DNA of 64,000 nt from Thermoprotei archaeon (lineage in GTDB: Archaea > Thermoproteota > Thermoprotei > QMSL01 > B3-G16), in the NCBI GenBank assembly GCA_021162845.1, contig JAGGXX010000054.1, positions 4,537 through 68,536 on the forward strand, read 5' to 3'. The notes beneath the pieces were generated by a model. It had not been told where the DNA came from and made no database searches. It saw only the letters and a program-made list of their open reading frames with translations. The position numbers and the translations under genes are program-made. Positions 1 through 64,000 of this stretch are shown here, piece after piece. The stretch's first letter is position 1; every line of letters starts with the position of its first letter.

Positions 1-659
1 TCATTTAGCTCGAGGGGGGTTCCATTTATGGTGAGCTCTACGAGGGAGGCTCTAAGGAACCGACAGCTCTCGACGTTTCGTTCACCCCTGACTATCAATT
101 CAGCTAAGGTACTACAGTCATAGCCGCACTTACCGCAGTTAAGACCGGGGAGCAGGAATGCTCTTTCCTTTATTATCGAGGCAAGTACTTCTGGTTCAGT
201 TAGTGAATCCACGACCTTAAGTCCATATCTGGCTTCCACTTCCCTCCGTAGGGTGTCTTGCGTTGCTATTGGGCCTGTTATGGCTATCTCAAGTCCGCTC
301 AGGAGGGACGGAATTTCCTCTAAACGCTTGACACATAAGACGCGAGGGCATACACGCTCCTTCTTAAAACCCTCTATTAGGACGAAGTCGGCCTTAGGTA
401 TCATCCGTAAAACGTCTGTTAATGAGTCGGGGTTATCCACGATGAGTGTTGTATGCCGTTTCCCTACTGCTATTACATAATGCGCTACGCTTTTCTGCTT
501 ATATGTGTCAGTACCCTTGAAGTCTAAATCGTGTTCAGGCATATGCTTAACTGTCGCGATGACATAACCTTGTTCCCTCAAAACCTTAGCTACGTTAACT
601 ATGGCGCTCGTCTTACCGCTTCCCTTAAAGCCGACAAAGCTTACGGCTCGTAACATCAT
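1..659 (-). CDS. mobB: MobB-like molybdopterin-guanine dinucleotide biosynthesis protein B (P-loop) with Cys-rich C-terminal extension; 3' end runs off the window start
   Basis: Reverse-strand translation from ATGATG at 659..654 gives MMLRAVSFVGFKGSGKTSAIVNVAKVLREQGYVIATVKHMPEH..., with a Walker A GFKGSGKTS typical of MobB. Downstream it reads ...NCGKCGYDCSTLAELIVRGERNVESCRF (CxxCxxxC...C). There is no in-frame stop before position 1, so the CDS is partial. It is absent from the ORF track because it is incomplete. Confidence 0.6.
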   Translation of the reverse strand, partial: MMLRAVSFVGFKGSGKTSAIVNVAKVLREQGYVIATVKHMPEHDLDFKGTDTYKQKSVAHYVIAVGKRHTTLIVDNPDSLTDVLRMIPKADFVLIEGFKKERVCPRVLCVKRLEEIPSLLSGLEIAITGPIATQDTLRREVEARYGLKVVDSLTEPEVLASIIKERAFLLPGLNCGKCGYDCSTLAELIVRGERNVESCRFLRASLVELTINGTPLELN

Positions 660-752
660 ATGCACCAAGCGTTTTGTTTAGACTCTTGCTTTTTAATTAA
701 AAATAAGACAATGCACATAAATATTGGAGGCTTAGAATCGGGGAGGATAGCC

Positions 753-1661
753 ATGTTTCTCCCTGCTAAGGAACAGAAGATCTTCAATATAGGGAACGTT
801 AAGGTTGGAGGAAGGCCAGGCGAATTACCCACTGTGTTGTGTGGGAGTATATTCTACCACAAGCACAAAATAGTCGAGGATCCCGTGAGGGGCATATTCG
901 ACAAAAGGGAGGCTGAAAGACTGATAAACCAACAGGATGAGTGGAGCGATAGAACGGGTAATCCCTGTATGGTCGATGTGGTAGGTGAGACGCATCGGGC
1001 GCTCATTAGGTATCTGGATTTCGTCTCTGGGGTAACAGATGCACCTATGCTTTTGAATGGGCCTACGCCTGAGGTTAGAATGCGTGCGGCTGAGTTTGTA
1101 GTTGAAGTCGGGCTGCTCGAGAGAGTAGTGTATACCTCGATAAACTATACCGTGAGGCCTGAGGAGCTAGAGTTCATAAAGGAAAAGGGCATAAGGGCCG
1201 TTATAATCCAGACGTTCAATCCCAGGAATCCCATGCCCTCTGGCTCCCTTTCCATATTACGGGAAGGAAAGCTGTTGGAGCTGACATTGAAACATGGAGT
1301 CACGAAGCCCCTACTTCTGCCCCCAGTACTGGATGTGCCCAGCATAGGGCTGGCATCGGAGGCCATACGCCTTCTAAAGGATGGGCTTGGATTGCCTGTA
1401 GGCGTAGCTCCATGTGGTGTCATAGGACAGTGGGCGAAGGGAAGGGGTAAGACCTTAAGGGATATCTGCACGGCAGGCGTTCTTGGGCTCGTACAATCAG
1501 CTGGAGCGGATTTCATAATCTATGGCGCTATAAGGAAGGCCCCTTCGGTATTCCCCGTATGTGCTGTAATGGATGCCATAATAACATATACCTCTAGGAT
1601 GCACGGCGTTAAGCCCTTAGTGAAGGATCATCCGCTCTACAAATATCTCAGCCGCCATTAG
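753..1661 (+). CDS. mtrH: MtrH-family (tetrahydromethanopterin S-methyltransferase subunit H-like) pterin-binding methyltransferase
   Basis: From the ATG at 753 the N-terminus reads MFLPAKEQKIFNIGNVKVGGRPGELPTVLCGSIFYHKHKIVEDPVRGIFDKREAE. This closely matches the canonical MtrH N-terminus (MFKFDKxQxVFExAGVKxGGQPGEYPTVL...IFYxxHKIV). A GGGGAGG SD-like motif sits just upstream. The longer track ORF (660) would overlap the mobB start. Confidence 0.65.
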   Translation: MFLPAKEQKIFNIGNVKVGGRPGELPTVLCGSIFYHKHKIVEDPVRGIFDKREAERLINQQDEWSDRTGNPCMVDVVGETHRALIRYLDFVSGVTDAPMLLNGPTPEVRMRAAEFVVEVGLLERVVYTSINYTVRPEELEFIKEKGIRAVIIQTFNPRNPMPSGSLSILREGKLLELTLKHGVTKPLLLPPVLDVPSIGLASEAIRLLKDGLGLPVGVAPCGVIGQWAKGRGKTLRDICTAGVLGLVQSAGADFIIYGAIRKAPSVFPVCAVMDAIITYTSRMHGVKPLVKDHPLYKYLSRH

Positions 1662-2047
1662 CCCTGTGAGGCGATGCGCTTGCGCGCCTGTTCATAATAG
1701 GCTATGGGCAAATGCACATAAACCCATTTCACGGGTTTCATGAACTCACTTATGCGTATGCCACCGCTTCCGGTAAGCGACTGTTTTATCTCGATACGTG
1801 CATCACGGTATTCCAGGCCTACCCTACCTCCGGATCCTTTCTCCATGAAGAGGGCTCTGAGGGTTTCCTGGACTTTAGGATCGTCAGGCGATATGCCTAT
1901 CCTCTTCAGAACGTCTGTTATGGTTATAGTTACTATGACTGATGGATGTTGTACTATGAACTTAGATGCGTTAAAGGAGTTTACATAATCGAGGGCCATT
2001 CTATAGGCCATTTCGAGGAAGGAATCTAAGAGCGATGGCATACACAT
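1658..2047 (-). CDS. hypothetical protein, stop overlaps the mtrH-like stop (convergent)
   Basis: 129-aa ORF with no motif I can recognise. It shares a 4-nt overlap with the end of the MtrH-like gene. Confidence 0.3.
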   Translation of the reverse strand: MCMPSLLDSFLEMAYRMALDYVNSFNASKFIVQHPSVIVTITITDVLKRIGISPDDPKVQETLRALFMEKGSGGRVGLEYRDARIEIKQSLTGSGGIRISEFMKPVKWVYVHLPIAYYEQARKRIASQG

Positions 2048-2110
2048 CGCACCGAGCTTGATTTTACTAGCGGGATGACTTAAGCTTATGTTTATTCTAG
2101 ACCAAAGCGG

Positions 2111-3310
2111 TCATGTCATTTTACCATTCTTGTTCCTTACTTGGAACATAGCCAATATTGCATCTTCGGCCTCCGAGTAGCAACGTATGAGGAGCGTATC
2201 GCCTCGGAGTAACATCATCCTCTGACTGGGGCGTATTATCCACTTTTCACCCCGCTTAACGGCTAATACGGACGCGCCCAGCTTCTTAAGACCAAGATCC
2301 TCTATCGTTTTCCCATCTAAGCTTTCGGTGACATCGATATCAAGCAAGCGTTCATTGGATTCCCTCATGACCATGGATAGCACGGGATGTGGTCTTATAT
2401 CCCTAAGTATTATTTCGGCCATCTCATTAGCCGCATCGGCTATGTTCTCGGTAGCCACTGCTATTCTGATGAGCTTGAGCATATCATCAAGGCTAAGCTC
2501 CTTGGTTGATATCACCTCACGCTCATAGTTGATATAAAGCTCATCGACATAGTTCTCTAGGCTCACTATCCTCTCGGCGATTCTCCTGCTATTCGTAATT
2601 AACGCTGAACATGCTAGATCCACCATGAGATCCGAGACATCCCTCAGCTCTCGAAGGCCCTTTACGATCCTCTCGTATTTGGAAGGCAGTTCTGCAGGCT
2701 GTGCTTCTTTAAGCATATCTAGGGCTTGTCGTCTCAACGAGGTAATAGCCTCTAAGCTTCCGCGGACAAGGAGGACGTCATCTACCCCGAGCCGAAAGCC
2801 CAGATCGGGTTCTAGTATCCACCTCTCCCCTCTTCTTATAGCAAAGACATCGAAGATATAGCCTAGCAGGTCATAGACTTCCTCCAAGGTATGATTAGCT
2901 AGCGGGGAACCTTCTCTCACCTTAACCCTGCTTATCAATTCCTCGGATTTAGTCAACATTCGTCCGACTAAAAGTAACGGTTTGGAGGTCACGACTACCG
3001 ATGCTATGTCCGCGGCTGCATCAGATATCTTATCTATCGCTGAGGCCATCCTGAATACGCTTAACATGCTTTCAGCGTCTTCAGCGGTTCGTGTCGCGAG
3101 GGAGGCGTGCATCACGAGTTGGAGGTTTAGGTAATCGACCCTTTCCTCTAGCCTCATTACCTCCTTCGCTAACTTTACGTCTCCGTAAATGACGGAACAG
3201 TACGCCGAATAAACCATTAACTCGGATAGATTTTTCATCTCAATTAGGATGTTCCTTACCTGTAATGGCTCGTATTTAACCTTAAACTTATGCATTACAT
3301 ACCTCCCCAA
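2111..3310 (-). CDS. cytosolic regulatory protein with two TrkA-C (RCK_C)-like domains, probable partner of the adjacent MgtE-type transporter
   Basis: Two repeated segments each end in a TrkA-C-like motif (...RGERWILEPDLGFRLGVDDVLLVRGSLEAI and ...KRGEKWIIRPSQRMMLLRGDTLLIRCYSEAEDAI). The gene sits immediately downstream of, and on the same strand as, the membrane transporter gene. Confidence 0.45.
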   Translation of the reverse strand: MGRYVMHKFKVKYEPLQVRNILIEMKNLSELMVYSAYCSVIYGDVKLAKEVMRLEERVDYLNLQLVMHASLATRTAEDAESMLSVFRMASAIDKISDAAADIASVVVTSKPLLLVGRMLTKSEELISRVKVREGSPLANHTLEEVYDLLGYIFDVFAIRRGERWILEPDLGFRLGVDDVLLVRGSLEAITSLRRQALDMLKEAQPAELPSKYERIVKGLRELRDVSDLMVDLACSALITNSRRIAERIVSLENYVDELYINYEREVISTKELSLDDMLKLIRIAVATENIADAANEMAEIILRDIRPHPVLSMVMRESNERLLDIDVTESLDGKTIEDLGLKKLGASVLAVKRGEKWIIRPSQRMMLLRGDTLLIRCYSEAEDAILAMFQVRNKNGKMT

Positions 3311-3375
3311 GAGGGAGAGGAGGAAACTAGCAACTGCGCCTTTCAGCCAAGGATTAGCGATCCTAATTATTAAAC

Positions 3376-4617
3376 TTAACTACCGAAGGTAAAGACTAAA
3401 AGGGCTAACACGCTGGTCATCATTACGTCCGCCGTACAAGCTTCAAGTGGGTTCACGAAGTTATCGGGGTTTAGACCCCGCTTGAAGGCGAGTATGGCAA
3501 TTACAAAGGCAAAGCATATTATTAGGGGAACGACCGTGAGGCCTGAGAGCAAGGGTGACAATATCAATGTCCTGTTGAAGCTTGCCGAGTATATTGCTGC
3601 TATAAAGCTTAATGCGAGGTAAAAGGGTAACGTGGAGAGCACTATTAAGGAGAACTCCTTAACAAGGGACCTAATTGAGCTTATCGTGGGTAGGAGGCTA
3701 CCTAGGGCTAGCTTAGTGGTAGTCCTTGAACCAGCGATGGAACCCATATCGCCAGCTGAATCTATGAGGGCAGGATATATCACCATTAACCCCGGGTAGA
3801 CCTCCAGCCTATATCTGATGCTGTTCAGTGCGAACCCCGCGATGCCCTCTATCGGCATTAAGATCAAAAGGGAGAGCCAGAGCTCCTTTATGATATCCCT
3901 GAAGGAGGAAGAATTCCTATAAAGCCTGAGAAAGAGAAAGAAGGAGATGGATAAGAGGAAGAGGAATAGGGCCATGAGTAGGATTTCACCGACATGAGGT
4001 ATGCCCAGGAAGGATAAGCTCAACACATAGCAAGCTGTAACCAGTATGTCGGCAAGTGTGGACATGACGGGATATAGTATGATATCGGGATCTAAACCCC
4101 GTTTAAAGGCCTGCACGGCTATAGATGACGTGATGAATATAGACATCATCGAGGAAAAACCCATCGTAACGATCACAGTAGGTATAGAAGCCACGGAAAG
4201 GGGTATAGGTATCCCCGATAAGAGGGAAAGGGAGAACGTGAGGAGGCCTAAGATTAAACCCATGAGAGTGGAGAGGACGAAGGCCGATGAGAGGAGTTCG
4301 TAAAAGTATGCTGTATTTCGCCTTATCCGCGGGAGGACGGAACCTACATGAAGGGAAGTACTCAGCCTACCACACAGCATACCATTGATGGCACCTCTGA
4401 CGCTGAGTATGGCTGGGTAGGCCAATAAGCTCCACGGGGCTAACCTAGTGAATAAGGTGAGGTTCGAAGCGATAGCACCTGCGATAAGGCCGAACATGTC
4501 CAGAAATAGTGCTAGGAGGACCTGCTTGACCATAAAGAAGTTAGATCTGTCTACAATAGATGTTGCCCCATAGGCGATCACGTCTTTTAGGTGGTTTCCA
4601 TGACACCCAATAAGCAT
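3376..4617 (-). CDS. MgtE-family divalent cation transporter, membrane domain only, internally duplicated
   Basis: Polytopic membrane protein. Two copies of the MgtE TM-domain signature are present (FKRGLDPDIILYPVMSTLADILVTACYVLSL and FKRGLNPDNFVNPLEACTADVMMTSVLALLVF). No N-terminal MgtE_N/CBS region. Confidence 0.5.
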   Translation of the reverse strand: MLIGCHGNHLKDVIAYGATSIVDRSNFFMVKQVLLALFLDMFGLIAGAIASNLTLFTRLAPWSLLAYPAILSVRGAINGMLCGRLSTSLHVGSVLPRIRRNTAYFYELLSSAFVLSTLMGLILGLLTFSLSLLSGIPIPLSVASIPTVIVTMGFSSMMSIFITSSIAVQAFKRGLDPDIILYPVMSTLADILVTACYVLSLSFLGIPHVGEILLMALFLFLLSISFFLFLRLYRNSSSFRDIIKELWLSLLILMPIEGIAGFALNSIRYRLEVYPGLMVIYPALIDSAGDMGSIAGSRTTTKLALGSLLPTISSIRSLVKEFSLIVLSTLPFYLALSFIAAIYSASFNRTLILSPLLSGLTVVPLIICFAFVIAILAFKRGLNPDNFVNPLEACTADVMMTSVLALLVFTFGS

Positions 4618-4799
4618 CTTTGACGTATTTAAAAATTCTCTTAAGGCAGAAGCGTAAGATTTTTCAAGTCATGAAGCCCAGATCTAAACGTACCGACGAG
4701 ATGAGGGGAAGAGGGTCTCCTGAGACGTTAGGTGATGAGACCCGGCAAGACCTCAGTTCTTAAGGTTAGACGAGAAGGCAAGGACCAGCATATGACGAC

Positions 4800-6635
4800 T
4801 TAATCATCTTGCTTCACCCTTACCCGAAGGCTAGGCGTTATTAGGGCCTCGCCCATCTGGGTCATGTATAGTTTGTAGTATGTTCCTTTTCTCGCCATTA
4901 GTTCCTCATGAGTACCCTCCTCAACAACCCTACCACCCTCCAAAACAACAATCCTATCCGCGATGCGGGCCATGGATAACCTATGGGCTATGATTATCGT
5001 GGTCCGTCCAGCCATGAGCTGAGAAAGGGCTCGCTCGATCAGGATCTCAGTATAGGGATCGACGCTGTACATCGCCTCATCAAGTATCAGTATCGGCGGA
5101 TCACGGATCATGCAGCGGGCGATGGATATAAGCTGTTTCTGACCTGTGGAAAGGCCGATGCCTTGCTCGCCTACTTGCGTCTCGTAACCATTAGGTAGGC
5201 GGGATATGAACTCGTGTATTCCGAGCTTCCTGCATACCTCTTCGACTTCTTCGTCTGTTGCATCAGGCCTTCCGATCCTTATATTCTCCCTCACAGTTCC
5301 CGGGAACAGGAATGTTTCTTGGGGGACGAAGCCTATCTGCCTACGGAGGGATCTCTGGGTTATCTTACGTATATCAAGCCCATCTAGGAGTATCCTGCCC
5401 CTAGTGACGTCATAGAAACGCGCTATGAGGCTTACTAGTGTGGTCTTACCAGCTCCTGTAGGGCCTACTATCGCTATCCGCTCACCTGGCCTTATGTGAA
5501 GGCATACATCCCTTAGTACCGGTTGACCTGGTTCGTACTCGAAGTACACGTGATCGAGCACTATCTCACCGCGTGCTCTAGATACCTCTATAGCTCCTGG
5601 CGCGTCCTTTATCTCAGGCTCAACATCTAGTAGGTAGAATACCCTGCTAGCAGCGGCTAAGGCCCCCTGTAGTGAATCATAAAAGCCCATTAAGGTCATT
5701 ATGGGCCTGAAGAAGAAGTTCACGTAGGAAGTGAATGCGACTAATACACCTATCGTAACTCCACCTACGGAGGCTAGATATCCACCGTACCATAGGACTA
5801 TGGTGGATCCCAGGGAGAAGACTATGGGTAATAGGAAGAAGAATATCGTGACCACTTTAACAGCCCGCATGCTGGCTTCAAACGTCTCATGGCTTACCTT
5901 TTGAAAAGCCCTGACGGCGTCTTCTTCCCTTGTATATGCTTGTATCACCCTGACACCAGACACTATCTCCTGAACCCTAGTACTTACATCGGAGATCTTT
6001 TGCCTTACCTGAAGATAGGCCCTCTTAAGGGGACCCCCGAATATGTACGCGATGAGAACTAATAGCGGGATCACAGAGAGAGTGACCAGGGTTAACTGGA
6101 CGCTCATGGCAAACATGGCTGCTATCACTCCTACGAGCGTAAGCGTATCACCTAATAGGGAGAGAAAGCCCCAGACGAACGTGTCTCGAAGGGTGCTAAC
6201 GTCGTTCACTATCCTGGAGATTATGTCGCCAGCTCTCGTCTTACTGAAGAAGGACGTGGATAGATCCTGTATGTGGTTAAATACCTTTTCCCTTAACTTG
6301 TAGACGAATTTATTGCCTATTAGGCCTACTAGATAAGACCTACCCACCATCGTAGCCCATCCTATGACGACTAGCCCCAGATATAGGGCGAATATCCCTA
6401 AGAGTCCATGTAGGTTCCCTTTGACGACGTAATCGTCTATGGCGCTTTTGAGCACTATCGGGCTAGCTAAGTTGGTGAGAGTATTCACTATTACTAGGAC
6501 TACCAGCACCAACATATGTAGCTTAAAAGGTGCTAAAAAGCCGAAGAGCCTCTTTACAACTAGGCGCGTGGGTATCTTAAGCTCAGATGCTTTGCCTTCA
6601 AGAGGTGAGGGGGATGGATGATGATGGGGCCTCAT
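4800..6635 (-). CDS. ABC exporter, fused permease/ATPase subunit (type I exporter, MsbA-like); consensus-like NBD
   Basis: Six-TM N-terminal region, then an NBD with Walker A GPTGAGKTT, signature LSTGQKQ, Walker B ILILDEA and H-loop IIIAHRLS. Confidence 0.8.
   Translation of the reverse strand: MRPHHHPSPSPLEGKASELKIPTRLVVKRLFGFLAPFKLHMLVLVVLVIVNTLTNLASPIVLKSAIDDYVVKGNLHGLLGIFALYLGLVVIGWATMVGRSYLVGLIGNKFVYKLREKVFNHIQDLSTSFFSKTRAGDIISRIVNDVSTLRDTFVWGFLSLLGDTLTLVGVIAAMFAMSVQLTLVTLSVIPLLVLIAYIFGGPLKRAYLQVRQKISDVSTRVQEIVSGVRVIQAYTREEDAVRAFQKVSHETFEASMRAVKVVTIFFFLLPIVFSLGSTIVLWYGGYLASVGGVTIGVLVAFTSYVNFFFRPIMTLMGFYDSLQGALAAASRVFYLLDVEPEIKDAPGAIEVSRARGEIVLDHVYFEYEPGQPVLRDVCLHIRPGERIAIVGPTGAGKTTLVSLIARFYDVTRGRILLDGLDIRKITQRSLRRQIGFVPQETFLFPGTVRENIRIGRPDATDEEVEEVCRKLGIHEFISRLPNGYETQVGEQGIGLSTGQKQLISIARCMIRDPPILILDEAMYSVDPYTEILIERALSQLMAGRTTIIIAHRLSMARIADRIVVLEGGRVVEEGTHEELMARKGTYYKLYMTQMGEALITPSLRVRVKQDD
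4865..4958. repeat. 94-bp segment identical to 6692..6785 (3' coding ends of the two ABC paralogs)
   Basis: Base-by-base comparison by eye: tgtatagtttgtagtatgttccttttctcgccattagttcctcatgagtaccctcctcaacaaccctaccaccctccaaaacaacaatcctatc is identical in both copies. It encodes the same 31-32 aa (DRIVVLEGGRVVEEGTHEELMARKGTYYKLY) in both proteins. Confidence 0.85.
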
Positions 6636-6641
6636 TTCTCA

Positions 6642-8444
6642 TCACTCCCGAGCTATAGCCATAAGTGCCTCTTGTGGCTCGAACAAGCTCTTGTATAGTT
6701 TGTAGTATGTTCCTTTTCTCGCCATTAGTTCCTCATGAGTACCCTCCTCAACAACCCTACCACCCTCCAAAACAACAATCCTATCTGCTGTCTTGATGAG
6801 AGGAAGTCTCTGTGTTATTATTATCGTGGTCCTGCCCTCCATCAATTTCTTAAGATCCTCCACGATCTCTCTTTCCGTTTCCGCGTCTAAATTCGAGGTA
6901 GGGTCATCAAGTATCAGTATCTTGGGGTCAGCAAGCACGGCCCTAGCTATGTCCACCCTTTGTCTCTGTCCCCCAGAGAGGGTTACGCCTCGTTCTCCTA
7001 CGAGCGTGTCATAGCCCTTAGGTAAAGATACTATGAAGTCGTGAAGTCGCGCCATCTTAGCAGCGCGTATTATTTCCTCCATGGAGGCATCAGGCTTGCT
7101 GAGGGCTATGTTCTCCTTTATCGTTCCAGCGAAGATGAACGGCTCCTGCGATACTATCGCTATCTGCCTCCTAAGGGATTTCAGTTTTACGTCGCGTACA
7201 TCGTATCCGTCTATTAGTATCCTCCCCTTGGTGACATCATAGAAGCGTGGTATCAGGCGTATAAGCGTGCTTTTGCCTGAACCGGTTAGTCCTACGATAG
7301 CTACTCGCTCGCCGGGCTTTATCTCTAAGTTTATATCCTTCAGTACGAGGTGCTCCTTATCATAGCCAAAGGACACGTCTTCGAATTTTATGTAGCCCTT
7401 GATGGGGGGTAGTTCTATAGCATCGGGCTTCTCCTTTACTTCAGGGACTGCAGTGAGTATTTCAAATATGCGTTGTGCAGCAGTCATGGCCCTTTGGAAT
7501 GTAGTTATGAACATCGCTAGGCCTCGAGTCGGCCACATTAACATGCCTAAGTAGCTTATGAATGCCATTAACCCGCCTATGGTAAAGGATCCAGCTATCA
7601 CGTATATGGCTCCGACGTATAATACGACTGCCGTACTAGCGCCTATGATGAGCATGCTAAGGGGACCGTAAATCGCATCAACCCTAACGGCTTTAAGCGC
7701 TAGACTCAGGAATTCATCATTCGCCTTCTTGAATTTCTTGCGTTCATAATCTTCTATTCCAAGGGCTTTGACAGTCCTTATCCCCGTTACGTTCTGTTCG
7801 ATGACCGAGGTCAACACGCCTATTTGATGCCTTAACATGAGATATAGTGGGCGTATGACCGAGCCATATCTATAATAAGTAAGGAATATGAGCGGTAGGG
7901 CGGGAAGCGCTACTAGCGAAAGTTTAACGTTCATTCTCAACATCATGTTCAATGCGAGGACTATCAGCATTATGGATCTTACGGTATTAGTGAAGGGTCT
8001 TAGGAGGAAGCGCGCAAGGACTTCCGTATCATTCGAAATCCTGGATATGAGCTGACCTGTGGACATTCGATCGAAGAAGGCGAAGGATTGCCGTTGTAGT
8101 GCCTTAAAGCTATCCACCTGAAGATTATAGACCAGTTTTCGGGAAAAGTAGCCCCCAGCATACCTCTGGAGCGCCATGAAAACCCCTGAAGCCAGCGAAA
8201 TGCCTAGGAGTAACAATGAGAGAGGGGTTATCAGTTCGTAGTGACGCCCTATGATGGCACGATCTATAATGTCCTTCCCTATGGCGGGTGTTAACACTTG
8301 AAGCTGTGATGAGATTATTACACACACTAACATTAAAGCCAAGCTCATCCAATTACGAGCGACATATGGCATGAGCTTTAGGAATATCCTGAGGCTTTCC
8401 CTCAGAGGAAGGATCTTAACGGGTTTCTCATTCACACTTAGCAC
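6642..8444 (-). CDS. ABC exporter, fused permease/ATPase subunit, partner with degenerate NBD (heterodimeric exporter)
   Basis: Walker A GLTGSGKST, signature LSGGQRQ. Walker B reads ILILDDP, so the catalytic Glu is replaced by Asp. The H-loop reads IIITQRL, so His is replaced by Gln. The start is 7 nt downstream of the first ABC gene. Confidence 0.8.
   Translation of the reverse strand: MLSVNEKPVKILPLRESLRIFLKLMPYVARNWMSLALMLVCVIISSQLQVLTPAIGKDIIDRAIIGRHYELITPLSLLLLGISLASGVFMALQRYAGGYFSRKLVYNLQVDSFKALQRQSFAFFDRMSTGQLISRISNDTEVLARFLLRPFTNTVRSIMLIVLALNMMLRMNVKLSLVALPALPLIFLTYYRYGSVIRPLYLMLRHQIGVLTSVIEQNVTGIRTVKALGIEDYERKKFKKANDEFLSLALKAVRVDAIYGPLSMLIIGASTAVVLYVGAIYVIAGSFTIGGLMAFISYLGMLMWPTRGLAMFITTFQRAMTAAQRIFEILTAVPEVKEKPDAIELPPIKGYIKFEDVSFGYDKEHLVLKDINLEIKPGERVAIVGLTGSGKSTLIRLIPRFYDVTKGRILIDGYDVRDVKLKSLRRQIAIVSQEPFIFAGTIKENIALSKPDASMEEIIRAAKMARLHDFIVSLPKGYDTLVGERGVTLSGGQRQRVDIARAVLADPKILILDDPTSNLDAETEREIVEDLKKLMEGRTTIIITQRLPLIKTADRIVVLEGGRVVEEGTHEELMARKGTYYKLYKSLFEPQEALMAIARE
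6692..6785. repeat. second copy of the 94-bp identical segment (see 4865..4958)
   Basis: Same as above. Confidence 0.85.
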
Positions 8445-8550
8445 CTTTTAATGAACGATTCAGAGAAGAAGTAGTGATAGAAGAGCTATATTAATGTTAC
8501 GCATATATCAAAAATACCTAAAAAACAAAGATACCTATTTCCAGGAATTC

Positions 8551-9687
8551 TCATCTCGTCACTTCAACAAACTCATCAACAGACTTAATTAGTTCAGGCT
8601 TGGCTCCACCTGTTATGGACGTTACACGCTCTATGAAGCCCTTAATCTCATCTTTTCCGACCAGCACTCCTACCTCGATATGGAACTCTCGTGACTCCTG
8701 AGGCTTTAAGAACTGTAAGGTCCCCCAGGCCCGCTCCTTATCCCTTCCCATTACAAGACAGTTAGCAGGCTCCATGCCGACTACGTAGGTTCCTTCGCCG
8801 TTCATCTTCCATTCTATGAAGCGATGTAAGGTATCCTTTTTATACTTTAAGTATACGCCTATGCCTTCGCCCCTGAACCTCTCGTTTATCAGACCTGCGT
8901 AGACGAAACCATTCTTATCTGGTAGCATATCATGGAAGTAAACGCGCTCTCTAAAGCCTTCAGTTGGTGCTTGAAATACATCAAATTCCTCGACGCCCTC
9001 CCATGCCTCTTCGTCTCGAGGAACGTATCTAATCGAGGTCGTGACGAGCCGAGAGCCTGCGTCCACTATAGGGAAACCTATGTTGAAGTGGTATAGGATC
9101 ATGAATGGTTGGGTTTCCCAGCCCTCATTGGTCACAATGTCATGTATGAATATGCGTCGTTCTCCCAACTTGGCCTCTATTCTTCTATGTAATACCATAT
9201 TAGGCCCAAAGACCTTAGCCTCGCGTACTTCGCCTTCGACGAATATCACGTAATCGTCTCCTTCCCACGATCCACCTGCGCGTACTCCCTTGGCCGGCGT
9301 ATAGGATATCCTTCCATGAAGGCCTAACTCCTCGCCCTCATCTACTGTAGGGGCACCTGCGTATGTTAGACCACAGGTGGTCAATAAGCCGCCGAAGAAG
9401 CCCCTGAGCCAACCGAACTTCTCCGGTTCAAAGAAGGCTGGGCCTACGATGCCCGTCTGGCTGATCCATCCTAACGGGACGCCTTTATACTCGGCATTAG
9501 CGATATCCATACCTCTATCCATTAGAACGAGAAAGCTGAGCTCACCTGTCCTTACGAGGGCTGCTCGGACTCCACGCTCGCTTCCCTCTACCAGTTCCAG
9601 TAGCTTTACCCCGCCCACTTGCTCTATGCTCCCAATGCGCTTGAGAAGTTCTTCACGGCTGTACTCAACTCCATATAAGAGCACCAT
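8551..9687 (-). CDS. hypothetical protein, possibly galactose-mutarotase-like (aldose 1-epimerase superfamily) fold
   Basis: 378-aa soluble protein with no diagnostic catalytic motif I recognise. It sits beside a sugar phosphate isomerase/epimerase gene. Confidence 0.3.
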   Translation of the reverse strand: MVLLYGVEYSREELLKRIGSIEQVGGVKLLELVEGSERGVRAALVRTGELSFLVLMDRGMDIANAEYKGVPLGWISQTGIVGPAFFEPEKFGWLRGFFGGLLTTCGLTYAGAPTVDEGEELGLHGRISYTPAKGVRAGGSWEGDDYVIFVEGEVREAKVFGPNMVLHRRIEAKLGERRIFIHDIVTNEGWETQPFMILYHFNIGFPIVDAGSRLVTTSIRYVPRDEEAWEGVEEFDVFQAPTEGFRERVYFHDMLPDKNGFVYAGLINERFRGEGIGVYLKYKKDTLHRFIEWKMNGEGTYVVGMEPANCLVMGRDKERAWGTLQFLKPQESREFHIEVGVLVGKDEIKGFIERVTSITGGAKPELIKSVDEFVEVTR

Positions 9688-9741
9688 GTCGTCGCCCCAG
9701 CGAATTCTTATGTTAACACAAGGACTATATAATTAACCACG

Positions 9742-10533
9742 TCATGCTGGGAGTAAACGCCTTAAATAGGCGAGGCTCTCCCTTACAACTAAATCCTCGT
9801 CTCCCTCATTGAGATATACGCTTATGAACACTGGTCCCTTAAAGCCCATCCCAAGGAGCTTCTTTATGATGCTCGGGACATCCAATGTTCCCCTTCCAAG
9901 CGCTACATCGATAGGCTTGGAGTTCACTATTCTATAGTCGCGTAGCTTGACCAGTACTATGTAGTCTGAGAGGAAGTTTAACGATGATATGGGATCCTCA
10001 CCTAACCACATGGGGTTAGCTGTGTCAAACGCTATCTTAAGGCGTTCATGAGCACAGCTGTTCAACACCTCTAGTAATTCCCTTGAGGTGAGGTCCCCGT
10101 GATTCTCGATGGCGAGTACAACATCGTGTTCATCAGCATAAGGTATTATCTTTCGTAGGTTCTCGACTATTAGGTTTATTTGAGGCCGTTTAGGAAGGCC
10201 TGGGATAGCCCCACCTACGATCTTAACTAAGGAGGCATCTAGGGTCTCTGCCATCTCGATAGCCCTCATGGTCATCTTAACCGCTCTATCAGCCGACGAG
10301 CCTTTCCTGACATAGCCTATGGAACACGAAATCGCAGGCTCAAGTCCATAGCGTTCAAGGAGCTCCTTAGTGTGTCTTAGGTCTGAGGCCTTGAGGAATA
10401 TGTCCTCTATGAGCACGGCTTGAACCCCTAAGTTATGGAGTCTTATCAATAGTCTGTTAAGGTCCAGCATCCTCTTGCTTAAGATGCTCAGGTGATAGCT
10501 ATAGGAGTCGACGCCGATTTTCATGCATGGCAT
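9742..10533 (-). CDS. sugar phosphate isomerase/epimerase (xylose isomerase-like TIM barrel)
   Basis: Sequence MKIGVDSYSYHLS..., with a layout typical of the AP endonuclease 2 / xylose isomerase-like TIM-barrel family. Confidence 0.55.
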   Translation of the reverse strand: MPCMKIGVDSYSYHLSILSKRMLDLNRLLIRLHNLGVQAVLIEDIFLKASDLRHTKELLERYGLEPAISCSIGYVRKGSSADRAVKMTMRAIEMAETLDASLVKIVGGAIPGLPKRPQINLIVENLRKIIPYADEHDVVLAIENHGDLTSRELLEVLNSCAHERLKIAFDTANPMWLGEDPISSLNFLSDYIVLVKLRDYRIVNSKPIDVALGRGTLDVPSIIKKLLGMGFKGPVFISVYLNEGDEDLVVRESLAYLRRLLPA

Positions 10534-10647
10534 CCTCCTTCAACTACCCTCCGCTAATGTCTTCATCGCCTTTAGGTCCCTTATATTTAATCAGCTCCAT
10601 GATATGAGCCTTGGTTGAGGTTCTGCCCGGGCACGATAGAAAGACAT

Positions 10648-10669
10648 AATTTACGACTATTCGTAAATT
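10648..10669. promoter_or_regulatory. perfect 9-4-9 inverted repeat AATTTACGA-CTAT-TCGTAAATT overlapping the TATA-like region 11 bp upstream of the DtxR-family gene ATG
   Basis: Seen directly in the sequence. The arms are exact reverse complements. It lies in the divergent intergenic region between 10533 and 10680. Confidence 0.5.
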
Positions 10670-10679
10670 GTTAGATGGA

Positions 10680-11333
10680 ATGCTCTATAAGCATGGGGTT
10701 AGTAGGGTCATCGAAGACTATTTGGTGACTATAATTAGGTTGGAAGAGGAATACGGCGTAGCTAAGACGGGGGACATAGCTTTATCGCTAAATGTCTCAC
10801 CGGGAACCGTCACAAATACTTTAGTTAGATTGAAGAAGATGGGACTCATAGAGCGAACACCTTATAAGGGCGTAAGGCTGACCGAGAGGGGGAGACAGCT
10901 CGCACTCGATATCTTAAAGAGGCATCGGCTCGTCGAACGGCTATTAACCGACGTGTTGGGCGTGGAATGGTATAAGGTTCACGAAATAGCTCACAAACTT
11001 GAACATGGTGTTAATGGCATAGAGAGGTATTTAGAGAACGTGTTGGGCCCTGTGAGCACGTGCCCCCATGGCAATCCGATACTGATGGAGAAGAAGCGTC
11101 AGCATGAAGTGCCCATGGCCCAGATAAGAAAGAGAGGTGCCTATGTGGTTGTTAGGATCGTGATGGAGGATGAGGATACGCTTAAGTATCTTGAGGAACG
11201 AGGGATCAAACCAGGTACCATCTTTATATTTGAAGAACGGGATGTCGATAAGGTTAAGATCAAGATAGGCGAAGAGATCATCATCTTAGATGGGAAGTTC
11301 CCACGGGCTATAATTGTCCGAGAGGCGAAGTAG
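10680..11333 (+). CDS. DtxR/MntR-family metal-dependent transcriptional repressor with C-terminal SH3-like (FeoA-like) domain
   Basis: N-terminus MLYKHGVSRVIEDYLVTIIRLEEEYGVAKTGDIALSLNVSPGTVTNTL is a DtxR-type HTH. The C-terminal ~70 aa resemble an SH3-like domain. The track ORF starts at an upstream in-frame TTG (10668); I prefer the ATG at 10680. It is immediately followed by feoA with an adjacent stop/start. Confidence 0.75.
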   Translation: MLYKHGVSRVIEDYLVTIIRLEEEYGVAKTGDIALSLNVSPGTVTNTLVRLKKMGLIERTPYKGVRLTERGRQLALDILKRHRLVERLLTDVLGVEWYKVHEIAHKLEHGVNGIERYLENVLGPVSTCPHGNPILMEKKRQHEVPMAQIRKRGAYVVVRIVMEDEDTLKYLEERGIKPGTIFIFEERDVDKVKIKIGEEIIILDGKFPRAIIVREAK

Positions 11334-11579
11334 ATGAGCTGGACCGTAATACCGCTATTGATGTTGAATCCTGGAGAGGAGGGGGAAGTAATTCAGATAG
11401 ATGGGGGATGGGGCATTGTTAGACGATTAGCTGAACTAGGCATCTACCCAGGGGCCATAGTTAGGATGATGAATAAGAGCTGGGGACCTGTAGTGATCCT
11501 GGTATCGGGGGTTCGGATAGCGATAGGGAGAGGGATGGCTAGGAGGATATTAGTAAGGCCAATAAGGCGATCCTTATGA
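11334..11579 (+). CDS. feoA: ferrous iron transport protein A (FeoA, SH3-like)
   Basis: 81 aa: ...GEEGEVIQIDGGWGIVRRLAELGIYPGAIVRMMNKSWGPVVILVSGVRIAIGRGMA. It overlaps the feoB start by 4 nt. Confidence 0.7.
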   Translation: MSWTVIPLLMLNPGEEGEVIQIDGGWGIVRRLAELGIYPGAIVRMMNKSWGPVVILVSGVRIAIGRGMARRILVRPIRRSL

Positions 11580-13624
11580 AGAAAATAGTGGTGGCCTTAG
11601 CGGGTAACCCTAACGTCGGAAAATCAACTCTATTCAATGCGCTCACCGGACTACGACAGTATACCGCGAACTGGCCCGGTAAGACCGTGGAGAGGAAGGA
11701 GGGTATACTGGAGTACATGGGCTATGAGATCAGGGTCGTGGACCTACCAGGAACATATAGCCTCACAGCCTACTCGCTCGAGGAGGTCCTGGCTAGGCGC
11801 TTTATAGTTGAGGAGAAACCCGATGTGGTTGTACATGTAGCTAACTCTACCACTTTAGAGAAGGACCTCTACCTGACCATACAGCTCCTCGAGTTGACGG
11901 ACAAGGTAATATTGGCGCTTAATATGATAGACGTGGCGGAATCGAGGGGCATTAAGATAGACGTCCGCAGGCTCTCTAAGGAATTAGGCATTCCAGTCAT
12001 AGCTATGAGCGCAACTAAGAAGATAGGAATAGGGGAGTTGCTTAGGACTATAATAGGGGTAAGCGAGGGGAAGGTGAGGACCAAACCTTTGAGGATAAGC
12101 TATGGCGCGGAACTCGAGGAGATCATAGGGAAGCTCACGGCTAAGCTCAGGGGATACGACCTTACCGGCTATCATCCTAGGTGGGTAGCGTTAAAGATAC
12201 TTGAAGGAGATCCCGAGGCACTGGAGATAGTGAGAAAACTGCCTGAGGGAGATGCGATACTGAGCTCCCTGTCTTCGTTAGGTCTACCGGTGACGTGCCC
12301 GTTATTAGCCGATGAGAAGGACGAGAGGAAGAGGCCTCCATGCTCCTATTGCGTTAGGATCGGTAACAGCCTTACATGCGTTCTGATAGCGACTAAGAGA
12401 CGCATACTAGCTAAGAACCTAGTTAAGCTTACCGTGAGGGGACCCCGTTTGAGGACAAGGAGCGAGATGGTGGATAAGATCGTACTTCATAAATTATTAG
12501 GACCCATGGTACTGTTATGCGTATTCGCTAGCGCATTCATCTTAGTCTTCACAGCAGGAAAGTGGATCTCAGATCTCCTGACCATGGGAGTAGAGGAGGC
12601 GTTCTCCCTCATAGAGGCATATCTCGCAGGGTTATTGCCTCCTCTAATTTACGATATCATAACGGGGGCCGTGTTCTCCGCGATAGTCACAGTAGTTTCT
12701 TTTATACCGTTGATAATTATGTTCTTCTTAGTCTACTCAGTAATGGAGGACAGCGGGTACTTAGCTAGGGTAGCGGTGATAATGGATAGGTTCATGCATG
12801 CACTGGGGCTTCACGGTAAGGCCTTCTTAAGTGTGATAATGGCCTTTGGATGTAACGTCCCCGGCGTAATGGCAACACGAGCTCTCGAGAGTGAGAGGGA
12901 TAGGCTGATAGCCATATTGATCAACCCGTTAGTCCCATGTGCGGCTAGAATAGGGGTAATGGCGTTCATAGTCAGCCTTTTCTTCAGTGGCTTTAAGGCC
13001 ACTTTAGTCATGTTGAGCTTGATAATGATAAGCCTCTTATTAGTAGCCTTAACAGGCATAATACTCAATAGGCTTTTCAGAGGAGAACGGGGGCGAGAGC
13101 TGATAATAGAGCTCCCCGAGTATAGGATGCCCTCCCTTAGGAATGTATTATTGCTGACTTGGCCCAGAGTGAAGGAGTTCCTAAGGAGGGCAGGTACCCT
13201 CATAATGCTGGGTACAGTCATCATATGGGTGCTTTACACGTTCCCTACTGGTGAAATGGAAACCAGCTATGGAGGGCAGCTGGGGAAGGCCCTAGAGCCA
13301 ATAGGGGGAATCATGGGGCTTGACTGGAGAGCGATAACCTCGTTGATATTCGGCCTCTTGGCTAAGGAGCAGGTATTGGCCGCGATGAGCGTTATCTATG
13401 GATCGGAGCTAACGAGGATATTGAGGATGAGCTGGACGCCCTTACAGGCATTTACGTTCCTCGTGGTATTCATGATCTATGAACCGTGCATAGCCACCAT
13501 AGCTACCATAAGGAGGGAGACGAATAGTTGGTTATGGACATCGATATCGCTTACATATACGATCGCTTTAGCGATATTAATGGGTGCCTTAACGTTTAAC
13601 ATAGGGCGGTTGATTTCCTCGTGA
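11576..13624 (+). CDS. feoB: ferrous iron transporter B (FeoB; N-terminal G-domain plus polytopic membrane domain)
   Basis: The G1 motif GNPNVGKSTLFNALTG and DLPGTYSL are typical of the FeoB G-domain. A large membrane region follows with duplicated gate motifs. Confidence 0.9.
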   Translation: MKKIVVALAGNPNVGKSTLFNALTGLRQYTANWPGKTVERKEGILEYMGYEIRVVDLPGTYSLTAYSLEEVLARRFIVEEKPDVVVHVANSTTLEKDLYLTIQLLELTDKVILALNMIDVAESRGIKIDVRRLSKELGIPVIAMSATKKIGIGELLRTIIGVSEGKVRTKPLRISYGAELEEIIGKLTAKLRGYDLTGYHPRWVALKILEGDPEALEIVRKLPEGDAILSSLSSLGLPVTCPLLADEKDERKRPPCSYCVRIGNSLTCVLIATKRRILAKNLVKLTVRGPRLRTRSEMVDKIVLHKLLGPMVLLCVFASAFILVFTAGKWISDLLTMGVEEAFSLIEAYLAGLLPPLIYDIITGAVFSAIVTVVSFIPLIIMFFLVYSVMEDSGYLARVAVIMDRFMHALGLHGKAFLSVIMAFGCNVPGVMATRALESERDRLIAILINPLVPCAARIGVMAFIVSLFFSGFKATLVMLSLIMISLLLVALTGIILNRLFRGERGRELIIELPEYRMPSLRNVLLLTWPRVKEFLRRAGTLIMLGTVIIWVLYTFPTGEMETSYGGQLGKALEPIGGIMGLDWRAITSLIFGLLAKEQVLAAMSVIYGSELTRILRMSWTPLQAFTFLVVFMIYEPCIATIATIRRETNSWLWTSISLTYTIALAILMGALTFNIGRLISS

Positions 13625-13631
13625 TGAGGCC

Positions 13632-14744
13632 TTATATCCTCACTAATCGGTATTCCGATGATCCTAGGCGCAGTTGTTCGGCATATTTTACTTGTAGGTA
13701 AGGATCTATGCCGTAGATCCTCATGAACTTATTCTCGCCTTTGTTCATTACCCTTATCCTGCCTCCAGGGCCCGCTTGTCCAGGTATTCCCTGTGCCTCA
13801 TTTATTAGATCAAGTGAGGCCTTTTCTATAGCCACGATATCCCTGGAGGCAAGGATGCCTTGATCGGGCACTATCGGTATCGTGGACCAAGGCGTGCAAT
13901 CGCATGCAAACGTGACATCCATCACGAAGTTCAAATAACCTATCTTGCCTTTTTCAAAGGTGCTTATCACGGCCGCCGCTGCGTCCACAAGGGCCATGAG
14001 GAACTTATCTATACCTCTCTTAGGCCAAGATAACGCCCTAGTAGGGCAGGTCCATACACAACGATAGCACCTAACGCACTTGTCCTCATCTATAATTACT
14101 CTACCTTCCTCGATTCTTACCGCACCATGATCACAGCTTGAGACGCAGTTACCACAGAGCTCGCACCTTTCGGGATGCCACTCCGGGATCCCGCCGCCTA
14201 ATACGGAGTGTATGAGCTTCTTCTCGGAGGAACATACACAACCCATCCCCAAATTCTTGAGCGCACCACCATAGGACGCCATTCTATGGCCCTTAGCATG
14301 GGTGACTACTATCATAGCATCGGCGTCAGCTATGGCAGATGCTACTTTTACCTCTTTCAGTACAAGTCCGTTCACCTTAATGAGGCGATAATCTTCTCCC
14401 TTTATGCCGTCGGCTATGATGACCGGGGCTCCTACGGATAAGTAGTTTATACCCTGCATGTTCGCTATCTCGAGATAGTCAAGCGATGGTGGCCTGCAGG
14501 TATCCGTTACGAACGGCTTTCCTCCTACCTCTTTTACCGCCTCGACCACCTTCCTTATGAAAGGAGGCCTAACTATGCGGAACCCGCCTTTGGAGCCCAG
14601 ATGCATTTTAATGGCGACCATATCACCTTTTTCGACTATTTCGTCTATCCCGATTCTCTTAAGCAACTCATCTACCTTAGTCAGAGGGCTCTCCTTAATA
14701 CTCAGCTCCTTTAATATCGCATCAGCCATGAATACCTCACTCAT
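13632..14744 (-). CDS. DUF362-family protein with inserted 2x[4Fe-4S] ferredoxin domain
   Basis: Two clusters CELCGNCVSSCDHGAV and CVRCYRCVWTCPTRA (CxxCxxCxxxCP x2) are embedded in a DUF362-like scaffold. Confidence 0.55.
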   Translation of the reverse strand: MSEVFMADAILKELSIKESPLTKVDELLKRIGIDEIVEKGDMVAIKMHLGSKGGFRIVRPPFIRKVVEAVKEVGGKPFVTDTCRPPSLDYLEIANMQGINYLSVGAPVIIADGIKGEDYRLIKVNGLVLKEVKVASAIADADAMIVVTHAKGHRMASYGGALKNLGMGCVCSSEKKLIHSVLGGGIPEWHPERCELCGNCVSSCDHGAVRIEEGRVIIDEDKCVRCYRCVWTCPTRALSWPKRGIDKFLMALVDAAAAVISTFEKGKIGYLNFVMDVTFACDCTPWSTIPIVPDQGILASRDIVAIEKASLDLINEAQGIPGQAGPGGRIRVMNKGENKFMRIYGIDPYLQVKYAEQLRLGSSEYRLVRI

Positions 14745-14870
14745 TGATTGACCCCCTCTATATGTTAGTACAGGATTTAAATGATAAGCATACGAAATAG
14801 GCTCGCCGCCTGAGGGAAACGCTTTAAAATAGGTGTGCCTGAATCTTCTGAAAAAGAAGACTGATCACCT

Positions 14871-15983
14871 ATGTCCGGGTACTTTATATCTAAACTTAAA
14901 CAGGCTGAGTACGCATTTACCTTTGAGGATTTCATACTCCTCCCAGGAAGGACGAGCGTTGATCCTAAGGAAGTTGATATCTCGAGTAAGTTCAGCGTCA
15001 ATATAAAGTTGAAATTGCCTTTCGTCTCCTCACCGATGGACACGGTTACCGAAGCTGAAATGGCGATAGCCATGGCCGAAAATGGAGGCATAGGAGTGCT
15101 TCATAGGAACTGTACCGTCGAGGAACAAGTCAAAATGGCCATTGAAGTCAGAAGGTATATGGCCGATTGCGTAGGAGCCACCTTAAATAGGGATGGCGAG
15201 CTTGCCTGTGCTGCGGCGATATCGCCCTTTGACGTCAATAGGGCTTTAAAATTGAGCAGGTATGTAGATGCATTAGTCATAGATGTGGCTCATTTCCATA
15301 ACGAGAAAGTAATCAAGGCCACCAAGAAATTATTGAAGTTAGTGAATGTAGACGTAATAGTCGGTAATTTAGGTACATATGAGGCCGCGGAAGAAGTAAT
15401 CACTACTCTAGATACGGTAGCGGGCCTCAGGGTCGGTATAGGCTCTGGGTCCATATGCATTACAAGCCATTACATGCGTGTAGGAGCTCCCACGCTATTT
15501 GCAACAGCTCAGGTAGCGGACGCCTTAAAGGACTATGGCGCGGATATACCGATCATAGCGGATGGCGGAATTAAAGGGCCTGGAGACATAGCGCTAGCCT
15601 TCGCCGTAGGAGCCTCTACAGCGATGTTAGGAAACCTACTGGCACGATGTGAGGAATCAGCTGGGGAAATGGTAATAGTTGATGGGAGGCGTTACAAGAG
15701 GTACCGCGGTATGGCTAGCCCAGGGGCGATGGCACGAAGGTACGCTCTTGATAGGTATAGCCATCCATCTAAGGACATAGCGGAGGGCGTAGAGGGATTA
15801 GTACCCTGTGAGGGAAAGGTTAGGGACGTATTACTGAAGCTCGCCTCTGGCCTAAAGGTATCTATGGGATACGTGGGAGCTAGCAATATAAGGGAGATGT
15901 GGACTAAGGCTAGGCTTCTAAGGGTGAGTAATGTAGGACTACGTGAGCTAGGGCCCCATGACATAATCAGGATTAACTTATAG
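14871..15983 (+). CDS. IMP dehydrogenase/GMP reductase-family protein lacking the CBS subdomain
   Basis: Catalytic-loop signature GIGSGSICITSHYMRVGAPTLFA (GxGxGSICxT) and a nucleotide-binding region IIADGGIKGPGDIALAFAVGAS. At 370 aa there is no CBS pair insert. Confidence 0.6.
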   Translation: MSGYFISKLKQAEYAFTFEDFILLPGRTSVDPKEVDISSKFSVNIKLKLPFVSSPMDTVTEAEMAIAMAENGGIGVLHRNCTVEEQVKMAIEVRRYMADCVGATLNRDGELACAAAISPFDVNRALKLSRYVDALVIDVAHFHNEKVIKATKKLLKLVNVDVIVGNLGTYEAAEEVITTLDTVAGLRVGIGSGSICITSHYMRVGAPTLFATAQVADALKDYGADIPIIADGGIKGPGDIALAFAVGASTAMLGNLLARCEESAGEMVIVDGRRYKRYRGMASPGAMARRYALDRYSHPSKDIAEGVEGLVPCEGKVRDVLLKLASGLKVSMGYVGASNIREMWTKARLLRVSNVGLRELGPHDIIRINL

Positions 15984-16499
15984 CCCGAGGAGCTCAATAA
16001 AGAATACCCAAGCGTAATTCCACTTAGATCTCATATAGGGAAAGTTAAGCACCTGAATTAAGCGATAAGTGTCTTCTCACTCATGCTACAGTCCTTTTAT
16101 GAAGGAGGCCCCATTGGCAAGGCGCCCACGGATACTGACGCATATGCGTCACTTATTAACCACGGTGATCTATCGCTGTTTAATACCCAGGTCGACGATG
16201 AAGTATGGTATTTATATTAAAAAGAGGGTATCCTTCGTGGTACCTGTTCATGCGCCACCCCTAAGGATTATGGGAATCATAACGATATCCTCTTATAGGA
16301 TGGTTTTTTCTTTCGCATCCTTACGTAATCCCCCAAGGATGTGAATTCGTACCTGATCTCACTCGGCTTTATCGATTTCAGACGTGAAATTCAGATTCTA
16401 TATGTATATTGTCTCCCTTAGCGAGGGCACGTCTTCATGACCGGAAAGAGAGATAATAGCCGCGATGAGTTCAAGAGTAATCATAAATGAACATAAGAG

Positions 16500-18323
16500 A
16501 TGAGCAATAACTACTCTTGGGGTGAGCGGTACTTGCCGAGTAGGCTGTGGGATGTCTTAGGGAGCCTCATAGATGTCGCCTTGGGCCGGGAGAAGGCCGA
16601 TTTGGTGATAAAGGGGGGCATCCTTGTAGACGTATACTCAGGCGAGATACTGGAGGATATAGACGTAGCCATAAAGGGCGATAGGATAGCATACGTGGGG
16701 GATGACGCTGAGCATACCATAGGTAAGGATACCTTAGTGATGAAGGCTAGGGGGAGGTATCTAGCTCCCGGTCTTATCGACGCCCATGTACATGTGGAAA
16801 GTAGCATGCTCACGCTTACGGAGTTCTCTAAGGCCGTGATACCCAGGGGCACTACCAGCATCTTCGCTGATCCACATGAGATATGTAACGTACTTGGAGA
16901 GTACGGATTCAAACTTATGATTGAGGAAGCGAGTAAGGTACCCTTAAGAGTATATCTGCAGGTACCTTCGTGCGTTCCAGCTGCTTCATTGGAGTTCGAG
17001 ACTCCGGGGGCTGTCATGGACTCCGATATAGTGTGCAGATTAATGAAGGAACACGATGTCCTGGCCTTAGGAGAAATGATGAACTATCCGGGTGTCATAA
17101 GCAAGGATCAGGAGGTTATGAACAAGATAACATGTTCCCTAAAGTTAGGAAGGGTCGTTACCGGCCATGCACCGCTTCTGAGGGATAAGGAGCTCTCGGC
17201 GTACATAGCGGCTGGTGTAAGCTCATGTCATGAAAGCACCATGCAGGAGGAGGCATTGGAAAAACTAAGGCTTGGGATGTACGTTATGGTAAGGGAAGGG
17301 TCGGCTTGGAAAGACGTAAAGGAGGTCATTAAAATAATCACGGAGCGTAAGGTGGATTCCCGTCACGTATTGCTCGCAACCGACGATCGGCATCCGGAGG
17401 ACATACTCCGCGAAGGACATATGGACTTCGTCGTTAAGAGGGCAATAGAGGAAGGCGTAGAGCCCGTAAAAGCGATACAAATGGCGACGTTGAACACGGC
17501 ACAGTACTATAATGTTGAACAGGATATAGGCGGAATAGCGCCTGGCAGATATGCGGATATCATCGTGTTAAGGGATTTGCCTAGGATGTCCGTAGAAGCG
17601 GTCGTGCTCGGGGGTGAAATCGCCGCAAAAGAAGGGAGGCTGTTAGCTAGAATAGGCGACTTCAGATATCCTTCGGACGTTAGAAAGACCATCAGGCTTA
17701 CCAGGGAGATAGTGCCCTCTGATCTGAAGATATTAAGCAGGAGGAAAGAGGGGAGCGTAAAGGCACATGTCATTAAGATAATCGAGGGAAAGACGATTAC
17801 GGTACATGAGATATGCGAGTTATCGGTAGTTGATCATGTAGTCCAGCCTGATTTAGATAACGATATAGTTCTCGCATCGGTGGTTGAGAGACATAAGGGG
17901 ACGAATAGAGTGGGAAAGGGATTCGTTAAGGGCCTTGGCCTGAAAATAGGCGCCTTTGCGTCCTCGGTGGCCCACGATAGCCACAACATAGTGGTCGTGG
18001 GAACTAATTGGAACGACATGGCGTATGCCGTTAACGAGTTGAGGAAAAGTGGGGGAGGAATGGTAGCCGTTATGAATGGAAGTGTAGGGGCTATCGTCAG
18101 TTTACCGATAGCTGGACTTATAACGGATCGCCCCATAGAGGAAGTAGCAGACGACGTAAGAAAGCTAAGGAATGTATTAATGAATATGGGGTGTACCATA
18201 AAGTCTCCTTTCATGACCATTTCGTTACTAGCGCTTACGGTGATACCTGAGATCAGGCTCTCAGATAAGGGAGTGGTCGATGTCAATAAAGGACGTATCA
18301 TCCCGCCTATTGAGGAGGATTAG
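16500..18323 (+). CDS. ade: adenine deaminase
   Basis: Amidohydrolase metal site ...APGLIDAHVHVESSM..., and the length and layout of adenine deaminase (~600 aa). Confidence 0.8.
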   Translation: MSNNYSWGERYLPSRLWDVLGSLIDVALGREKADLVIKGGILVDVYSGEILEDIDVAIKGDRIAYVGDDAEHTIGKDTLVMKARGRYLAPGLIDAHVHVESSMLTLTEFSKAVIPRGTTSIFADPHEICNVLGEYGFKLMIEEASKVPLRVYLQVPSCVPAASLEFETPGAVMDSDIVCRLMKEHDVLALGEMMNYPGVISKDQEVMNKITCSLKLGRVVTGHAPLLRDKELSAYIAAGVSSCHESTMQEEALEKLRLGMYVMVREGSAWKDVKEVIKIITERKVDSRHVLLATDDRHPEDILREGHMDFVVKRAIEEGVEPVKAIQMATLNTAQYYNVEQDIGGIAPGRYADIIVLRDLPRMSVEAVVLGGEIAAKEGRLLARIGDFRYPSDVRKTIRLTREIVPSDLKILSRRKEGSVKAHVIKIIEGKTITVHEICELSVVDHVVQPDLDNDIVLASVVERHKGTNRVGKGFVKGLGLKIGAFASSVAHDSHNIVVVGTNWNDMAYAVNELRKSGGGMVAVMNGSVGAIVSLPIAGLITDRPIEEVADDVRKLRNVLMNMGCTIKSPFMTISLLALTVIPEIRLSDKGVVDVNKGRIIPPIEED

Positions 18324-19603
18324 CACATCCGTAATACGGTGGGGAGAAGCTCCCAGCCATGATCTATCACGCCAAGGCTGCCTCTCTCGATGCACTCCCT
18401 CTCCGAAATCCTCGTAACCGAGTCAGGCTCTGTGTTGGGAGAGACGAATATCACTGGGACAGGATCATCGGTGTGCGTGCGTAAGCGCCATGGCGTGGCG
18501 TGATCCGAGGTTATAAGTAAACAGTATTCGCTTAGATCAATTCTCTCCAGAAGGGGACCGATGAAGTGCTTGTCTATCATCTCTATCGCCTTCACCTTAC
18601 GTTTGAAATCACCATCATGGCCCGGTTCATCGGGTCCCTTCAGATGCACGTAGACGGCATCGTTACGTCTTAATAAACGCAATGCGACATCAAGCCTCAG
18701 CTCGTAGTCTTTCTTCTTATCGGCAGAAGGTGGGGGAACCTCGCCTATGTCCATACCTAGAAGCCTAGCTATACCCTTTTCAACAGGCATTTCCGTTATC
18801 GCGGCGAAGCGCCTATTGAAGACCTCACTAATCGGCACCACCTTAGGCAATCTGCCCCCGCAATCCCTTAAGAGTATGGCATTAGCCTTAAGCCTGCCTT
18901 CTGCTTCCCGTCTCTTATTAATTGGGTGATCTTTAAGTAATTCCATAGCCTTTCGTGAGAATACGTTTACGAGCTCTGCGGCTCTTCTGGCCTCATCCGT
19001 TTCCTCCAGCGGACGACATTCCTTTATATAGGGACGAAATTCCTTAGCCGCAACGGATATATCGCCGACCCTTACATATGCTGGATCGGTATTGGTGACT
19101 TTATCCGAAAGGTTATACTTCTCGCTTCCTATTATGACCACGGCACGATGCCCTATTGTAGCTAGTACCCTTACATAGCCCTCATGAAGACCTAGTTCCA
19201 TACCATCGAGGGATTTCGCGAGTTCTCGTGCTTCTTCGCTCGCTATATCACGGCCACAGCGCCTATCGATAAGCCTCCCCGTATTCTCGTCTATGGTGGC
19301 AAAGTTAGCTCGAAAAGCTATCTCACGGCCTTCCTTGATGCGGATGCCTAGACCTAAGGCCTCTAGGGGACCTCGACCGGTATAATATCTATGGGGATCA
19401 TAGCCCAAGATGGAGAGGACTGCGGTATCGCTCTCTGGGGCTATCCCTTTGCCTATGGTATATACGGCGCCGCATATGCCCCTTCGAGCTAACTCATCTA
19501 GGTTAGGGGTCTCGGCCGCTTCATAAGAAGTAGGAGAGTCCTGAGGTCTATCTGCAGCGCCATCAAGCACTACGTAAATCAGTTTTAGGCCCAAATTGAT
19601 CAC
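18320..19603 (-). CDS. apgM: 2,3-bisphosphoglycerate-independent phosphoglycerate mutase, archaeal type
   Basis: N-terminus MINLGLKLIYVVLDGAADRP... and ...DHATP... are characteristic of the ApgM family. ~427 aa. Confidence 0.8.
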   Translation of the reverse strand: MINLGLKLIYVVLDGAADRPQDSPTSYEAAETPNLDELARRGICGAVYTIGKGIAPESDTAVLSILGYDPHRYYTGRGPLEALGLGIRIKEGREIAFRANFATIDENTGRLIDRRCGRDIASEEARELAKSLDGMELGLHEGYVRVLATIGHRAVVIIGSEKYNLSDKVTNTDPAYVRVGDISVAAKEFRPYIKECRPLEETDEARRAAELVNVFSRKAMELLKDHPINKRREAEGRLKANAILLRDCGGRLPKVVPISEVFNRRFAAITEMPVEKGIARLLGMDIGEVPPPSADKKKDYELRLDVALRLLRRNDAVYVHLKGPDEPGHDGDFKRKVKAIEMIDKHFIGPLLERIDLSEYCLLITSDHATPWRLRTHTDDPVPVIFVSPNTEPDSVTRISERECIERGSLGVIDHGWELLPTVLRMC

Positions 19604-19679
19604 CGCATTATGCCATGAGAATCCAAGCTATTTAGCTGTTTTCGAGCTCTCTGTGACCTAAGTGAAAGGCTGATGAAGC

Positions 19680-21068
19680 TTAGACATCGAGGTAGAGTAG
19701 GTACTCTATAGGCGATGGTCTTAAGTTGACCTCCCTAGCCTCCTTAAGCTTATGTTCTATGTATTTCTCCAATACTTCACGCGGTATGAAGGGATGTAGG
19801 AAGTCGTTATCACTCTCCAATTCCTCAAGAGCCTCTATGAGGGAAGCGGGTAGGGATCGTATGCTTCTCCTCTTGCTTGGCGGCATGTGATATATGTTCT
19901 CATCAACTGGATCCCCAGGATCTATTTTCTTATTAATGCCATCTAGGCCAGCAGCTAGCATAGCTATGAAGGCCATGTAGGGATTGCATGAGGGATCGGG
20001 CGGTCTGAATTCTATGCGCTTAATCATAGGGTTCTTAACGTTATAGGCGGGTATCCTGACAGCTGCTGAGCGGTTCGCACGACTCCATACCAGGTAAACA
20101 GGAGCCTCATAGCCTGGAACCAGTCGCTTATAGGAATTGACGGTAGGAGCGACTATAGCTGCTAGAGCCCTGCTATGCTCCAATAAACCACCGATGTAGT
20201 AGCGTGCCAGTTGGCTTAACATGGCGTAATCGTCGTCCGGATCATGGAATAGATTCTCATCCCCTCTAAATAAGCTCTGATGGGTATGCATTCCTGAGCC
20301 GTTGTCCCCATATATGGGCTTCGGCATAAACGTAGCGAAAAGGCCCATTTTCACGGCAAGGGACTTCGCTAAGTACTTTAGTATCATTATCGAGTCACAC
20401 ATTTTCCTGAGAGTGTTGCACCTCATGTTCACCTCTATTTGACCAGCAGTGGCTACCTCATGGTGATGACAATCAACGGTTATTCCCCATTGCTCTAGGG
20501 ATTCGACCAACTTATTTCGGTACTCCATTAGCCTATCGCTCGGAGGAACCCTATAGTAAGCTTGCTTCGGAAGCAGGAGACCGCCGCACCATGGCGCCTC
20601 CTCGGACTTTATCTCCACATGCTGAAACCAAGGCTCTTTGACGTCTATTTTTACCTCATTGAAAACGAAGAATTCCGGTTCAGGACCCCAGTAAGAGGTC
20701 AGACCTTGCTCTCTCAACTTCTCCTCGGCGAGTTCAGCTAGATATCTAGAATCTGAGGTATGGAATTCCCCATTCGGCTTTAGGACGTAACAGAATACGT
20801 AAGCTATGTTCCCATCCAGTATCATGGAGGATACATCGGGTGCTAGATTTAGATCTGATTCCTCTATTTCAGAAAAGCCCTTAATGCTTGAGCCATCTAA
20901 CTTTGTTAAGAAACCCTCCCTAAGGCCTTCGAGGAATGGGGGCTTAGTAACTGTGACGTGTCTTAAAGATCCGAAGAGATCCACGAACCAGAGATCCACG
21001 AATTTTACGTTACTGAGCCTTTCCTCCACCTTTTTGAGCTTAGTTTCCTCCAGCCCCCGGACTCCCAT
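19680..21068 (-). CDS. glnA: glutamine synthetase (type I)
   Basis: The beta-grasp N-domain (VKFVDLWFVDLFGSLRHVTV) and catalytic-domain motifs (NGSGMHTHQSLF; ...RIPAYNVKNPMIKRIEFRPPDPSCNPY) are present. Confidence 0.9.
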   Translation of the reverse strand: MGVRGLEETKLKKVEERLSNVKFVDLWFVDLFGSLRHVTVTKPPFLEGLREGFLTKLDGSSIKGFSEIEESDLNLAPDVSSMILDGNIAYVFCYVLKPNGEFHTSDSRYLAELAEEKLREQGLTSYWGPEPEFFVFNEVKIDVKEPWFQHVEIKSEEAPWCGGLLLPKQAYYRVPPSDRLMEYRNKLVESLEQWGITVDCHHHEVATAGQIEVNMRCNTLRKMCDSIMILKYLAKSLAVKMGLFATFMPKPIYGDNGSGMHTHQSLFRGDENLFHDPDDDYAMLSQLARYYIGGLLEHSRALAAIVAPTVNSYKRLVPGYEAPVYLVWSRANRSAAVRIPAYNVKNPMIKRIEFRPPDPSCNPYMAFIAMLAAGLDGINKKIDPGDPVDENIYHMPPSKRRSIRSLPASLIEALEELESDNDFLHPFIPREVLEKYIEHKLKEAREVNLRPSPIEYLLYLDV

Positions 21069-21221
21069 ATGACCTCACGTCTTGAGGTATACCTATCGCA
21101 TAACGAGGTATCCGTTATTTAACATACATATATAAATGTTTCACATAATATAGCATCATGATATTTCATCAAATTATTAAAAAAGAGGTGAACGCATGCC
21201 TTCAAGTTCACATGAATATGC

Positions 21222-21782
21222 TCAGAGGCCCAAGCGCTCATGAATCTCCTGTAAAGCCCTAAGGCCTATCTCCAGGAACTCAGTTAGGCTTAATCCAAGC
21301 TGTTCGCAAAGGAGGATCTTGGCCCTATCAACGCTACGTGCGAAGTCCTTTTGCTTCATTTTCCTCTTAAGACTCTTGACCTTAACTTCCTCTAGCTTCT
21401 TATGAGGCATCACCAAGGCTGTGGCTACTATTAGTCCTGAGAGCTGATCCGCAGCTTTAAGCGCTAGGGCTAGAGGTGAATCATCCTTGAAGCCTGTGAG
21501 ATCATTATGAGCCTTGATAGCGTTAAGTGCCTCTTCCGGGAGTAGGCCTTTAAGCATCTCGGCGCTTTCGAGGCCATGTTTGCTCATGTCCTTTCCGACA
21601 CGTTCGTAATCTACGTCGTGGAGTAGACCTACTAGGCCCCAGAGCTCCTCATCCTCATTGATCCTCTTAGCTATGGAGCGCATTATAGCCTCTACGGCGA
21701 GCATATGTTTCAATAGCTTGTCGTTACGCACGTTCTCCCTTAGTAGCCTTAAGGCCTCGTCACGCGTTATCATAGCTAGCAC
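21222..21782 (-). CDS. HD-domain phosphohydrolase
   Basis: Motifs H...HD (LLHDVDYE) plus a downstream His/Asp. 186 aa. It overlaps the upstream gene by 23 nt. Confidence 0.55.
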   Translation of the reverse strand: MLAMITRDEALRLLRENVRNDKLLKHMLAVEAIMRSIAKRINEDEELWGLVGLLHDVDYERVGKDMSKHGLESAEMLKGLLPEEALNAIKAHNDLTGFKDDSPLALALKAADQLSGLIVATALVMPHKKLEEVKVKSLKRKMKQKDFARSVDRAKILLCEQLGLSLTEFLEIGLRALQEIHERLGL

Positions 21783-22617
21783 CGGTTAGCCTTTTAGCGC
21801 CCACGCTTATTATAAGCATTAATTCAAGTATCTTATAGACGTCAAGTACGTCCTCAGTGTTATATTCCACAACGAGCCCATCCCTTCGTTTAACGCCAGG
21901 TATTAGCTCCACGAAGTCCGCTATGAGGCTATCAGTGAACTCCACGGATACTTCATAGGGGCCCTTAGGGGCAAAGACTGGGATCTCGTTCCTCTTGACC
22001 TTCTCCAGTGCCCGCCTGACCGCAGACTTTATAGTCTCGTAAACCGCTAGGGGATGCCTCATTAAAGCAGCGGATCGGGAGAGTCCTTTCTTGGTCTCAA
22101 CGACTTCTATTTGAGGTATGAGCTCCTTAGCATGAGCCACGAGTTTATCATCGCCTGTCACTAGGGCTACTGGAATCCCAAATCGCCCGGCTACAGCTGC
22201 GTTAAGCCAAAACTCGCTGACCTCCTCATCATTAATTCTGATCCTCTGGATCATCACTCCGCTCAGCGTATGATCCCATATGGAGTAAGGGATGCCCTTC
22301 CTAGAGTGGTAACCTATAAAGAAGGCTGCATCGAATCCCTCATCCATCAAACTTACCATAGAAAGGGGTTTAGGAAAGCCGTAGATTACATTGACGTAAT
22401 CAGGTAATTCCTCCAATAAGAGATTCGTCATACTACCATGTGCATCATTAACTACGATCATATCAACGCCAAAGTCCTTCGCGCCTTCAATCGCGGCTTT
22501 GACCTCAAGGGTCATTAACTTCCTACCGCGTTCATACTCCCTCTTACCTGGTCCTAGCTGATGAATGGAGGCTATGCCAGATATGCCCTCCATGTCGACG
22601 GATATATAAAGACGCAT
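21760..22617 (-). CDS. dppA: peptidase M55 family (D-aminopeptidase DppA-like)
   Basis: N-terminus MRLYISVDMEGISGIASIHQ matches the DppA/M55 family start (MKLYISxDMEGISG). Confidence 0.65.
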   Translation of the reverse strand: MRLYISVDMEGISGIASIHQLGPGKREYERGRKLMTLEVKAAIEGAKDFGVDMIVVNDAHGSMTNLLLEELPDYVNVIYGFPKPLSMVSLMDEGFDAAFFIGYHSRKGIPYSIWDHTLSGVMIQRIRINDEEVSEFWLNAAVAGRFGIPVALVTGDDKLVAHAKELIPQIEVVETKKGLSRSAALMRHPLAVYETIKSAVRRALEKVKRNEIPVFAPKGPYEVSVEFTDSLIADFVELIPGVKRRDGLVVEYNTEDVLDVYKILELMLIISVGAKRLTGASYDNA

Positions 22618-22679
22618 GATCGGTCACCGGATATCAGCCTTTATGGGATGAATATTTAGCTTTATTTAGGCTCAAGGCG

Positions 22680-23249
22680 TTGAATGAGCATGAGCACGAT
22701 ACCGTTATGGGGGTATATTCAGGTGGAGGTTCAATGAGCTATCAGGACTTCATTGTGGCACTGAGAATAATGGATAGATTGAGGGAAGCGCCCTTTTTAC
22801 CCACCCCGTTGCACGTGATAAGGGAGATGCTAAATCTAGCGCGTCCTAAGCCAGGGGAAGTGCTAGTCGATTTAGGTAGTGGAGATGGTAGAGTGTTAAT
22901 ATTGGCGGCTAAGGAGTATAGATGTAGGTGTGTTGGTTATGAGGTAGATCCGCGACTAGTTAAGATCTCTGAGGAGATGATAAGAAGAGAGGGGCTTACA
23001 GACCTCGTGGGGGTGGTGAGGGGTGACCTTTTTAGGGCTAATATATCTTGTGCAGACGTCATTACGATATATTTATCACCGGATGCTATGAGACGCTTGG
23101 AGCCCAAGTTAAGGAACGAGACTAAAGGGGGTGCGAGAATGGTAAGCCATGATTATCCAATACCGGGGTGGCAACCGGTAAGAGTTAAGAGGATAGATAC
23201 AGGAGGTATACATGTTCATAGGATATACCTTTACATCAAGGAGGGATGA
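22680..23249 (+). CDS. class I SAM-dependent methyltransferase
   Basis: Motif I VLVDLGSGDGRVLILAA, followed by an acidic residue at the end of beta-2 (GYEVD). Confidence 0.55.
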   Translation: MNEHEHDTVMGVYSGGGSMSYQDFIVALRIMDRLREAPFLPTPLHVIREMLNLARPKPGEVLVDLGSGDGRVLILAAKEYRCRCVGYEVDPRLVKISEEMIRREGLTDLVGVVRGDLFRANISCADVITIYLSPDAMRRLEPKLRNETKGGARMVSHDYPIPGWQPVRVKRIDTGGIHVHRIYLYIKEG

Positions 23250-23352
23250 GCCCACCTGGAGATGATGAGCGCGTTGATGCCTGACATATGATGAGAGGAG
23301 CGGGTCTGATCTGAAAATGATATTTAGGATCATCCACTAATTCTCATAGGCT

Positions 23353-23661
23353 ATGGAGGGAACGCTTCGTAAGAGGATAACGGCCATTCTTGAGGAGAAC
23401 GAGGAACCGCTTACCGTAGACGATATAATAACTAGGTTAGGGCTGAGGCCTTATCACAAGAGGTTAGTCTATGGGAGCCTATCGCATATAGCGAAGAGCA
23501 TCAGGAGGAGCGGAGGAATACTGATGATGCGCGCTCCCTACTGCCTCAATTGTGGATACGTGTTCACCGACCTTAAGAGGATAAGGAAACCTAGTAGGTG
23601 CCCACGCTGCAAGAGCGAGAGGATAGCACCTCCGACCTTCATGATAAAGAGACGAGGATGA
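23353..23661 (+). CDS. small wHTH protein with C-terminal zinc ribbon (CxxC...CxxC), putative transcriptional regulator
   Basis: N-terminal helix-turn-helix-like LTVDDIITRLGLRPYHKRLVYGSLSHIAKSI. C-terminal CLNCGYVF...CPRCKSERIAP. Confidence 0.3.
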   Translation: MEGTLRKRITAILEENEEPLTVDDIITRLGLRPYHKRLVYGSLSHIAKSIRRSGGILMMRAPYCLNCGYVFTDLKRIRKPSRCPRCKSERIAPPTFMIKRRG

Positions 23662-23727
23662 TATCTGGGTATTGAAGTGCGTTCCACTTATAAAAGCCCC
23701 TTTAGACCTTAAAGATGATGAACCGCC

Positions 23728-25266
23728 ATGAGGCCTAGTGATATCATAGTAGTGGTAGATTACGGGGGACAGTACACACACCTCATAGCTAGGAGGGTGC
23801 GACAGCTGAGGGTATACTCGGAGATCGTTCCATACCATGCTTCCATAGAGCGTATAATCAGGCTGAGACCAAGGGGACTGATACTATCGGGTGGACCGAG
23901 AAGCGTTTATGATACAAATGCCCCCAAGCTGGATAAGAGGCTACTAGAACTGGGCATACCGGTTTTAGGCATATGTTATGGCCATCAGCTAATAGCTCAC
24001 ACGCTAGGGGGAAAGGTGGATAGAGGAGTGGGGGAGTATGGAAAAGCGATGCTCAGAATACTCAAAAAGGATCCCCTCTTTGAGGGATTAGACGCTGAGG
24101 AAACCGTATGGATGAGTCATAGGGATCAAGTGGTGAAGTTACCTGAGTCGCTTGAAGCATTGGCCTGCACCGAGAATACGCCGATAGCCGCTTTTAAGCA
24201 TAAGAAGCTACCAATCTATGGGGTTCAGTTTCACATAGAGGTCTCACATACCCCTAAGGGAATGAAGCTCTTGGAGAATTTCCTCTATAAGATATGCGAA
24301 TGTAGCCCATCATGGAACCCGACTAACATGATAGAGAGGATAGTAAGGGAGATAAGGAGAAGCGTAAGGGCTAACGAGAAGGTCCTATGCGCCGTAAGCG
24401 GCGGTATAGATTCCACCACCACTGCGGTTCTAGTTCATAGGGCTATAGGGGATAGGCTAGTAACGGTTTTCGTGAACCACGGCCTCATGAGAAAGGGCGA
24501 ACCAGAATACGTGTTAAAGGTGCTTAGGGAGTTAGGGCTTAATCCCATATACGTCGATGCCAAGGATAGGTTCTTGGGAAGGCTAAAAGGGATAGCGGAC
24601 CCTGAGGAAAAGAGGAAGGTCATAGGCGAAGAGTTCATAAGGGTCTTCGAAGAAGTAGCCAAGAATATACAGGGGATTAAATGGCTCGCCCAGGGAACAA
24701 TATACCCGGACGTGATAGAAAGCGGTAGTAGCAGTGCAGGAGCAGCGAGGATAAAGAGCCATCATAATGTTGGCGCTCTTCCTGAGAAAATGGGACTTAA
24801 GCTCCTCGAACCTCTAAGGTACTTCTACAAGGATGAGGTACGCATGATAGCTAGGGAGTTGGGAATACCTGAGAAGCTTATAAGGCGTCACCCCTTCCCA
24901 GGCCCTGGACTTGCCGTCAGGATTATAGGCGAGGTTACCCCCGAGAAGCTGAGGATAGTAAGGGAGGCCTCGGCCATAGTGGAGGAGGAGCTAAGGAGAG
25001 CGGGGCTATATGACGACGTCTGGCAAGCCTTCGCCGTTGTAGGCAATGACACGTGGGTGGGGGTCCTCGGTGATGAACGCAGACTAGGTCATATAGTTAT
25101 AATTAGGATAGTCGAGAGCGTAGAGGCTATGACCGCGGATTGGGCTCGTATACCGTATGAAGTCCTGGATAGAATTAGCCGTAGGATCACAGGCGAAGTA
25201 GAAGGCGTTACCATGGTCGCATATGCCATCTCATCTAAACCGCCGAGCACCATAGAACCTTGTTAA
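23728..25266 (+). CDS. guaA: GMP synthase (glutamine-hydrolysing), bifunctional GATase + ATP pyrophosphatase
   Basis: GATase catalytic Cys in GICYGHQL. PP-loop SGGIDSTT. The C-terminal dimerisation domain ends ...VEGVTMVAYAISSKPPSTIEPC. Confidence 0.9.
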   Translation: MRPSDIIVVVDYGGQYTHLIARRVRQLRVYSEIVPYHASIERIIRLRPRGLILSGGPRSVYDTNAPKLDKRLLELGIPVLGICYGHQLIAHTLGGKVDRGVGEYGKAMLRILKKDPLFEGLDAEETVWMSHRDQVVKLPESLEALACTENTPIAAFKHKKLPIYGVQFHIEVSHTPKGMKLLENFLYKICECSPSWNPTNMIERIVREIRRSVRANEKVLCAVSGGIDSTTTAVLVHRAIGDRLVTVFVNHGLMRKGEPEYVLKVLRELGLNPIYVDAKDRFLGRLKGIADPEEKRKVIGEEFIRVFEEVAKNIQGIKWLAQGTIYPDVIESGSSSAGAARIKSHHNVGALPEKMGLKLLEPLRYFYKDEVRMIARELGIPEKLIRRHPFPGPGLAVRIIGEVTPEKLRIVREASAIVEEELRRAGLYDDVWQAFAVVGNDTWVGVLGDERRLGHIVIIRIVESVEAMTADWARIPYEVLDRISRRITGEVEGVTMVAYAISSKPPSTIEPC

Positions 25267-25471
25267 AGGCCAAGCTAAGGCATGGGAAAGACCAGCTTGA
25301 ATACCTCATGGTAATGAGAAGCTTAGGGAACCTCGATGATGAACGATGAGAAGCTATCTTCAGAATAATACCTAAAAATATTATCATAGATTAACACACG
25401 TAAATAAGAGAGTACATGAAGGAAAATCCAGTAATGAATGACATATTAAGATAATAGTAAAGAGAAAAATA

Positions 25472-25837
25472 TCATTCAACGTTTATCTTCTTGCCAGCTA
25501 TCTTCTTCGGTAAGATAACGGTCAAAAGGCCATTTTCGTATTTAGCAATGACGTTGTCTGGATTTACCTCTGAGGGTAGGACTAGGTATCTGTGATATAC
25601 TGGCGATATGTAAAATCTGCGAGCCTCTTCGGGTATCTTAGCCTTAACGCGGACTGCACGTCCATCAACGTAGAGCTCTATATCCTCCTTTCTAAGGCCG
25701 GGCATTACGAACCTTAGCACTATTTTATCTACCTGATCCTCTAGGTCCACTCCTTCCAATAGTGCTAATCCCTTCTTCAAACGCCCGATGAGTGCACTAA
25801 GAGGTGGCATGGTTAAGGAGAACACATATACGCCCAT
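25472..25837 (-). CDS. hsp20: Hsp20/alpha-crystallin family small heat shock protein
   Basis: Alpha-crystallin domain with ...ENGLLTVILPKK... 121 aa. Confidence 0.85.
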   Translation of the reverse strand: MGVYVFSLTMPPLSALIGRLKKGLALLEGVDLEDQVDKIVLRFVMPGLRKEDIELYVDGRAVRVKAKIPEEARRFYISPVYHRYLVLPSEVNPDNVIAKYENGLLTVILPKKIAGKKINVE

Positions 25838-25847
25838 TTACCACACC

Positions 25848-26273
25848 TCATTCGATCGGTACCCGCCTCCACCCTCTGCCCCTTTCTCTTCGCATAAGAC
25901 CCTCCATTATCAGTAATGACGTTAAGAGCAGGCGTTCTCCCTTGGGAGATAACTGGTATGCGCCGTTCCGTTTGTCCACGAGACCGCAACGAGTCATGAG
26001 TTTTAGATTAAAAGACACGATCCTAGGATTCATGCTCAGGCTGGAGACGAAGTCCTGAAATCTCATTCTTTTACGTCTTAACATCTCGAGCATCATCAAT
26101 AACCGCTTCGCATTGGAAAGAGCCTTATGCACTTCAGTGAATTCCCTTACCTCGTTAAGCGTCTGATCTACATCTCCCAATAATCTGGTCATTATATCCC
26201 TGAGTTCTTCCTGCGGTAGACTGAAATCAATTAGCTTCTCATCGTCCTTCATTATTATTATCCTTAACTTCAA
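25848..26273 (-). CDS. winged-HTH (ArsR-like) transcriptional regulator, co-directional with and 10 nt upstream of hsp20
   Basis: HTH-like segment ...RFQDFVSSLSMNPRIVSFNLKLMTRCGLVDKRNGAYQLSPKGERLL. The track start is TTG (26273); an in-frame ATG lies at 26252. Confidence 0.5.
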   Translation of the reverse strand: MKLRIIIMKDDEKLIDFSLPQEELRDIMTRLLGDVDQTLNEVREFTEVHKALSNAKRLLMMLEMLRRKRMRFQDFVSSLSMNPRIVSFNLKLMTRCGLVDKRNGAYQLSPKGERLLLTSLLIMEGLMRRERGRGWRRVPIE

Positions 26274-26293
26274 GGGGCTCTCCTCGGGGAGGT

Positions 26294-26321
26294 TACATTA
26301 ATGTAATTACATTAATGTAAT
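26294..26321. promoter_or_regulatory. two tandem copies of the perfect 14-bp palindrome TTACATTAATGTAA in the promoter of the regulator-hsp20 operon
   Basis: Seen directly: ggTTACATTAATGTAATTACATTAATGTAAtttaagc. It lies 21-48 bp upstream of the TTG start and overlaps AT-rich TATA-like sequence. Confidence 0.55.
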
Positions 26322-26390
26322 TTAAGCTTTCCTCTAAAGCGGCATAGACCATGGGGAGTTCCTGGGACGTAAGTAGCAACGTCAAACACA

Positions 26391-26807
26391 TCAAGGGACT
26401 AGGGGTTCGCTAGTCCTCAACCTCCTCTCCTCCTTGAGCCTCCAGAGGCCCTTAGCTGGATCCTCGATCACTATCTCCAGTCTGCTTATCAATTGATCAT
26501 TGATTAGAACTTCATCACTATACTCGGAGATGACTAAGAAAGAGGCCATGGGGTGCGCCTTAATGCCTTCTGCAATTAGGGATACCTCAGCCCCCTTAAT
26601 CCTATAGACCCTGACTAAGCCCGATGTGGACCCATAGGTTTCAACCAACGTTCCCTCAAGCAGGCTTGGTCACACTCCCAGCCGTTCAGCGATGAGGATA
26701 GGGATCAATATCTCTGGGACATCTCCTTCGAAACCCGTGCTAACTAACGCAGTGACGCCGACGTTTTTACCTCTATATTTCACCTCTATCCTCACCCTTA
26801 CGCCCAT
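26391..26807 (-). pseudogene. retropepsin-like (clan AA) aspartic-protease-like reading frame interrupted by an in-frame TGA; catalytic DTG reads STG
   Basis: A minus-strand frame from ATG 26807 gives MGVRVRIEVKYRGKNVGVTALVSTGFEGDVPEILIPILIAERLGV, then TGA (26672..26670). The same frame continues as PSLLEGT + LVETYGSTSGLVRVYRIKG... (track ORF 26391..26648, TTG start). Both pieces share the reading frame (coordinates congruent mod 3). Confidence 0.3.
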
Positions 26808-27058
26808 GTGTAACCATCAGCCTGTGGGGTTTAAGATAGCCTATTCTTTTCCTCGCAAGTAATCTTAAGGGCTTAAGATAGCTTATCCTCTTTAAGGTTG
26901 ATGTGACCTCCTATTGATCATGCGGCGAAAACGTATTAAAGTCTATTTCCCACGATGTCTAAGTCTTTAAACTCCTTTATTCTTTAAAGTACCGGGATCT
27001 ATTCAATCATCAATGTTGACGAATTATTAATGATCGTATACTTAATGAGAAGTTAGAC

Positions 27059-27778
27059 TTAAACGTTGATTCCTAATAGTTTAGCTGCTTCACGTATGAT
27101 TCTAACTAAGTCGTCTAGTGCCGCATCCAGCCAGCTTTTGCCTTTTTCAGGACTAGCCTTAGTAGCGCTTCCGCTTAAAGCATCGGGATAGATTAGCCTT
27201 TCCACCTTTTTGGAGTAGATCTTCATCGAGGGATAAGACACCACGTGATCCATCGCCCTGCTCATTTTAACCGTATCAGGCGCTATGGCTAGCATCACAC
27301 TTGTCTCATCTTCACCAGCATGGCCTGGAGCCTCGAAGAGCTCTTTTTGAGCTTGAATCCCCAGATCGCTCCACCAGTTAAGCAGGATAACGTGCATTTC
27401 GGTCCTGAAAGCGGCTTCTCTAGCAGCTACTCCTAGGATCTCCGTATTGCCACCATGTCCATTCAATGTTACAAGCATGTGTATTCCGTTTCTCGCGGCT
27501 TCGACCATCACGTTAAGGACATAATTATACAGCACATTGGGCTCTATGTCAAATGTCCCAGGGAAGTCCTTAAGTCCTCGACAAGAACCATACCAAATAG
27601 GTGGAAGCACAAGTACATCAAGACGTTCCCTCAGGCGTTCTGCGAGGTACATGACCACCATAGTATCCGTCCCAAGTGGTAAATGATTTCCATGACGCTC
27701 TATGCTGCCCACGGGTAAGATAGCCACTGCTTTAGGGTGTTTTTCAAAGGCAGGCCCGCTTACTTCCCAAAGCTTCAT
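27059..27778 (-). CDS. creatininase-family amidohydrolase (possibly ArfB-like formamide hydrolase)
   Basis: N-terminal motif AVAILPVGSIERHGNHLPLGTDT and a later ...GHGGN... are hallmarks of the creatinine amidohydrolase family. Confidence 0.65.
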   Translation of the reverse strand: MKLWEVSGPAFEKHPKAVAILPVGSIERHGNHLPLGTDTMVVMYLAERLRERLDVLVLPPIWYGSCRGLKDFPGTFDIEPNVLYNYVLNVMVEAARNGIHMLVTLNGHGGNTEILGVAAREAAFRTEMHVILLNWWSDLGIQAQKELFEAPGHAGEDETSVMLAIAPDTVKMSRAMDHVVSYPSMKIYSKKVERLIYPDALSGSATKASPEKGKSWLDAALDDLVRIIREAAKLLGINV

Positions 27779-28048
27779 GATCTCATGCCTAGCTTTATTT
27801 TTAAGCGAATGACGCTATAAGCCTTGAGAGGGAGCGATAAAGATAAATAACCATATCAAGAGCCAATCCTTACTTATCTCATATCTCCCCAGACAAGGAT
27901 GTACCTCGGCCTTACTCATCAGGTATTATCATCACGTTAGCATCCGGAAGTGCTGTACGGTACTTTTTTACTAAGTTTAAGGCCGTCACTCCTCATCGCT
28001 CGTCCCATAGGCGCATGAGGGACCTGATGAAACGCTCTGAGATTACCA

Positions 28049-28261
28049 TTACCTCAGGGAACTAATGGTACGGAAGAGCCATTTGCTTAGGATCGCTAGC
28101 CCAGCTCCGTAGATCCCGAGACCTAAGATGAGGCGCCATAAATCAGCCCCAAGGCTTAACATCCTAATGACATATGATGAGGTCTCGTATATTAGGGATA
28201 GGAGCATAGTGCCTATTAAGACACAGGGCAATAGCTGGCCATACCTCATGGAGGCCACCAT
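28049..28261 (-). CDS. small hydrophobic protein (2 predicted TM helices), hypothetical
   Basis: 70-aa ORF made of two hydrophobic stretches. Weak support. Confidence 0.2.
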   Translation of the reverse strand: MVASMRYGQLLPCVLIGTMLLSLIYETSSYVIRMLSLGADLWRLILGLGIYGAGLAILSKWLFRTISSLR

Positions 28262-28515
28262 TATTGGTTAGTAGCTTTACACTATAAATCTCAATTCCTT
28301 AAAAATGAGGCAATTATAAGGGACGAATTCTGGATCCTGAGTGGAGTTCTATGGGGAAAGCGGTGGATGTCAGCACTTAAAGGATCGGCCATAAAGTAGC
28401 CTCCACCTCCTATTCATCATCCGAGACTTATGGTTAAGCCTTGAGGATATAAGCGTTAATGCTACTTCTCCGACAAGGATATAGGTTAAACTCAACCTAA
28501 AAGAGAGCGAGGGTT

Positions 28516-29505
28516 ATGCTGAACGAATTAAGGGCGTATATAAGCCGTGAAGGGGCCATTGTGATAGAGGATGAGGTCGTCTGTGATGCTTATGAAGGCG
28601 TAGGGAGGTACATGATTGTCACGCATGCACATTATGATCATGTAAGGGGAATACATAGGGCTAGAAGGAGGGGGGTGAGACTGATTAGCACAAATGCTAC
28701 AAAGGACATTCTGGTTGCTCTAGGCAAGGTAAGGGGATATGAAGTAATGGGCATAGAATACGACAAGGATTATGATGTGGGAAAGGGACATGTAAGGCTG
28801 ATAAGGGCGAACCATATACTGGGATCAGCACAGGTAGTCTATGAGGATCAGGAGGGCTTTCGCATAGCATATACAGGGGATTTCCGTCAGCCCGGAACGC
28901 CTATAGTGGATGAACCAGATGTATTAATAATGGAGGCTACGTATGGTAGAAGGGATATGATAAGGCCGCCCCTTGAGAAGGTATATGAGGCCTTTATAGA
29001 CTTAGTCAGAAGGACCTTTGACCGGGAACCCATCAACATATTCGCGTATCATGGGAAGATACAGGAAGCCATGGAGGTCTTGAGGAGCGCATTTCCAGAT
29101 GTTCCTTTTTTAGCCCCCATGAGGATCCTGTGGCTATGTGAAATAGCAAGAAGACATGGAATGAAGATAGGAAAGGTGATACCCTTAGAAAGCGAGGAAG
29201 GATACGAAGTAAGGAGGGGAGGGCGCTACATAGCCTTCTACCATTCAACTTATTTGGGCAGGATCAACAGAGGAATTAGCATTTCCCTCTCCGGATGGAA
29301 TATAGGGAAGGTCGTGAGGAAAATAGGAGCTCGAAGGTACATCGTATCCATTAGCGGACATGCGGATTTCAGACAATTGATGGAGTATGCTGAGGCTGCA
29401 CGACCTAGGCTTCTTCTAGTTGACGGAAGCAGGAGCACGTATGCTGAGGCCTTTGCTAAGGAGGTGAAACGCAGATTAGGCTTACGCGCTATTGTCATGC
29501 CCTAA
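28516..29505 (+). CDS. short beta-CASP-type metallo-beta-lactamase-fold nuclease-like protein
   Basis: MBL motif 2 VTHAHYDHV. Later EATYG and a beta-CASP motif C-like SISGHADFRQLMEY. Confidence 0.45.
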   Translation: MLNELRAYISREGAIVIEDEVVCDAYEGVGRYMIVTHAHYDHVRGIHRARRRGVRLISTNATKDILVALGKVRGYEVMGIEYDKDYDVGKGHVRLIRANHILGSAQVVYEDQEGFRIAYTGDFRQPGTPIVDEPDVLIMEATYGRRDMIRPPLEKVYEAFIDLVRRTFDREPINIFAYHGKIQEAMEVLRSAFPDVPFLAPMRILWLCEIARRHGMKIGKVIPLESEEGYEVRRGGRYIAFYHSTYLGRINRGISISLSGWNIGKVVRKIGARRYIVSISGHADFRQLMEYAEAARPRLLLVDGSRSTYAEAFAKEVKRRLGLRAIVMP

Positions 29506-29514
29506 GGTGAGAGC

Positions 29515-30270
29515 ATGAGCTCGGGAGAATATATAGTCGTAGAGTTATACGAGAGCCCTGTGGATAAACTGAAGAAGGCGGTTTGGAGGATAGTGGGAGC
29601 TGTATATAATCCATTCGTTACCTTTAGTGAAATAGCTGAGGATCCAGACGTATTAGGTCCTATAATTCTGGTAGTTATCTACTTAGCAATCTCATTACTG
29701 AGCAAGGAGCTATATTACGGAAAGGTAATAGTGAACTTCGTAAACCCTAAGACGGGGAGTATAGTTAGATCATCCCAGCTCACGTTTAAGAGCGCTGAGG
29801 AGGCATTGCTCTTCTTAGGTACCACGTTTATGCGCATGATGATCGGATGGGTCCTCACTACATTAGTATTCTGGGCGGTAAGCAATATGCTGGGAGGGGA
29901 GGCCAGAGGTAAGGCTACGTTCATAGCCGTAGGATATCTCTTAGTCCTCGGGATACTGGATATCGCCTTAAGAGGAGTGAACTTCCTAATAGTTACGCAC
30001 GATATGGACGTTATAAAAGTTGAAGTACCCTCTAACATAGATCCCAAGGATCTTCTGCCCAGTATAACCCAAGAGTTGGGGAAGCAATTAGAGGGAAGAG
30101 CTTGGCCATATTCTACGATAGAGAAGTTCATATGGGTTTTATTCAGAGCTTGGCTACTGGGAGCGGGGGTGGCGTTGTGTAACTCGGTATCACGCTTGTC
30201 ATTAAAGAGGGCCATTATAGTAGCTATTGTGGGCTTCTTAGCCATGCTCTTCAGCCAATGGCCTGCTTAG
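29515..30270 (+). CDS. polytopic membrane protein (Yip1-like topology)
   Basis: Soluble N-terminal ~35 aa, then 5 hydrophobic helices. The start lies 9 nt after the upstream gene. Confidence 0.35.
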   Translation: MSSGEYIVVELYESPVDKLKKAVWRIVGAVYNPFVTFSEIAEDPDVLGPIILVVIYLAISLLSKELYYGKVIVNFVNPKTGSIVRSSQLTFKSAEEALLFLGTTFMRMMIGWVLTTLVFWAVSNMLGGEARGKATFIAVGYLLVLGILDIALRGVNFLIVTHDMDVIKVEVPSNIDPKDLLPSITQELGKQLEGRAWPYSTIEKFIWVLFRAWLLGAGVALCNSVSRLSLKRAIIVAIVGFLAMLFSQWPA

Positions 30271-30279
30271 GGGATCAAC

Positions 30280-30993
30280 GTGTCCTTTATGGCTCATATT
30301 AGAATATTGAAGAGGCTCCTAGAGGTATATGGGAGGGGAAGGATAGCGATTTCAATCGATGAGATCAAAGAGAGAGTGAGGGTACCTAGAGATGTCCTCT
30401 TACATTATTTAAAAGAACTAGAGAGAAGGGGGATCGTACAGGTAAATGATGATGAGCTCTTCATACTTGTACCTAGCGTGGAATTGGCGTACCACGCTAT
30501 AAGCATGGGAGCGGATATAGAAGAAGTGGCCTTATATCTAAATTGGAGGGACTTCGAACGTTTCACAGCAATGTGTCTCATGGAGAATGGCTACGAAGTG
30601 ATAGAACACCTGATATTTAAATCGGAGAGGCGAAGGTATGAGGTGGACGTCATAGGCCTTAGGAGGCCATGGGCTATAGTGGTGGACTGTAAGCACTGGA
30701 CGATGATGAGGGGGTCTAGGAGCTCAAAGCTTAAAAGGGCTATAGTAGACCATAGGAGGCGTACTGAGGCGCTGGCCCGTTGCCTTCCTAGGTTGAGGAA
30801 GAGGCTGGGCATCACGCGATGGCATGAAGTGATACTAATCCCAGTCCTCGTGACCTTATATCAGGAGGGAGTGATGCTTTTCGAAGGAGTGCCTCTAGTG
30901 CCTATCTGTGGATTAAACGAATTCCTACAAGAGTTCCAAGGCATAGCCGAGAGCATATTCCTTAAAAAGGTCCCCCTTAACACGCTGATCTGA
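30280..30993 (+). CDS. wHTH domain fused to a PD-(D/E)xK-like (restriction endonuclease/Mrr-like) domain
   Basis: N-terminal HTH-like DVLLHYLKELERRGIVQV. The C-terminal core ...RRRYEVDVIGLRRPWAIVVDCKHW resembles an E-x-D...D-x-K nuclease motif. Confidence 0.35.
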   Translation: MSFMAHIRILKRLLEVYGRGRIAISIDEIKERVRVPRDVLLHYLKELERRGIVQVNDDELFILVPSVELAYHAISMGADIEEVALYLNWRDFERFTAMCLMENGYEVIEHLIFKSERRRYEVDVIGLRRPWAIVVDCKHWTMMRGSRSSKLKRAIVDHRRRTEALARCLPRLRKRLGITRWHEVILIPVLVTLYQEGVMLFEGVPLVPICGLNEFLQEFQGIAESIFLKKVPLNTLI

Positions 30994-31033
30994 GAAACTT
31001 TATCTAAGGGAGTTCCTTAGTAAGGAAAGGAAA

Positions 31034-33451
31034 ATGAACGCGGGTATAGATGTTAGGGAATGGAATTTGGGTCGTATGCTTGACGTGTTATTAAGCTCAC
31101 TTAGAGGTGCTATTAGAAGCAATCATAGGAGAATGGTTGTCCTTACGGGTAAGGATGAGAAGAAGATAGGACTAACTCTAGGCTTGATACTTCGGGAAAG
31201 CCTCAGGCTAATTAGGGATAAGAAGGGATTAGCCGATGTCAGCGTTATTTACGCGTATAAGCCAGCATACGAAGACGCTAAGATTAGGTTGGAGATAGTC
31301 AAGGGCATGCTCAAGGAAAGCGCATGGATACGATTTGAGGCGATAAATTACGCGGAGTCCGAGAAAGTATTAGGCATGACCTACGATGCGGCCGTACTAG
31401 ATCTCATTAATGACCTAAGGCCTAACGATGTGGGAAGGTTAGTGGGCATAGTGAGGGGCGGCGGACTTATAGTCCTCATGACACCATCCTTCGAGGACTG
31501 GGTGAAGAGGATAACGGAGTTCCAGGAGTTACTATCCACGCCACAGCATCCTAAGGAGGAGGTCAGGCATATCTTCATCAAGAGGTTCATAAAGAAGTTA
31601 AAGGAACATGAAGGCATAATGATCTATGATGTTGACAGAGATGAAGCATTAAAGATGCCGGGTAAGATGAAGAAATATGAGGTGAAGAAGAGGGAACTGA
31701 AGCTCCCGGAAAAGGGACGTTTTCAATTAAGGGTGTATAAGCTAGCGCTCACACAGGACCAAGTAGAGGTCCTAAAGCTTATGGAGAAACTCTTCAAGAA
31801 GCCGAAGAAGGGCAAAAAGCTGGTATTGGTGATAACAGCGGATAGGGGTAGGGGTAAGTCATGTGCTGTAGGCATAGGGCTGGCATCACTAGCCCATAGG
31901 ATCAAGAGGATAAAGGGCTTAGCTAAGATAGCGGTCACAGCACCTAGTGTAACGAACGTACAATCATTAATGATGTTAGCGAAGCGAGCTCTAGAAGTAA
32001 TGGGCTACGAAGTCGAGATTGAGGGAAGCGAAGCGGCGATCAAAGGCCTTAAGGCTAAAGGGATTAGAATCAGGTATCTGAATCCCATAGACCTACTTAG
32101 CTCCAACCCAGACATAATTGCAGTTGACGAAGCTGCTGGTCTTCAGGTACCCATGTTGCATAAGATATGGAGGAGGTTTAGCAGAGCCGTATTCTCGTCT
32201 ACTATACATGGGTATGAGGGGGCTGGTAGGGGATTCTCGATAAGATTCCTGAAGAGAATAAGGGACGATCCCAATACCAAGCTCTTGGAATACGAGATGC
32301 ATGAGCCGATAAGGTACGCTGAAGATGATCCGATAGAAAAATGGCTCTTCGATTCGTTATTATTAGACGCGGAACCCGTTAAACTGAGTGAGAAGGACTA
32401 TGAGCTGATAGATGCCAAGCGTGTAAGGTATATAGCTCCGAACCTTGAGGACTGGTTTGCAGGATCAGACGAAGGAAAGCTAAGAGAGTTCGTTGGCATC
32501 TATATACTAGCCCATTACAGAAATAGGCCTAATGACCTAGCCATGATGGCTGATGCACCCCATCATACGATAAGGGCCTTAATGCTCCCTAACGGGAAGA
32601 TAGTGACCTCGATAGAATTAGCTGAGGAAGGGCCTATACCTGAGGACATGATAGAATACCTCAAGTATGGCGGGTGGATCCATGGCAACGTCATCCCCGA
32701 TAGGTTCCTGAAGCATGCGCGTGATGAGAGATTCGCTAAGTACGCGGGATGGAGGATAGTACGCATAGCCACGCATCCTGATGCAATGGATCGTGGGCTT
32801 GGGACATTAGCGATTAAGGAGATATGTGAGGAGGCCCTAGAGAGAGGATATGGATGGGTCGGTGCTGGGTTCGGAGTTAACTACAGATTATTAAGGTTCT
32901 GGATACGCAATGGCTTCATACCGATCCACATAAGCCCTGAGAGAAACCCCGTAAGCGGGGAGTATACCGTAATAGTCGTAAAGCCATTAGAAGATGACGT
33001 TAAGGAGATCATCCTTCGGGCTAATAAGGAGTTTAGGCTTAGATTGCTTAATTCGCTCGTTGATCCTTACGATGATTTAGAGCCAAGGGTCGCGAGGCTC
33101 CTACTTAGAACTTGGGGGGAGCCTGTCTTTGAGGGCTATAAGCCGAAGCTTACTGAGGTACAGCTAGAGAGAGCGGAGAATTACGCCTGGAGCGCTATGA
33201 CCTTAGAAAGCGCCAGTGATTGCATGCGGGAGTTGACCCTCGCCTACTTTTACAATGATGAGACAAGTAGACCTCAGCTCAGCGAGCTACAGGAACTCAT
33301 GCTCATAACGAAGGTGTTACAGGCCAGGAGCTGGAAGAATGCCTGTGATGAGCTAGGGTTAGCCCCTCCAGTCTTAATGAATGGGCTTAAGGACATTGCT
33401 AAGGCCTTGTTAAAATACTACTTTGGCATCGGGAAGAAGGACGTCACATGA
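31034..33451 (+). CDS. tmcA: tRNA(Met) cytidine acetyltransferase TmcA (ac4C synthase, helicase-like ATPase + GNAT)
   Basis: Walker A LVITADRGRGKSCAVGI, then a DUF1726-like N-terminal region. The C-terminal GNAT-like region carries the acetyl-CoA motif (HPDAMDRGLGTLAI). ~800 aa, typical of archaeal TmcA. Confidence 0.8.
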   Translation: MNAGIDVREWNLGRMLDVLLSSLRGAIRSNHRRMVVLTGKDEKKIGLTLGLILRESLRLIRDKKGLADVSVIYAYKPAYEDAKIRLEIVKGMLKESAWIRFEAINYAESEKVLGMTYDAAVLDLINDLRPNDVGRLVGIVRGGGLIVLMTPSFEDWVKRITEFQELLSTPQHPKEEVRHIFIKRFIKKLKEHEGIMIYDVDRDEALKMPGKMKKYEVKKRELKLPEKGRFQLRVYKLALTQDQVEVLKLMEKLFKKPKKGKKLVLVITADRGRGKSCAVGIGLASLAHRIKRIKGLAKIAVTAPSVTNVQSLMMLAKRALEVMGYEVEIEGSEAAIKGLKAKGIRIRYLNPIDLLSSNPDIIAVDEAAGLQVPMLHKIWRRFSRAVFSSTIHGYEGAGRGFSIRFLKRIRDDPNTKLLEYEMHEPIRYAEDDPIEKWLFDSLLLDAEPVKLSEKDYELIDAKRVRYIAPNLEDWFAGSDEGKLREFVGIYILAHYRNRPNDLAMMADAPHHTIRALMLPNGKIVTSIELAEEGPIPEDMIEYLKYGGWIHGNVIPDRFLKHARDERFAKYAGWRIVRIATHPDAMDRGLGTLAIKEICEEALERGYGWVGAGFGVNYRLLRFWIRNGFIPIHISPERNPVSGEYTVIVVKPLEDDVKEIILRANKEFRLRLLNSLVDPYDDLEPRVARLLLRTWGEPVFEGYKPKLTEVQLERAENYAWSAMTLESASDCMRELTLAYFYNDETSRPQLSELQELMLITKVLQARSWKNACDELGLAPPVLMNGLKDIAKALLKYYFGIGKKDVT

Positions 33452-33797
33452 GAGAAGGTCTTTTTACACGCAAAGGCTTTACTTCAGACACTTCTATGAA
33501 GCTCCACTTAAGGCCTCTGACTCCCTTCCACCTCACGGCTATGTAGGCTTTAAAGCCAAAGGCCTTCGCAAAACTCAAGAGTTTCTCGACCTGTTTCTCG
33601 TTAAGGTATATTCGACTTCCCTTGGTTTCCTTGACCTGATATACCCTTCTATCGTCACCTCTAGCAGCCATTATATCACATGGTATGTTCTTACTACCAC
33701 TTATGGGTATGCGTACAGCGAAGAAGCCTTTCTGCCTCAGAAGTTCAATGAGTTCAATCTCCGCCCTATATCCTTTACGGAAGGCCATCGGGTACAC
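33444..33797 (-). CDS. hjc: Holliday junction resolvase Hjc (archaeal PD-(D/E)xK resolvase)
   Basis: MAFRKGYRAEIELIELLRQKGFFAVRIPISGSKNIPCDIMAARGDDRRVYQVKETKGSRIY...FGFKAYIAVRWKGVRGLKWSFIEV matches the Hjc consensus (RKG..E.ELI.LL...GF.AVR...SG....D..A......Y..E.K....YL.......FG..........W.FIEV). Confidence 0.8.
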   Translation of the reverse strand: MYPMAFRKGYRAEIELIELLRQKGFFAVRIPISGSKNIPCDIMAARGDDRRVYQVKETKGSRIYLNEKQVEKLLSFAKAFGFKAYIAVRWKGVRGLKWSFIEVSEVKPLRVKRPSLM

Positions 33798-33859
33798 CTC
33801 GTGCCATCTTCATATATACCTAAATCTTCATCCATAATATTGTATGGAGGTGGTGATAT

Positions 33860-34513
33860 ATGGTCAAGGTCAGGTGGTTGGGACATGCATGCTTCGCAGT
33901 ACAGGGGGAGAACGTCATCGTAGTTACTGATCCGCATAACGGTGTGGATGTAGGTCTTAGACCTCCAGATGTAAAGGCCGATATAGTGTTAATATCCCAT
34001 GGCCATTACGATCACGCCGATGGACTCGAGATAGTCTCCAAGCCGGATACTAAGGTCTTCGATAGCTTCGAGGGTGAAGCATCTCATAAAGGAGTTAAAA
34101 TAATCGGCATTAAGGCGTTCCACGATAAATCTCACGGAGAGATCAGGGGAGAGAACTACATATACCTTTTCGATGTCGATGGTATTAGGTTCTGTCACCT
34201 AGGCGACTTAGGGCATATCCTAGAGGACGAACAGCTTAGGAAAATGAGCGATGTAGACGTATTGTTCATTCCAGTTGGGGGAGTATTCACCATAGATGCT
34301 GAGGAGGCTAAAGAGGTTGTAAGGCTAGTGAGGCCGAAGATAGCGATACCAATGCATTATAAGATACCGAAACTAAGGTTACCCATAGGCAGGGTGAAGG
34401 AGTTCCTCAAAGGGCTGAAGGATGTAGAGCTCAGAAATAATGATACCTTAGAAGTCACTAGGGAGAACCTACCCCTCGAAACGAGGATAGTCGTGCTTAA
34501 GTATCGAGGATGA
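33860..34513 (+). CDS. UPF0173-family MBL-fold metal-dependent hydrolase
   Basis: MVKVRWLGHACFAVQG... and VLISHGHYDHADG. ~217 aa, typical of this archaeal family. Confidence 0.6.
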   Translation: MVKVRWLGHACFAVQGENVIVVTDPHNGVDVGLRPPDVKADIVLISHGHYDHADGLEIVSKPDTKVFDSFEGEASHKGVKIIGIKAFHDKSHGEIRGENYIYLFDVDGIRFCHLGDLGHILEDEQLRKMSDVDVLFIPVGGVFTIDAEEAKEVVRLVRPKIAIPMHYKIPKLRLPIGRVKEFLKGLKDVELRNNDTLEVTRENLPLETRIVVLKYRG

Positions 34514-34627
34514 AGTAAGGCTAAGATATGTAAGGGACCTCCTACTTTTTACGCTATGAATAAATAGGCATTTAGCTCCCATTATTGTTGGAATACATTC
34601 GGTCTACTCTCTCGGGGTTGAGAGTTC

Positions 34628-34984
34628 GTGAGGCATCGAGATGAGCCAGGAGAGGCATGGTCACTCGTTCTCTCGGACTACTTAGTCGTTGCCATAAAGA
34701 CCGATGAAGGAGTTAGGATAATGTACGATGAGGAGGCCGAGGAGTTTGCCATAAGGAGATTAGTTGACGTATTCAAAAGGGATTATAAAATCTACTGCAA
34801 GGATTGTGGGGCCATACTTACTCCGGAAAACGTCGGTCAGATAACTAAGGACGAAGAAGGCAATATAACAGGTCGATGCATATATTGTTTAGATGATGAA
34901 ATACTACACATGATAAGGTGCAGGAAGAAGGCCTTGTTAATTAAGACCCGGCCTGAGATAAGCCGGACCGGGGATAAAATGTGA
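34628..34984 (+). CDS. small protein with C-terminal zinc ribbon (CxxC-x24-CxxC); first gene of an overlapping 5-gene operon
   Basis: YCKDCGAIL...GRCIYCLDDE. GTG start. Its stop overlaps the next GTG start. Confidence 0.3.
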   Translation: MRHRDEPGEAWSLVLSDYLVVAIKTDEGVRIMYDEEAEEFAIRRLVDVFKRDYKIYCKDCGAILTPENVGQITKDEEGNITGRCIYCLDDEILHMIRCRKKALLIKTRPEISRTGDKM

Positions 34985-35253
34985 GGTACCTTATAGTTAA
35001 ATGCCCATATTGTAAGAACTACCTTACGATGCCTGAAGGTGTACGTACTAGGACATGCCCCTATTGTGGGAAAAAACTTAAGGCAAGCGGCCTCATAATA
35101 ATGGCGAGAGCTAAAGACGGGCGGGAAGCAGCCCTTCTAGTGAGGATGTTGAAAGCAAGGGAAGCAGGAATAGCGGAGGTCATCTATGGCAAGGGAAAGC
35201 ATAAACACAGTAAAGGAGGAGCTGAAAGCCAGTCTAATATTACCTTATATTAA
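34981..35253 (+). CDS. zinc-ribbon protein (CPYC...CPYC)
   Basis: MRYLIVKCPYCKNYLTMPEGVRTRTCPYCGKKL. GTG start. Confidence 0.35.
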   Translation: MRYLIVKCPYCKNYLTMPEGVRTRTCPYCGKKLKASGLIIMARAKDGREAALLVRMLKAREAGIAEVIYGKGKHKHSKGGAESQSNITLY

Positions 35254-36685
35254 ACTATACTTCAGGATATCACCTACGGAGGAAGAGCTCTTTTCCGTGA
35301 CGTTAGCTGAGGACAGGAGCACATGTGAGGTAAGGCTTAGCCTAGAAGAGGTAATAGAGGACATAGAGGGAGGAATCGCTTACGGCCTCATAGCGGATCA
35401 CATATTACCAGCTAAGGGGGACGTGGCACATATCAAGGAGCTAATACTCCAGAGCTGGATCAAGGAGGAGCTCAAGATCCTTCATGAAGAGTACGAGGAT
35501 CTGTTCTATGAGCTATTCATAGACCCTAGCTACTTCATCATGAGCCATTACCTCCGTAAGGGTAAGGTACTCTTCATGTTTAAACAACATTATAGGCATC
35601 TAGCCTCAACCGCCTTAGAGCAGCTCGAGAGAGAACAGGTTATGTGGAGAGTTCTCAGGAAAATGGAGAGAGACGGTTACGTAATCATAAAGGATTCCAA
35701 GGTTAGGCCTTTAAGGGACATTACTCGGGAATTGGGTGAAATTAAGAAGCGGAGTATGATCCCTATTAAGGGCTTTTTAAAGGCTCCAATGGGCCTCTCT
35801 ATTTTCTCGTTATTAATTCGCCTAATTAAGGTACCAACCATAGGTGAGGAAAACGGTATATGGAGTTACCCGGTATGGGTGGAGACTGATGCAGGGCTCA
35901 AGCCACTTAAAGCTGAGGAAGAGGTTAAAACAGGCGTAATAAGGGATGGGGCAAGGCTGAGAAGACTTGGAGGGATGATAAATACTGCGTACTTAGCAAC
36001 ATGGGAGAATGGGGAAAAGAGGGTCATCAAGGTATTTAAGGAGTGGACTGATCTTAAATGGCTACCATTGGCCTTCTGGGCCCTAGGTGCGTATACATTT
36101 GATCCAACGGGCAAGGGACGCCTTATAAATGAATTCACCATGAATAGGAAATTCAAGAGAGCCGGTATCAGAGTTCCTGAGATCTACCACATAGATTTAA
36201 GTAAGAAGATCATCGTAGAGCAGTTCGTTCCAGGCCTCACGTTGAAGGACGTCATAGTTAATATACTCAAAGGTAAGCACCATGTAGAGGACGTCGAGCA
36301 CATAAGATCCGCTTTACATGAGCTGAGCATAGTACATGAAAAGGGCTTCGTAATAGGCGATGCTAATCCCACCAATGTGATAATTAATGATAAGAACGTG
36401 TTTTTCGTGGATTTAGAACAGGCGAGAGAAGGGGATAAGTTCTCCTGGGATCTAGCCACCATGATGTTCTTCTTAGCGCATTACGTCCAGGGATCAGCGA
36501 GGAACCTAGACATGATAATCAAAGCCATGGTAGAGGGCTATACCGAAAGAGGCGATGTAGAGGTAATCAAGAAGGCCTTAAAGATACCTTATCTGAGGGT
36601 CTACGCTTTCTTCGCGTATCCCCATGCCATCTATAAGGTGTATAAGTTGGTCTCCAAATACGCAGGAGGAATTGAGATAAGGTGA
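35186..36685 (+). CDS. atypical protein kinase-like protein (Bud32/RIO/Kdo-kinase superfamily C-terminal domain) with ~240-aa N-terminal region of unknown function
   Basis: The C-terminal half has a G-rich loop region, conserved Lys (KRVIKVFKE), catalytic-loop-like VIGDANPTNVII and metal-binding VDLEQA (a DFG equivalent). It overlaps the next gene by 4 nt. Confidence 0.5.
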   Translation: MARESINTVKEELKASLILPYIKLYFRISPTEEELFSVTLAEDRSTCEVRLSLEEVIEDIEGGIAYGLIADHILPAKGDVAHIKELILQSWIKEELKILHEEYEDLFYELFIDPSYFIMSHYLRKGKVLFMFKQHYRHLASTALEQLEREQVMWRVLRKMERDGYVIIKDSKVRPLRDITRELGEIKKRSMIPIKGFLKAPMGLSIFSLLIRLIKVPTIGEENGIWSYPVWVETDAGLKPLKAEEEVKTGVIRDGARLRRLGGMINTAYLATWENGEKRVIKVFKEWTDLKWLPLAFWALGAYTFDPTGKGRLINEFTMNRKFKRAGIRVPEIYHIDLSKKIIVEQFVPGLTLKDVIVNILKGKHHVEDVEHIRSALHELSIVHEKGFVIGDANPTNVIINDKNVFFVDLEQAREGDKFSWDLATMMFFLAHYVQGSARNLDMIIKAMVEGYTERGDVEVIKKALKIPYLRVYAFFAYPHAIYKVYKLVSKYAGGIEIR

Positions 36686-37389
36686 TGAGCCTAAGGGTAA
36701 AGGAGATAGGAGACGTATTTAACAGAATAGCTAAATCCTTTGATAAGACCCGTAGAAAGCCTTGGAGGTGCGCGATAGAGGCTATAGAGGGGTTAACGGA
36801 GGGTAGGATACTGGACGCTGGATGCGGAAACGGGAGGCACCTCCTTCTGTTATCCAGCATGGGCTTTAGGGTAGTAGGCGTAGACCTCTCCAAGGAGCTC
36901 ATTAGAATAGCGAAAAGGCGAATTAAGGAATTCTCGCTAACTAACGAGGCTGAGCTCATAGTGGGCGATATACGCTTTCTGCCGTTCAAAGATGAGGTAT
37001 TCGACGGCGTACTGGCTATTGCGGTGATACATCACATACCCGGCGTAGTGGAAAGGGTTAGGACCTTAAAGGATATGAAAAGGGTCATGAAGCCCCATGC
37101 CAAGGCAGTATTAACGGCATGGAGCATATGGAGTTTAAAGAGGCTCTGGAGAGCAGTAATGTATAAGTTTAAGAGGCCTTTCTCATCGGAGTTCGGCGAT
37201 GCGTTCATACCATGGCGCTTGGGCTCGGATACCGTATGGAGGTTCTATCACCTCTTCACAGCTAGGGAGTTCAGGAAAATAATCGAAAATGCGGGACTAA
37301 AGGCTATTAAGAGCTACGGGGAAAGGAAGAAGTATGGGCTTTTCCCAGAAAACTTAGTAGTAGTGGCGGTGAAAATTGACACTCACTAA
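36682..37389 (+). CDS. class I SAM-dependent methyltransferase, Trm9-like (Methyltransf_11) candidate tRNA wobble-uridine methyltransferase
   Basis: Motif I ILDAGCGNGRHL closely resembles the Trm9/ALKBH8 VLDxGCGNGKYL motif. It overlaps the start of elp3. Confidence 0.5.
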   Translation: MMSLRVKEIGDVFNRIAKSFDKTRRKPWRCAIEAIEGLTEGRILDAGCGNGRHLLLLSSMGFRVVGVDLSKELIRIAKRRIKEFSLTNEAELIVGDIRFLPFKDEVFDGVLAIAVIHHIPGVVERVRTLKDMKRVMKPHAKAVLTAWSIWSLKRLWRAVMYKFKRPFSSEFGDAFIPWRLGSDTVWRFYHLFTAREFRKIIENAGLKAIKSYGERKKYGLFPENLVVVAVKIDTH

Positions 37390-38821
37390 AGCTCGAGTTA
37401 GGCCTAAGAAGCCGGTGAGAATGGCATCTGGCGTTACGGTAGTAGCCATAATGACCAAGCCCTTCCCTTGTCCACATGGCAAATGCATATACTGTCCCGG
37501 AGGACCGGAAATAGGCACACCACAAAGCTATTTAGAGGATTCGCCAGCTGTCGCCAGGGCATTAAGGCATGGTTTTGATCCATATGAACAGGTGAGAGCT
37601 AGGCTGATGCAATACGTGGTCATGGGGCACGAGCCCTCAAAAGTCGAGCTTATAATCATGGGTGGGACGTTCACAGCACTCCCACTAGACTACCAAGAGT
37701 GGTTCGTAGCTATGGCCTTAGAGGCGATGAACAGATTCCCAAAGCCCAAAGCTAAGAGCTGGATTAGCCTGGAGAAAGCTCAACAAAGGAATGAAAAAGC
37801 CAGAGTGAGGTGCATAGGCATTACCTTTGAGACTAGGCCCGACTGGGCTAAGGAGAAACAAATAGACAGGATGCTAAGAATGGGAGGTACGAGGGTGGAG
37901 ATAGGTGTACAGTCGATATACGATGATGTCCTGAAGAGGATAGAGAGAGGACATACGGTAAGGGATACCATAGAGGCTACGCGGCTACTCAAGGACGCAG
38001 GATTTAAGGTATGTTATCACATAATGCCAGGGCTACCCGGATCTGATATAGATAGGGACTTCGATATGTTTAAGACGATATTTGAAAACCCGGATTTCCG
38101 GCCAGATATGCTGAAGATATACCCGACGCTGGTCATACCTGGGACTAAGCTCTACGAGATGTGGAAGAGGGGCGAATATAATCCTATGACAACTCAGGAT
38201 GCCTTGGAACTTCTCATTAAGATAGCGCCTCACATACCTAAGTGGGTCAGGATAATGAGAATACAGCGGGATATACCGCTTCACCATGTAGCTGCTGGCG
38301 TTAATATAGGCAACCTAAGACAGGTCTTCGAGGATTTAGTGAGGAGGAGGGGTATCAGATACCGCGAGATACGGTTCAGGGAAGTCGGTATCAGAATGAT
38401 AAAGTATGGAGAGGTACCAAGTGAGGAGAACATAAAGCTGCTCAAAGAGGAATATGAGGCAAGTCATGGGACTGAGGTCTTTTTATCCTTTGAAGATGTG
38501 AAAAAGGACATCCTCATAGGATTCCTTAGGCTTAGGATACCGTCTTCTGAGGCCCAGAGATGGGAGGTTAAACCCAGGACTGCTATAGTTAGGGAGTTAC
38601 ACGTATACGGACCTCAGGTTCCCATAGGCGATAGAGAGGAAATGGCATGGCAGCATAAGGGGTATGGCAGACGCTTGCTCATGGAGGCCGAGAGGATAGC
38701 CCTCGAGGAATATGATGCCAGGAGGATGTTGATAATCTCGGGTATAGGGGTTAGAGACTACTATAGAAGGCTGGGCTATCGTAGACATCCTCATTCCACG
38801 TATATGTTAAAGAAGCTTTAA
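37376..38821 (+). CDS. elp3: Elongator complex protein 3 homolog (radical SAM + GNAT; tRNA uridine34 carboxymethyl-transferase)
   Basis: Radical SAM cluster CPHGKCIYCPGG. Conserved KPVRMASGVTVVAIMTKP upstream of it. C-terminal GNAT region with HKGYGRRLLMEAERIA. The track start is TTG (37376); the first ATG is at 37421. Confidence 0.8.
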   Translation: MTLTKARVRPKKPVRMASGVTVVAIMTKPFPCPHGKCIYCPGGPEIGTPQSYLEDSPAVARALRHGFDPYEQVRARLMQYVVMGHEPSKVELIIMGGTFTALPLDYQEWFVAMALEAMNRFPKPKAKSWISLEKAQQRNEKARVRCIGITFETRPDWAKEKQIDRMLRMGGTRVEIGVQSIYDDVLKRIERGHTVRDTIEATRLLKDAGFKVCYHIMPGLPGSDIDRDFDMFKTIFENPDFRPDMLKIYPTLVIPGTKLYEMWKRGEYNPMTTQDALELLIKIAPHIPKWVRIMRIQRDIPLHHVAAGVNIGNLRQVFEDLVRRRGIRYREIRFREVGIRMIKYGEVPSEENIKLLKEEYEASHGTEVFLSFEDVKKDILIGFLRLRIPSSEAQRWEVKPRTAIVRELHVYGPQVPIGDREEMAWQHKGYGRRLLMEAERIALEEYDARRMLIISGIGVRDYYRRLGYRRHPHSTYMLKKL

Positions 38822-40393
38822 TCAGCCGCTGAAAAGCAGTAATATCACCAAGGGGGAGCTCACATCGGACGAAAGATATTCCTCAACGGTGGATATGATC
38901 TTATTCTTATCCCATATCGGAACCCTTAACATACCATATCTTTTCTTCACGTAGCCTAGGATGAGCCTGGCACTAATAGGCGCGCTGTCGTCTAGGACTA
39001 GGACGATAGATTTACCGAGCTTATCTAGGAGTACGTGATTTCGAGCTAGATCTCCGATAGTGGTCACAACTACTATCCTACCTCTAAAGCCAGCCATAAT
39101 CTCCCCTAAGCCTAAGCCTAAGGGGCTCAGAAGGCGGTAAGCTATGTCTATCACGTCAACGGGGAGCTTAATCGCATATCGTCTGCTCTTCACATCATAG
39201 TCGGCCTTAGCTTTACTTATGAGGACTTCATTCAGCAAGCAACGTAAACGTGGGCATGAGATCGCGTTAACTATGATAAGGCCCTTTGTTCTGGCCAGCA
39301 GTGTCTTTAGGATTTCTACAAGGTGGTTTACAGACGAAGAAAGTGGAGGTAATTGTGGTGGAATGAGGCCTTCGACCCTTACCAGGTATTCGATCGTTGG
39401 ATCACGTAGCTTTAGAAAATCTGAGACGATGTGCCTTACAAGAACGTAGGATGTAAGGTGTCGCTTTAAATCAGCCTTGCCCTTTATTTGAATTCTCCCG
39501 AAAAGCTGGGTTCGCATGTAATTTTCCAGAATAGGTTCGCCTAGCTCTACTACGAGGAGTTCCTTTACATGATCGCTTAATGACTTAAACCAAGACGGAG
39601 GGGAGGAGAGCATATGAAGGGGGGCAAATATCGATATGCCTAATACGCTTATCTCGGTATCCTTGCCTAGGCCTTGGAGGTAAGAGGTTACATAGGAGTA
39701 CGAGTAACCAGCGCATAATATGGATCGCTCACTGAGGTCCTCTGGAATCACGTTAAACTCGAACTCAGAGAACAGACGTTCATATATCTTGGATAACGTG
39801 ATCCTTCTCTCCACGTTACGAACGAATGACTCGTGCATCCATCTATGAGGGAACTCCCAGTGCTTCGAGAATACGGGTTCAGCTCTTACGCTAGAGACTT
39901 CTATGTCGACAAGACCTAGGAAATCGAATTCGGGTAAGCCTAGTACAATTGGTACCTCAATGGCCTCTGAAAGTTCGGAAGCTATCTCCATGAAACGGGA
40001 CAAGTCATTCACGTTAAGGGGTTCGAGGTAAAGCACAGAAGAGCAAGAAGCGGCTAAACGCGGATCAAAACCTAAGCTTGGTGATGTTAATATTAATAAT
40101 GAACCTCGAATCCCTGAGAGGACTACCTCATGAAGAGAGGAGGATATCTCAAATAATTCCTGGGAAGAAAGGGCTAAAGCCGCCCTACAGCCAGTGACAG
40201 AAGCACCTAAACATATACTTAAGGCGGTTATGGGATCTTCCACTGTCATGAAGTTGAGGTTCCTTCTAGTGAGAGACATCCTACCTAACGAATCCGAGGT
40301 ACATATGAGAAGATCATAAGATAGCTTATCCAGTGTATGAAGGATCGTCTGTGACAAGCTCAAGAGCTCACGTCTAGGGATGTCAGGGGACAT
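38822..40393 (-). CDS. hypothetical protein with a 2-oxoacid:ferredoxin oxidoreductase alpha (POR_N, Pyr-domain)-like N-terminal region, apparently degenerate
   Basis: VEDPITALSICLGASVTGCRAALALSSQEL resembles the POR_N core (E-D-E...GAS.AG.RA.TATS). I see no Fe-S Cys cluster and no clear GDG...NN TPP motif. Confidence 0.3.
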   Translation of the reverse strand: MSPDIPRRELLSLSQTILHTLDKLSYDLLICTSDSLGRMSLTRRNLNFMTVEDPITALSICLGASVTGCRAALALSSQELFEISSSLHEVVLSGIRGSLLILTSPSLGFDPRLAASCSSVLYLEPLNVNDLSRFMEIASELSEAIEVPIVLGLPEFDFLGLVDIEVSSVRAEPVFSKHWEFPHRWMHESFVRNVERRITLSKIYERLFSEFEFNVIPEDLSERSILCAGYSYSYVTSYLQGLGKDTEISVLGISIFAPLHMLSSPPSWFKSLSDHVKELLVVELGEPILENYMRTQLFGRIQIKGKADLKRHLTSYVLVRHIVSDFLKLRDPTIEYLVRVEGLIPPQLPPLSSSVNHLVEILKTLLARTKGLIIVNAISCPRLRCLLNEVLISKAKADYDVKSRRYAIKLPVDVIDIAYRLLSPLGLGLGEIMAGFRGRIVVVTTIGDLARNHVLLDKLGKSIVLVLDDSAPISARLILGYVKKRYGMLRVPIWDKNKIISTVEEYLSSDVSSPLVILLLFSG

Positions 40394-40535
40394 ATCTCAT
40401 CACGATACGTGTAAGAGACATCATTGCTCATAATAATTATGGTAGCGCGATAATGAAGTGAAAAGGTATATGAAGGTGTGAACGGGCAATTACTTATAAA
40501 GCACATAGACTCAAGTATATCCTACGAATGAACTA

Positions 40536-40635
40536 GCCGGGGTGCCCGAGTGGACCAAGGGGCTGGCCTGGAGAAGGCCTAGAAAGCCAGTTCCCCATAC
40601 GGGGAGCGCGGGTTCGAATCCCGCCCCCGGCGCCA
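40536..40635 (+). tRNA. tRNA-Ser (class II, long variable arm, G73 discriminator, encoded CCA) with a short (~11 nt) intron in the anticodon loop; anticodon most likely GGA
   Basis: Hand-folded. Acceptor GCCGGGG/CCCCGGC. D arm CCC-GAGTGGACCAA-GGG. Anticodon stem CTGGC/GCCAG enclosing 18 nt (CTGGAG + intron + A). Variable arm hairpin CCCC-ATAC-GGGG. T arm GCGGG-TTCGAAT-CCCGC. Discriminator G, then CCA. A TATA-like ttataaag lies ~45 bp upstream. Confidence 0.75.
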
Positions 40636-41032
40636 TAATGGGATGTGGTTTAACCAATTTATTTTTACCTTCTATCTTCGTTCAATTGAAGGAAAGATTC
40701 AGCGTAAACGCCTTGAGAGAAGAGAGATAGGCCTCAACTATTATATACAGGTAGATAGTCAGCAGATAGTTCCGTAAAGAGGACTAATCCTAGGAGGACA
40801 TCTAAGTCTTCACCGTTAGGTGGTAGGCTAGTACTCATCAACTACAAGCGAGCTAAGCTACCTAACGAGCATGCCAAGGAATAACCAAGAACAGCCCGCT
40901 GCAAGTTTCCATAATTTCCAAGGAATAACTAAAGAATAAAACACGGGCAACCACCCTCTTTTACTTGCAATATTTAGAAGCATTTAGGAATAAAAAGAAA
41001 TAATACAAAAAGAGAGATATAGCTTCAGTATA

Positions 41033-42400
41033 ATGATTAGGGGTTGTCTAAAAATGAGACCTAACGTGCTTATTTTCCATACCGATCAACAGAGCCTCTG
41101 GACGATTAGCCTTTATGCGCGCTTAGTATACGGCGATAAACCCTTAGTAGAGACACCGAACATCGATAGGATCGGAAAGGAAGGAGCTGTATTCACTAAC
41201 TTTTTCGCTAATAGCGCGGTATGTACCCCATCACGTGGCTGCTTCCTCACAGGGAGATATCCCCATTATCATGGAGCCTACAAGAATAATGTGCCGCTCA
41301 ATAGGTCCGAGATAACCTTCGCTGAAATCCTAAGGAGACACGGCTATGAAACTGGCTATGCGGGTAAGTGGCATCTAGATGGGACACCGCGCCCTGGTTG
41401 GGTTCATCCGGAGCGTTCGATGGGATTTGAGCACTCCGAGTACATGTTTAATCGAGGGCACTGGAAGAAGGTAGAAGAGTATAAGGGAATGCAGCCCATA
41501 GTCTATCCATACCATGAGATTGGCGACGAAAGAACGTACATGACCGATTGGCTCAAGGATAAGACGATAGAGTTCATCCAGCGTCCACATACCCGTCCCT
41601 TCTGTTTCATGGTTAGCTTCCCAGATCCACATCCTCCCTACGTAGTCCGTACGCCCTATAGCGATATGTACGATCCGGATGATATGCCTATCCCGGATAC
41701 TTTTCGGCAAAAGAATCTTCCACGATGGGCGGATGAACGTCAAATTTATAAGCGAAATCCCCGTTGTCAGGAAGATTGGCTGCGTCATGTTAAAGCTCAA
41801 TATTGCGGTATGGTTAAGCTAATTGATGATTGTGTAGGTCAGATTTTACGTTGTCTTGAAGAGCAGGGTATCCTAGATGAAACGATAATCGTTTTTACGA
41901 CGGATCATGGGGACTACATGGGAGAGCACGGCCTAATGGGCAAGAATATGCTATACGAAACAGTTTACCATATTCCTCTACTGATACGCTGGCCGGAGAA
42001 GATAAGGAAGGGAACTGTGATCGAAGAGATCGTCAGCACCGTCGATTTTCAGCAAACGCTTCTTGGACTCATCGGGATTAAACCATGTGGTCGAGAACAG
42101 GGCAATGATGCCTCACCTCTTCTGCGGGGAGAGAAGATCGATTGGGAGAATAGGGTCTTCATCTATCACTCCAGTCACAATTTTGCGGGGATTATTACTC
42201 CTGATTTCGAATTGGTCTATGCAAGATATGGAGAGTCCATACTCTTTGATCGAAAGAATGATCCCGATCAGGTGAACAATCTATTCAATGATCCAGGGTA
42301 TCGAAAGGTAATCGATGAGCTCACTAAGCAACTCATTGAGCATCACCGAAAATTAAATTCCCCGGAGATCACTTGGCTTAACGCATACAATAGGTCTTAA
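41033..42400 (+). CDS. sulfatase (arylsulfatase family, Cys-type formylglycine site)
   Basis: Signature CTPSRGCFLTGRYP (C-x-P-x-R) near the N-terminus. ...TDHGDYMGEHG... in the C-terminal half. No signal peptide is obvious. Confidence 0.8.
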   Translation: MIRGCLKMRPNVLIFHTDQQSLWTISLYARLVYGDKPLVETPNIDRIGKEGAVFTNFFANSAVCTPSRGCFLTGRYPHYHGAYKNNVPLNRSEITFAEILRRHGYETGYAGKWHLDGTPRPGWVHPERSMGFEHSEYMFNRGHWKKVEEYKGMQPIVYPYHEIGDERTYMTDWLKDKTIEFIQRPHTRPFCFMVSFPDPHPPYVVRTPYSDMYDPDDMPIPDTFRQKNLPRWADERQIYKRNPRCQEDWLRHVKAQYCGMVKLIDDCVGQILRCLEEQGILDETIIVFTTDHGDYMGEHGLMGKNMLYETVYHIPLLIRWPEKIRKGTVIEEIVSTVDFQQTLLGLIGIKPCGREQGNDASPLLRGEKIDWENRVFIYHSSHNFAGIITPDFELVYARYGESILFDRKNDPDQVNNLFNDPGYRKVIDELTKQLIEHHRKLNSPEITWLNAYNRS

Positions 42401-42691
42401 TTATTCATCCTCAAACACCAAAAGTCCAAGATACTTAATAATGAAAAACTTAAGAGATCATAAAACCTATGATAAACAGAATGGTGCTAAGGAGAAAGCA
42501 TGAGAGAAACATTAACAGAAGATTCCTGGTTTTCCCTATTTCTAATAAAGAATGTCTAGTAGATGAATATTTTAGGATTCAGGAATTATAGCGAGGAGTA
42601 AAAAGCTCAATTTAATCTCTTACTTCAAAAAGAAAAATTAGAAAAGTTAAAGACCTTCAGCTAATTAAGATAGAATACAGGCGAATGATTA

Positions 42692-43816
42692 ATGAGGAAG
42701 GGTGGTAATTTAAGCGGGGTAACGAAATACGACCCGGATAAGGCCTATGAGGGGTATACGCTGTTCTGCCATACTTACGATCCACCAAACGTTGCCCAAG
42801 GCGAGCTTGCACACATGTACCTTATCGATATGAATGGAAACATAGTTCATGAATGGACCGCCAAGACTGCAGTTCAACTACTGGAGCTCTTGCCTAATGG
42901 TAATCTGTATTACACGACAAGGGATAGATCAGACATTAACTACGCCGGGTTGAGGGAGATAGATCCGAAGAGTAATGTGGTCTGGTCCTTTCATTGTAGG
43001 ATAGACCACGATTTTCATGTAATGGATAATGGCCACCTGATGATACATTGCATCATAGATAAAATGGCTCCCGAAATAGGGCCGGAATTAAAACGCTGCC
43101 CATATATCATTGAGATAACCCGAGAGAAGGAGCTTATCTGGGAGTGGTTCGGAGACGAGCACATAAAGGAGCTAGAGGAACTTTGTGGGATAAAATTCCC
43201 TCTTAAGGCCTCTCAGTTCAAGGGTTACCCGGAACATATGAAGAGGCATCTCCTCTTCGATTGGGCCCATAACAATACCTGTGAGGTATTGCCAGATAAT
43301 CCGTCTGGACGAAAGGATTCGAGGTTTAAGGCTGGCAATATCCTCTTCAGTTATAGGAGCTTGGATGTCATAGGGGTAATTGATCGAGAGACCGGAGAGA
43401 TCGTTTGGGCATGGGGCCCAGGCATCTTAGATGGACAGCATCAGCCAACCATGCTTCCTAACGGGAACATACTCATATTCGATAATGGGACGCGCCGCGG
43501 TTGGTCTCGCGTAATAGAGGTAAACCCCCTGGAGGAGGAGATAGTCTGGGAGTATACGGCTACGCCTAAGGAGAGCTTCTTTAGTCCTTACATATCAGGC
43601 GCTCAGCTATTGCCTAATGGGAACATATTCATCTGTGAAGGAGGGCCTTGCCGACTTTTCGAGATTACACGAGATGGGGAAATAGTCTGGGAGTACCATA
43701 GCCCTTATAAGGGGACAAAGGGAACTCATGGGATCTATCGCGCGACGCGGTATTCCCCAGAGTACGTTAAGCCATTACTCGAAAGAATAAAGGAATCTTC
43801 TGAACAAGAGGGCTAA
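42692..43816 (+). CDS. arylsulfotransferase (ASST)-like beta-propeller protein
   Basis: Repeated blades with LPNGN(L/I) and D/EIVWEW/Y motifs (LLPNGNLYYT, MLPNGNILIFDNG, LLPNGNIFICEGG, GEIVWEYHS). Fold-level resemblance only. Confidence 0.4.
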   Translation: MRKGGNLSGVTKYDPDKAYEGYTLFCHTYDPPNVAQGELAHMYLIDMNGNIVHEWTAKTAVQLLELLPNGNLYYTTRDRSDINYAGLREIDPKSNVVWSFHCRIDHDFHVMDNGHLMIHCIIDKMAPEIGPELKRCPYIIEITREKELIWEWFGDEHIKELEELCGIKFPLKASQFKGYPEHMKRHLLFDWAHNNTCEVLPDNPSGRKDSRFKAGNILFSYRSLDVIGVIDRETGEIVWAWGPGILDGQHQPTMLPNGNILIFDNGTRRGWSRVIEVNPLEEEIVWEYTATPKESFFSPYISGAQLLPNGNIFICEGGPCRLFEITRDGEIVWEYHSPYKGTKGTHGIYRATRYSPEYVKPLLERIKESSEQEG

Positions 43817-43975
43817 ATGTAAAAGGCCGGCTTTAGCTTTTTACATATTTATATTCGCTGTGATTCCTATGTCACACTCCTAGGGTAAATGTAAGCTGTA
43901 TGAGGAGATATGTTATATACCATATCCTCCTTGACGAATACTTCATTGAAGATATTATATATGTGTCCCTTAGCC

Positions 43976-44015
43976 ATACCCTTTCGACGAAATGAGCAAT
44001 AACTGTGATGTGCCT
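43976..44015. repeat. ~40-bp element ATACCCTTTCGACGAAATGAGCAATAACTGTGATGTGCCT; an interrupted copy lies at 46110..46210
   Basis: Both copies share ATACC(C)TT(T)CGA...CGACGAAAT(A)GAGCAATA...TG...TGTGCCT. The second copy carries three insertions. They flank the hypothetical/MscS/hypothetical gene trio. Confidence 0.35.
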
Positions 44016-44101
44016 GAAAGAGAAATTGGAAATCTCTAATTCATGCTTATCGAAAGCGATATAAATAAAACGTGTAAAAACAGGATCACGGGATAAGAGA
44101 T

Positions 44102-44455
44102 ATGTCGTTATCTTACGTTAAGGGAAGTTTGAAGAACGTAGATAAGGACGGAGACGGAATCGCAGATCATCTTCAGTTTAAAATGATTAACTACATAGGG
44201 AGCGGCTCAGCTTACGTTTCCGACTTTAAGGTTCTAGTAGACGGAGAAGACATGACTGATAAAGCCACTTTGAAGATAGCTGGTCAAGCCCCTAAACCTG
44301 TTAAATCATTAACTTACGTAACAGCGTATTACGGTGATGAGATATTGGTTGAAATTAAGCATGACGGTAAGATTAAGCCCGGCTTACATAGAGTTGAATT
44401 AAGCGCTAGGATCGAATGGTATCCCATCAGCGTTAAGTTCGAAGATACGGTATAA
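44102..44455 (+). CDS. hypothetical protein
   Basis: 117-aa ORF with no recognisable motif. AT-rich surroundings. Confidence 0.3.
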   Translation: MSLSYVKGSLKNVDKDGDGIADHLQFKMINYIGSGSAYVSDFKVLVDGEDMTDKATLKIAGQAPKPVKSLTYVTAYYGDEILVEIKHDGKIKPGLHRVELSARIEWYPISVKFEDTV

Positions 44456-44634
44456 TTAAATTAGTTTATAATGAATATAATGGGTCGATCTCTTTTTTCT
44501 ATGTGTTAAAAATTTATTAAGAAAGTCATCGATTTGACTACTATCACATGAAGTAGTGTTTCTTTTAAGCACTATTCCTTACTGCATGATAACCTAAGAA
44601 ATGCTTATTAAGTACATCCTTAAGAGACAGTGAT

Positions 44635-45270
44635 ATGACAAAGATAGAGGAAAAACTATCGAGGAGTGAATATAAGCGTAGAGGGGGTAAAGGTTTCGCT
44701 AAAATGATCGCTCTCCTGGTGTTATGTGCTTCAGCGCTAATGATTAATGATGCCTTTTTCGTATATGCCGTGTCACCGTTTATGCCTGCGTTTTCCAATT
44801 ATAAGGTCTACATAGATGCCATCATAGTATTAGGTCTTGGTTACATGGTGGTGAACTCCTTCGCTAGCAGTATCTACTGGTTAATGAGGATGGAGGTAGA
44901 TTATGCAACTGCTTCGTTGATGAGGACCATAGTGAGGATAATGGGCATAGCCATTTTATTAGCGATACTGACCTCGGTGTTTAACGTAAACCCTTCAGCG
45001 GCCCTCACGGTGGGCTCATTTGTAGGGATGGTGGTGGGCTTTGCTACTCAAAACGTCCTGAACCAGGCTGTTGCAGGAATCTTCCTAGCGCTGACGAGAC
45101 CCTTCAAACCTGGTGATAGTATAAAGGTAGCCGGACAAGAGGGCATAGTGAAGGAAATAGGCGTCATGCGCACCATTATAGTCAGTGAGGATGGATCAAG
45201 GGAAATACTGATACCTAGTAGTAGCATAGTTAACGCCACGATAATCAGGATGCAGAGGCAACAAAACTGA
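44635..45270 (+). CDS. mscS: small-conductance mechanosensitive channel (MscS family)
   Basis: Pore helix and beta-domain signature VGSFVGMVVGFATQNVLNQAVAGIFLALTRPFKPGDSIKVAGQEGIVKEIGVMRTII. Confidence 0.65.
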   Translation: MTKIEEKLSRSEYKRRGGKGFAKMIALLVLCASALMINDAFFVYAVSPFMPAFSNYKVYIDAIIVLGLGYMVVNSFASSIYWLMRMEVDYATASLMRTIVRIMGIAILLAILTSVFNVNPSAALTVGSFVGMVVGFATQNVLNQAVAGIFLALTRPFKPGDSIKVAGQEGIVKEIGVMRTIIVSEDGSREILIPSSSIVNATIIRMQRQQN

Positions 45271-45284
45271 TATCTAATGTAAGC

Positions 45285-46085
45285 TTAGATAAAGCCCATC
45301 ACGTTTTCAAGCTTAGATAGTACAACCTCTATATCTACTTCCCTTAGGTTCGGCGTGTAGATCAATAGCCCTCCTCGACTATCCAGCTTACAGGTTATCC
45401 TCTTACCTATCTCCGGCAGTAGTGGAGTCACAAAGGTGATAGAGGATATCTCATGAGCTGATGACTTCACCTTGGAGTAGATATCGGTAATATCCAAGCC
45501 TTCTCTTTTGATGGAGACCTCATCCAGGACAGTATCACCTATCTGAGCCCTCTTAAACGTCGCCCTTATTATGTTGCCTGAGACCTCATGCTCCTTTGCG
45601 GTAACCCACTTCTCAAGGGCATTGATGTGACTACGCTCTAGATGTAAGGGGGATGCTGAGGTCGTGTCGCCGTAAAGCCTTAATGAGGCTAGCTGTGCGA
45701 TGGCCCTAGCAATACGTTTATTCGGAGCATCAAATATGATGAGAAGACCTGAGATGACCCTAATCCAGACATCGTGCTCCATATAGATCTCGTATTCCTC
45801 TATCCTGCGTTCCCCTCCACGTACATATGAGAACTTCCCACGAAACGTATACGAGAAACGTAATCTAGCATCCTTAGTGGTACCCCTTATGCTGGATAAA
45901 CGCCCATTTAGTCCCACTACGATCTTGGAGAGATTTTCAAGTCTTCGTAATGATGCCTTATCGCCGGCTTCCTCGAAATAAGCCTTAAGCTCTTTAAGCG
46001 AAGCCCCATTTAAAGTTGATAAGATATCCTCAGGGGCCTGGGTTCTCCCTCTCGGAAGTAGAAATAAAGAGAGAGCCCTAGGCAT
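45285..46085 (-). CDS. hypothetical protein
   Basis: 266-aa ORF with no motif recognised. Confidence 0.3.
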   Translation of the reverse strand: MPRALSLFLLPRGRTQAPEDILSTLNGASLKELKAYFEEAGDKASLRRLENLSKIVVGLNGRLSSIRGTTKDARLRFSYTFRGKFSYVRGGERRIEEYEIYMEHDVWIRVISGLLIIFDAPNKRIARAIAQLASLRLYGDTTSASPLHLERSHINALEKWVTAKEHEVSGNIIRATFKRAQIGDTVLDEVSIKREGLDITDIYSKVKSSAHEISSITFVTPLLPEIGKRITCKLDSRGGLLIYTPNLREVDIEVVLSKLENVMGFI

Positions 46086-46109
46086 GCATCAACCCTTGTA
46101 ATGGTCTTT

Positions 46110-46210
46110 ATACCTTCGAATATATTAAGCTATTCATTACGACGAAATAGAGCAATACGACATGATGATGGGATTCTCTTGTACTAAAAGAGCTCGCCCC
46201 TAATGTGCCT
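46110..46210. repeat. interrupted second copy of the 43976..44015 element
   Basis: See above. Confidence 0.35.
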
Positions 46211-46212
46211 TC

Positions 46213-48966
46213 TCAATCAGTGCTTAGCTCTAGAATGGAGTCTTCCTTCCTCAGACCAGCACACGAGGGGCACAGCACGCGCTTTCTGAAGAACGTCCTC
46301 TTAATTATCGCGCACTCTGGACATATAGGCCTGCCACAGGATGAACACGTAAGGGCATGTGAAGGGCATAGTTCTCTACCACACGATGAACAACGGATAA
46401 TATGGGATGGACAAACTGGCGCGTTACATATGGAACAGAGATGGACATGATCGGAACAGAGGGGTTTGCCACATACGACGCAGAGGCTTACATGCTTTAC
46501 ACAGAGAGGTGATGCACAATATGAGCACTTTATGATGTGAGATGTACACAGGGGAGCGCCACAGTGCTTACATAATGGTACCTCCACGAGTGATGTAATG
46601 GTTGATAGTGATTTCTCGACTAGCTTACCGCAGACGATGCATCTACCGAAGGAAGCCTTAAGCGAGTACGGATCGATAAGCATACTCACTGAGGAGGTCC
46701 CATATGCTAACTTAAGGCGATATCTCAATATGAACACGCGCCCTTCCTCAACGATCCTTAGGTCTGGACGGACTTCTATTTCCTGAACGGCCGCCTTCAG
46801 GAAAGCCTCATATTTCCTAACAAGGGCTTCTCGCTTTTCCTCATAAGACCTTTCGATAGTATCTAATTCATCGATTAAGCTTTTTATGGCCTTCTTAAGC
46901 TTTAATACGTTCTTCTCAGCGAGTCTAAGCTCGCGCTTAAGCTTCCTGAGCTCCTTCGTTACGTCTCGCGTGTTCAGGCGCCTTTTCCTCAGCTCTTCAC
47001 GGATTTCCTCTAGCCTCTGAACCCTATGCTTTAAGGACTTATAATCGCTCTCATGAAGCTTCAACTCGGCTTCGAGCACAGGCTTTGTGTTAAGCAATTC
47101 TCTCTTCTTTAGCTCAAAGCGAAGCCTTAACTCCTCCTCTTCCCTCTCAAGTTCGCCCTTTACCTTTTCTTCCAGACGCTTCATTAAAGGCGTTAGCTCG
47201 CTTTTATCGAATGTAGCCACCTCTAAGGGTGCTACGTAATAGACTTTGGTCTTCAACAGCTGGCGTAACATGGAGATTACTTCATCTCGAGGGGGAGAAG
47301 AAGTTGATGTGCTTTGCGCCTGGAAATCATAGAGGTCATACACAAGAGGCAGATCCCTGACCTCACCCAAGTGCTCCATAAGCTGTAACTTTTTACCCTT
47401 CATCACCACTAAGACGTGTTCTCCTCGGGATAACTGGAGCTTCTTCAGCCTGAGCCTGAGGGCCGAGCGCAGTAGGTAATAGGGTAGTGCTTCCGCCTCT
47501 ATATCAAAACCCACGATCTTCAATCCTAGGGCTTTGAACTTCCGAAGAACTTCTTCCTTCGAGAGTTTAGGCCTTAAAATGGGTAGGCTTTCCGATGGGG
47601 CCTTGATGTCCTTTAAGGCCCTTTTAGGTTTAACTATGGGTCTCTTCCCGACAAGCATACGTATCTCGGATGGCTGCAGTGGGCCTCTATGGTAAGTTAT
47701 CAGCCAGCGTGGCTCAACTATCACGGTCCTTCCGGATTCGTAATTATGATATAGGAAGGTGCGTGGCCTTAGCCTAGGGATTATCTCGGTTAAATCCTCG
47801 TCTATATTAAGGCCTTTCTTGACCTTTGCTATGTCCTGTCTGGTGGCTAACCTCCCCACAAATCTATGAGCCGCATTGGACAATACCTTGTAGTCTATAT
47901 CCGCTGGATTCTGAGTGGCCAACAGACAACCTAGACCGAAGGCTCTGCCCTGTTTTATCAATAACATGAGGCCAGCTTTAGATGGAGGCTTTCCAACGGG
48001 AGGTATGAATCCCACGAGTTCATCGAAGTAAAGGAGAAGGCGTAGGCTTGAGGTACCGCCTTGTCTTAGTAGCCACCTATATAGCTCTTGAAGAAAAGCG
48101 CCTATGAAGAACTGCTTCTCTTCCATAGTCGTCATGAACCTTAAGTCAATGACCGATATCGTGCCGCGCTGACTGAACTTCCCAAAATTAATCATCTCGC
48201 CATCGAGCCAGCTCTTGTAAGTCGGGTGAGAGAGGAGGACGTTTAGGCTACGGGCTAACTTGAGCCTAGCCCTCTGTGGTATAAAATCCTCAACGGCGAG
48301 GGAGCCTATTTGATCGAATGGAGGGTTGATGACTTCCTGAACTAAATCCTCAAGTGATATGGATTCCCCATCTAGCCAGTGGGTTTCTATTATTTGGGAG
48401 AGAAGAGCGTGTTCTTGGGTGTTCCTCTCGCCATATCCAGCCAATCTCAATAAAAGGGACACCGTATTGTCTATGGCATCGTAAAGGACCGTCTTGTCCT
48501 CGGCCACTATTTCCCTTATGTTTGGAATAGGATCCAGCGATGGTCTAATGGAAAGAGGGACGCCTGTTGAGCTACGAGGGGTGTATATTACGACACGGAC
48601 GTTCTCTACATAGTCACATATCTTCTCGCGGGATACCCCCCACTTGGATAGTTCCCGTAAATACAATCCCCTTAGCCTTTCCGCATACTCCCCAGGGTCG
48701 ATACCCCGCTCCTTAGCTTCAAGGTCCGACCAAGGACGGAAATCTAGATCAGGCGAGGCTATAGCGAGCGCGCCTATATCGCCCTTGGGGTCTATTGCTA
48801 TAATGGAATAACCCTTAAGGGCTAGCTCCTCCACTATGGCCTTACATAAGGTAGTCTTCCCCGACCCTGTTGCTCCCAGAACCACCGTATGCTTCAGAAG
48901 GGTATCCGTGTTAATACCGAAGGTCTCGCCACTAGACGTGCGCCCTATCACGATGACATCGCTCAT
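46213..48966 (-). CDS. HerA/FtsK-superfamily (DUF853/DUF87-like) P-loop ATPase fused to a long coiled coil and a C-terminal array of ~7 tandem 15-aa Cys3His zinc-knuckle repeats
   Basis: Walker A VVLGATGSGKTT, then IAIDPKGDIGAL (a DxKGD motif of DUF853/HerA-like ATPases). Walker B LLLYFDELVG. Residues ~560-720 are a heptad-rich, charged coiled coil (ELEREEEELRLRFELKKRELL...). C-terminus: CKHCGAPLCTSHIIK CSYCASPLCVKHVSL CVVCGKPLCSDHVHL CSICNAPVCPSHIIR CSSCGRELCPSHALT CSSCGRPICPECAII. Confidence 0.6.
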   Translation of the reverse strand: MSDVIVIGRTSSGETFGINTDTLLKHTVVLGATGSGKTTLCKAIVEELALKGYSIIAIDPKGDIGALAIASPDLDFRPWSDLEAKERGIDPGEYAERLRGLYLRELSKWGVSREKICDYVENVRVVIYTPRSSTGVPLSIRPSLDPIPNIREIVAEDKTVLYDAIDNTVSLLLRLAGYGERNTQEHALLSQIIETHWLDGESISLEDLVQEVINPPFDQIGSLAVEDFIPQRARLKLARSLNVLLSHPTYKSWLDGEMINFGKFSQRGTISVIDLRFMTTMEEKQFFIGAFLQELYRWLLRQGGTSSLRLLLYFDELVGFIPPVGKPPSKAGLMLLIKQGRAFGLGCLLATQNPADIDYKVLSNAAHRFVGRLATRQDIAKVKKGLNIDEDLTEIIPRLRPRTFLYHNYESGRTVIVEPRWLITYHRGPLQPSEIRMLVGKRPIVKPKRALKDIKAPSESLPILRPKLSKEEVLRKFKALGLKIVGFDIEAEALPYYLLRSALRLRLKKLQLSRGEHVLVVMKGKKLQLMEHLGEVRDLPLVYDLYDFQAQSTSTSSPPRDEVISMLRQLLKTKVYYVAPLEVATFDKSELTPLMKRLEEKVKGELEREEEELRLRFELKKRELLNTKPVLEAELKLHESDYKSLKHRVQRLEEIREELRKRRLNTRDVTKELRKLKRELRLAEKNVLKLKKAIKSLIDELDTIERSYEEKREALVRKYEAFLKAAVQEIEVRPDLRIVEEGRVFILRYRLKLAYGTSSVSMLIDPYSLKASFGRCIVCGKLVEKSLSTITSLVEVPLCKHCGAPLCTSHIIKCSYCASPLCVKHVSLCVVCGKPLCSDHVHLCSICNAPVCPSHIIRCSSCGRELCPSHALTCSSCGRPICPECAIIKRTFFRKRVLCPSCAGLRKEDSILELSTD

Positions 48967-48985
48967 GATCGACTATCCCCATATA

Positions 48986-51862
48986 CTACGGGTTTATAAC
49001 GATATATTCGCCTTTCCGCTTACCATAGGCATAGCCTAAGGCAGTGCCACAGGCTACCCCTAATACGGCTATAACCGATGATATTACAGGCCATGTCCTC
49101 TTCGCTCCCTCATATCTCTCCTTCACTTTCGATAGCTCCTCGTACTTCGCGGTAAGTGTTTGATTCCAAGCCCTTAACGAGTCATATTTTCCGAGAAGTG
49201 TATGATAGTCCTCCAGTAATTGTACATACGTGACATTAAGCTGGAGCAGCTTAGATCTCAATTGCTCGTAATCCCGAGTTAGGTTTCCTAAGTTCATTAG
49301 CGCCAGTGTGTAATTTGTGCTTAACTGGTTGAAGTTAGCGTTGAGACGAAGGTATTTATTCCTTAGCTCCAAGTAATCCTTCTCTAGTCTCTGGAATTCC
49401 TCAAGCAGTGAGCTATACGTCTCATTAAGCTCGGCATAGGTGTCCTTTAACGAGTTGTATTTTGTGTTAAGGGAGTTATACTTAGACAGAAGCGAGTTAT
49501 AGTTCCGCTTAAGTGAGAGGTACTTCTCCACCTCCCTCTCATAAAGGGATTTATACTTGATGTCCGTAAAAGCTGGAACGTCGATTATAAGGGATGTGAG
49601 ACCGTAAACCGTGATATCGCTCTTCCCGACGAGGAGGTCATCATCATATACCTCTATGGTAAGTGAGGTGACGTTGACTAAGTTTAGCTTAACTAGACCC
49701 TCGTCGTTTGCCTTACCGGCGAATAACAAGCGTCCATCTCCGTAGACCTTAATATTAGCGAAGGGAACGACATCGCCCTTTACGGGATCGATAATTCGTA
49801 TATAAACCCCGCTTATGAGCTTCTTAAGATGCACCTCAAGATATGTGATCCCATCCAGTTCCACGGATGGATTTAGATATTCCGTGTAATTCTCGGCACT
49901 CACCTTCACCTGATATATCCCTGCAGGGAGGTTGAAGCTTACACATCCGTTTACGTCAGTGTATGAGGATGAGAGGACAGTACCCCGATTGTCCATGACA
50001 ATGACTTGGGCGTTGGGTACGGGATCCCCTGTAAGCAGATCTACCACATGTGCTCTTAGTTGTATCGGTTCCATGATCATCTTCACGGACTCAGGGGAAA
50101 CAGTTAAGTCCAAGGACGTAACGGTAGGGGCATAACCTTCGTGTTCAGCTATTAAGGTGTAACGCCCACCGCTCAACGTTAGGTTTAGCCAACCCTTAGC
50201 ATTAGTAAGGCCATTAATTATCGTGGTATTACCTTCTATGAGAACCCTAATGTTCACCCCGGAAACGGGCTTTGAGTCTATATCCAGCACCTGGATAAAG
50301 AGCTGTCTACGCTTCGTCATTAAGGCCAGCAGATAACCTACAGTTGCCTTGACGCTCTCAGGGGTGCTCTGGTCTAGAACGGAAAACGCGAAAATTCCTT
50401 TTCCACACATGACCGCAGCAACGGCTTGGTATCTTTCATCTCCCACTGTCACGAACGTATCATAGAGCGAGAAGAGGCAGGGTGCGGAGGCCTTAAGGCT
50501 ATTGGGAGCCATCACGGCAGCCCATACATTCCATGGAGATATGTTCAGCTCATTAACGAGCTTTAGGCCTATATCCGTTAGGACAGCCGCTAATGGTCTA
50601 TCCGTCATCCCATTCCAACAAAAGCCACCCACCGTAAAGTTACTAGCCGCGGATAGGAACGCAGCTAATCCCCCTTCTTCCAGGAGTGACCAGTAGTGCG
50701 CGTGACCATTAGCTACGATGGAGAAAGGATAGCCCGCGATGTTCACTAAGATCCAGCCCTTATCCCTTACACATAGAGCTAGATCCGATATGTATGCATA
50801 TGTAGGAGCAGTGCCATCTGTGATTAAGTACTCATCAGGGATTGGCATGACCGCGCCGTGAAGGTTTATCAGGGTAATGCCGCGAACATCCGATGATATT
50901 AGCCTGTACAGATCAACACTTGAGTTGACTACGTGGTAACTTAAGTTCATGGAGCTTAACTGATCCTCGATATAGGCTAAAGTAGAGGGCATATCGAGCC
51001 CGTACCAGGCGGTGTCATTTATGGCTAATAGGTATACATCCGGTTCCGAGTTAAGTAATACGTGAAGGTATATCAGTGAAGTAAGGGCTATATCCGCCTT
51101 AACGAAATCAGGCTCATGCCATACGCCTACATGCACATAGTAACCCTTACCTAAGGAATAGGCGGCAACGGTCTTGAACGCCCCAAGGTACCCTATGGCC
51201 TCGGTGGAATATAGCGTAAAGAAGGGGTCCACGTTAGTCGAGATGCTGTACGTTGCCGAGACCTTAGTAGGCAATGAGGTACCAGCGATCTTAGAGGCAT
51301 TAGCACCCTCAAAGGTCAACATCGCGTAGTCTAAGGAGCCTGCCCTCTCGATATAACCATTGACTTTAACGCTAAAGTTGAGGGCGTTGAAGAACGTGGA
51401 GACACCAGTTTCCCCTAACTCTACTGATAAATGTTCCTCATCATTAAACGCGTAACTGAACGGTAGGCCCGCTAGGTTAATGAACGTGAATCCTCGCTTA
51501 CTCATATTGACCGCAAGGTCCCTCAAAAAGTTAAGAGCGCCTTCTTCCCCTGAGAGAGCATAGGGCATGGGTACCGGTATCGCGGAACCATGGAGGTTTA
51601 TTATCAGATCCCCTGTAGATGCATTCGCAAGTATGCTCCTAAACGAGGTAAAGTTCCTTATTACCGATATCTCCATCCCATTATCCGTGAGATAGGAAGA
51701 CAGGGGTTGTAGTAGAGAGGGCGATACGTCCCTAAAAGCCCCTGAGGGAATGAATATGAGATATGCACGTCCCTCATATCCATTTCTCGATGAGGTGACG
51801 AGGAAGGGGGTCGCAAGTGAAATTAGCATAAGGGTTAATAAGGTGAGACAATGAATTCTCAT
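48986..51862 (-). CDS. secreted surface (S-layer-associated) glycoprotein with N-terminal signal peptide, beta-rich ectodomain including carboxypeptidase-regulatory-like domain, C-terminal coiled-coil stalk and single C-terminal transmembrane anchor (tetrabrachion-like architecture)
   Basis: Signal-peptide-like MRIHCLTLLTLMLISLATPFLVTSS. More than 20 N-x-S/T sequons. GVNIRVLIEGNTTIINGLTNAKGWLNLTL is a prealbumin-like fold. A ~150-aa coiled coil with YNSL/KYNSL repeats follows. C-terminal TM WPVISSVIAVLGVACGTALGYAYGKRKG. Confidence 0.6.
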   Translation of the reverse strand: MRIHCLTLLTLMLISLATPFLVTSSRNGYEGRAYLIFIPSGAFRDVSPSLLQPLSSYLTDNGMEISVIRNFTSFRSILANASTGDLIINLHGSAIPVPMPYALSGEEGALNFLRDLAVNMSKRGFTFINLAGLPFSYAFNDEEHLSVELGETGVSTFFNALNFSVKVNGYIERAGSLDYAMLTFEGANASKIAGTSLPTKVSATYSISTNVDPFFTLYSTEAIGYLGAFKTVAAYSLGKGYYVHVGVWHEPDFVKADIALTSLIYLHVLLNSEPDVYLLAINDTAWYGLDMPSTLAYIEDQLSSMNLSYHVVNSSVDLYRLISSDVRGITLINLHGAVMPIPDEYLITDGTAPTYAYISDLALCVRDKGWILVNIAGYPFSIVANGHAHYWSLLEEGGLAAFLSAASNFTVGGFCWNGMTDRPLAAVLTDIGLKLVNELNISPWNVWAAVMAPNSLKASAPCLFSLYDTFVTVGDERYQAVAAVMCGKGIFAFSVLDQSTPESVKATVGYLLALMTKRRQLFIQVLDIDSKPVSGVNIRVLIEGNTTIINGLTNAKGWLNLTLSGGRYTLIAEHEGYAPTVTSLDLTVSPESVKMIMEPIQLRAHVVDLLTGDPVPNAQVIVMDNRGTVLSSSYTDVNGCVSFNLPAGIYQVKVSAENYTEYLNPSVELDGITYLEVHLKKLISGVYIRIIDPVKGDVVPFANIKVYGDGRLLFAGKANDEGLVKLNLVNVTSLTIEVYDDDLLVGKSDITVYGLTSLIIDVPAFTDIKYKSLYEREVEKYLSLKRNYNSLLSKYNSLNTKYNSLKDTYAELNETYSSLLEEFQRLEKDYLELRNKYLRLNANFNQLSTNYTLALMNLGNLTRDYEQLRSKLLQLNVTYVQLLEDYHTLLGKYDSLRAWNQTLTAKYEELSKVKERYEGAKRTWPVISSVIAVLGVACGTALGYAYGKRKGEYIVINP

Positions 51863-52067
51863 CCCTGCCCCCTTCGTCTTGGTTTAGACGTTTTTAAGAA
51901 AATAAGGGGAGCCTTGAGGAAATAGGGATAATTCCCATGTATTACTCGGGATGATATCTAAGGATTATCTCATGATGGGCTATATTACATTAGTTAAAGA
52001 AACATAATGACTGTATAAATAATCATAACACTTAAATATATTGATATATCATTGAGATTCATGACCC

Positions 52068-52826
52068 TTGGTGATGAGGGTAATGAAGCAGCCTAATAGG
52101 ATGGAAAAGGTTAAGATGCAATTAATGGTAGTAGAGCGCCTTAGGGCGTTGAAGAAGCTCTACTCATATAGAGAGCTATCTCGAAAGCTAAACATGTCCG
52201 AGACCGTACTCTGTAGGTATGTTAGGGGGAGTCTCCTTCCTGGGTACGTCCTAGCTAAGAAATTATTGCTCTCCATGAGGGAAATGCACGACCTCTCCCT
52301 CCTTATAAGGAGTAGGGTGAGGATTGATGAGGGAGGATACCTAGATCTTACTAACCTGATAGGCGATCCATATATGCTTAAGATCGCAGCAGAGGAAGCT
52401 TACATAAGCTACAGTAATGATGAGGTCACCAAGGTACTTACAGCAGCCGCTAATGGTATACCTCTAGCTACCATGGTAGCATACGTGTTTGGCGTACCTC
52501 TAGTGATAGCTAAGAGGACTAAGGACGTTGGCGTCAAGGAGTTCATAGAGGAGGCCTACATACCAAGAGGATCCCCAATACAGGAGACTTATTACGTACC
52601 CAAACGGGCCCTCACTAAGGATGACAGGGTACTGATAGTGGATGACCTAGCTAGAAGCGGATATACGTTAAGGGCCTTAGTGAACATAATCAGGAAGGCT
52701 GGTAGTGAGCTCGTAGGGATATTCATACTACTAGCGATAGGGAATAGATGGTATAGGACCTTAAAAGACGTTAAGCCAGGTAAAATAAAGGTCCTAGCAG
52801 TCCTTAATGATCAAAGTAAGGGATAA
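52068..52826 (+). CDS. HTH domain fused to a phosphoribosyltransferase (PRTase) domain; PurR/GfcR-like putative regulator
   Basis: N-terminal HTH-like YRELSRKLNMSETVLCRYVRG. C-terminal PRPP-binding motif VLIVDDLARSGYTL. Confidence 0.5.
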   Translation: MVMRVMKQPNRMEKVKMQLMVVERLRALKKLYSYRELSRKLNMSETVLCRYVRGSLLPGYVLAKKLLLSMREMHDLSLLIRSRVRIDEGGYLDLTNLIGDPYMLKIAAEEAYISYSNDEVTKVLTAAANGIPLATMVAYVFGVPLVIAKRTKDVGVKEFIEEAYIPRGSPIQETYYVPKRALTKDDRVLIVDDLARSGYTLRALVNIIRKAGSELVGIFILLAIGNRWYRTLKDVKPGKIKVLAVLNDQSKG

Positions 52827-52936
52827 CGTTATTAACCCCCTGATCCGTGTAGATCATTGGAGGGCAGAGAGTGACGACCTATACGGGATAACTAATTAGG
52901 GAGGCCTCAAGTGAAGAGGACCTGAGAAAAGTAAGT

Positions 52937-53455
52937 GTGATAATAAGAGAGGTTTTCGATCCTTATAATCAGCTCTGCGCAATAGAGGGCCTTTCCTTTA
53001 CTAGGGTATTCATCGCTGAGGATCGAGGAGGTGCGCTAGGGTTCGTAGAAACCTATGTTACATGGATAGCTGGGCATAAGTGCGGAGTTATTTATTACAT
53101 AGGAGTGAGGCCAAGAGCCCAGGGAAGAGGTATCGGGCGGGGGCTAGTCAAACACGTAGAAGAGTACATGAAGAAGCTCGGAGTGAGCTTCGTCCTAGCA
53201 TCCACAGTCATGACGAATAGGAGATCCCGATGTTTCTTCAATAAAATGGGATACTATGAGTATAGCACCAAGGAGTTAGAGGGACTGCTCGGGCGCAGGG
53301 CTTTAAGCGTGATAATACGCCGTCTTTACATAACTAAGGATGATGACGTGATACTGATCAAGCCACTACGTTATGGTAAGCCCACGCCAAAGGCACAAAT
53401 AGTGAAAATGCTCGTTAGCAGTAGCTTTGGTAAACGGCTTTTCCTTAAACATTAA
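52937..53455 (+). CDS. GNAT-family N-acetyltransferase
   Basis: Acetyl-CoA binding motif IGVRPRAQGRGIGRGLV. Confidence 0.6.
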   Translation: MIIREVFDPYNQLCAIEGLSFTRVFIAEDRGGALGFVETYVTWIAGHKCGVIYYIGVRPRAQGRGIGRGLVKHVEEYMKKLGVSFVLASTVMTNRRSRCFFNKMGYYEYSTKELEGLLGRRALSVIIRRLYITKDDDVILIKPLRYGKPTPKAQIVKMLVSSSFGKRLFLKH

Positions 53456-53489
53456 GATAAGGTAGTCCTCTCTTCTATTTTCTTCTTTT

Positions 53490-54500
53490 TCACTCTAATT
53501 GTGAACTCACGTAATACATGCTCTGCCTAGCGTCTCTCAAATTAGGCGTCTTGATCACAAGGCCCTTCTTAAGTAGGAGGGAGAGGGCGTATCTGACGGT
53601 TCTAGGTGGGAGCAATGTCCTACGGGCGATGTCCTTTTGCGTTAGAGGACCTTCATATTCTAGTACTTTAAGGACCAGTTTAGCGCTAGGCGGCATCTTG
53701 ATCAGCTCTTTAGCCAGCTCTACCTTCTTATAGAGTCTATCATGTACATGAGAACTCCTCTTTAGGCGTATCAATTTAATGTACTTCCCCATGCCTGTAA
53801 GACATATCCCCTTATGTACCTTACAGCGCAATATACCGTCGGCTATAGCTTCAATATCGCAAGAGCTTTCTATCTCGTTCAGGATCACTGTGGAGTCGCT
53901 TGGGACTACCAGGGGCCTCCTGGTTAAATCCATTGAGTTGACCGGAGTTACGACGAAAGCCTTAGTACCGATGAGCATTAAGGGGCCTCCAGCGGACATG
54001 GAATATGCGGTCGAGCCTATCGGCGTGGCCGCTATGACTCCATCGGCCATATCGCGCCATATGTACTCCCCGTTAACCCAAAGGCCGTATTTCATAAGCG
54101 TAGCGCTCTTTGAAGGGAATATGCATATCTCGTTCACGGCCCATAGCTCCACCTCGGAGTCGACGAGACCTCTTATCAGCTCGCTCTTCTCCAGCTTATA
54201 ATCCTCCGAGAATAACCTTTCAGCGACCCACCCTAAGTCTTTGAAAGTGATATCGGTTAAGAAGCCTATGCTATTCGCATAGTTCACGCCCAATACAGGT
54301 CTCTCGAAGATTCTCAGTTCGTGATATGCCCTCAAGACCGTCTTATCGTCACCTATCACTAAGGCGATATCGTAGTCACAGGACATTTCCTTCGGGAATA
54401 GTACTTCCATCCCTAGGGAGGTAAGGCGGCGTATTATGTGATCTGCTTTACTTTTTAATGAGTTATCCAGATATACCAGGGCCTTCATATGAATTCGCAC
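53490..54500 (-). CDS. nadK: NAD kinase fused to a C-terminal winged-HTH (MarR/TrmB-like) domain
   Basis: NAD kinase motifs are present: NYANSIGFLTD (NxGxLGFL) and DGVIAATPIGSTAYSMSAGGP. The GGDG region reads IGDDKT. The last ~80 aa, KLVLKVLEYEGPLTQKDIARRTLLPPRTVRYALSLLLKKGLVIK, are a clear HTH. Confidence 0.7.
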   Translation of the reverse strand: MRIHMKALVYLDNSLKSKADHIIRRLTSLGMEVLFPKEMSCDYDIALVIGDDKTVLRAYHELRIFERPVLGVNYANSIGFLTDITFKDLGWVAERLFSEDYKLEKSELIRGLVDSEVELWAVNEICIFPSKSATLMKYGLWVNGEYIWRDMADGVIAATPIGSTAYSMSAGGPLMLIGTKAFVVTPVNSMDLTRRPLVVPSDSTVILNEIESSCDIEAIADGILRCKVHKGICLTGMGKYIKLIRLKRSSHVHDRLYKKVELAKELIKMPPSAKLVLKVLEYEGPLTQKDIARRTLLPPRTVRYALSLLLKKGLVIKTPNLRDARQSMYYVSSQLE

Positions 54501-54724
54501 CTCGCATGATTTGATGCCGGTGATGAATCCTGGCTTACGTGTCTAAGTAATATCTTCAATAAGTCTATTAAAATCAAATCACATCATGAGGATCTTAAGC
54601 AAGATGCCTTTAATGATTTGATCTGGCCTAAAGGAAGGGTGAGGAGGTAAAATGTTCATTGTAAAGTAATATTCATGAGAAGTTTGATCTTGTTAACAAG
54701 CGGGGTGAGGTCAGTTTCCGTTGC

Positions 54725-54982
54725 TTAACATTTATTGCTAGGAAGTTTCATTTGGCGCCTTAGTTTTTTAATCCCTTCTTCAAATACCCTGTCTTCGTCG
54801 ATTTCGCCGAGTCTGGAAGAGTATAGCTCTATGGGGTCTATTAGTTTACGGGGTACTAGTATTATTCTATTGTCCTTAATCGTTACTATGAGTTCATCTC
54901 CTTCTTTGATCTCTGCTTTGTGCCTGATACTTGCCGGAAGTTTTAATATTCCGCCTTTATACACCTTAATGATCTCGTACAT
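54725..54982 (-). CDS. AbrB/SpoVT (swapped-hairpin) domain protein, VapB/MazE-type antitoxin-like
   Basis: N-terminus MYEIIKVYKGGILKLPASIRHKAEIKEGDELIV is typical of SpoVT/AbrB antitoxins. 85 aa. Confidence 0.55.
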   Translation of the reverse strand: MYEIIKVYKGGILKLPASIRHKAEIKEGDELIVTIKDNRIILVPRKLIDPIELYSSRLGEIDEDRVFEEGIKKLRRQMKLPSNKC

Positions 54983-54986
54983 GGTA

Positions 54987-55029
54987 GTAACCTTTATTAC
55001 TATTAGTAACTTAAGGTAATAAAGGTTAC
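54987..55029. promoter_or_regulatory. 14-bp perfect inverted repeat GTAACCTTTATTAC ... GTAATAAAGGTTAC (15-bp spacer) filling the 48-bp gap between the divergent AbrB-like and PIN genes
   Basis: Seen directly: catGGTAGTAACCTTTATTACtattagtaacttaagGTAATAAAGGTTACCatg. The arms run up to both start codons. Confidence 0.45.
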
Positions 55030-55030
55030 C

Positions 55031-55480
55031 ATGAGAGGATCATTGCTTTGTGATACCATATGTGTCTGGGCTCTCTATTTTCGAGATTCAGCTTATCGTA
55101 AGCACGTACTTAAGTTGAGGTCGAGTAATCTACTGACAATACCTGATATATGCCTTATAGAGGCGTCCTACCCGATATATGAGGCTAAAGGTCTTGATGA
55201 GCTAAAGAGGTATTCTAGGTTTGTTGAGAACATAATCCTAGCACATAACATTAAGGTGTTGACCGTATCTTTAGAGGATCTAGCTAAAGCCTTAAATTTA
55301 GCTGTAGTCAACCCTGAGGTCTTTATAGATGAGGAGGGCAACCTATGCTTATTTGACGCATTGATAACCTCGATATGGATGAGGACTAATGTCCCTCTTG
55401 TTACGTCGGATAAGAGGCTCATAGAGTTCGGTGAGAGAAGGGGATTAAGTGTAATAAGGTTACGAAAGGCTAAAGTATAG
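55031..55480 (+). CDS. PIN-domain (VapC-like) ribonuclease
   Basis: Acidic residues in PIN positions: LLCDTICVWALYF (Asp near the N-terminus), ...LFDALITSIW... and ...VTSDKRL.... 149 aa. Confidence 0.55.
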   Translation: MRGSLLCDTICVWALYFRDSAYRKHVLKLRSSNLLTIPDICLIEASYPIYEAKGLDELKRYSRFVENIILAHNIKVLTVSLEDLAKALNLAVVNPEVFIDEEGNLCLFDALITSIWMRTNVPLVTSDKRLIEFGERRGLSVIRLRKAKV

Positions 55481-55709
55481 GAGTTACAATTCTTAAAATG
55501 ACTTTTAGACAAAATTGATTAGCTTTAAAGGCAAATTATGTGATAGCGTTTTAAGTTCTCTTTTTAAATCACTAGATAATGCGATATTCTGCGCTTAGTA
55601 ATAGGGAGAGGAACTTGTTTATAAGAGATGGTTACTATCGAATGGTCAGTAAAGCCATGCTATTTCATCTACTCAATTGAAACCTCCTTCATCATCCCCT
55701 AAGGATGAT

Positions 55710-56792
55710 TTAATCGCGTTTCCGTCTTTTAGGCATAACGGGCAGGGCTTTAGCTTGTTCAAGCGCAGAGATCAGAGCTATTAAGACTGAAGATGCCGCA
55801 TGATCTGTAGGTAAAGTAATGCCCGGAGCCACGTCTAGCACTAGCTTAGCGAAGCGGAAGATGCCTGTGGGTATGCCTTCCCTAGCCCCGATTAGCACGA
55901 ATACACGGTCATCCTTGAATATCTCTACTAAGACATCCGATACCTGGGATAGGGGAACGCCCCGTGTAGACGTTACTATTATATTTTCATGAGCCTTCTC
56001 CCTTACGAATTGATACAGGTCCTGCACGAATACTGGTACCTTATGGACAGCTCGTCCGTAACTCCTCTTCTGTATGTCATAACGGGAGTTAATGCCCTCG
56101 AATATGCCTTTAAGGAATTCCTTTAACTCGAAAGCCGGAATACGTTCCTTAGGAGCTATTATAAGCTCCTTTACCTCGAATGTTTGAACTGCACGACCTA
56201 TACGGATCCCCATGGCCCTAACAGCGTCAAGGGGCCCTAAGTAGGGCATTTGGACTATGGAGATCTTCCTTAATAGGGGGAGTACATATGACTTGCCAGG
56301 CCGCACCTTCTTCCATTCTAGACCACCATCAGTAAGGCTTATGTAAGCTACATCATGCATTATCTCGACCCAAATGACTTTATCAGGGGTCGTGAGGTCT
56401 ACATCGGCTCCCGTTACCCTCTGAACCTCAGAACCCACACGTACGTTAACGTCTATACTTGTGAAGGAATGAATTCCCCTACGGACGGTTCTAACAGCGA
56501 AAGAGGTATCCTTCGATATAAAATGTCGAGCTATATCCGCGCTCACCTTGGCTATTTCATTCGGATCTGCCTTAGCCATTCCATGAATAGGTAGGACCTT
56601 CTCGGCCTCTGGAACCTCATTCAATATCCTCCTTACAGCTTCGTCCTTGTCTATTCCCTCGCATCTGACTAGGACCACCCCGAGGAAACCATAAGGCTTA
56701 GGGAGCGCTCTGAGCCCACATATCTCCTCTATGCGGGAAGCCGCTATGTCCTCTAGTCTCCTAGGGGTCTTAACCAGTATGTCGGCCTTCAC
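55710..56792 (-). CDS. THUMP-like N-terminal domain fused to a SPOUT-class methyltransferase-like domain; putative tRNA methyltransferase
   Basis: N-terminal FAVRTVRRGIHSFTSIDVN...VDLTTPDKVIWVEI is a THUMP-like ending. C-terminal VFVLIGAREGIPTGIFRFAKLVLDVAPGITLPTDHAASSVLIALISAL resembles the Trm56/TrmD-type SPOUT knot region. Confidence 0.4.
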   Translation of the reverse strand: MKADILVKTPRRLEDIAASRIEEICGLRALPKPYGFLGVVLVRCEGIDKDEAVRRILNEVPEAEKVLPIHGMAKADPNEIAKVSADIARHFISKDTSFAVRTVRRGIHSFTSIDVNVRVGSEVQRVTGADVDLTTPDKVIWVEIMHDVAYISLTDGGLEWKKVRPGKSYVLPLLRKISIVQMPYLGPLDAVRAMGIRIGRAVQTFEVKELIIAPKERIPAFELKEFLKGIFEGINSRYDIQKRSYGRAVHKVPVFVQDLYQFVREKAHENIIVTSTRGVPLSQVSDVLVEIFKDDRVFVLIGAREGIPTGIFRFAKLVLDVAPGITLPTDHAASSVLIALISALEQAKALPVMPKRRKRD

Positions 56793-56848
56793 CTGTAACC
56801 CTAGGATTTAAGAGATGGAGTTCAATATTTGGTTAGCGGTCGAGGGAT

Positions 56849-57376
56849 ATGAGGCAACTATGGGCCCCATGGCGTATTAGGTATATACTAATGGAGAAGC
56901 CCAAGGGATGTATCTTCTGCATGAAGCAGAAAGAGAAGAACGACGAGGAGAACCTGATATTGTATAGGGGTGAGAGGTGCTTCATCATGCTGAACCTATA
57001 CCCATATAACAATGGCCATCTGATGATAGTGCCCTATAGACACGTCCCAAGCGTAGAAGACCTAAAGGTCACGGAAATACTGGAAATGGGGATGTTGACT
57101 AAGGCCTCCTTAAAGCTATTGAGACGTGTTTTAAGACCAGACGGCTTTAACGTGGGTTTCAACATAGGTAGGGTAGCGGGAGCTGGCATTGAGGAGCATG
57201 TACACATGCACATAGTGCCCAGATGGAATGGCGATACGAACTTCATGCCAGTAATAGGCGATACTAAGGTCATCTCAGAGGGCCTGAGGGAGACTTATAG
57301 CAAGCTGAAAAAAGAGATAAGCATTATAGAAGAAGTTATGAAGGAGTTAGAGGGCGAAGCGCATAAGAGAGCGTGA
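56849..57376 (+). CDS. HIT-family (histidine triad) hydrolase
   Basis: Histidine triad HVHMHIVPR. Confidence 0.8.
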   Translation: MRQLWAPWRIRYILMEKPKGCIFCMKQKEKNDEENLILYRGERCFIMLNLYPYNNGHLMIVPYRHVPSVEDLKVTEILEMGMLTKASLKLLRRVLRPDGFNVGFNIGRVAGAGIEEHVHMHIVPRWNGDTNFMPVIGDTKVISEGLRETYSKLKKEISIIEEVMKELEGEAHKRA

Positions 57377-57567
57377 TGGAATTCTTAGAGGAGGTGTACA
57401 TTACGAGCGAATAAGGAGGCATCCCCCTAATGATCGACGTTATCTTATGCACTGTAGTATATCTCATGAAAACTGATGCGAGTACTCTTATTAATGTCAT
57501 GACATAGTTTCCCTATTAGGGTCATGAAGAGGGGGCATGCTGGCTGAGTTTGTGATGTGACCTCCTC

Positions 57568-58407
57568 TCAGCTGAACCTCCTCAGTAACCCCTTGAGGAG
57601 GACTATATCCTCTTTGAAGACTCGCTTACAAGACTCCTTATCTCGAGGACTGATGGACTCATCCTCTAATGTTAGATCGCCATCATAACCAGCCTTATGC
57701 AGTATATCCAATATCCTATTGAAATCCAAGTCGCCTTTGCCTATAGGCGTCATCCTTACTTCCCTAGGCCGTCTTAGCTCTAATTTTCGCTCAGTAGTAG
57801 CATCCTTTATGTGAGTATGCTTAACCCTTGGCGCTAGCTCCTCATAGATCTCATAAATGATACTAACTGGATACCCGTACCAGTAATAATTGCCTGTATC
57901 TAGCGTTACCCCGAAACGCTGATCAGTAATCTCCTTTAACAGGTTACGGACGTAATTTAAGTTATTACCTATCACCCCGTGATTCTCTATAGCTAGGTGA
58001 ACGTCCTTGGATGCCCTAAGGACTTCGAGTACCCCTGAAACCGTTAACGATATATAATCCCTTATGGTATAGCCGGGTACTTCGCGCATTGGCGGGTTTA
58101 TTCTAATGATATGAACGTCCAGTGCTTCAGCGATCTTAACGACTTTCAGCAAATACTTAACTTCACCCGATAAACTCGGTCGCGAGAAGTCGTTTTTCGC
58201 TAAAATCGCACAAATAGAGATTTCATTTGATTCGAGGAACCTCCTGAGAGCACTAATTCCATCTGACGAAGATAGAGAGAAGCCTATGGGTGTACTGAGA
58301 TCCCTATCCACGCAAAGCTCGAAGCTATTTAGCTCTAAATCTCGAAGGGCCGATAATATATCGCCGTAAACAGCGACTACCGGAACATCTCTTACCGCTA
58401 CGAACAT
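57568..58407 (-). CDS. sugar phosphate isomerase/epimerase (xylose isomerase-like TIM barrel)
   Basis: Layout and motifs match the AP endonuclease 2/xylose isomerase-like TIM barrel (...AIENHG..., ...HIKDA...). Confidence 0.55.
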   Translation of the reverse strand: MFVAVRDVPVVAVYGDILSALRDLELNSFELCVDRDLSTPIGFSLSSSDGISALRRFLESNEISICAILAKNDFSRPSLSGEVKYLLKVVKIAEALDVHIIRINPPMREVPGYTIRDYISLTVSGVLEVLRASKDVHLAIENHGVIGNNLNYVRNLLKEITDQRFGVTLDTGNYYWYGYPVSIIYEIYEELAPRVKHTHIKDATTERKLELRRPREVRMTPIGKGDLDFNRILDILHKAGYDGDLTLEDESISPRDKESCKRVFKEDIVLLKGLLRRFS

Positions 58408-58423
58408 TGCGCGCGACCCCAGC

Positions 58424-58870
58424 TCATTCTATTTTTATGGAGACCTTCTTCGGTACTTCAGCCTTTGGAAGTTCGACCACTAGGATTCCATCCTGGTAGC
58501 GTGCTTTAGTTTCCTCGGGCTTTATCTTGTCAGGCAAGCGGATCGTCCTATTGTAAGCCCTATGGATTATCTCCTTAGATATGAGGCGAGCTCCTTTTAC
58601 GTCGACGGGCCTGACCTCACCTCGTATCTCAAGCATATCTTCACTTGCGTTTAGGATCAGCTTATCCTTGGGGACACCTGGTATTTCTACTATGACTAAG
58701 TATTTATCCTCAGCCTCATATACGTCAACTAAGGGTTCTTTAATTGATCTCTCCCTTCCTCGGATTACAGGACGAACCCAGGGTTCGAAGGATTCTAAGA
58801 ATCGTTCCATATCACTAGCTAGGCGGGAGATCTCCCTCTGAATACGCCTAAAGTCCTCAGAAAAACTCAT
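58424..58870 (-). CDS. hsp20: Hsp20/alpha-crystallin family small heat shock protein
   Basis: Alpha-crystallin domain with ...YQDGILVVELPK.... It lies 35 bp downstream of reverse gyrase on the same strand. Confidence 0.8.
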   Translation of the reverse strand: MSFSEDFRRIQREISRLASDMERFLESFEPWVRPVIRGRERSIKEPLVDVYEAEDKYLVIVEIPGVPKDKLILNASEDMLEIRGEVRPVDVKGARLISKEIIHRAYNRTIRLPDKIKPEETKARYQDGILVVELPKAEVPKKVSIKIE

Positions 58871-58905
58871 CAGGCTATCACCCCTTTAAAAGGTTAGGCA
58901 TTCAG

Positions 58906-61900
58906 CTAAATATCTTTTCCCACTTCACGAATGAGCTTGACCCTATCCTTTACCTCGCGATATAATTCCTTGATCACTTCTTGATAATCAGCCTTGCCTA
59001 GCTCTATTACGTCCATGAGTTTTTCTAACTTACGGGTGCGCTCTTCAGAGACGAGATCTTTGTAATTAGTTGATAGATATTTATAGACCTCTATGCCTAA
59101 TTTCGTCGGTATAAGCCTGCGTCTTTTCTGCGATTCAATTACGTACTTGCGCTCGATGAGCGTACGTATTATCTTGGCATAAGTAGATGGTCTACCTATG
59201 CCCCTTCTCTTCATAAGATCAACGACATCGCCTTGGCTAAATAACATCACACTTGGGAGCTTCGCGTGTGTGGCTTCTACTATCCGTAGCCTATCGCCTT
59301 TCTTCATCTCAGGGATGAAGAGGGACTCCTCTATAGGATAAACCCTCGAGAACCCATCGTATATCACCTTGGTTATACCTGTGACCTCCTTCTGTATATC
59401 GCCTATCTTGAGAAGGGTCTTGAGCCGTAAGACCTTAGCTGACTTCATTTGACTAGCCAGGAAGCGACGGAATATCATATCATAGAGCCTATAGTGAAGC
59501 CAGGTAAGCGGGCGGGGTGTTCTAATTATGCCATCGCGTATTAGCTGGGCTAGCTTATCTACATCAAGGGGACGAGTAGGGCGAATGCATTCATGTGCTC
59601 CACCGGTACCCCAGTCTCTACCTTGATAGTACTCCTCACCTAAGGATTCCCTGATGTACTCCTTCGCTATCATCATGCCTACCGCTGAGACCCTCGTGCT
59701 GTCAGTCCTATGATATGTGATTAAACCGAACTCGAATAGGTCTTGAGCGAGTGACATAGTCCTCGCTACATCCATTCCCAATCTAGATGACGCCTCTCTT
59801 AGTAAAGCATCTGTCGTAAAGGGCGGTGGAGGGTTTATCGTGGCTTCATGGATCTCAGCATCGACTACCACGCACTCGGATCCCTGAAGCTCCTTTACGA
59901 ACTCCTTAAGAGGTTTTTCCACGTATACGTCTTTAAGCATAAGCCTAAGGCCGTTTTCCAGCGTTATGTATATGTGATCCGCTATGCTATCCCTATGTTC
60001 ATTATAACGTTGGATTATCCAACCTAGGACAGGCGTCTGAACTCTACCAGCGGATAATCGCCTACTTTTGAACTGCTCCCATAATTCCTCGCTGAGGGCG
60101 AAGCCTATCCACCTATCCTCAAGCCTACGGACTATTTGCGCCTCTACTAAACGTTCATCTATATCCCTAGGGTTCTTAAGGGCTTCGAGGATGGCACGCT
60201 TTGTGATCTCATGGAATTCGATGCGCCTTATGTAGCTAGTATAGGGCTTTATCACAGTGGCTATATCCCAGCCTATCTTCTCGCCCTCTGTATCAGGATC
60301 CGTTCCTATCAGAATTATGTCGACCTCACGGGCTAGGTCCCTAAGCGTGTAAACGACTTCAGCCTTATCGGTGAATTCGGTGGACTTACATAGGGGGCAT
60401 GCGTCCAGACCCACGAATTGTTCACCACAGTTCGCACATCGCCTTATGGTCGAGTATACTGGTACGAAGCGCTTGTCTATGATCCTAGTGCCATAAAAGT
60501 CCTCTGGAGTTAACACTAAGTCGAACACGTGACCGCCACTAGCTATTATCGAGAGCATGTAAGTGCCAGTACTAGTCTCGTATACCACATAACGACCGAT
60601 CCTCCTAAGGGAGGGCCTGCCGAAGAAGCTAGCAATAGTTCTGGCCTTACTAGGCGACTCTACGATCATCAACGCGCTTTTCACGGGATCCTTGAATTCC
60701 ACCTTGATCTTTCCGGCCAGTAGGTCGCTAATTATGCGTCTATCGCGGTCTATCTCATTTATAAGAGATCTAACATCAACTTCCTCTAGAGATCTCCATG
60801 AAATATCTTCTATGAACCAACGGGTCTTCCTAACTAAGCCTTGAAAGACCTTATCGTTATCAATTATGACTATGGAGGCTCCCTTTGATATACCTCCTGC
60901 GAACATCCTAGAGGTACGTCCGCTGGCCTGTATGTACGTCATGGTATCTGGGACTATGACCCGCAAGGTGCCCTCCACTTCCTCTAATAAGATGTAGGGA
61001 CTTTCCTGGATCTTCTTCTTTACATCCTCACGTGCTAATAACTCACATACCTTATGATAGCCGAGTAGAAATAGCTCTTGGGCTTTGCCTAATGTACCCT
61101 TTAATTTAGTACCTTCTTCTATCGCCTTTCTGATCTCGGCTACTCTATTAGGCGGAAGTTCTCTTAGATACCGCATTATGCGCACGAAGAGTTTATCCAC
61201 TTCATCACGCTCCTTGCCCTCAAGATAATCCCTTAAGTCGAATAACAGCGAGGCAATCCTGAAGGGATGCACTTCCTTAGCCTCTAGGCTGAAACGTAAC
61301 TTAGGAACACCTACGAATACCGCGTAACGTATCCTCTGTGGAAGATCAAGCCCTCTAACTAATAACCCATAGTACGTAGCAACTCCGACCAGCACATCGA
61401 CTTCGCCCCTGAGAAACCTCTCTATCTGGTCACCCTTCTTTGATGAGACCACTACCTCAGCCCTGACACCATGTTGGTTTAAGAACTCAGAGAGCTCCTC
61501 TGCATAACTTGCTCCCTTATCTATTGGTACGAATACTAGCCCACCATCACCGAATAGCCTTATGATCCTTAAGACCTCCTTCTCAATATCCTCCTTAGGC
61601 TTATGGTAAATGTCCTCGATGTTCCTGATGAGCTCGGATCTACTGCCTGCTTCGAAGCCTAACAGTTCTCGAAATAGCCTAACCCTAAGACCCCTAGCCC
61701 TACCGGTAGCGCTGGATACGACCAATACGCCTAGATCCCGCTTACTTAAGGACTCCTTAATCTCCCTCTCAAGTTTTCGTATATTTGAAACTGCTTCCTC
61801 TAGCTTTACCTTATAGGACTCGTCCTGTCTAGCGAACGTGATTAAGAAGGGAATGCTTCTCCTCAACCTTATGAGCTCAAGCCCTAGTTCTATTAAATTC

Positions 61901-62634
61901 TCATCCGCACCTAACAATATTAGAACTCTATCTATATTCCTAGATGACTTAAGAAGCGCATCTACGTCATCAACAAATATGAAGTCGAATCGTACGTTCC
62001 TTAGCTTATCGAAGTTCCTTGCAAGGAACTGCGATGTGGTGATAAGCACTTGGAAGTCGCCTGCCCTCATTTTCTCAATGAAATTGGCCCTTCCATTCTT
62101 TAGGAGGGCAGGGTGGTACGCTAATATCTCCACATTAATCTCGGCCTTGGAGGCTAAATCGCGCATCCTCTCGAAAACCTGTCGGACGAGCACTGTTGTT
62201 GGAAGTAACATGTAGCACCTTTTCCCTTTAGATGCTAAGTACAACGAAATCAGCATTCCAAACATAGTCTTGCCGACCCCGGTAGGCGCTATTATGGCAA
62301 AGCTTCTGCCCTTTAGGACCCTCTTAGCCCATGTCCGTTGTGCACTCCATAGGCGGCTGCCCGTCACCTTATTGAATAGCTTGTCTAATTCGGAGAGTTC
62401 TAAATCCAGTTTAATGGTGTCCTCATAGTCCTTAAGAGATCCTAACTCCTTCAGGGCATCTCTAACCTTGAGCTTGAAAGCCAAAGGAGTTAATTCAGCA
62501 TAAGCCTTCAGCAGCTCCCTAGCCTTATCCTCGGGTAAGCACCTTCGACAAGGAAGGGAATGCAGGAGCCTATCATCAGCTATCTCGCCTCCGCAGTTAG
62601 GACACGCGTTAAGGAATATCGCGCGTATCATCAT
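58906..62634 (-). CDS. rgy: reverse gyrase (N-terminal SF2 helicase-like domain with zinc finger fused to type IA topoisomerase)
   Basis: N-terminal Zn finger CPNCGGEI...CRRC. Helicase motif I IIAPTGVGKT. DEAD-like DFIFVDDVD. C-terminal topo IA module with TOPRIM (ESPSKA), a second Zn finger CANCGEQF...CPLC, and the active-site Tyr region. 1242 aa. Confidence 0.95.
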   Translation of the reverse strand: MMIRAIFLNACPNCGGEIADDRLLHSLPCRRCLPEDKARELLKAYAELTPLAFKLKVRDALKELGSLKDYEDTIKLDLELSELDKLFNKVTGSRLWSAQRTWAKRVLKGRSFAIIAPTGVGKTMFGMLISLYLASKGKRCYMLLPTTVLVRQVFERMRDLASKAEINVEILAYHPALLKNGRANFIEKMRAGDFQVLITTSQFLARNFDKLRNVRFDFIFVDDVDALLKSSRNIDRVLILLGADENLIELGLELIRLRRSIPFLITFARQDESYKVKLEEAVSNIRKLEREIKESLSKRDLGVLVVSSATGRARGLRVRLFRELLGFEAGSRSELIRNIEDIYHKPKEDIEKEVLRIIRLFGDGGLVFVPIDKGASYAEELSEFLNQHGVRAEVVVSSKKGDQIERFLRGEVDVLVGVATYYGLLVRGLDLPQRIRYAVFVGVPKLRFSLEAKEVHPFRIASLLFDLRDYLEGKERDEVDKLFVRIMRYLRELPPNRVAEIRKAIEEGTKLKGTLGKAQELFLLGYHKVCELLAREDVKKKIQESPYILLEEVEGTLRVIVPDTMTYIQASGRTSRMFAGGISKGASIVIIDNDKVFQGLVRKTRWFIEDISWRSLEEVDVRSLINEIDRDRRIISDLLAGKIKVEFKDPVKSALMIVESPSKARTIASFFGRPSLRRIGRYVVYETSTGTYMLSIIASGGHVFDLVLTPEDFYGTRIIDKRFVPVYSTIRRCANCGEQFVGLDACPLCKSTEFTDKAEVVYTLRDLAREVDIILIGTDPDTEGEKIGWDIATVIKPYTSYIRRIEFHEITKRAILEALKNPRDIDERLVEAQIVRRLEDRWIGFALSEELWEQFKSRRLSAGRVQTPVLGWIIQRYNEHRDSIADHIYITLENGLRLMLKDVYVEKPLKEFVKELQGSECVVVDAEIHEATINPPPPFTTDALLREASSRLGMDVARTMSLAQDLFEFGLITYHRTDSTRVSAVGMMIAKEYIRESLGEEYYQGRDWGTGGAHECIRPTRPLDVDKLAQLIRDGIIRTPRPLTWLHYRLYDMIFRRFLASQMKSAKVLRLKTLLKIGDIQKEVTGITKVIYDGFSRVYPIEESLFIPEMKKGDRLRIVEATHAKLPSVMLFSQGDVVDLMKRRGIGRPSTYAKIIRTLIERKYVIESQKRRRLIPTKLGIEVYKYLSTNYKDLVSEERTRKLEKLMDVIELGKADYQEVIKELYREVKDRVKLIREVGKDI

Positions 62635-62750
62635 ATACTACCTCGGATAGACCAGCTCGTTTGGATTACGCGAGGGGAACTATATTAAGCTGATCCCTCA
62701 GAACTATGACAAAATATAAATGATGTAGGAGGCAAAACACGTGAGTCACG

Positions 62751-64000
62751 TTAAATATGTCCGGAGTATCTAGCCCAGCGGTATACAGCGGCTAAGGCTG
62801 ATACAGCCCTCTCAGGTGTCGGATAGGTTGGAATGCCCTCACGCTCAAGCTTTCTCATGGCTTTGTCGCTAGCTTCCCCGCCTACGAAATTCACGACTAC
62901 AGGCTTCTTCTCCTTAGCATTATGATAGGCATCTATTATCACGTCAGCTAGAAGTACGGGATCCGTGATTATAGTTTCGCAGTAAAGCAATATCACGCTA
63001 TGTACCCTTGGATCCCTCAGCGCTTCCTCGAAAGCCCCTCTATAGGCCTCCTCACTAGCCTGCCCTGTGAGATCTACTGGATTCTTGGGGCTTCCGAAAG
63101 GCGGCATGTACTTTCTAAAGGCTTCCATGAGATCCTCTGGCATATCTAGGAGCTTTACATCGTACTCTTCACATGCATCCGTAGCAAGTACACCGACGCC
63201 CCCACCATTAGTAAGTATAATGGCATTTTCTCCCTTAGGTGGAGGTAGCTTGGATAGAGCTCTAGCCCAATCGAACGCCTCCTCGAAGCTTATAGCACGA
63301 AGTACACCCGATTGACGAAAAGCTACCGAATATATAACATCACTTCCTGCTAAAGAGCCCGTGTGAGAAGCAACTGCTTTAGCTCCCTTTTCGCTTCTAC
63401 CAGCCTTTATGACTATTATCGGCTTATTCTTGGAGACCTTCTTCGCTATGTCCATAAAGCGCCTTCCATCCTTAATCCCCTCCATGTAAATTAATATCAC
63501 CCTGGTGTTGGGGTCCGCATTAAAGTATTCTAGGAGATCGGCATCGTCTATATCAGCTTTGTTGCCCAGACTGACCACAGCCGAGAGGCCTATTCCCTCT
63601 AGTATCGTCCACCCCATTAATGCGATACCAAGCGCACCGCTCTGTGATAGGAAAGCTATGTTACCAGGGAGGACATCCCTAGGCCCAAAAGAGGCGTTAA
63701 GCCTAGTTGGCGTATATACTAGGCCGAAGATATTAGGTCCTAGAAGTCGCATGCCGTACTTCCTAGCTATATCTACTATCTCCTTCTCTAATTCGACATT
63801 GCCTATTTCACCGAAGCCAGAGCTTATGACAGCAACGTTTTTCACACCTTTTTCACCGCACTCCTTTAGTACCGCTGGAACGAGTTTAGCGGGAACGGAG
63901 ATTACTGCTAAGTCAACTCTTCCAGGCACGTCGAGTATCGACTTATAGCATTTTAAACCCAGTATTTCCTCAGCCTTCGGGTTCACGGGGTAGATCTTCC
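62751..64000 (-). CDS. acdA: acetyl-CoA synthetase (ADP-forming) alpha subunit; N-terminus runs off the window end
   Basis: CoA-binding/ligase-CoA domains (...GPNIFGLVYTPTRLNASFGP..., ...SHTGSLAGSD...). The reading frame continues past 63986 to position 64000 without a start. Confidence 0.7.
   Translation of the reverse strand, partial: KIYPVNPKAEEILGLKCYKSILDVPGRVDLAVISVPAKLVPAVLKECGEKGVKNVAVISSGFGEIGNVELEKEIVDIARKYGMRLLGPNIFGLVYTPTRLNASFGPRDVLPGNIAFLSQSGALGIALMGWTILEGIGLSAVVSLGNKADIDDADLLEYFNADPNTRVILIYMEGIKDGRRFMDIAKKVSKNKPIIVIKAGRSEKGAKAVASHTGSLAGSDVIYSVAFRQSGVLRAISFEEAFDWARALSKLPPPKGENAIILTNGGGVGVLATDACEEYDVKLLDMPEDLMEAFRKYMPPFGSPKNPVDLTGQASEEAYRGAFEEALRDPRVHSVILLYCETIITDPVLLADVIIDAYHNAKEKKPVVVNFVGGEASDKAMRKLEREGIPTYPTPERAVSALAAVYRWARYSGHI

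Follow-up and report, generated by a model that had tools for sequence, protein, structure and literature searches.

Tandem TTAC-N6-GTAA dyads in the promoter of a conserved ArsR/SmtB-like regulator and hsp20 gene pair: a candidate autoregulatory unit in TACK and Asgard archaea

Phr and HSR1 are the only heat-shock regulators known in archaea, and none is known for the Crenarchaeota (PMC10746257, PMC10653856, PMC9133787). These papers agree with an earlier, sequence-only reading of the present DNA, which held that crenarchaeal heat-shock regulation is poorly characterised and that both regulators are euryarchaeal. Phr has a 29-bp site over the transcription start site (TSS) and blocks the recruitment of RNA polymerase (PMC9133787, PMC6316755). 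HSR1 autoregulates an operon containing hsp20 (PMC9133787, PMC10653856).

The locus described here lies in a 64-kb stretch of DNA, which was analysed as a whole and is called the window. It comes from a thermophile of the Thermoproteota/TACK lineage that has no close reference genome. GuaA, encoded next to the pair, shows 58–60% identity to assorted Thermoproteota MAGs in GTDB, which have no syntenic regulator, and a scan with the single regulator protein found no relative in GTDB. A 28-bp element in front of a regulator gene and hsp20 is, in our judgement, quite probably a double operator through which the co-encoded regulator represses itself and hsp20, with heat as the likely signal.

The regulator gene (25848..26273, minus strand) encodes 141 residues from a TTG codon. 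This start is supported by homologues that align from residue 1–3 and by GAGGAG 6 nt upstream; the Shine-Dalgarno-like sequence GAGGAGAG (26278..26285, minus strand) lies 6 nt before the TTG. The hsp20 gene (25472..25837, minus strand) starts 10 nt past the regulator stop codon. It encodes a 121-residue small heat-shock protein (PF00011, E = 2.8e-14) with an alpha-crystallin domain and a C-terminal IXI/V motif, the protein ending in the IXI-type tail KKINVE. The best NCBIfam matches are archaeal Hsp14 and Hsp20, under their cut-offs. The hsp20 Shine-Dalgarno sequence GAGGTG (25844..25849, minus strand) overlaps the regulator stop codon, which indicates translational coupling and suggests that the two genes are co-transcribed. 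The oligo-T tract TTTTTCTCTTT (25459..25469, minus strand), 3 nt after the hsp20 stop codon, is probably an archaeal terminator marking the operon end, judging from known oligo-T termination in archaea. A second hsp20 gene (58424–58870; PF00011, E = 1.9e-15) follows reverse gyrase (58906–62634) after a gap of 35 nt. No dyad of the kind described below occurs in this gap, and the earlier statement that this copy follows reverse gyrase and lacks the element is correct.

Two tandem, abutting, perfect 14-bp palindromes had been reported upstream of the regulator. The window contains exactly two copies of TTACATTAATGTAA, abutting at 26293–26306 and 26307–26320, so that the report is borne out. When up to two mismatches are allowed, one additional match is found in the window, at 22386 inside a peptidase M55 gene, against an expected number of 0.30. 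The element is thus not a dispersed repeat, which would have spoken against an operator; in the window its exact copies are the abutting pair only. The 28-bp tandem element as a whole is also a perfect palindrome, and the sole perfect palindrome of at least 20 bp in the window falls within it. Counted from the TTG start, the element occupies −20 to −47; its upstream position had been read correctly, but the exact figure of 21–48 bp needs this correction.

Each 14-bp unit is a TTAC-N6-GTAA dyad with half-sites one helical turn (10 bp) apart, a spacing suited to binding by a dimer of the ArsR/SmtB-type winged-helix protein that the adjacent downstream gene encodes. The window holds six TTAC-N6-GTAA sites versus 0.98 expected, and the four outside the pair are intragenic, in the genes for PhoU/TrkA-C, DUF362, peptidase M55 and Yip1.

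A putative BRE/TATA-like element, GGAAAG-CTTAAATT, is read at 26319..26332 on the minus strand, and its 3′ end overlaps the first bases of the TATA-proximal dyad A (26307..26320). Dyad A is an exact palindrome and fits the family consensus TTAC-N6-GTAA, found directly next to the TATA box in the promoters of homologues. Transcription is predicted to start within the start-proximal dyad B (26293..26306), likewise exact. Both the TATA box and the TSS were assigned by eye and by analogy, the usual archaeal distance from the TATA box placing the TSS at about 26294–26299. The two dyads would then start directly 3′ of the TATA-like box and reach over the predicted TSS, so that two bound dimers would exclude RNA polymerase, and probably TFB/TBP. 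The consequence would be repression of a bicistronic regulator–hsp20 transcript ending at the oligo-T tract. Proteotoxic stress, most likely heat, may release the repressor and induce both genes, and repression would be restored afterwards.

The regulator has the ArsR/SmtB fold, alpha1-alpha2-alpha3-alphaR-beta1-beta2-alpha5. In the predicted structure a 40-residue extension of a beta-hairpin and a helix precedes it at the N-terminus, and only helix alpha5 and a short tail follow the wing. A structure search found no match for this extension in any solved structure. The protein scores 17.6 bits against HTH_5 (PF01022; cut-off 22) and 33.5 bits against NF033788 (cut-off 55), and the curated cut-offs of every HTH model exceed its score. 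HTH_5 is matched at E < 0.01 by 19 of 28 family members, and the family profile matches AntR (6uvu) at 5.9e-8. The sub-cut-off scores and the match to AntR indicate that the regulator is a divergent ArsR/SmtB relative and not a model-defined member. The sequence-only reading of a 141-residue ArsR-like winged-helix gene with hsp20 10 nt later thus holds in layout and in fold, though the HMM scores stay below the cut-offs. Among the 28 sequences F72, N82, Y106 and G112 are invariant, and R57 is nearly so.

The best sequence and structure matches of the regulator are the metal- or sulfide-sensing ArsR/SmtB proteins AntR, CzrA, CadC, SmtB and SqrR, and its top NCBIfam match, below the cut-off, is a model named 'metalloregulator'. 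These matches would agree with an ordinary sensor of metal, metalloid or redox state, whose association with hsp20 would stem from a general stress response and not from heat. However, the 28 sequences contain no conserved Cys or His column, so the canonical alpha3N and alpha5 metal sites are absent. Nor is any transporter or detoxification gene linked to the regulator at the homologous loci, where hsp20 is the only conserved neighbour. The metal-sensor reading is rejected because the ligand residues are not conserved, and we consider an ordinary ArsR/SmtB sensor of this type improbable.

The regulator is a member of a rare, unnamed ArsR/SmtB-like subfamily. An exhaustive HMMER search returned 34 matches at E ≤ 1e-3 among 1.84 billion representative proteins, all about 130–145 residues long and aligned from the N-terminus. 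A word-indexed protein search with the single regulator as query gave only a 99% identical copy, and queries with an alignment gave few members. The family is found in Thermoproteota-type thermophiles, Methanomethylicia and Asgard MAGs, with no cultured model organism among the named members. The module is present in the MAGs GCA_048886265.1, GCA_964623205.1 and GCA_038880695.1, and hot-spring or vent samples among its sources are JGI 3300033145 and 3300021472. The circuit had been called crenarchaeal; the Thermoproteota/TACK host agrees with this, but the family is not confined to crenarchaea. Many of the members come from sediment Asgard MAGs, presumably mesophilic, and heat itself need not be the signal.

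Eleven distinct loci were found by protein similarity (the window, L003, L006, L009, L010, L011, L012, L014, L096, L097/L219 and L223). An Hsp20/ACD gene lies directly downstream of the regulator in all ten that can be resolved, with spacing from an overlap to 25 nt. The regulator, the dyads in their TATA-adjacent position and the downstream hsp20 are kept across archaeal phyla, and the triad persists in the 11 homologues down to about 25% identity.

All 11 homology-first loci carry an exact TTAC-N6-GTAA within 100 nt upstream of the regulator, and each has dyads in the interval from the TATA-like box to the start codon. In total 18 exact dyads occur in the 1,100 nt upstream versus 4 in 125.6 kb elsewhere, and the product of the per-locus chance probabilities is about 1e-28. 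This statistic includes the 11 homology-first loci only; 14 further loci were left out because they had been selected on the dyad. Across 23 loci (109 kb), 52 of 52 exact dyads are in the regulator promoter. The common layout is a TATA box, 0–2 nt, two (sometimes three) dyads 14–16 bp apart, a Shine-Dalgarno sequence and the start codon. Dyads that abut, 14 bp centre to centre, are also seen in L096, L223 and ten motif-first loci. Directly 5′ of the dyads the homologues have TTTATATA or TTAAATA, matching the position of the TATA-like element in the window, and in Asgard-type homologues AAGAGG or GGAGG takes the place of the Shine-Dalgarno-like sequence.

The triad is recovered independently when the search starts from the DNA motif alone. 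Among 120 metagenome stretches selected for the tandem dyad alone, 14 have a gene for a family member directly 3′ of the dyads (E 1e-30 to 1e-48), and hsp20 follows the regulator in 11 of the 11 cases that can be resolved. With the triad present in 11 homologues and recovered motif-first, the proposal of an autoregulatory repressor, its operator and hsp20 is supported in those parts that sequence can test.

Alignment of the dyads points to TTAC/GTAA with half-sites 10 bp apart as the conserved determinant, and not to the perfect 14-mer palindrome. Beyond these arms only a C/T preference at position 5 is conserved, and the central bases are complementary at no more than chance (11–13 of 46 dyads). 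Conserved arms with chance-level central pairing indicate a protein site, not a hairpin. This bears on whether the palindrome works instead as RNA, as a 5′-UTR hairpin or an RNA thermometer of the kind common on bacterial sHSP genes, controlling translation of the regulator and hsp20. If transcribed, the region would fold at −19.3 kcal/mol (z = −4.2), and a small CCUC...GAGG stem would mask part of the Shine-Dalgarno sequence, with a similar CUCC...GAGG in L010. However, as the dyads begin directly after the TATA box, the predicted TSS lies within dyad B, and the transcript would hold only part of the hairpin. The homologues keep the arm sequence rather than the pairing, most of them lack the anti-Shine-Dalgarno pairing, and a 4-bp stem would be negligible at the growth temperature of an organism bearing reverse gyrase. 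Where the dyads sit with respect to the TATA box, together with the absent covariation, leads us to reject an RNA hairpin or thermometer, which is scarcely credible here.

Many loci, including many Asgard-type promoters, have an extra dyad on the BRE side of the TATA box, 23–24 bp above the first downstream dyad. Archaeal activators typically bind upstream of BRE, and the regulator might accordingly be an activator or have a dual role, in which the upstream dyad recruits TFB/TBP and the downstream dyads tune expression. Yet the window, L096, L097, L223, L012 and L014 have exact dyads solely between the TATA box and the start codon, a position that goes with repression in archaea, as in the case of Phr (PMC9133787). 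Where dyads flank the TATA box and touch it on both sides, occlusion is also the better fit. Activation or a dual role is thus very unlikely.

A search for further targets had been suggested, and it was run in the 64-kb window. It revealed no additional member except a weak one-mismatch site in the reverse gyrase promoter. Sites of this kind are uninformative, as they number 48 per 64 kb. No second target promoter occurs in the window or in the 20 kb around the P0031 locus, and no extra dyads occur within these 20 kb. The 'regulon' may therefore consist of this operon alone. A Cdc48 target is hinted at by only one metagenomic contig: L130, a motif-first contig of 1.7 kb, has TTAAATA and two dyads 19–27 nt upstream of a CDC48_N gene (E = 1.2e-24), with no regulator on the contig. 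No dyad site is found at a Cdc48-type gene in the window.

The C-terminal tail of the regulator is flexible in the model (pLDDT 61–65) and ends in WRRVPIE. In the thermophile subclade all six regulators end in W-R-[RK]-[IV]-x-[VI]-E (WRRVPIE, WRKIPVE, WRRIRVE twice, WRRIKVE and WRRVKVE). The four complete partner Hsp20s all end in [RK][RK]-I-x-V-E (KKINVE, KKIAVE, RRIPVE and RRIKVE), and in L012 the regulator and Hsp20 share the identical end RRIKVE. The IXI motif is an established sHSP oligomerisation peptide (PMC9133787). The regulator tail of this subclade thus seems to copy the partner tail, which hints at chaperone feedback. The disordered tail might dock in the beta4-beta8 groove of the alpha-crystallin domain, the signal then being Hsp20 availability and not intrinsic thermolability of the repressor. 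The free Hsp20 pool would modulate the repressor, and client-loaded Hsp20 would release it, a chaperone titration like those of HspR-DnaK and HrcA-GroEL. The low model confidence of the tail is as expected for a docking peptide, and the Methanomethylicia regulator P0056 ends in EINVL. On the other hand, the feature is limited to one subclade, where it may go back to one event in an ancestor, and the basic tail could equally contact DNA. In Asgard-type regulators the terminal tail is acidic, LEELEEL/F/Y, and a terminal IXI is missing from several of the Hsp20s paired with them. Tail docking is therefore a tentative and rather unlikely account of the signal. If true, it would link sHSP occupancy to transcription; in the literature searched, no small HSP is described that acts back on a transcription factor by way of IXI mimicry.

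The repressor–operator proposal delimits a candidate heat-shock regulator for TACK and Asgard archaea: a family of 130–145 residues, a TTAC-N6-GTAA operator with dyads touching the TATA box, and an obligate sHSP target. The three-part unit recurs in distantly related archaea that have no described heat-shock regulator. In the literature searched, neither the TTAC-N6-GTAA motif nor ArsR-hsp20 or Asgard hsp20 regulators of this family are described. If the proposal is true, repressor-over-TSS control of sHSP would have arisen in a line of proteins distinct from that of Phr.

Bacteria have comparable systems in RheA-hsp18 of Streptomyces albus, HspR/HAIR and HrcA/CIRCE, in each of which a dedicated repressor of chaperone genes binds inverted repeats in the promoter and also regulates its own gene. 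RheA, which controls a small HSP, serves as its own thermosensor, while chaperone titration tunes HspR and HrcA. These repressors come from unrelated protein families and work at bacterial sigma-70 promoters with operators other than that of the window system. Unlike the regulator–hsp20 arrangement in the window, rheA is divergent from hsp18 and is not co-transcribed with it.

The ArsR/SmtB repressors CzrA, CadC, SmtB and HlyU differ from the window regulator, which has no conserved metal ligands, scores under the family cut-offs and bears the extra N-terminal beta-hairpin and helix. Its promoter context is archaeal, and hsp20 is its obligate partner. IbpA of E. coli is a small HSP that senses aggregation and thereby regulates its own expression, which is near the idea of tail mimicry; it is reported, however, to act on its own mRNA at translation, with no transcription factor and no IXI mimicry (10.1101/2020.04.20.050740).

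HSR1 of Archaeoglobus fulgidus (AF1298) is encoded by the first gene of an autoregulated, hsp20-containing operon with a palindromic operator upstream of it (PMC9133787, PMC10653856), an arrangement like that proposed for the window regulator. The HSR1 operon also carries cdc48, and its motif, taken from secondary sources, differs, being CTAAC-N5-GTTAG. HSR1 is reported as distantly related to Phr.

Phr of Pyrococcus furiosus (PF1790) and Thermococcus kodakarensis shares with the window regulator an ArsR-type winged-helix DNA-binding domain and an A/T-rich symmetric site downstream of the TATA box and over the TSS (predicted in the window), where the Phr site has TGGTAA. A further likeness, predicted for the window regulator, is control of its own gene and of hsp20, and the block of RNA polymerase recruitment shown for Phr would be expected for the window regulator (PMC9133787, PMC6316755). 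However, Phr is a protein of about 200 residues with an N-terminal wHTH and a C-terminal BAG-like helical domain, an architecture that the 141-residue regulator does not have. The window regulator has no match to NCBIfam Phr_regulator (NF053602, cut-off 320 bits) at E < 0.1, and P0038 reaches 15.6 bits over model positions 4–57 of 191 only. Membership in Phr is rejected by sequence, profile and architecture. The window family also differs in its operator consensus TTAC-N6-GTAA, usually tandem, in having regulator and hsp20 in one operon, and in its TACK/Asgard distribution, Phr being euryarchaeal. At the level of sequence, the 11 homology-first loci have a symmetric operator downstream of the TATA box and over the predicted TSS of the regulator's own gene, as Phr and HSR1 do. 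Thus the regulatory logic looks the same as that of Phr and HSR1, in a protein that appears to stand outside the Phr/HSR1 family.

The regulator gene occupies nt 25848–26273 of the minus strand and starts with TTG, with GAGGAG 6 nt upstream. The TTG is accepted as the start because the homologues align from residue 1–3 and share an Mx[LI][KR][IL]x[IL] beginning. The hsp20 gene (25472–25837, minus strand; PF00011, E = 2.8e-14) starts 10 nt past the regulator stop codon, as the sequence-only reading had claimed, and the preceding GAGGTG overlaps that stop. An oligo-T tract (25459–25469) begins 3 nt past the hsp20 stop. Just upstream of the operon, two small minus-strand ORFs of 85 aa (26391–26648) and 45 aa (26670–26807) are kept in L001 and L002, two near-identical contigs, and match no Pfam family. 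Since the homologous loci lack them, they are placed outside the module.

With both strands read, the 64-kb window contains exactly two exact copies of TTACATTAATGTAA, which abut at 26293–26306 and 26307–26320. The tandem perfect 14-bp palindromes described earlier are present upstream of the winged-helix gene; their distance had been put at 21–48 bp, and measured from the TTG the span is −20 to −47. Because two abutting palindromes make one larger palindrome, the 28 bp comprise four alternating heptamers, and the sole perfect palindrome of at least 20 bp in the window falls inside this element. When up to two mismatches are allowed (0.30 matches expected), one extra match appears in the window, at 22386 inside a peptidase M55 gene. 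The presence of only two exact copies in the window and the concentration of dyads in regulator promoters exclude a dispersed repeat or chance as the origin of the palindrome. Two other long perfect palindromes are TGACGCATATGCGTCA (16136–16151), in the gap between the ORF that ends at 15983 and the one that starts at 16500, and AGTTCCTTGCAAGGAACT (62013–62030), within the reverse gyrase ORF.

The genomic context was taken for ten more distinct members of the family. With the window included, an Hsp20/alpha-crystallin protein is encoded by the next same-strand gene in 10 of the 10 loci with enough sequence; the contig of locus L010 stops 34 codons into the gene behind the regulator. The Hsp20 gene overlaps the regulator gene or starts at most 25 nt behind it. 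The partner in locus L014 has no Pfam match, and a profile of the other partners matches its whole alpha-crystallin domain with 24.8 bits. Flanking genes vary between loci, thus the regulator-hsp20 pair is a self-contained module.

TTAC-N6-GTAA dyads stand beside a TATA-like box upstream of the regulator in all 11 loci found by protein similarity. Two abutting dyads follow TTAAAT in the window and TTTATATA in L096 and in L223 of Methanomethylicia. The order is TATA, dyad, 2 nt, dyad in L097, and TTAAATA, dyad, 1 nt, one-mismatch dyad in L010. In L003 two dyads lie 18 bp apart; in L006, L009 and L011 the TATA box has a dyad on either side; and L012 and L014 have a single dyad past it. Upstream of the regulator genes in these 11 sequences, 1,100 nt hold 18 exact dyads, versus 4 in 125.6 kb elsewhere; multiplying the chance probabilities of the single loci gives about 1e-28. 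All four exact dyads outside the regulator promoters are in the window and intragenic, in unrelated genes; no further exact dyad was found in a promoter of the 64-kb window.

The same pairing is reached from the DNA side. A scan of a metagenome collection with TTAC-N6-GTAA-N0-2-TTAC-N6-GTAA matched at least 120 stretches, and the regulator family profile was run against all ORFs of the 120 listed. Among these listed matches, 14 of 120 encode a family regulator (E 1e-30 to 1e-48), directly 3′ of the dyads in all 14, with an Hsp20-like ORF behind it in all 11 resolvable cases. No Hsp20-like ORF without the regulator was found among the 120 listed. Since the family is so rare, this recovery cannot be chance. 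The promoters of these loci follow one stereotyped order: a first dyad, a spacer of 9–10 bp that contains the TTTATATA box, a pair of abutting dyads, AAGAGG or GGAGG, and finally ATG. In three loci, three consecutive dyads lie past the TATA box.

Only TTAC and GTAA are invariant across 46 distinct dyads, with C or T favoured at position 5. The central positions are complementary in 11–13 of the 46, which is the chance level. With the arms kept and the centre unpaired beyond chance, what is conserved is not a hairpin but a putative protein-binding dyad whose half-sites are 10 bp apart, and the perfect 14-mer of the window is an unusually symmetric case of it. The same conservation of arm sequence rather than pairing among the homologues speaks against an RNA thermometer. 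The palindrome region would fold if transcribed, and a short CCUC...GAGG stem (26278–26289, minus strand) in the predicted 5′ UTR would pair with part of the regulator Shine-Dalgarno sequence, with a similar CUCC...GAGG pair visible upstream in L010. However, such a pair is missing from most homologues, and the predicted transcription start falls within the start-proximal dyad.

Two other kinds of repeat were met in the DNA scan. Nine matches (L134, L195, L198, L199, L153, L099, L188, L132 and L154), mostly gut-type contigs, carry two TTACC-N4-GGTAA dyads 15 bp apart, often within AAATA...TATTT and with no family regulator nearby; this element probably serves an unrelated bacterial system as its operator. 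Iteron-like head-to-tail arrays in which units of TTAC-N6-GTAA type repeat every 15 or 16 bp (L135 3207–3379, L160 1464–1859, L182 2911–2969, L105 764–792) are unrelated to the regulator family.

Curated models match the regulator as ArsR-type, all below threshold (HTH_5 17.6 bits, cut-off 22; NF033788 33.5, cut-off 55). When 1.84 billion representative proteins were scanned exhaustively with HMMER, 34 relatives reached E ≤ 1e-3; almost all of them have 130–145 aa and are co-linear. In their alignment, a conserved pair of N-terminal strands is followed by a winged helix whose recognition helix starts NPK-x-V and by a C-terminal helix; the invariant residues are F72, N82, Y106 and G112. The AlphaFold model on this alignment is confident (pLDDT 90.7) and places a beta-hairpin (residues 3–19) and a helix (21–33) before the core, which has the canonical ArsR/SmtB fold; the 20 C-terminal residues are flexible. 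No conserved Cys or His column was found in the alignment; this and the lack of a linked transporter disfavour a metal or redox sensor. The protein fits best into a subfamily of ArsR/SmtB-like winged-helix proteins that is linked to sHSPs and has not been described before. Among the named members, which are from Promethearchaeota, Hodarchaeota and Methanomethylicia MAGs, no cultured organism was seen, and the regulator was not found at close range in GTDB representatives. The neighbouring GuaA has its best identity, 58–60%, to assorted Thermoproteota MAGs; the window lineage has no close reference genome. Reverse gyrase identifies the organism as a (hyper)thermophile.

In the thermophile subclade, 6 of 6 regulators (window, L003, L010, L011, L012 and protein P0055) end in W-R-[RK]-[IV]-x-[VI]-E, and the 4 Hsp20 partners that are complete all have the ending [RK][RK]-I-x-V-E. 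The window tails are WRRVPIE (25848–25868) for the regulator and KKINVE (25472–25495) for Hsp20; RRIKVE terminates both proteins in L012. Such matching tails are confined to this one subclade, and the Methanomethylicia regulator P0056 ends in EINVL. The terminal peptide is the IXI motif, which small HSPs use to dock into the alpha-crystallin domain of a neighbour (PMC9133787). By this likeness the regulator may dock on its partner Hsp20 via the IXI-like tail, which, if true, would allow chaperone-titration feedback.

The anatomy of the unit and its conservation are plain in these loci, and a model is proposed in which each dyad would be bound by one dimer of the winged-helix protein. Archaeal transcription starts about 25 bp downstream of the TATA centre. 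As the dyads start where the TATA box ends on its 3′ side, the two would span about −23 to +5, and dimers on both would exclude RNA polymerase. A third dyad on the BRE side, where present, would probably exclude TFB/TBP too. That the regulator acts as an activator is disfavoured by several loci whose dyads lie solely downstream of the TATA box. As a repressor it would autoregulate the regulator-hsp20 transcript, predicted to end at the oligo-T tract. Heat or proteotoxic stress is the most plausible signal, given that the small HSP is the only conserved target and that the family lacks conserved ligand-binding residues; of all the steps this one is the least secure, as many members come from sediment Asgard MAGs. 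The autoregulated repressor-sHSP unit of the sequence-only reading is supported as far as sequence analysis goes, with the pair, the dyads and the TATA placement all conserved.

The second hsp20 (58424–58870) lies behind reverse gyrase and lacks the element, as described earlier; reverse gyrase occupies 58906–62634, and the 35-nt gap between the two genes holds no dyad. The reverse gyrase promoter (62666–62689) carries a TTAATATA box, 1 nt, and the one-mismatch dyad TTCC-N6-GTAA (TTCCCCTCGCGTAA, minus strand) about 33 nt before the ATG. It could be a weak operator, and is only a lead because one-mismatch dyads are frequent, with 48 in the window. In the region 2020–2150, L223 also shows a second, short hsp20 (tail REVKVE) 1.3 kb upstream of its regulator-hsp20 pair, preceded by TATA-like AAATTTAAT and the one-mismatch dyad GTACAAATGTGTAA. 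The motif-first stretch L130, a single case on a short contig of 35% GC with no regulator, has TTAAATA directly followed by TTACTTTAAGGTAA-TA-TTACCTTAAGGTAA (530–559, minus strand). The gene that starts 19–27 nt past these two dyads (from about 510 downwards) encodes a Cdc48/VAT AAA+ ATPase (CDC48_N, E = 1.2e-24). The operator design is that of the regulator family, and Cdc48 is the second target in the Phr and HSR1 regulons.

Recent papers know no thermal regulator in Crenarchaeota and only Phr and HSR1 in archaea (PMC10746257, PMC10653856, PMC9133787), in agreement with the view that crenarchaeal heat-shock regulation is poorly characterised and that these two are euryarchaeal. No description of the motif or of an archaeal or Asgard ArsR-hsp20 regulator of this family was found in the literature searched. 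Phr binds a 29-bp site over the transcription start and blocks RNA polymerase recruitment (PMC9133787, PMC6316755), a documented mode that the proposed exclusion at the dyads resembles. The regulator is likened in action to Phr and HSR1, yet membership in their family is rejected. The NCBIfam Phr model does not match the window regulator and gives family protein P0038 15.6 bits versus a cut-off of 320; Phr differs from the window regulator in domain order and length, and ranks behind generic bacterial ArsR proteins as a relative, both by sequence and by structure. The module occurs in archaeal groups without any such regulator described, and its predicted operator is well defined and directly testable. 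The comparison supports a putative autoregulated repressor-sHSP module whose regulator belongs to another protein lineage than Phr and HSR1.

Follow-up and report, generated by a model that had tools for sequence, protein, structure and literature searches.

The window analysed here, a 64-kb stretch of DNA from a Thermoprotei archaeon, carries five co-directional open reading frames on the plus strand at positions 34628-38821 (ORFs A–E). ORF A (34628-34984; 118 aa, acidic with a pI of 5.5) encodes a clade-specific zinc ribbon with the arrangement CxxC-x23-CxxC, and ORF B (34981-35253; 90 aa, basic with a pI of 9.9) encodes a DUF1922 zinc ribbon with a Lys/Arg-rich tail. These are followed by ORF C (35186-36685; 499 aa), in which an N-terminal remnant and a winged helix precede a Bud32/RIO-like kinase domain; by ORF D (36682-37389; 235 aa), predicted to be a Trm9-family tRNA (cm5U34) carboxyl methyltransferase; and by ORF E (37376-38821; 481 aa, TTG start), an Elp3 with radical-SAM and GNAT/KAT domains. 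Each gene overlaps the next in the window sequence, by 4, 68, 4, and 14 nt. An earlier note on this DNA had described every junction as an overlap of the GTGA/ATGA type; the overlaps stand at all four junctions, and the type holds at two of them, A/B and C/D, both 4-nt GTGA overlaps (the latter with an ATG directly after it). At the other two, the ATG of ORF C (at 35186) is preceded by GGAGG and the TTG of ORF E by GGTGA; a Shine-Dalgarno-like motif is found before each start in the operon. The overlap of B with C recurs in all six lineages that carry the cluster, ranging from 4 to 68 nt.

The sole sizeable intergenic gap of the cluster (114 nt) lies upstream of ORF A and holds a BRE/TATA-like box, CGCTATGAATAAATA (34552..34566, plus strand), which is conserved in the window and in lineages L001, L003, and L006, has a degenerate form in L090, and probably acts as a promoter. 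A 22-nt leader element, GGAATACATTCGGTCTACTCTC (34590..34611, plus strand), ends 16 nt before the start codon of ORF A. The leader is nearly invariant in five lineages, even though ORF A is merely 37%–53% identical there, and it occurs as one copy per locus, always starting 35–39 nt before the start codon. We looked for a supported RNA fold of the leader and found none. Its second match in the window is a chance one within the reverse gyrase coding sequence, with no others present. This layout suggests that the five genes are co-transcribed as a single transcript. Each of the five has orthologues in five to six other lineages (36%–82% identity), and because of these orthologues and of the invariant cysteines of A and B, we regard all five ORFs as real genes.

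The genes around the operon are as first described. TmcA (31034-33451) lies 1.18 kb upstream; also upstream are Hjc (33444-33797, minus strand) and two MBL-fold genes, one at 33860-34513 and the other an MBL-fold/RMMBL gene at 28516-29505. Downstream, a convergent gene that we call F (38822..40393, minus strand) abuts or overlaps the 3' end of elp3 and encodes a highly divergent IorA/2-oxoacid:ferredoxin-oxidoreductase-alpha-like protein, which matches TIGR03336 (IOR_alpha) with an E-value of 2.6e-18 and just 65.7 bits against a cutoff of 650.9. F follows elp3 wherever the contig extends far enough (the window, L001, L005, L006, L008, and L090), is absent from 80 other Elp3 loci, and is confined to the clade; Fer4 domains are retained solely in its L090 orthologue. 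F is only a possible member of the Elp3 system.

ORF E was identified as Elp3 by its match to TIGR01211 (716.5 bits against a cutoff of 350; E = 1.7e-215; residues 11-481). It also matches the Pfam families Radical_SAM, Radical_SAM_C, and Acetyltransf_1, and its translation carries a Cys-x4-Cys-x2-Cys motif (CPHGKCIYC). The Elp3 of Methanocaldococcus infernus makes cm5U, and orthology to that enzyme predicts a cm5U34-forming activity for ORF E. ORF D matches Pfam Methyltransf_11. A profile of 20 Elp3-adjacent methyltransferases had as its top PDB match the Yarrowia Trm9 (5cm2_Z; E = 1.4e-28), with profile positions 20-221 aligned to the chain over its full length (3-190); for the runner-up, PH0226 (E = 9e-20), the core alone was covered. 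Searched with ORF D as a single sequence, Trm9 ranks sixth, yet gives the longest alignment. Eight residues are essential in yeast Trm9 (R29, D72, H116, W145, W168, R241, Y243, and N271; PMC4678810), and we read their equivalents in ORF D from the HMM alignment. Seven of them (R22, D66, H115/H116, W145, R185, Y187, and N222) are invariant or nearly so in the 20 Elp3-adjacent homologues, and the eighth, the tryptophan of a PW motif corresponding to W168, is present in the window protein. By these sequence measures ORF D is a true Trm9-family methyltransferase, its nearest solved relative in the profile search being Trm9 and not a non-tRNA methyltransferase, and the cm5U-to-mcm5U pathway predicted for the two enzymes together is supported.

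The packaging of Trm9 with Elp3 is not new. A Trm9-Elp3 gene cluster was described in Sulfolobus solfataricus (Grosjean et al. 2008), and the Haloferax volcanii Trm9-Trm112 makes mcm5U (van Tran et al. 2018). Of the 80 archaeal Elp3 loci that we examined, at least 17 have a Trm9-like gene as the immediate neighbour of elp3, and this adjacency spans the Desulfurococcales, Ignisphaera, Sulfolobales, Methanomethylicia, and Nitrososphaerota; the pairing is ancient. The new part is the addition of A-B-C upstream. Neither A nor C was found at any of the 80 loci; Elp3 in most archaea, and Trm9 in many, comes without any of A, B, or C, and most Trm9-Elp3 loci have no DUF1922 gene in the vicinity.

ORF A belongs to no known family. 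It had no match in Pfam, NCBIfam, or the PDB, and the one sequence recovered by a homologue search was a copy 99% identical to it; the four cysteines are invariant in its orthologues from L001, L003, L006, and L090 (37%–53% identity). ORF B is a member of DUF1922 (PF09082; 40.2 bits, above the cutoff of 30; E = 4e-10), an uncharacterised family for which a literature search gave no mention, and shows that family's Cys4 ribbon with a helix after it. Its profile matches MTH1184 (PDB 1gh9; E = 6e-9) over residues 3-63, and its four cysteines are likewise invariant in the alignment, so that A and B each keep four cysteines in a CxxC...CxxC arrangement. ORF B is 100% identical to MCD6510401.1, from a "Thermoprotei archaeon" MAG.

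The first ∼250 residues of ORF C (35186..35941, plus strand) had no match in the Pfam/NCBIfam search. They open with a remnant of a Pol-beta-type nucleotidyltransferase with its catalytic segment deleted, which gives way to a helical region, then to a winged helix (residues ∼115-175), and lastly to a disordered linker. The C-terminal part (35942..36685, plus strand) is a Bud32/RIO-like atypical kinase domain, with the RIO1/Bud32-like match limited to residues ∼310-467; the original description of such a domain behind an uncharacterised N-terminus was accurate. ORF C matches NCBIfam arch_bud32 with an E-value of 6e-19 and 68.2 bits, below the cutoff of 125, and gives a partial match to Pfam RIO1 (27.5 bits against a cutoff of 22). 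The best PDB sequence matches of the kinase domain are Bud32 proteins, and a Foldseek search with the ORF C model ranked PRPK/Bud32 first (TM-scores of 0.65–0.74), followed by Rio2. The catalytic Lys, Glu, Asp, Asn, and Asp are all retained (K282, E316, D392, N397, and D409), as is a DKxSWDLA motif. Across 21 family members K282, E316 (the alphaC Glu), D392, and D409 (the metal-binding Asp) do not vary; nor does N397 within the subfamily linked to Elp3. The alignment of ORF C to Bud32 takes in the catalytic and metal-binding loops and the DKAVDL motif, with D392, N397, and D409 falling on the Bud32 motifs HGDLTTSN and IDFG; a model strand at 278-283 suggests that K282 is the beta3 lysine. These residues predict an ATPase or kinase activity. 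We rejected ORF C as a Bud32 proper, given its score below the arch_bud32 cutoff and its length of 499 aa against the compact, ∼200-aa Bud32; no Kae1 gene adjoins it in any of the six lineages.

We tentatively favour, at somewhat less than an even chance, an explanation in which the Trm9-Elp3 wobble-uridine core was extended 5' by A, B, and C as accessory subunits that act on one and the same complex of tRNA and enzyme. Elp3 would use SAM and acetyl-CoA (or acetate) to make cm5U34 on tRNA, and the cm5U34 would then be methyl-esterified to mcm5U34 by Trm9. A, B, and C would be expressed from the one conserved promoter and leader and be translationally coupled to trm9-elp3. ORF C would work as a switch driven by ATP, whether as an ATPase or as a kinase that phosphorylates itself, and would govern tRNA binding or release or the assembly of the enzymes, and B, perhaps with A, would be a small zinc-binding adaptor for tRNA or partner proteins. 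Precedents for such a switch come from KEOPS, with Bud32, and from the pre-40S subunit, with Rio2. The functional link of A-B-C to Elp3 is suggested by the operon structure; complex formation with Elp3 and Trm9, and any effect on either enzyme, are predictions. Because they are joined in one operon with Trm9-Elp3, we consider A, B, and C to be candidate helpers of Elp3, which in archaea has been taken to act on its own, and the extension is a lead of moderate strength on Elp3 accessory factors. A bolder version, which we hold to be unlikely, makes the five proteins a multi-subunit archaeal "mini-Elongator," in which C, as an ATPase/kinase of Bud32 origin with a winged helix, would gate tRNA loading or release and a Cys4 ribbon protein would recruit tRNA or pass electrons to the radical-SAM cluster. 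If true, it would represent an independent, convergent invention of a control layer of the Kti11/Kti12/Hrr25 type and would give an archaeal Elp3 its first known accessory factors.

The distribution of the genes bears on whether A-B-C belongs functionally to its neighbours at all. Six related lineages of uncultured Thermoprotei have the genes in the order A-B-C-D-E, always unchanged, with ORF C identity down to 36%, and A-B-C next to Trm9-Elp3 is confined to these hydrothermal lineages, which form one narrow clade. The synteny asked about in the earlier note is thus found in other genomes, and the joining of the kinase and A to elp3 is limited to that clade. A hitch-hiking scenario, in which A-B-C is functionally independent, merely came to lie upstream of trm9-elp3 in the clade's ancestor, and has no effect on U34 modification, strikes us as a serious though rather unlikely alternative. 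A-B-C may then keep an ancestral RNA-processing role of the nucleotidyltransferase-kinase family, which usually lies beside an RNase J/aCPSF-type MBL nuclease, and be transcribed within a loose super-operon of translation/RNA housekeeping genes. Such independence fits the genomic context of the wider C family, which has at least 459 metagenome loci: it adjoins an MBL+RMMBL RNase gene in 55 out of 80 metagenome loci and was never near elp3, trm9, or DUF1922 in those loci or in L091 and L092. It also fits the activity of recombinant archaeal Elp3 alone in vitro and the varied contexts of DUF1922 genes elsewhere, which lie after GatCAB or alone. Moreover, a block of ∼12 genes that includes the RMMBL gene is syntenic within the clade (RMMBL-Yip1-Mrr-like-TmcA-Hjc-MBL-A-B-C-D-E-F), so the conserved A–E order may partly reflect shared descent and not selection. 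Also counting against an accessory role are the far faster divergence of A, B, and C compared with Elp3 (36%–61% vs. 73%–82% identity between orthologues) and the occurrence of Elp3 in most archaea without any of the three. On the other hand, the five-gene arrangement has been kept down to 36% identity in C while the sequence past F and around TmcA was rearranged. The C/D and D/E overlaps, with no internal gap of promoter size, tie A–C to the expression of trm9-elp3. The origin of ORF C lies in a nucleotidyltransferase-kinase family widespread in archaea, but its nucleotidyltransferase active site is gone; the loss of this motif is specific to the Elp3-linked subfamily, suggesting a change of function. 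Finally, DUF1922 is independently linked to trm9-elp3 outside the clade in one sister lineage only, the kinase-less Culexmicrobium (DUF1922-TrmO-Trm9-Elp3).

This last association, of B with trm9-elp3 even where the kinase is missing, is also what one would expect if B, A, or both stood in for a known helper, either as a Trm112-like activator of Trm9 or as a Kti11/Dph3-like electron carrier. In the latter case a rubredoxin-type carrier would reduce the radical-SAM [4Fe-4S] cluster of Elp3, and C would be minor or regulatory. We judge this reading, which is compatible with the accessory-subunit explanation, to be improbable. Trm9 requires Trm112 in yeast (PMC4678810) and in Haloferax (van Tran et al. 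2018), the Trm112 proteins of Crenarchaeota, with 130–140 aa, are atypical (PMC5372719), and there is no other Trm112-like ORF in the window; the four invariant cysteines of A and of B are also in keeping with the idea. However, the window spans just 64 kb, and a canonical Trm112 may therefore be encoded elsewhere in the genome. The absence of DUF1922 from the vicinity of most Trm9-Elp3 loci counts against a stand-in as well, as do the sequences themselves. Although the ribbons had been put forward as counterparts of Kti11/Dph3, neither shows detectable similarity to that family or to Trm112: Pfam zf-CSL gave no match to A at E-values up to 5 or to B at E-values up to 0.01, no Kti11/Dph3 chain was among the PDB matches of either at E-values up to 5–10, and sequence comparison returned no Pfam Trm112p or solved-structure match. 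The Trm112 signature [C/D]PX[C/D] near the N-terminus (PMC5372719) is absent from the alignments of A and B.

That C tunes U34 modification as a kinase of Elp3, Trm9, or some other protein, parallel to the action of Hrr25/Kti14 on Elongator, we consider very unlikely. All its kinase catalytic residues are intact, and the operon structure suggests that it is co-expressed with its putative targets. Yet C belongs to the Bud32/RIO group, whose members have no substrate-binding activation segment and are mainly ATPases acting on RNA-protein complexes. The proposal of an Hrr25/Kti14 counterpart fails on the same ground, since the domain is not CK1-like: the window protein had no Pfam Pkinase match at E ≤ 0.01, no CK1 was among the PDB matches, and the C family profile reached canonical protein kinases weakly, far behind Bud32. 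Homology by descent, with the ribbons and kinase as orthologues of Kti11/Dph3 and Hrr25 in an ancestral Elongator network, has as its sole support that one operon happens to combine Trm9 and Elp3 with a small zinc protein and a kinase, and is effectively refuted by sequence and distribution: there is no zf-CSL or Kti11 similarity, C derives from a family unrelated to CK1, and the association is limited to one derived clade and absent from 80 other archaeal Elp3 loci, including Asgard.

Any parallel of A-B-C to the Elongator accessory factors is thus one of analogy, not descent. What is shared with the eukaryotic helpers Kti11/Dph3, Kti12, and Hrr25/Kti14 is a logic, that of Elp3 with a small metal-binding protein and an ATP-using regulator, and Trm9 downstream. 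There is no homology: A and B lack zf-CSL, C is neither CK1-like nor a P-loop ATPase of the Kti12/PSTK type, and a single archaeal clade shows the association. Because the ribbons are unlike Kti11 and Trm112, the kinase is not CK1-like, and the distribution is so narrow, the "compact archaeal counterpart" of the Elongator network envisaged at the outset can mean just an independent analogue, a reading to which the operon structure points; under the accessory-subunit explanation, A, B, and C would be functional analogues of this kind.

Among archaeal systems, the known Trm9-Elp3 pair, represented by the Sulfolobus cluster, the Haloferax Trm9-Trm112, and the M. infernus Elp3, has the same two enzymes in the same adjacency; the window differs in its three additional upstream genes, overlapping junctions, and conserved leader. 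ORF B shares its family with DUF1922/MTH1184, uncharacterised archaeal zinc ribbons, the other members of which sit in unrelated gene contexts, unlike ORF B. Trm112, the zinc-knuckle activator of Trm9, Mtq2, Trm11, and Bud23, is a small Cys4 zinc protein and the expected partner of Trm9; B resembles such a partner in accompanying trm9-elp3 in two lineages, whereas A and B differ from it in sequence and signature motif.

For ORF C, Rio2, the ATPase switch of pre-40S maturation, appears to share the domain order of a winged helix followed by an atypical kinase, with Foldseek alignments of more than 320 columns and, at the sequence level, the partial RIO1 match; the D-x-x-Q metal loop of C appears to resemble the RIO motif. 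Rio2 has lower TM-scores than Bud32, and C differs from it in a longer N-terminus with the nucleotidyltransferase remnant and in a context free of ribosome biogenesis. The nearest relative of the C kinase domain in both sequence and fold is Bud32/PRPK, the kinase/ATPase subunit of KEOPS in t6A synthesis. C is set apart from Bud32 as a separate paralogous family with an N-terminal extension of ∼250 aa containing a winged helix, DLEQA in place of DFG, and no adjacent or fused Kae1. The two are alike in the catalytic loop, the metal-binding Asp, and a DKAVDL-like motif, and both are linked to modification of the tRNA anticodon loop.

Five co-directional ORFs occupy positions 34628–38821 of the forward strand: A (34628–34984; 118 aa), B (34981–35253; 90 aa), C (35186–36685; 499 aa), D (36682–37389; 235 aa; Trm9), and E (37376–38821; 481 aa; Elp3). 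All five were present in the ORF listing and their junctions were read from the sequence, confirming the cluster described in the earlier note. A and B overlap by 4 nt through a shared GTGA; B and C overlap by 68 nt, with a GGAGG ahead of the C start codon (ATG 35186); C and D share a GTGA followed by an ATG; and D and E overlap by 14 nt. We placed the start of E at a TTG preceded by GGTGA because this start is needed to take in the conserved KKPVR...SGV N-terminus of Elp3 orthologues. Every boundary is an overlap, as claimed, although GTGA/ATGA-type junctions account for just two of the four. The sole real intergenic gap of the cluster is the 114 nt upstream of A. The neighbors had also been named correctly: TmcA (31034–33451), Hjc (33444–33797, reverse strand), an MBL-fold gene (33860–34513), and further upstream an MBL+RMMBL gene (28516–29505).

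Alignment of the region upstream of A across five lineages revealed two conserved elements, a promoter-like BRE/TATA-like box (CGCTATGAATAAATA; 34552–34566) and a 22-nt block (GGAATACATTCGGTCTACTCTC; 34590–34611). The block is almost invariant, though the adjacent A protein is just 37%–53% identical; each locus has a single copy, which always starts 35–39 nt ahead of the start codon, lies a variable 12–23 nt from the TATA box, and contains the near-palindrome GAATnnATTC. RNAalifold predicted four weak pairs with no covariation in the conserved leader and so gave no support for an RNA structure. The only other match to the motif in the window, at 59574, falls within the coding sequence of a 1242-aa ORF (58906–62634, reverse strand) and was rejected as chance. 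This ORF, which we take from its sequence to be reverse gyrase, has helicase-type ATPase motifs at its N-terminus and, after them, a type IA topoisomerase part; if correctly recognized, it would point to a hyperthermophilic organism. The conserved box and block support a putative transcription unit that begins with A and suggest specific regulation of the operon; the block may be an operator or a 5′-UTR element, acting as DNA or RNA.

The last two genes form the core pair of the operon. E is Elp3 (TIGR01211, 716.5 bits against a cutoff of 350), with Radical_SAM, Radical_SAM_C, and GNAT domains present. In a single-sequence search, D matched several uncharacterized methyltransferases via the Rossmann core only and aligned with Yarrowia Trm9 (5cm2_Z) along nearly its full length. 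D was tested for Trm9 membership through a family profile of 20 methyltransferases adjoining Elp3 in diverse archaea, whose top match was Trm9 over the full length (E 1.4e-28; runner-up 9e-20). Invariant or near-invariant columns of the 20-sequence alignment are R22, D43, G45, G47, D66, H115/H116, W145, R185, Y187, and N222. Yeast Trm9 function is abolished by mutating R29, D72, H116, W145, R241, Y243, or N271, and W168 is also essential (PMC4678810). In the profile-to-Trm9 alignment, R22, D66, H116, W145, R185, Y187, and N222 of the D family correspond to essential yeast residues, and the eighth, W168, corresponds to the W of a PW motif that D of the window has. Since Trm9 was the first full-length profile match and the essential residues are matched, D is by sequence a class I methyltransferase of the Trm9 family. 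The Trm9-type assignment of the earlier note thus stands on the profile and these residues, whereas the GCGNGRHL that it cited is only a generic SAM-binding motif. Together, Elp3 and Trm9 would convert U34 to cm5U34 and then to mcm5U34. Archaeal orthologues of the two enzymes have been shown to carry out these reactions, and we hold this core pathway with high confidence.

How widely are the other genes associated with this pair? A search for C homologues returned five clusters only (36%–98% identity), to which a profile search added P0007, a related C protein. A-B-C was found on every contig with these C proteins, with Trm9-Elp3 next wherever the contig was long enough, and B and C overlap by 4–68 nt in all six lineages of this clade. 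Identity to the window is 37%–53% for A, 42%–61% for B, 36%–51% for C, 45%–56% for D, 73%–82% for E, and 29%–48% for F, the convergent neighbor of elp3. A larger block, RMMBL-Yip1-Mrr-like-TmcA-Hjc-MBL-A-B-C-Trm9-Elp3-F, is also syntenic in the clade, with some rearrangement around TmcA/Hjc and synteny ending beyond F, so the recurring gene order counts for less than it seems to at first; the operon architecture is stronger evidence. The upstream part of this block (28516–34513 in the window, and loci L001 and L003 of relatives) runs RMMBL-nuclease, Yip1-like membrane protein, Mrr-like/wHTH protein, TmcA, Hjc, and UPF0173-type MBL hydrolase. One lineage has an acylphosphatase and a rhomboid gene inserted there, and its Hjc is inverted.

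From species-representative genomes we took 80 Elp3 loci and scanned them with cluster-derived HMMs. In at least 17, a Trm9-like gene directly adjoins elp3, including Culexmicrobium, Desulfurococcales, Ignisphaera, Zestosphaera, Sulfolobales, Nitrososphaerota, and Methanomethylicia; A, C, and F were found in none of the 80. DUF1922, the family of B, adjoins trm9-elp3 in Culexmicrobium only, as DUF1922-TrmO-Trm9-Elp3, and a general DUF1922–Elp3 linkage was rejected because the arrangement was seen in Culexmicrobium-like loci only. On one strand, these loci (L010, 3522–8265, and L177/L178) encode a Trm5/Tyw2-type methyltransferase and a V4R/ACT protein; the opposite strand carries DUF1922, a TrmO-like gene (150 aa), Trm9, and Elp3, with the TrmO-like gene sitting where the window has the kinase.

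F (38822–40393, reverse strand; 523 aa) directly adjoins the stop codon of elp3 and encodes a very divergent IorA/2-oxoacid:ferredoxin-oxidoreductase-alpha-like protein, limited to the clade of A and C, and ferredoxin domains are kept only by its orthologue in the related locus L090. Enzymes of this type yield acyl-CoA and reduced ferredoxin, both needed by Elp3. Beyond F lies a 97-nt type II tRNA gene (40536–40632, forward strand) with a long variable arm and an anticodon-loop insertion of ∼14 nt (an intron), to which ARAGORN gave no name and which we read as Ser(GGA). We considered this tRNA as an Elp3 substrate and rejected it; with its anticodon read as GGA, it is probably not a U34 tRNA.

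The C-terminal half of C is a Bud32/RIO-like domain, matching arch_bud32 with an E-value of 6e-19 but at 68 bits, under the cutoff of 125, and Pfam RIO1 at 27.5 bits (cutoff 22). Among PDB sequences it matches Bud32 proteins best, in an alignment that spans the alphaC Glu, the catalytic loop (GDANPTN vs. HGDLTTSN), the metal-binding loop (VDLEQA vs. IDFGL), and a DKAVDL-type motif. An AlphaFold model (pLDDT 72.8) is nearest to PRPK/Bud32 (target TM-scores 0.65–0.74) and then to Rio2. The domain looks catalytically competent given its invariant catalytic residues: K282, E316, D392, and D409 in 21 of 21 aligned family members, and N397 in the Elp3-linked subfamily. A profile built from the first ∼250 residues and run on a set of 1.84 billion representative proteins recovered close orthologues and ∼20 distant representatives (470–575 aa) of the same architecture. 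The distant relatives start with a Pol-beta-type nucleotidyltransferase motif (Pfam Polbeta and NTP_transf_2 matches). Because they keep this segment and the window subfamily has deleted it (a gap at alignment columns ∼38–66), C is a derived member of an uncharacterized archaeal family combining nucleotidyltransferase, winged helix, and Bud32-like kinase, for which NCBIfam has no dedicated model.

A metagenome scan with a subset of the 21-sequence family alignment gave at least 459 matches to the wider family. We examined the neighborhoods of two loci from relatives (L091/L092) and 80 metagenome loci, and elp3, trm9, or DUF1922 was near the kinase in none. A general kinase–Elp3 linkage was accordingly rejected across these loci and the 80 GTDB Elp3 loci. 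Instead, an MBL+RMMBL gene (∼450 aa; RNase J/aCPSF-like) lies directly downstream of the kinase in 55 of the 80 metagenome loci (median distance 29 nt); upstream, a zf-AN1 protein was found in 18 and an ADP-forming acyl-CoA-synthetase-like gene in 34. The main rival explanation sits beside these observations: A-B-C would be an unrelated RNA-processing module that landed beside trm9-elp3 and was kept by descent. Clade-wide synteny is what such descent would leave; the chain of overlaps running from A into elp3 favors a functional link between A-B-C and the pathway, and we regard the unrelated module as rather unlikely.

B is a DUF1922 zinc ribbon (PF09082, 40.2 bits against a cutoff of 30) whose profile matches PDB 1gh9 (MTH1184; E 6e-9); it is basic (pI 9.9), with a poorly conserved Lys/Arg-rich tail. 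A had no match in Pfam, NCBIfam, or PDB, and a homologue search returned just one 99%-identical copy. Its orthologues, collected from the syntenic loci, show that A is kept there with four invariant Cys as CxxC-x23-CxxC. Elsewhere, DUF1922 occurs alone in Vulcanisaeta and, in one lineage, after GatCAB; in the latter (L173–L175, 5001–5243) it is directly downstream of gatC-gatA-gatB, encoding the tRNA-dependent amidotransferase, a second tRNA-related context for the family. We found no literature on DUF1922 or MTH1184. Apart from A and B, the window has a single small Cys4 zinc-ribbon ORF (23350–23658, forward strand), which looks like an HTH-zinc ribbon fusion, unlike Trm112. The zf-AN1 protein of the wider family was rejected as kin to A or B (hhalign probability 1%–3%).

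The earlier note had likened the zinc ribbons to Kti11/Dph3. Searches of Pfam, NCBIfam, and PDB, by single sequence and by profile, matched B to DUF1922/1gh9 alone and A to no entry; with no zf-CSL or Trm112 similarity in either, identity with Kti11/Dph3 or Trm112 was rejected at the sequence level. A zinc ribbon could still stand in for Trm112 or serve as a Kti11-like electron carrier; sequence comparison gave no positive evidence for this, and we consider it improbable. It gave none either for C as a regulatory protein kinase, which is very improbable.

We return to a proposed accessory role for A-B-C. The three proteins would be produced in coupled fashion from one message shared with Trm9 and Elp3 and would work on a common complex of tRNA and enzyme. 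In KEOPS, Bud32 serves as an ATPase linked to tRNA; Rio2 joins a winged helix to an ATPase of kinase fold that acts on pre-40S particles. By analogy with these nearest relatives, C would most probably be an ATP-driven switch and less likely a classical substrate kinase. For an adaptor that binds tRNA or a partner protein, B is the strongest candidate, as a basic DUF1922 protein that always overlaps C and also accompanies trm9-elp3 in Culexmicrobium; A could be a further adaptor. We infer the link from how the operon is built in one restricted set of uncultured Thermoprotei and hold it tentatively; combined with the secure core pathway, this leaves the overall picture plausible, a little short of evenly balanced. 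The operon offers concrete, clonable helper candidates for archaeal Elp3/Trm9 through three proteins translationally coupled to trm9-elp3, and a first context and functional handle for two uncharacterized families, DUF1922 and the abundant archaeal nucleotidyltransferase/winged-helix/Bud32-like kinase. If the link is real, Elp3 would have gained an ATP-using regulator and small metal-binding partners in archaea independently of eukaryotes; if it is not, the finding is a known Trm9–Elp3 cluster within a locally syntenic region.

For S. solfataricus, clustering of Elp3 and Trm9 was described in 2008, and later papers have repeated it; archaeal Trm9-Trm112 makes mcm5U. Recent work states that archaeal Elp3 probably acts alone, and reviews list "Elp3? 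+ alpha" for putative extra factors; we found no literature linking Elp3 to a Bud32-like kinase. The eukaryotic Elongator helpers are homologous to nothing here: A and B resemble neither zf-CSL proteins nor Trm112 in sequence, and C is neither CK1-like nor a P-loop ATPase, whereas Kti12 is called PSTK-like in the title of PMC6511879. The operon observation of the earlier note holds, and its reading as an archaeal counterpart of the Elongator accessory network is partly supported. The cluster is a clade-restricted variant of the known Trm9–Elp3 system.

Follow-up and report, generated by a model that had tools for sequence, protein, structure and literature searches.

We concluded that the region 3' of tRNA-Ser(GGA) in this genome is probably a plasticity zone that was filled piecemeal, and not one integrated element. 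The region lies within a 64,000-nt stretch of DNA, which is called the window below. Its host is an uncultured hyperthermophilic archaeon of the Thermoproteota, related to Culexarchaeia and Methanomethylicia. An archaeal tRNA with an intron is present, reverse gyrase is encoded at 58906–62634, database entries identical to the window's proteins bear the name 'Thermoprotei archaeon', the nearest Elp3 loci were found in Thermoprotei MAGs and then in Culexmicrobium, and near-identical contigs were present in the Guaymas Basin sample Ga0190363. We propose that a synteny break bounded by the tRNA may have taken up accessory genes one at a time, each of them transcribed separately (Table 1); a variable patch of this kind, with piecemeal gene pick-up beside a tRNA, would be fairly ordinary.

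Table 1. Positions in the window of tRNA-Ser(GGA) and of the spacers and genes that follow it.
Feature	Position	Strand	Basis or remark
Archaeal tRNA-Ser(GGA), encoded CCA, ~11-nt intron	40536..40635	+	Rfam, orthologue alignment
AT-rich spacer, tRNA-Ser to sulfatase, 397 nt	40636..41032	.	GC down to 0.39
S1-family Cys-type (formylglycine-dependent) sulfatase, 455 aa	41033..42400	+	PF00884 and SGSH_C
AT-rich spacer, sulfatase to ASST-like gene, 291 nt	42401..42691	.	GC about 0.31–0.36
ASST-like six-bladed beta-propeller, 374 aa	42692..43816	+	PF05935, PF14269, AlphaFold
Spacer, ASST-like to CGDB gene, 285 nt	43817..44101	.	Strain-specific indel at 43884
CGDB-family protein, 117 aa	44102..44455	+	PF19906, 2.5e-09, 37.4 bits (cutoff 27.6)
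Small MscS-type mechanosensitive channel, 211 aa	44635..45270	+	PF00924, 4e-12
266-aa protein	45285..46085	-	No family match
HerA/DUF87-type ATPase	46213-48966	-	Member of three-gene run
Surface protein	48986-51862	-	Member of three-gene run

The tRNA gene reported in the earlier, sequence-only reading is genuine. It scored 47.1 bits against Rfam at 40536–40632, the match having 14 extra nt in the anticodon loop, and folded into a cloverleaf of −54.7 kcal/mol. Orthologues in the relatives L009 and L010 occupied the same position and had identical 3' halves and variable introns. That the gene is an archaeal tRNA-Ser(GGA) interrupted by an intron of ~11 nt explains why ARAGORN returned 'tRNA-???' and read an anticodon of four bases, 'gaga'; the intron follows position 37 (about 40574–40584), its exact ends being ambiguous within a run of A.

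Just two relatives with sequence across the junction, L009 and L010, could be compared; they were the closest genomes available, and their Elp3 proteins were 82% and 77% identical to that of the window, respectively (33–48% for the 523-aa neighbour). Eleven genes matching window 28516–40393 were colinear in both relatives and were followed by the intron-bearing tRNA-Ser(GGA), and the alignments lost similarity to both just past the CCA of the tRNA. In neither relative did the ~8 kb beyond the tRNA contain any of the window genes at 41033–64000. There, L009 carried cytidylate-kinase-like, MBL, MFS, DUF2961 and AXE1-like genes, L010 carried LAGLIDADG, MtrH, GH116 and PmbA/TldD genes, and the two regions bore no relationship to each other. 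As judged from these alignments, the three genomes hold three unrelated gene sets after tRNA-Ser, and the tRNA, as the last element shared with the relatives, marks the boundary of the segment. The kept genes and the unlike downstream content bore out the suggestion that the segment is accessory and that the tRNA bounds it.

An alternative is that the neighbourhood was inherited vertically, such that the mismatch with L009 and L010 reflects rearrangement at genus-level or deeper divergence and the spacers are normal promoters of monocistronic genes. L009 and L010 are distant from the window, and therefore some synteny loss is expected anyway; MtrH, too, has changed place, by 40 kb in L010 relative to the window. 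Vertical inheritance fits less well with a break that falls just past the tRNA CCA in both relatives.

Base composition bears on the same question. The sequence was said to turn AT-richer 3' of the tRNA, and positions 40636–44634 were indeed the most AT-rich 4 kb of the window (GC 0.424 vs 0.466 for the whole window; 4-kb values: minimum 0.425, 5th percentile 0.436, median 0.467), but the dip stopped near 44.6 kb, short of 46210, and coding GC remained near that of the host (0.459 vs 0.473). The low GC was due mainly to non-coding DNA that was more plentiful (coding fraction 0.71 vs 0.90) and AT-richer (intergenic GC 0.339 vs 0.400). Sulfatase (GC 0.461, GC3 0.480) and ASST-like gene (GC 0.473, GC3 0.525) fell inside the host range; only the 117-aa CGDB gene was low, with the lowest GC among the segment genes (GC 0.407, GC3 0.424). 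Codon usage gave Karlin B z-scores of 3.2 (sulfatase) and 0.5 (ASST-like gene), compared with 4.1 for FeoB and 3.7 for MgtE, two presumably native yardsticks. That is, coding GC and codon usage of the segment were within the host range, the AT excess being intergenic, and the low ASST-like z-score and near-host coding GC favor vertical inheritance. Uniform composition and conserved synteny had together been held to speak against an accessory segment; the first was nearly found in coding DNA, whereas synteny was lost in L009 and L010.

The spacers after tRNA-Ser measured 397, 291, 285 and 179 nt, whereas the median for the window was 76 nt, as the claim of atypical spacing implied. They were unusual but not unique, since 25.3–28.5 kb had similar ones (205, 410, 270 and 254 nt), a point in favor of vertical inheritance; the long AT-rich spacers may represent individual archaeal promoter and terminator regions. 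The first spacer contained no gene, no tRNA-derived repeat, no Rfam match at E ≤ 1 and no ORF of at least 60 aa except one overlapping tRNA-Ser; it showed no RNA structure signal (fold z-score −0.36) and was dissimilar to the DNA 3' of the tRNA in L009 and L010. The second spacer had a fold z-score of +0.95, and a 40-codon ORF called there by some pipelines is probably spurious. Contig L003 terminates within this spacer, at window 42625.

The call of a Cys-type sulfatase held up well, with matches to PF00884 (1.9e-54) and SGSH_C (4e-26) and the motifs CTPSRGCFLTGR (the CTPSR formylglycine motif), GKWHL and DHGD. Its closest solved structure was 9ihk, 'Sulfatase_S1_30A' (E 1.2e-89). The true start is probably M8 at 41054; the NCBI call has 448 aa. 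Homologue identity fell from 100% (self) directly to 64–65%, and apart from self no homologue exceeded 65% in a 5.8-billion-protein collection that includes proteins of the L009-type genome (e.g., P0242), which argues against vertical inheritance, as does the bacterial affiliation of the named nearest relatives. Most of the top protein matches had no taxon name, and all of the named ones (about 15) were bacterial: Planctomycetota, Poribacteria, Verrucomicrobiota, Sumerlaeota and Gemmatimonadota. The closest sequences came from the PVC group and other bacteria, and the context looked bacterial in two of the three top matches inspected (OEP and LysM neighbours; 23S_rRNA_IVP). From these named matches and contexts we infer that the sulfatase is of bacterial origin. 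It could have been acquired long enough ago to take on a host-like composition; its mild codon atypicality (z = 3.2) is also compatible with transfer at a later date. Like bacterial S1 sulfatases, to which it was 64% identical, the protein has full-length PF00884 plus SGSH_C and the three motifs, but it occurs in a hyperthermophilic archaeon, has no signal peptide and has no maturase gene nearby. Some of the bacterial homologues were longer, and two had a Tat-signal domain (PF10518).

The arylsulfotransferase-like propeller was likewise recognized, with matches to PF05935 (3.8e-17) and PF14269 (8e-13) and a six-bladed AlphaFold model (pLDDT 93.3) that is predicted to have the PAPS-independent aryl-sulfate sulfotransferase fold. 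The best PDB fold match was the Streptomyces sulfotransferase Cpz4 (9kf4/9kf6; E 1e-16, TM 0.68–0.70), which shares the six blades of the protein but is only 17–18% identical and has a chain of 472 aa. The family profile placed its conserved QH dipeptide on Q435-H436 of 3ELQ, the structure of E. coli ASST, another six-bladed protein, and we equate it with Q249-H250, of which H250 is invariant and Q249 near-invariant. E. coli ASST is periplasmic; unlike it, the protein has 374 rather than 571 aa and lacks a signal peptide. The subfamily was strongly conserved (mean column identity 54% over 30 members from both domains), and had no NCBIfam model and no solved structure detectable by sequence. 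The nearest homologues were 86% (L004), 82% (L184) and 80% (L006) identical, in contexts unlike the window's. L006 encodes archaeal-type MtaB (TIGR01578, 454 bits) and FtsZ, and L184 gave a weak, sub-threshold MsvR/V4R match; one of these contigs is archaeal by its gene content. ASST-like genes were recurrently near sulfatase/Phosphodiest-family and carbohydrate-active genes, in L004, L184, L006 and the haloarchaeon Natronosalvus. The gene may circulate among co-habiting archaea and bacteria, and the bacterial relatives of the sulfatase (64%), set beside the 80–86% contigs of the ASST-like gene with one archaeal member, argue for separate acquisitions.

The two enzymes suggest a possible function. 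The ORFs that were scanned across the window included no FGE or anSME, and Elp3 was their sole radical-SAM protein, so that the remark that no maturase is encoded there was upheld; the sulfatase would be matured to its formylglycine form by an enzyme encoded elsewhere. Once matured it would hydrolyse sulfate esters, as family and neighbourhood suggest, and the ASST-fold propeller would shift sulfuryl groups from donor to acceptor via a sulfo-histidine on His250. Because the sulfatase has no signal peptide it is predicted to be cytoplasmic, and because both enzymes lack one we propose a cytoplasmic role for both, with small organosulfates that the cell imports as their substrates; these could be sulfated sugars or phenolic sulfates.

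Strains of one population differed here by deletion and insertions. Contig L176 had a 2258-bp deletion (window 41313–43570) at a 4-nt GAGA microhomology, which fused the sulfatase and ASST-like genes; the variant is a single contig, and the assembler (k = 141) cannot generate its junction. The same contig had a 365-nt insertion within the ASST-like gene with a 4-nt target duplication, which is a mobile insertion. An additional 242 nt at 43884 were present in L169, L170, L172, L174 and L176 and missing from the window, L001 and L002. Most of both genes being deleted in one sister strain, the module appears dispensable, and its loss counts against vertical inheritance. Vertical inheritance would be consistent with the unchanged gene order in the other sister contigs covering the tRNA-to-sulfatase or sulfatase-to-ASST intervals, L176 excepted; on balance we consider it unlikely.

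The sequence-only reading had also raised an old, decayed island. On this view a single tRNA-targeting element, for example of SSV or pNOB8 type, entered the 3' end of tRNA-Ser with these genes as cargo, and its integrase and distal att repeat subsequently disappeared. Archaeal tRNA-linked integrative elements include these types and the TKV/PHV-like elements of Thermococcales. As in such islands, the segment adjoins the tRNA 3' end, where similarity to both relatives stops; its content is variable, three genomes holding three contents at one junction, which suggests a recombination hot spot; its genes are accessory and partly foreign; its GC minimum and sparse genes are compatible; and a LAGLIDADG-domain gene directly follows the tRNA in L010. 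In contrast to such islands, it lacked an integrase (whole or split), a directly repeated tRNA end and a right end that could be defined. Integrase and transposase families were absent from the ORFs scanned across the window, including 40.5 to 57 kb, integrases were absent from the tested downstream ORFs of L009 and L010, and neither the window nor L009 or L010 contained a further stretch of more than 15 nt duplicating part of the tRNA, in agreement with what had been noted by eye. With coding composition host-like and the nearest relatives of sulfatase and ASST-like protein differing, as would be expected of separate acquisitions more than of a single cargo, one decayed element is quite improbable.

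Further downstream, the MscS call was correct as to the MscS beta-domain, and the protein matched NCBIfam MscS models below their cutoffs. One of two supposed hypotheticals is CGDB-like: it resembles the C-glycoside deglycosidase beta subunit in PF19906, above the Pfam gathering threshold, and had no PDB sequence match. Unlike in that enzyme, no gene for the alpha partner CGDA (a xylose-isomerase-like TIM barrel, PF01261) adjoins it, the nearest AP_endonuc_2 genes lying 13 and 34 kb off (57568–58407 and 9742–10533). The other, the 266-aa protein, remained without a Pfam, PADLOC or NCBIfam match. Its gene ends a minus-strand run of surface protein, HerA/DUF87-type ATPase and 266-aa genes, which are separated by just 19 and 127 nt, and the three were together in every sister-strain contig spanning them. 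As the last gene of that run, it belongs to that module and not to the sulfatase group.

The segment 3' of the tRNA-Ser gene (40636-44634) had a GC content of 0.424, compared with 0.466 for the whole window, and a coding fraction of 0.71, compared with 0.90. Its GC content was the lowest among 4-kb stretches of the window (minimum 0.425, median 0.467). Intergenic GC was 0.339 against 0.400 window-wide, and coding GC was 0.459 against 0.473. The spacers measured 397, 291, 285 and 179 nt, against a window median of 76 nt; spacers of similar length were also found at 25.3-28.5 kb. We concluded that the AT-richness and long spacers of the segment are real, and are a property of its non-coding DNA. 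The sequence-only reading had placed an AT-rich segment at 40536-46210; calculation upheld the AT excess and the long spacers, but the dip ended short of 46210, near 44.6 kb.

Composition and codon usage distinct from the host, as expected of a genomic island, were absent from the coding DNA: the AT-richness was confined to the spacers and the 117-aa gene, the sole low-GC gene of the segment (0.407). The sulfatase (GC 0.461, GC3 0.48) and the ASST-like gene (GC 0.473, GC3 0.525; ASST, PAPS-independent aryl-sulfate sulfotransferase) were both typical of the window. A Karlin-type test of codon bias with a simulated null gave z values of 3.2 for the sulfatase, 0.5 for the ASST-like gene, 2.7 for the 117-aa gene, 0.8 for MscS and 1.7 for the 266-aa gene. 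Values elsewhere in the window were 4.1 for FeoB, 3.7 for MgtE and 2.9 for the 523-aa neighbour of the tRNA; thus, codon usage of the sulfatase and ASST-like gene fell within the spread of other genes. The lesson for annotation is that a drop in GC after a tRNA can stem entirely from long spacers. Hidden RNA genes in the spacers were ruled out (fold z −0.36 and +0.95; no Rfam match at E ≤ 1).

Family scans recovered the genes expected from the sequence (a sulfatase, an ASST-like propeller, MscS and hypotheticals), and showed that one of the hypotheticals belongs to the CGDB family (C-glycoside deglycosidase beta subunit). The CGDB enzyme is heteromeric, and its alpha subunit, a xylose-isomerase-like TIM barrel, would be expected to be encoded alongside, whereas here the neighbours of the 117-aa gene are the ASST-like gene and MscS, and neither AP_endonuc_2 gene of the window adjoins it. 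Pfam scans of other sizeable window ORFs placed housekeeping genes on both sides: TmcA, Hjc, Elp3, GMP synthase and GlnA on the left, and NAD kinase, THUMP-SPOUT methylase, HIT and reverse gyrase on the right.

Features of the segment and its surroundings, in window coordinates
Feature	Position	Strand	Family matches and remarks
AP_endonuc_2 gene	9742-10533		
523-aa protein	38822-40393	minus	between Elp3 and the tRNA
tRNA-Ser(GGA)	40536-40635		ARAGORN: one tRNA, 'tRNA-???', anticodon 'gaga'
S1 sulfatase	41033-42400		PF00884 and SGSH_C; CTPSRGCFLTGR and GKWHL motifs; no signal peptide
ASST-like protein	42692-43816		PF05935, PF14269
CGDB-family small protein (117 aa)	44102-44455		PF19906, 37.4 bits (Pfam gathering cutoff 27.6)
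Small MscS	44635-45270		
266-aa protein	45285-46085	minus	no family match; last of three closely spaced minus-strand genes
Minus-strand trio	45285-51862	minus	958-aa surface protein, 917-aa ATPase, 266-aa orphan
MazE-type antitoxin and PIN-domain toxin	54599-55633		GC 0.38-0.41
AP_endonuc_2 gene	57568-58407		
Reverse gyrase	58906-62634		zf_Rg, DEAD, Toprim, Topoisom_bac domains

The tRNA had been named correctly. Its anticodon arm, read from the sequence, is CUGGC-CUGGAG[AAGGCCUAGAA]A-GCCAG, that of a tRNA-Ser(GGA) with an intron of ~11 nt at the canonical archaeal 37/38 position; its variable arm is long, its GC content is 71% and its CCA is encoded. The tRNA also shows the window to be archaeal. 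The Rfam tRNA model matched 40536-40632 (47.1 bits), with 14 nt inserted in the loop of the anticodon. ARAGORN in bacterial mode misread this intron-bearing tRNA, giving it a four-base anticodon, and missed the orthologues in two relatives (L009 and L010, below), whereas Rfam detected all three; an archaeal tRNA intron can thus yield a nonsensical ARAGORN anticodon.

We sought relatives with an Elp3 scan that took one genome per GTDB species. The closest loci were in two unclassified Thermoprotei MAGs (L009 and L010; 82% and 77% identity), followed by Culexmicrobium (66-68%) and Methanomethylicia (60-64%), and L009 and L010 were the two informative loci. All 11 genes of window 28516-40393 were colinear in both. 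Rfam placed a tRNA directly after the orthologue of the 523-aa gene in each, and it was the same intron-bearing tRNA-Ser(GGA), with identical 3' halves and introns of ~21 and 11 nt. In the alignments, identity stopped just after the tRNA CCA. None of the window genes from 41033 to 64000 occurred within ~8 kb after the tRNA in L009 or L010, and the downstream regions of these two were unrelated to each other: L009 carried cytidylate-kinase-like, MBL, MFS, DUF2961 and AXE1-like esterase genes, and L010 carried a LAGLIDADG protein, MtrH, GH116 and PmbA/TldD. The comparison of presence and absence that had been called for showed that, in these two relatives, gene synteny after the tRNA is not kept. 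Because three genomes have three contents at one junction, the tRNA end is a repeated break point, with the caveat that L009 and L010 are distant. A second caveat is that rearrangement is also general, since the window gene corresponding to the L010 MtrH lies 40 kb away. In L010, the gene for the LAGLIDADG-domain protein (13400-14215) is the first to follow the orthologous tRNA-Ser; its product may be homing-endonuclease-like and may bear on the variability of the junction. A metagenome scan with the 523-aa protein gave no relative, and a protein search returned the protein itself and one 48% homologue; thus, no closer relative with an empty site was found. In the Elp3 metagenome scan, the nearest relatives were represented by short contigs only. 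The 523-aa protein itself is fast-evolving, its only detectable relatives being those in L009 and L010 (48% and 33%), and it bears a weak, sub-threshold likeness to the indolepyruvate ferredoxin oxidoreductase alpha subunit (TIGR03336; 66 bits, where the cutoff is 651).

An integrated element would be one way to account for this junction. The segment begins at 40636, one base past the tRNA CCA, and such direct adjacency to a tRNA 3' end is seen in tRNA-targeted elements. In L009 and L010 the ~8 kb following the orthologous tRNA lack the segment, yet they equally lack everything further right, and neither an empty site nor a right junction turned up; within the population, one strain-level deletion (L176, below) takes out 41313-43570 only. 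Between 38.8 and 64 kb, none of the non-overlapping ORFs of at least about 85 aa matched an integrase, recombinase or transposase family in Pfam, and other sizeable window ORFs likewise held no integrase or transposase. A decayed integrase inside the spacers was ruled out, as these contain no ORF of at least 60 aa. With up to 3 mismatches allowed, 26-nt and 18-nt patterns taken from the tRNA 3' end had no match in the window other than the tRNA, and the same held for the 26-nt pattern in L009 and L010. A blastn-short search of both tRNA halves against the window, L009 and L010 gave nothing above chance (at most 15 nt), and a general repeat search of 40.4-56 kb returned chance-level families only. 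The absence of an integrase and of a duplicated tRNA 3' end, both reported from the sequence by eye, was thus borne out. To locate the right boundary, selected window proteins (28.5-64 kb) were compared by tblastn with 188 loci, but none of the relatives had a right-flank gene close to Elp3 or to the tRNA. Of the old, decayed island that had been suggested, the accessory and tRNA-bounded character stood, since relatives diverge after the CCA, but no integrative element, even a decayed one, was recognisable. We concluded that the segment is best described as an accessory, tRNA-bounded plasticity zone that took up ameliorated foreign genes piece by piece.

The sulfatase with a formylglycine motif was confirmed: PF00884 matched residues 10-349 over profile positions 1-301 of 301 (E 1.9e-54), a full-length catalytic domain, and the C/S-x-P-x-R motif in the translation, SAVCTPSRGCFLTGRYP, aligned with the corresponding motif of the closest solved relative (9ihk, 'Sulfatase_S1_30A'; E 1.2e-89, residues 8-445). 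As the earlier reading had also stated, Pfam scans detected no maturase in the 64-kb window, whether FGE (PF03781) or of the SPASM radical-SAM type, and the sole radical-SAM protein was Elp3. In the protein search, identity to the sulfatase fell from 100% (self) to 64-65%. All named matches among the best 120 were bacterial (Planctomycetota, Poribacteria, Verrucomicrobiota, Sumerlaeota, Nealsonbacteria, Phycisphaerales); taxon names were lacking for most matches, including nearly all of the top ones, and the bacterial affinity rests on the named matches and on contexts. One cluster of matches was Gemmatimonadota. The contig of the top match had 61% GC with OEP and LysM neighbours, another carried a 23S_rRNA_IVP gene, and a third context was ambiguous. 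The Culexarchaeia paper does not mention sulfatases. The window encodes a reverse gyrase, and near-identical contigs occurred in several metagenomes, Guaymas Basin sample Ga0190363 among them. The sulfatase is a documented case of likely bacteria-to-archaea transfer into a reverse-gyrase-bearing hyperthermophile.

The ASST-like protein had one marginal solved relative by sequence (E 0.007) and otherwise essentially none. Its AlphaFold model (pLDDT 93.3, pTM 0.92) was a beta-propeller of the ASST type, and the top Foldseek matches in the PDB were to the sulfotransferase Cpz4 (9kf4, 9kf6; E 1e-16, TM 0.68-0.70). A family profile built from 30 members has a conserved QH that aligned with Q435-H436 of 3ELQ (E. 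coli ASST) and with a QH in Cpz4, in weak matches (E 7e-4, 2e-4). From this alignment we equate the profile QH with Q249 (near-invariant) and H250 (invariant) of the ASST-like protein, H250 being the candidate catalytic residue; in E. coli ASST, His436 is the histidine that accepts the sulfuryl group. Relatives at 86, 83, 82 and 80% lay on contigs with differing neighbours. One of these contigs (L006) carries an archaeal-type MtaB (TIGR01578, 454 bits) and FtsZ, and therefore comes from a different archaeon. The JGI sample that yielded the window organism also yielded a 'Poribacteria' MAG with a 73% homologue. These affinities differ from those of the sulfatase, which argues against arrival of the two genes as one cargo.

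Across lineages, ASST-like genes neighbour sulfatase/Phosphodiest-family proteins, GFO/MocA oxidoreductases, xylose-isomerase-like TIM barrels and glycoside hydrolases. From these neighbourhoods and the enzyme families we propose cytoplasmic organosulfate processing; that is, the sulfatase and ASST-like protein would act in the cytoplasm on imported organosulfates. To our knowledge, thermostable sulfatases are few. Sulfated exopolysaccharides are made by deep-sea hydrothermal microbes, and a new thermophilic carrageenan sulfatase has been characterised (PMC11760155). The sulfatase and its ASST-like neighbour are therefore reasonable biochemical candidates.

We compared the window with contigs of its own population (98-99.9% identical). 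One contig only, L176, lacked 2258 bp (window 41313-43570), with a GAGA microhomology at the deletion point; its positions 1-364 correspond to window 41064-41312 plus 43571-43689, so that the 5' end of the sulfatase is fused to the 3' end of the ASST-like gene. In nature, therefore, the sulfatase/ASST pair can be dispensed with, and the case of likely sulfatase transfer is accompanied by population-level evidence of this dispensability. A 242-nt indel at window 43884, where a spacer separates the ASST-like gene from the CGDB-like one, was present in five sister-strain contigs (L169, L170, L172, L174, L176) and absent from the window and two others (L001, L002); the extra 242 nt were moderately structured (fold z −3.8). 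The segment spacers are hot spots for small indels.

L176 also carried a 365-nt insertion (its positions 365-729) inside the ASST-like gene at window 43686-43689, flanked by a 4-nt TCTG target duplication; L174 begins within the insertion and L172 at its right edge. It lacks an ORF and has an AT-rich, TATA-like head of 70 nt followed by a G-rich part of ~290 nt. Predicted folding was −153 kcal/mol in the sense direction (z −8.2) and −116 kcal/mol in the antisense (z −4.2). It matched no Rfam family, the window contains no copy of it, and viral contigs yielded no exact match. The insertion looks like a mobile structured-RNA element.

The segment is a fresh instance of well-known phenomena and leaves the understanding of islands and sulfatases unchanged. 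A bolder joint reading, which we regard as improbable, would make the sulfatase and the highly conserved ASST-fold propeller an undescribed hyperthermophilic organosulfate-processing pair of an anaerobic archaeon, with a maturation system for the sulfatase distinct from the FGE and anSME enzymes already known, and with the tRNA-Ser 3' flank acting as a recombination hot spot that captures such genes without a tyrosine integrase; separately, the strongly structured, promoter-bearing 365-nt insertion would be a new kind of archaeal mobile non-coding RNA element.

Further right, the surface protein of the minus-strand trio combines CarboxypepD_reg domains with a coiled coil and carries an anchor at its C terminus; the ATPase, of HerA/DUF87 type, also contains a coiled coil and has several zinc ribbons in its C-terminal part. 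When the trio was considered as a module for defence or conjugation, PADLOC and NCBIfam gave only sub-threshold matches (HerA anti-phage, CedB/CedD DNA-import, TraD). Contig ends from independent assemblies clustered at 44490-44830 (ends of L001 and L002 at 44490 and of L178-L181 at 44713-44828; start of L175 at 44505), suggesting that strains differ in the spacer and at the 5' end of MscS. Lastly, L169 precisely lacks the MazE/PIN pair, with a short TTA microhomology at its junction; the pair is a strain-variable toxin-antitoxin cassette.
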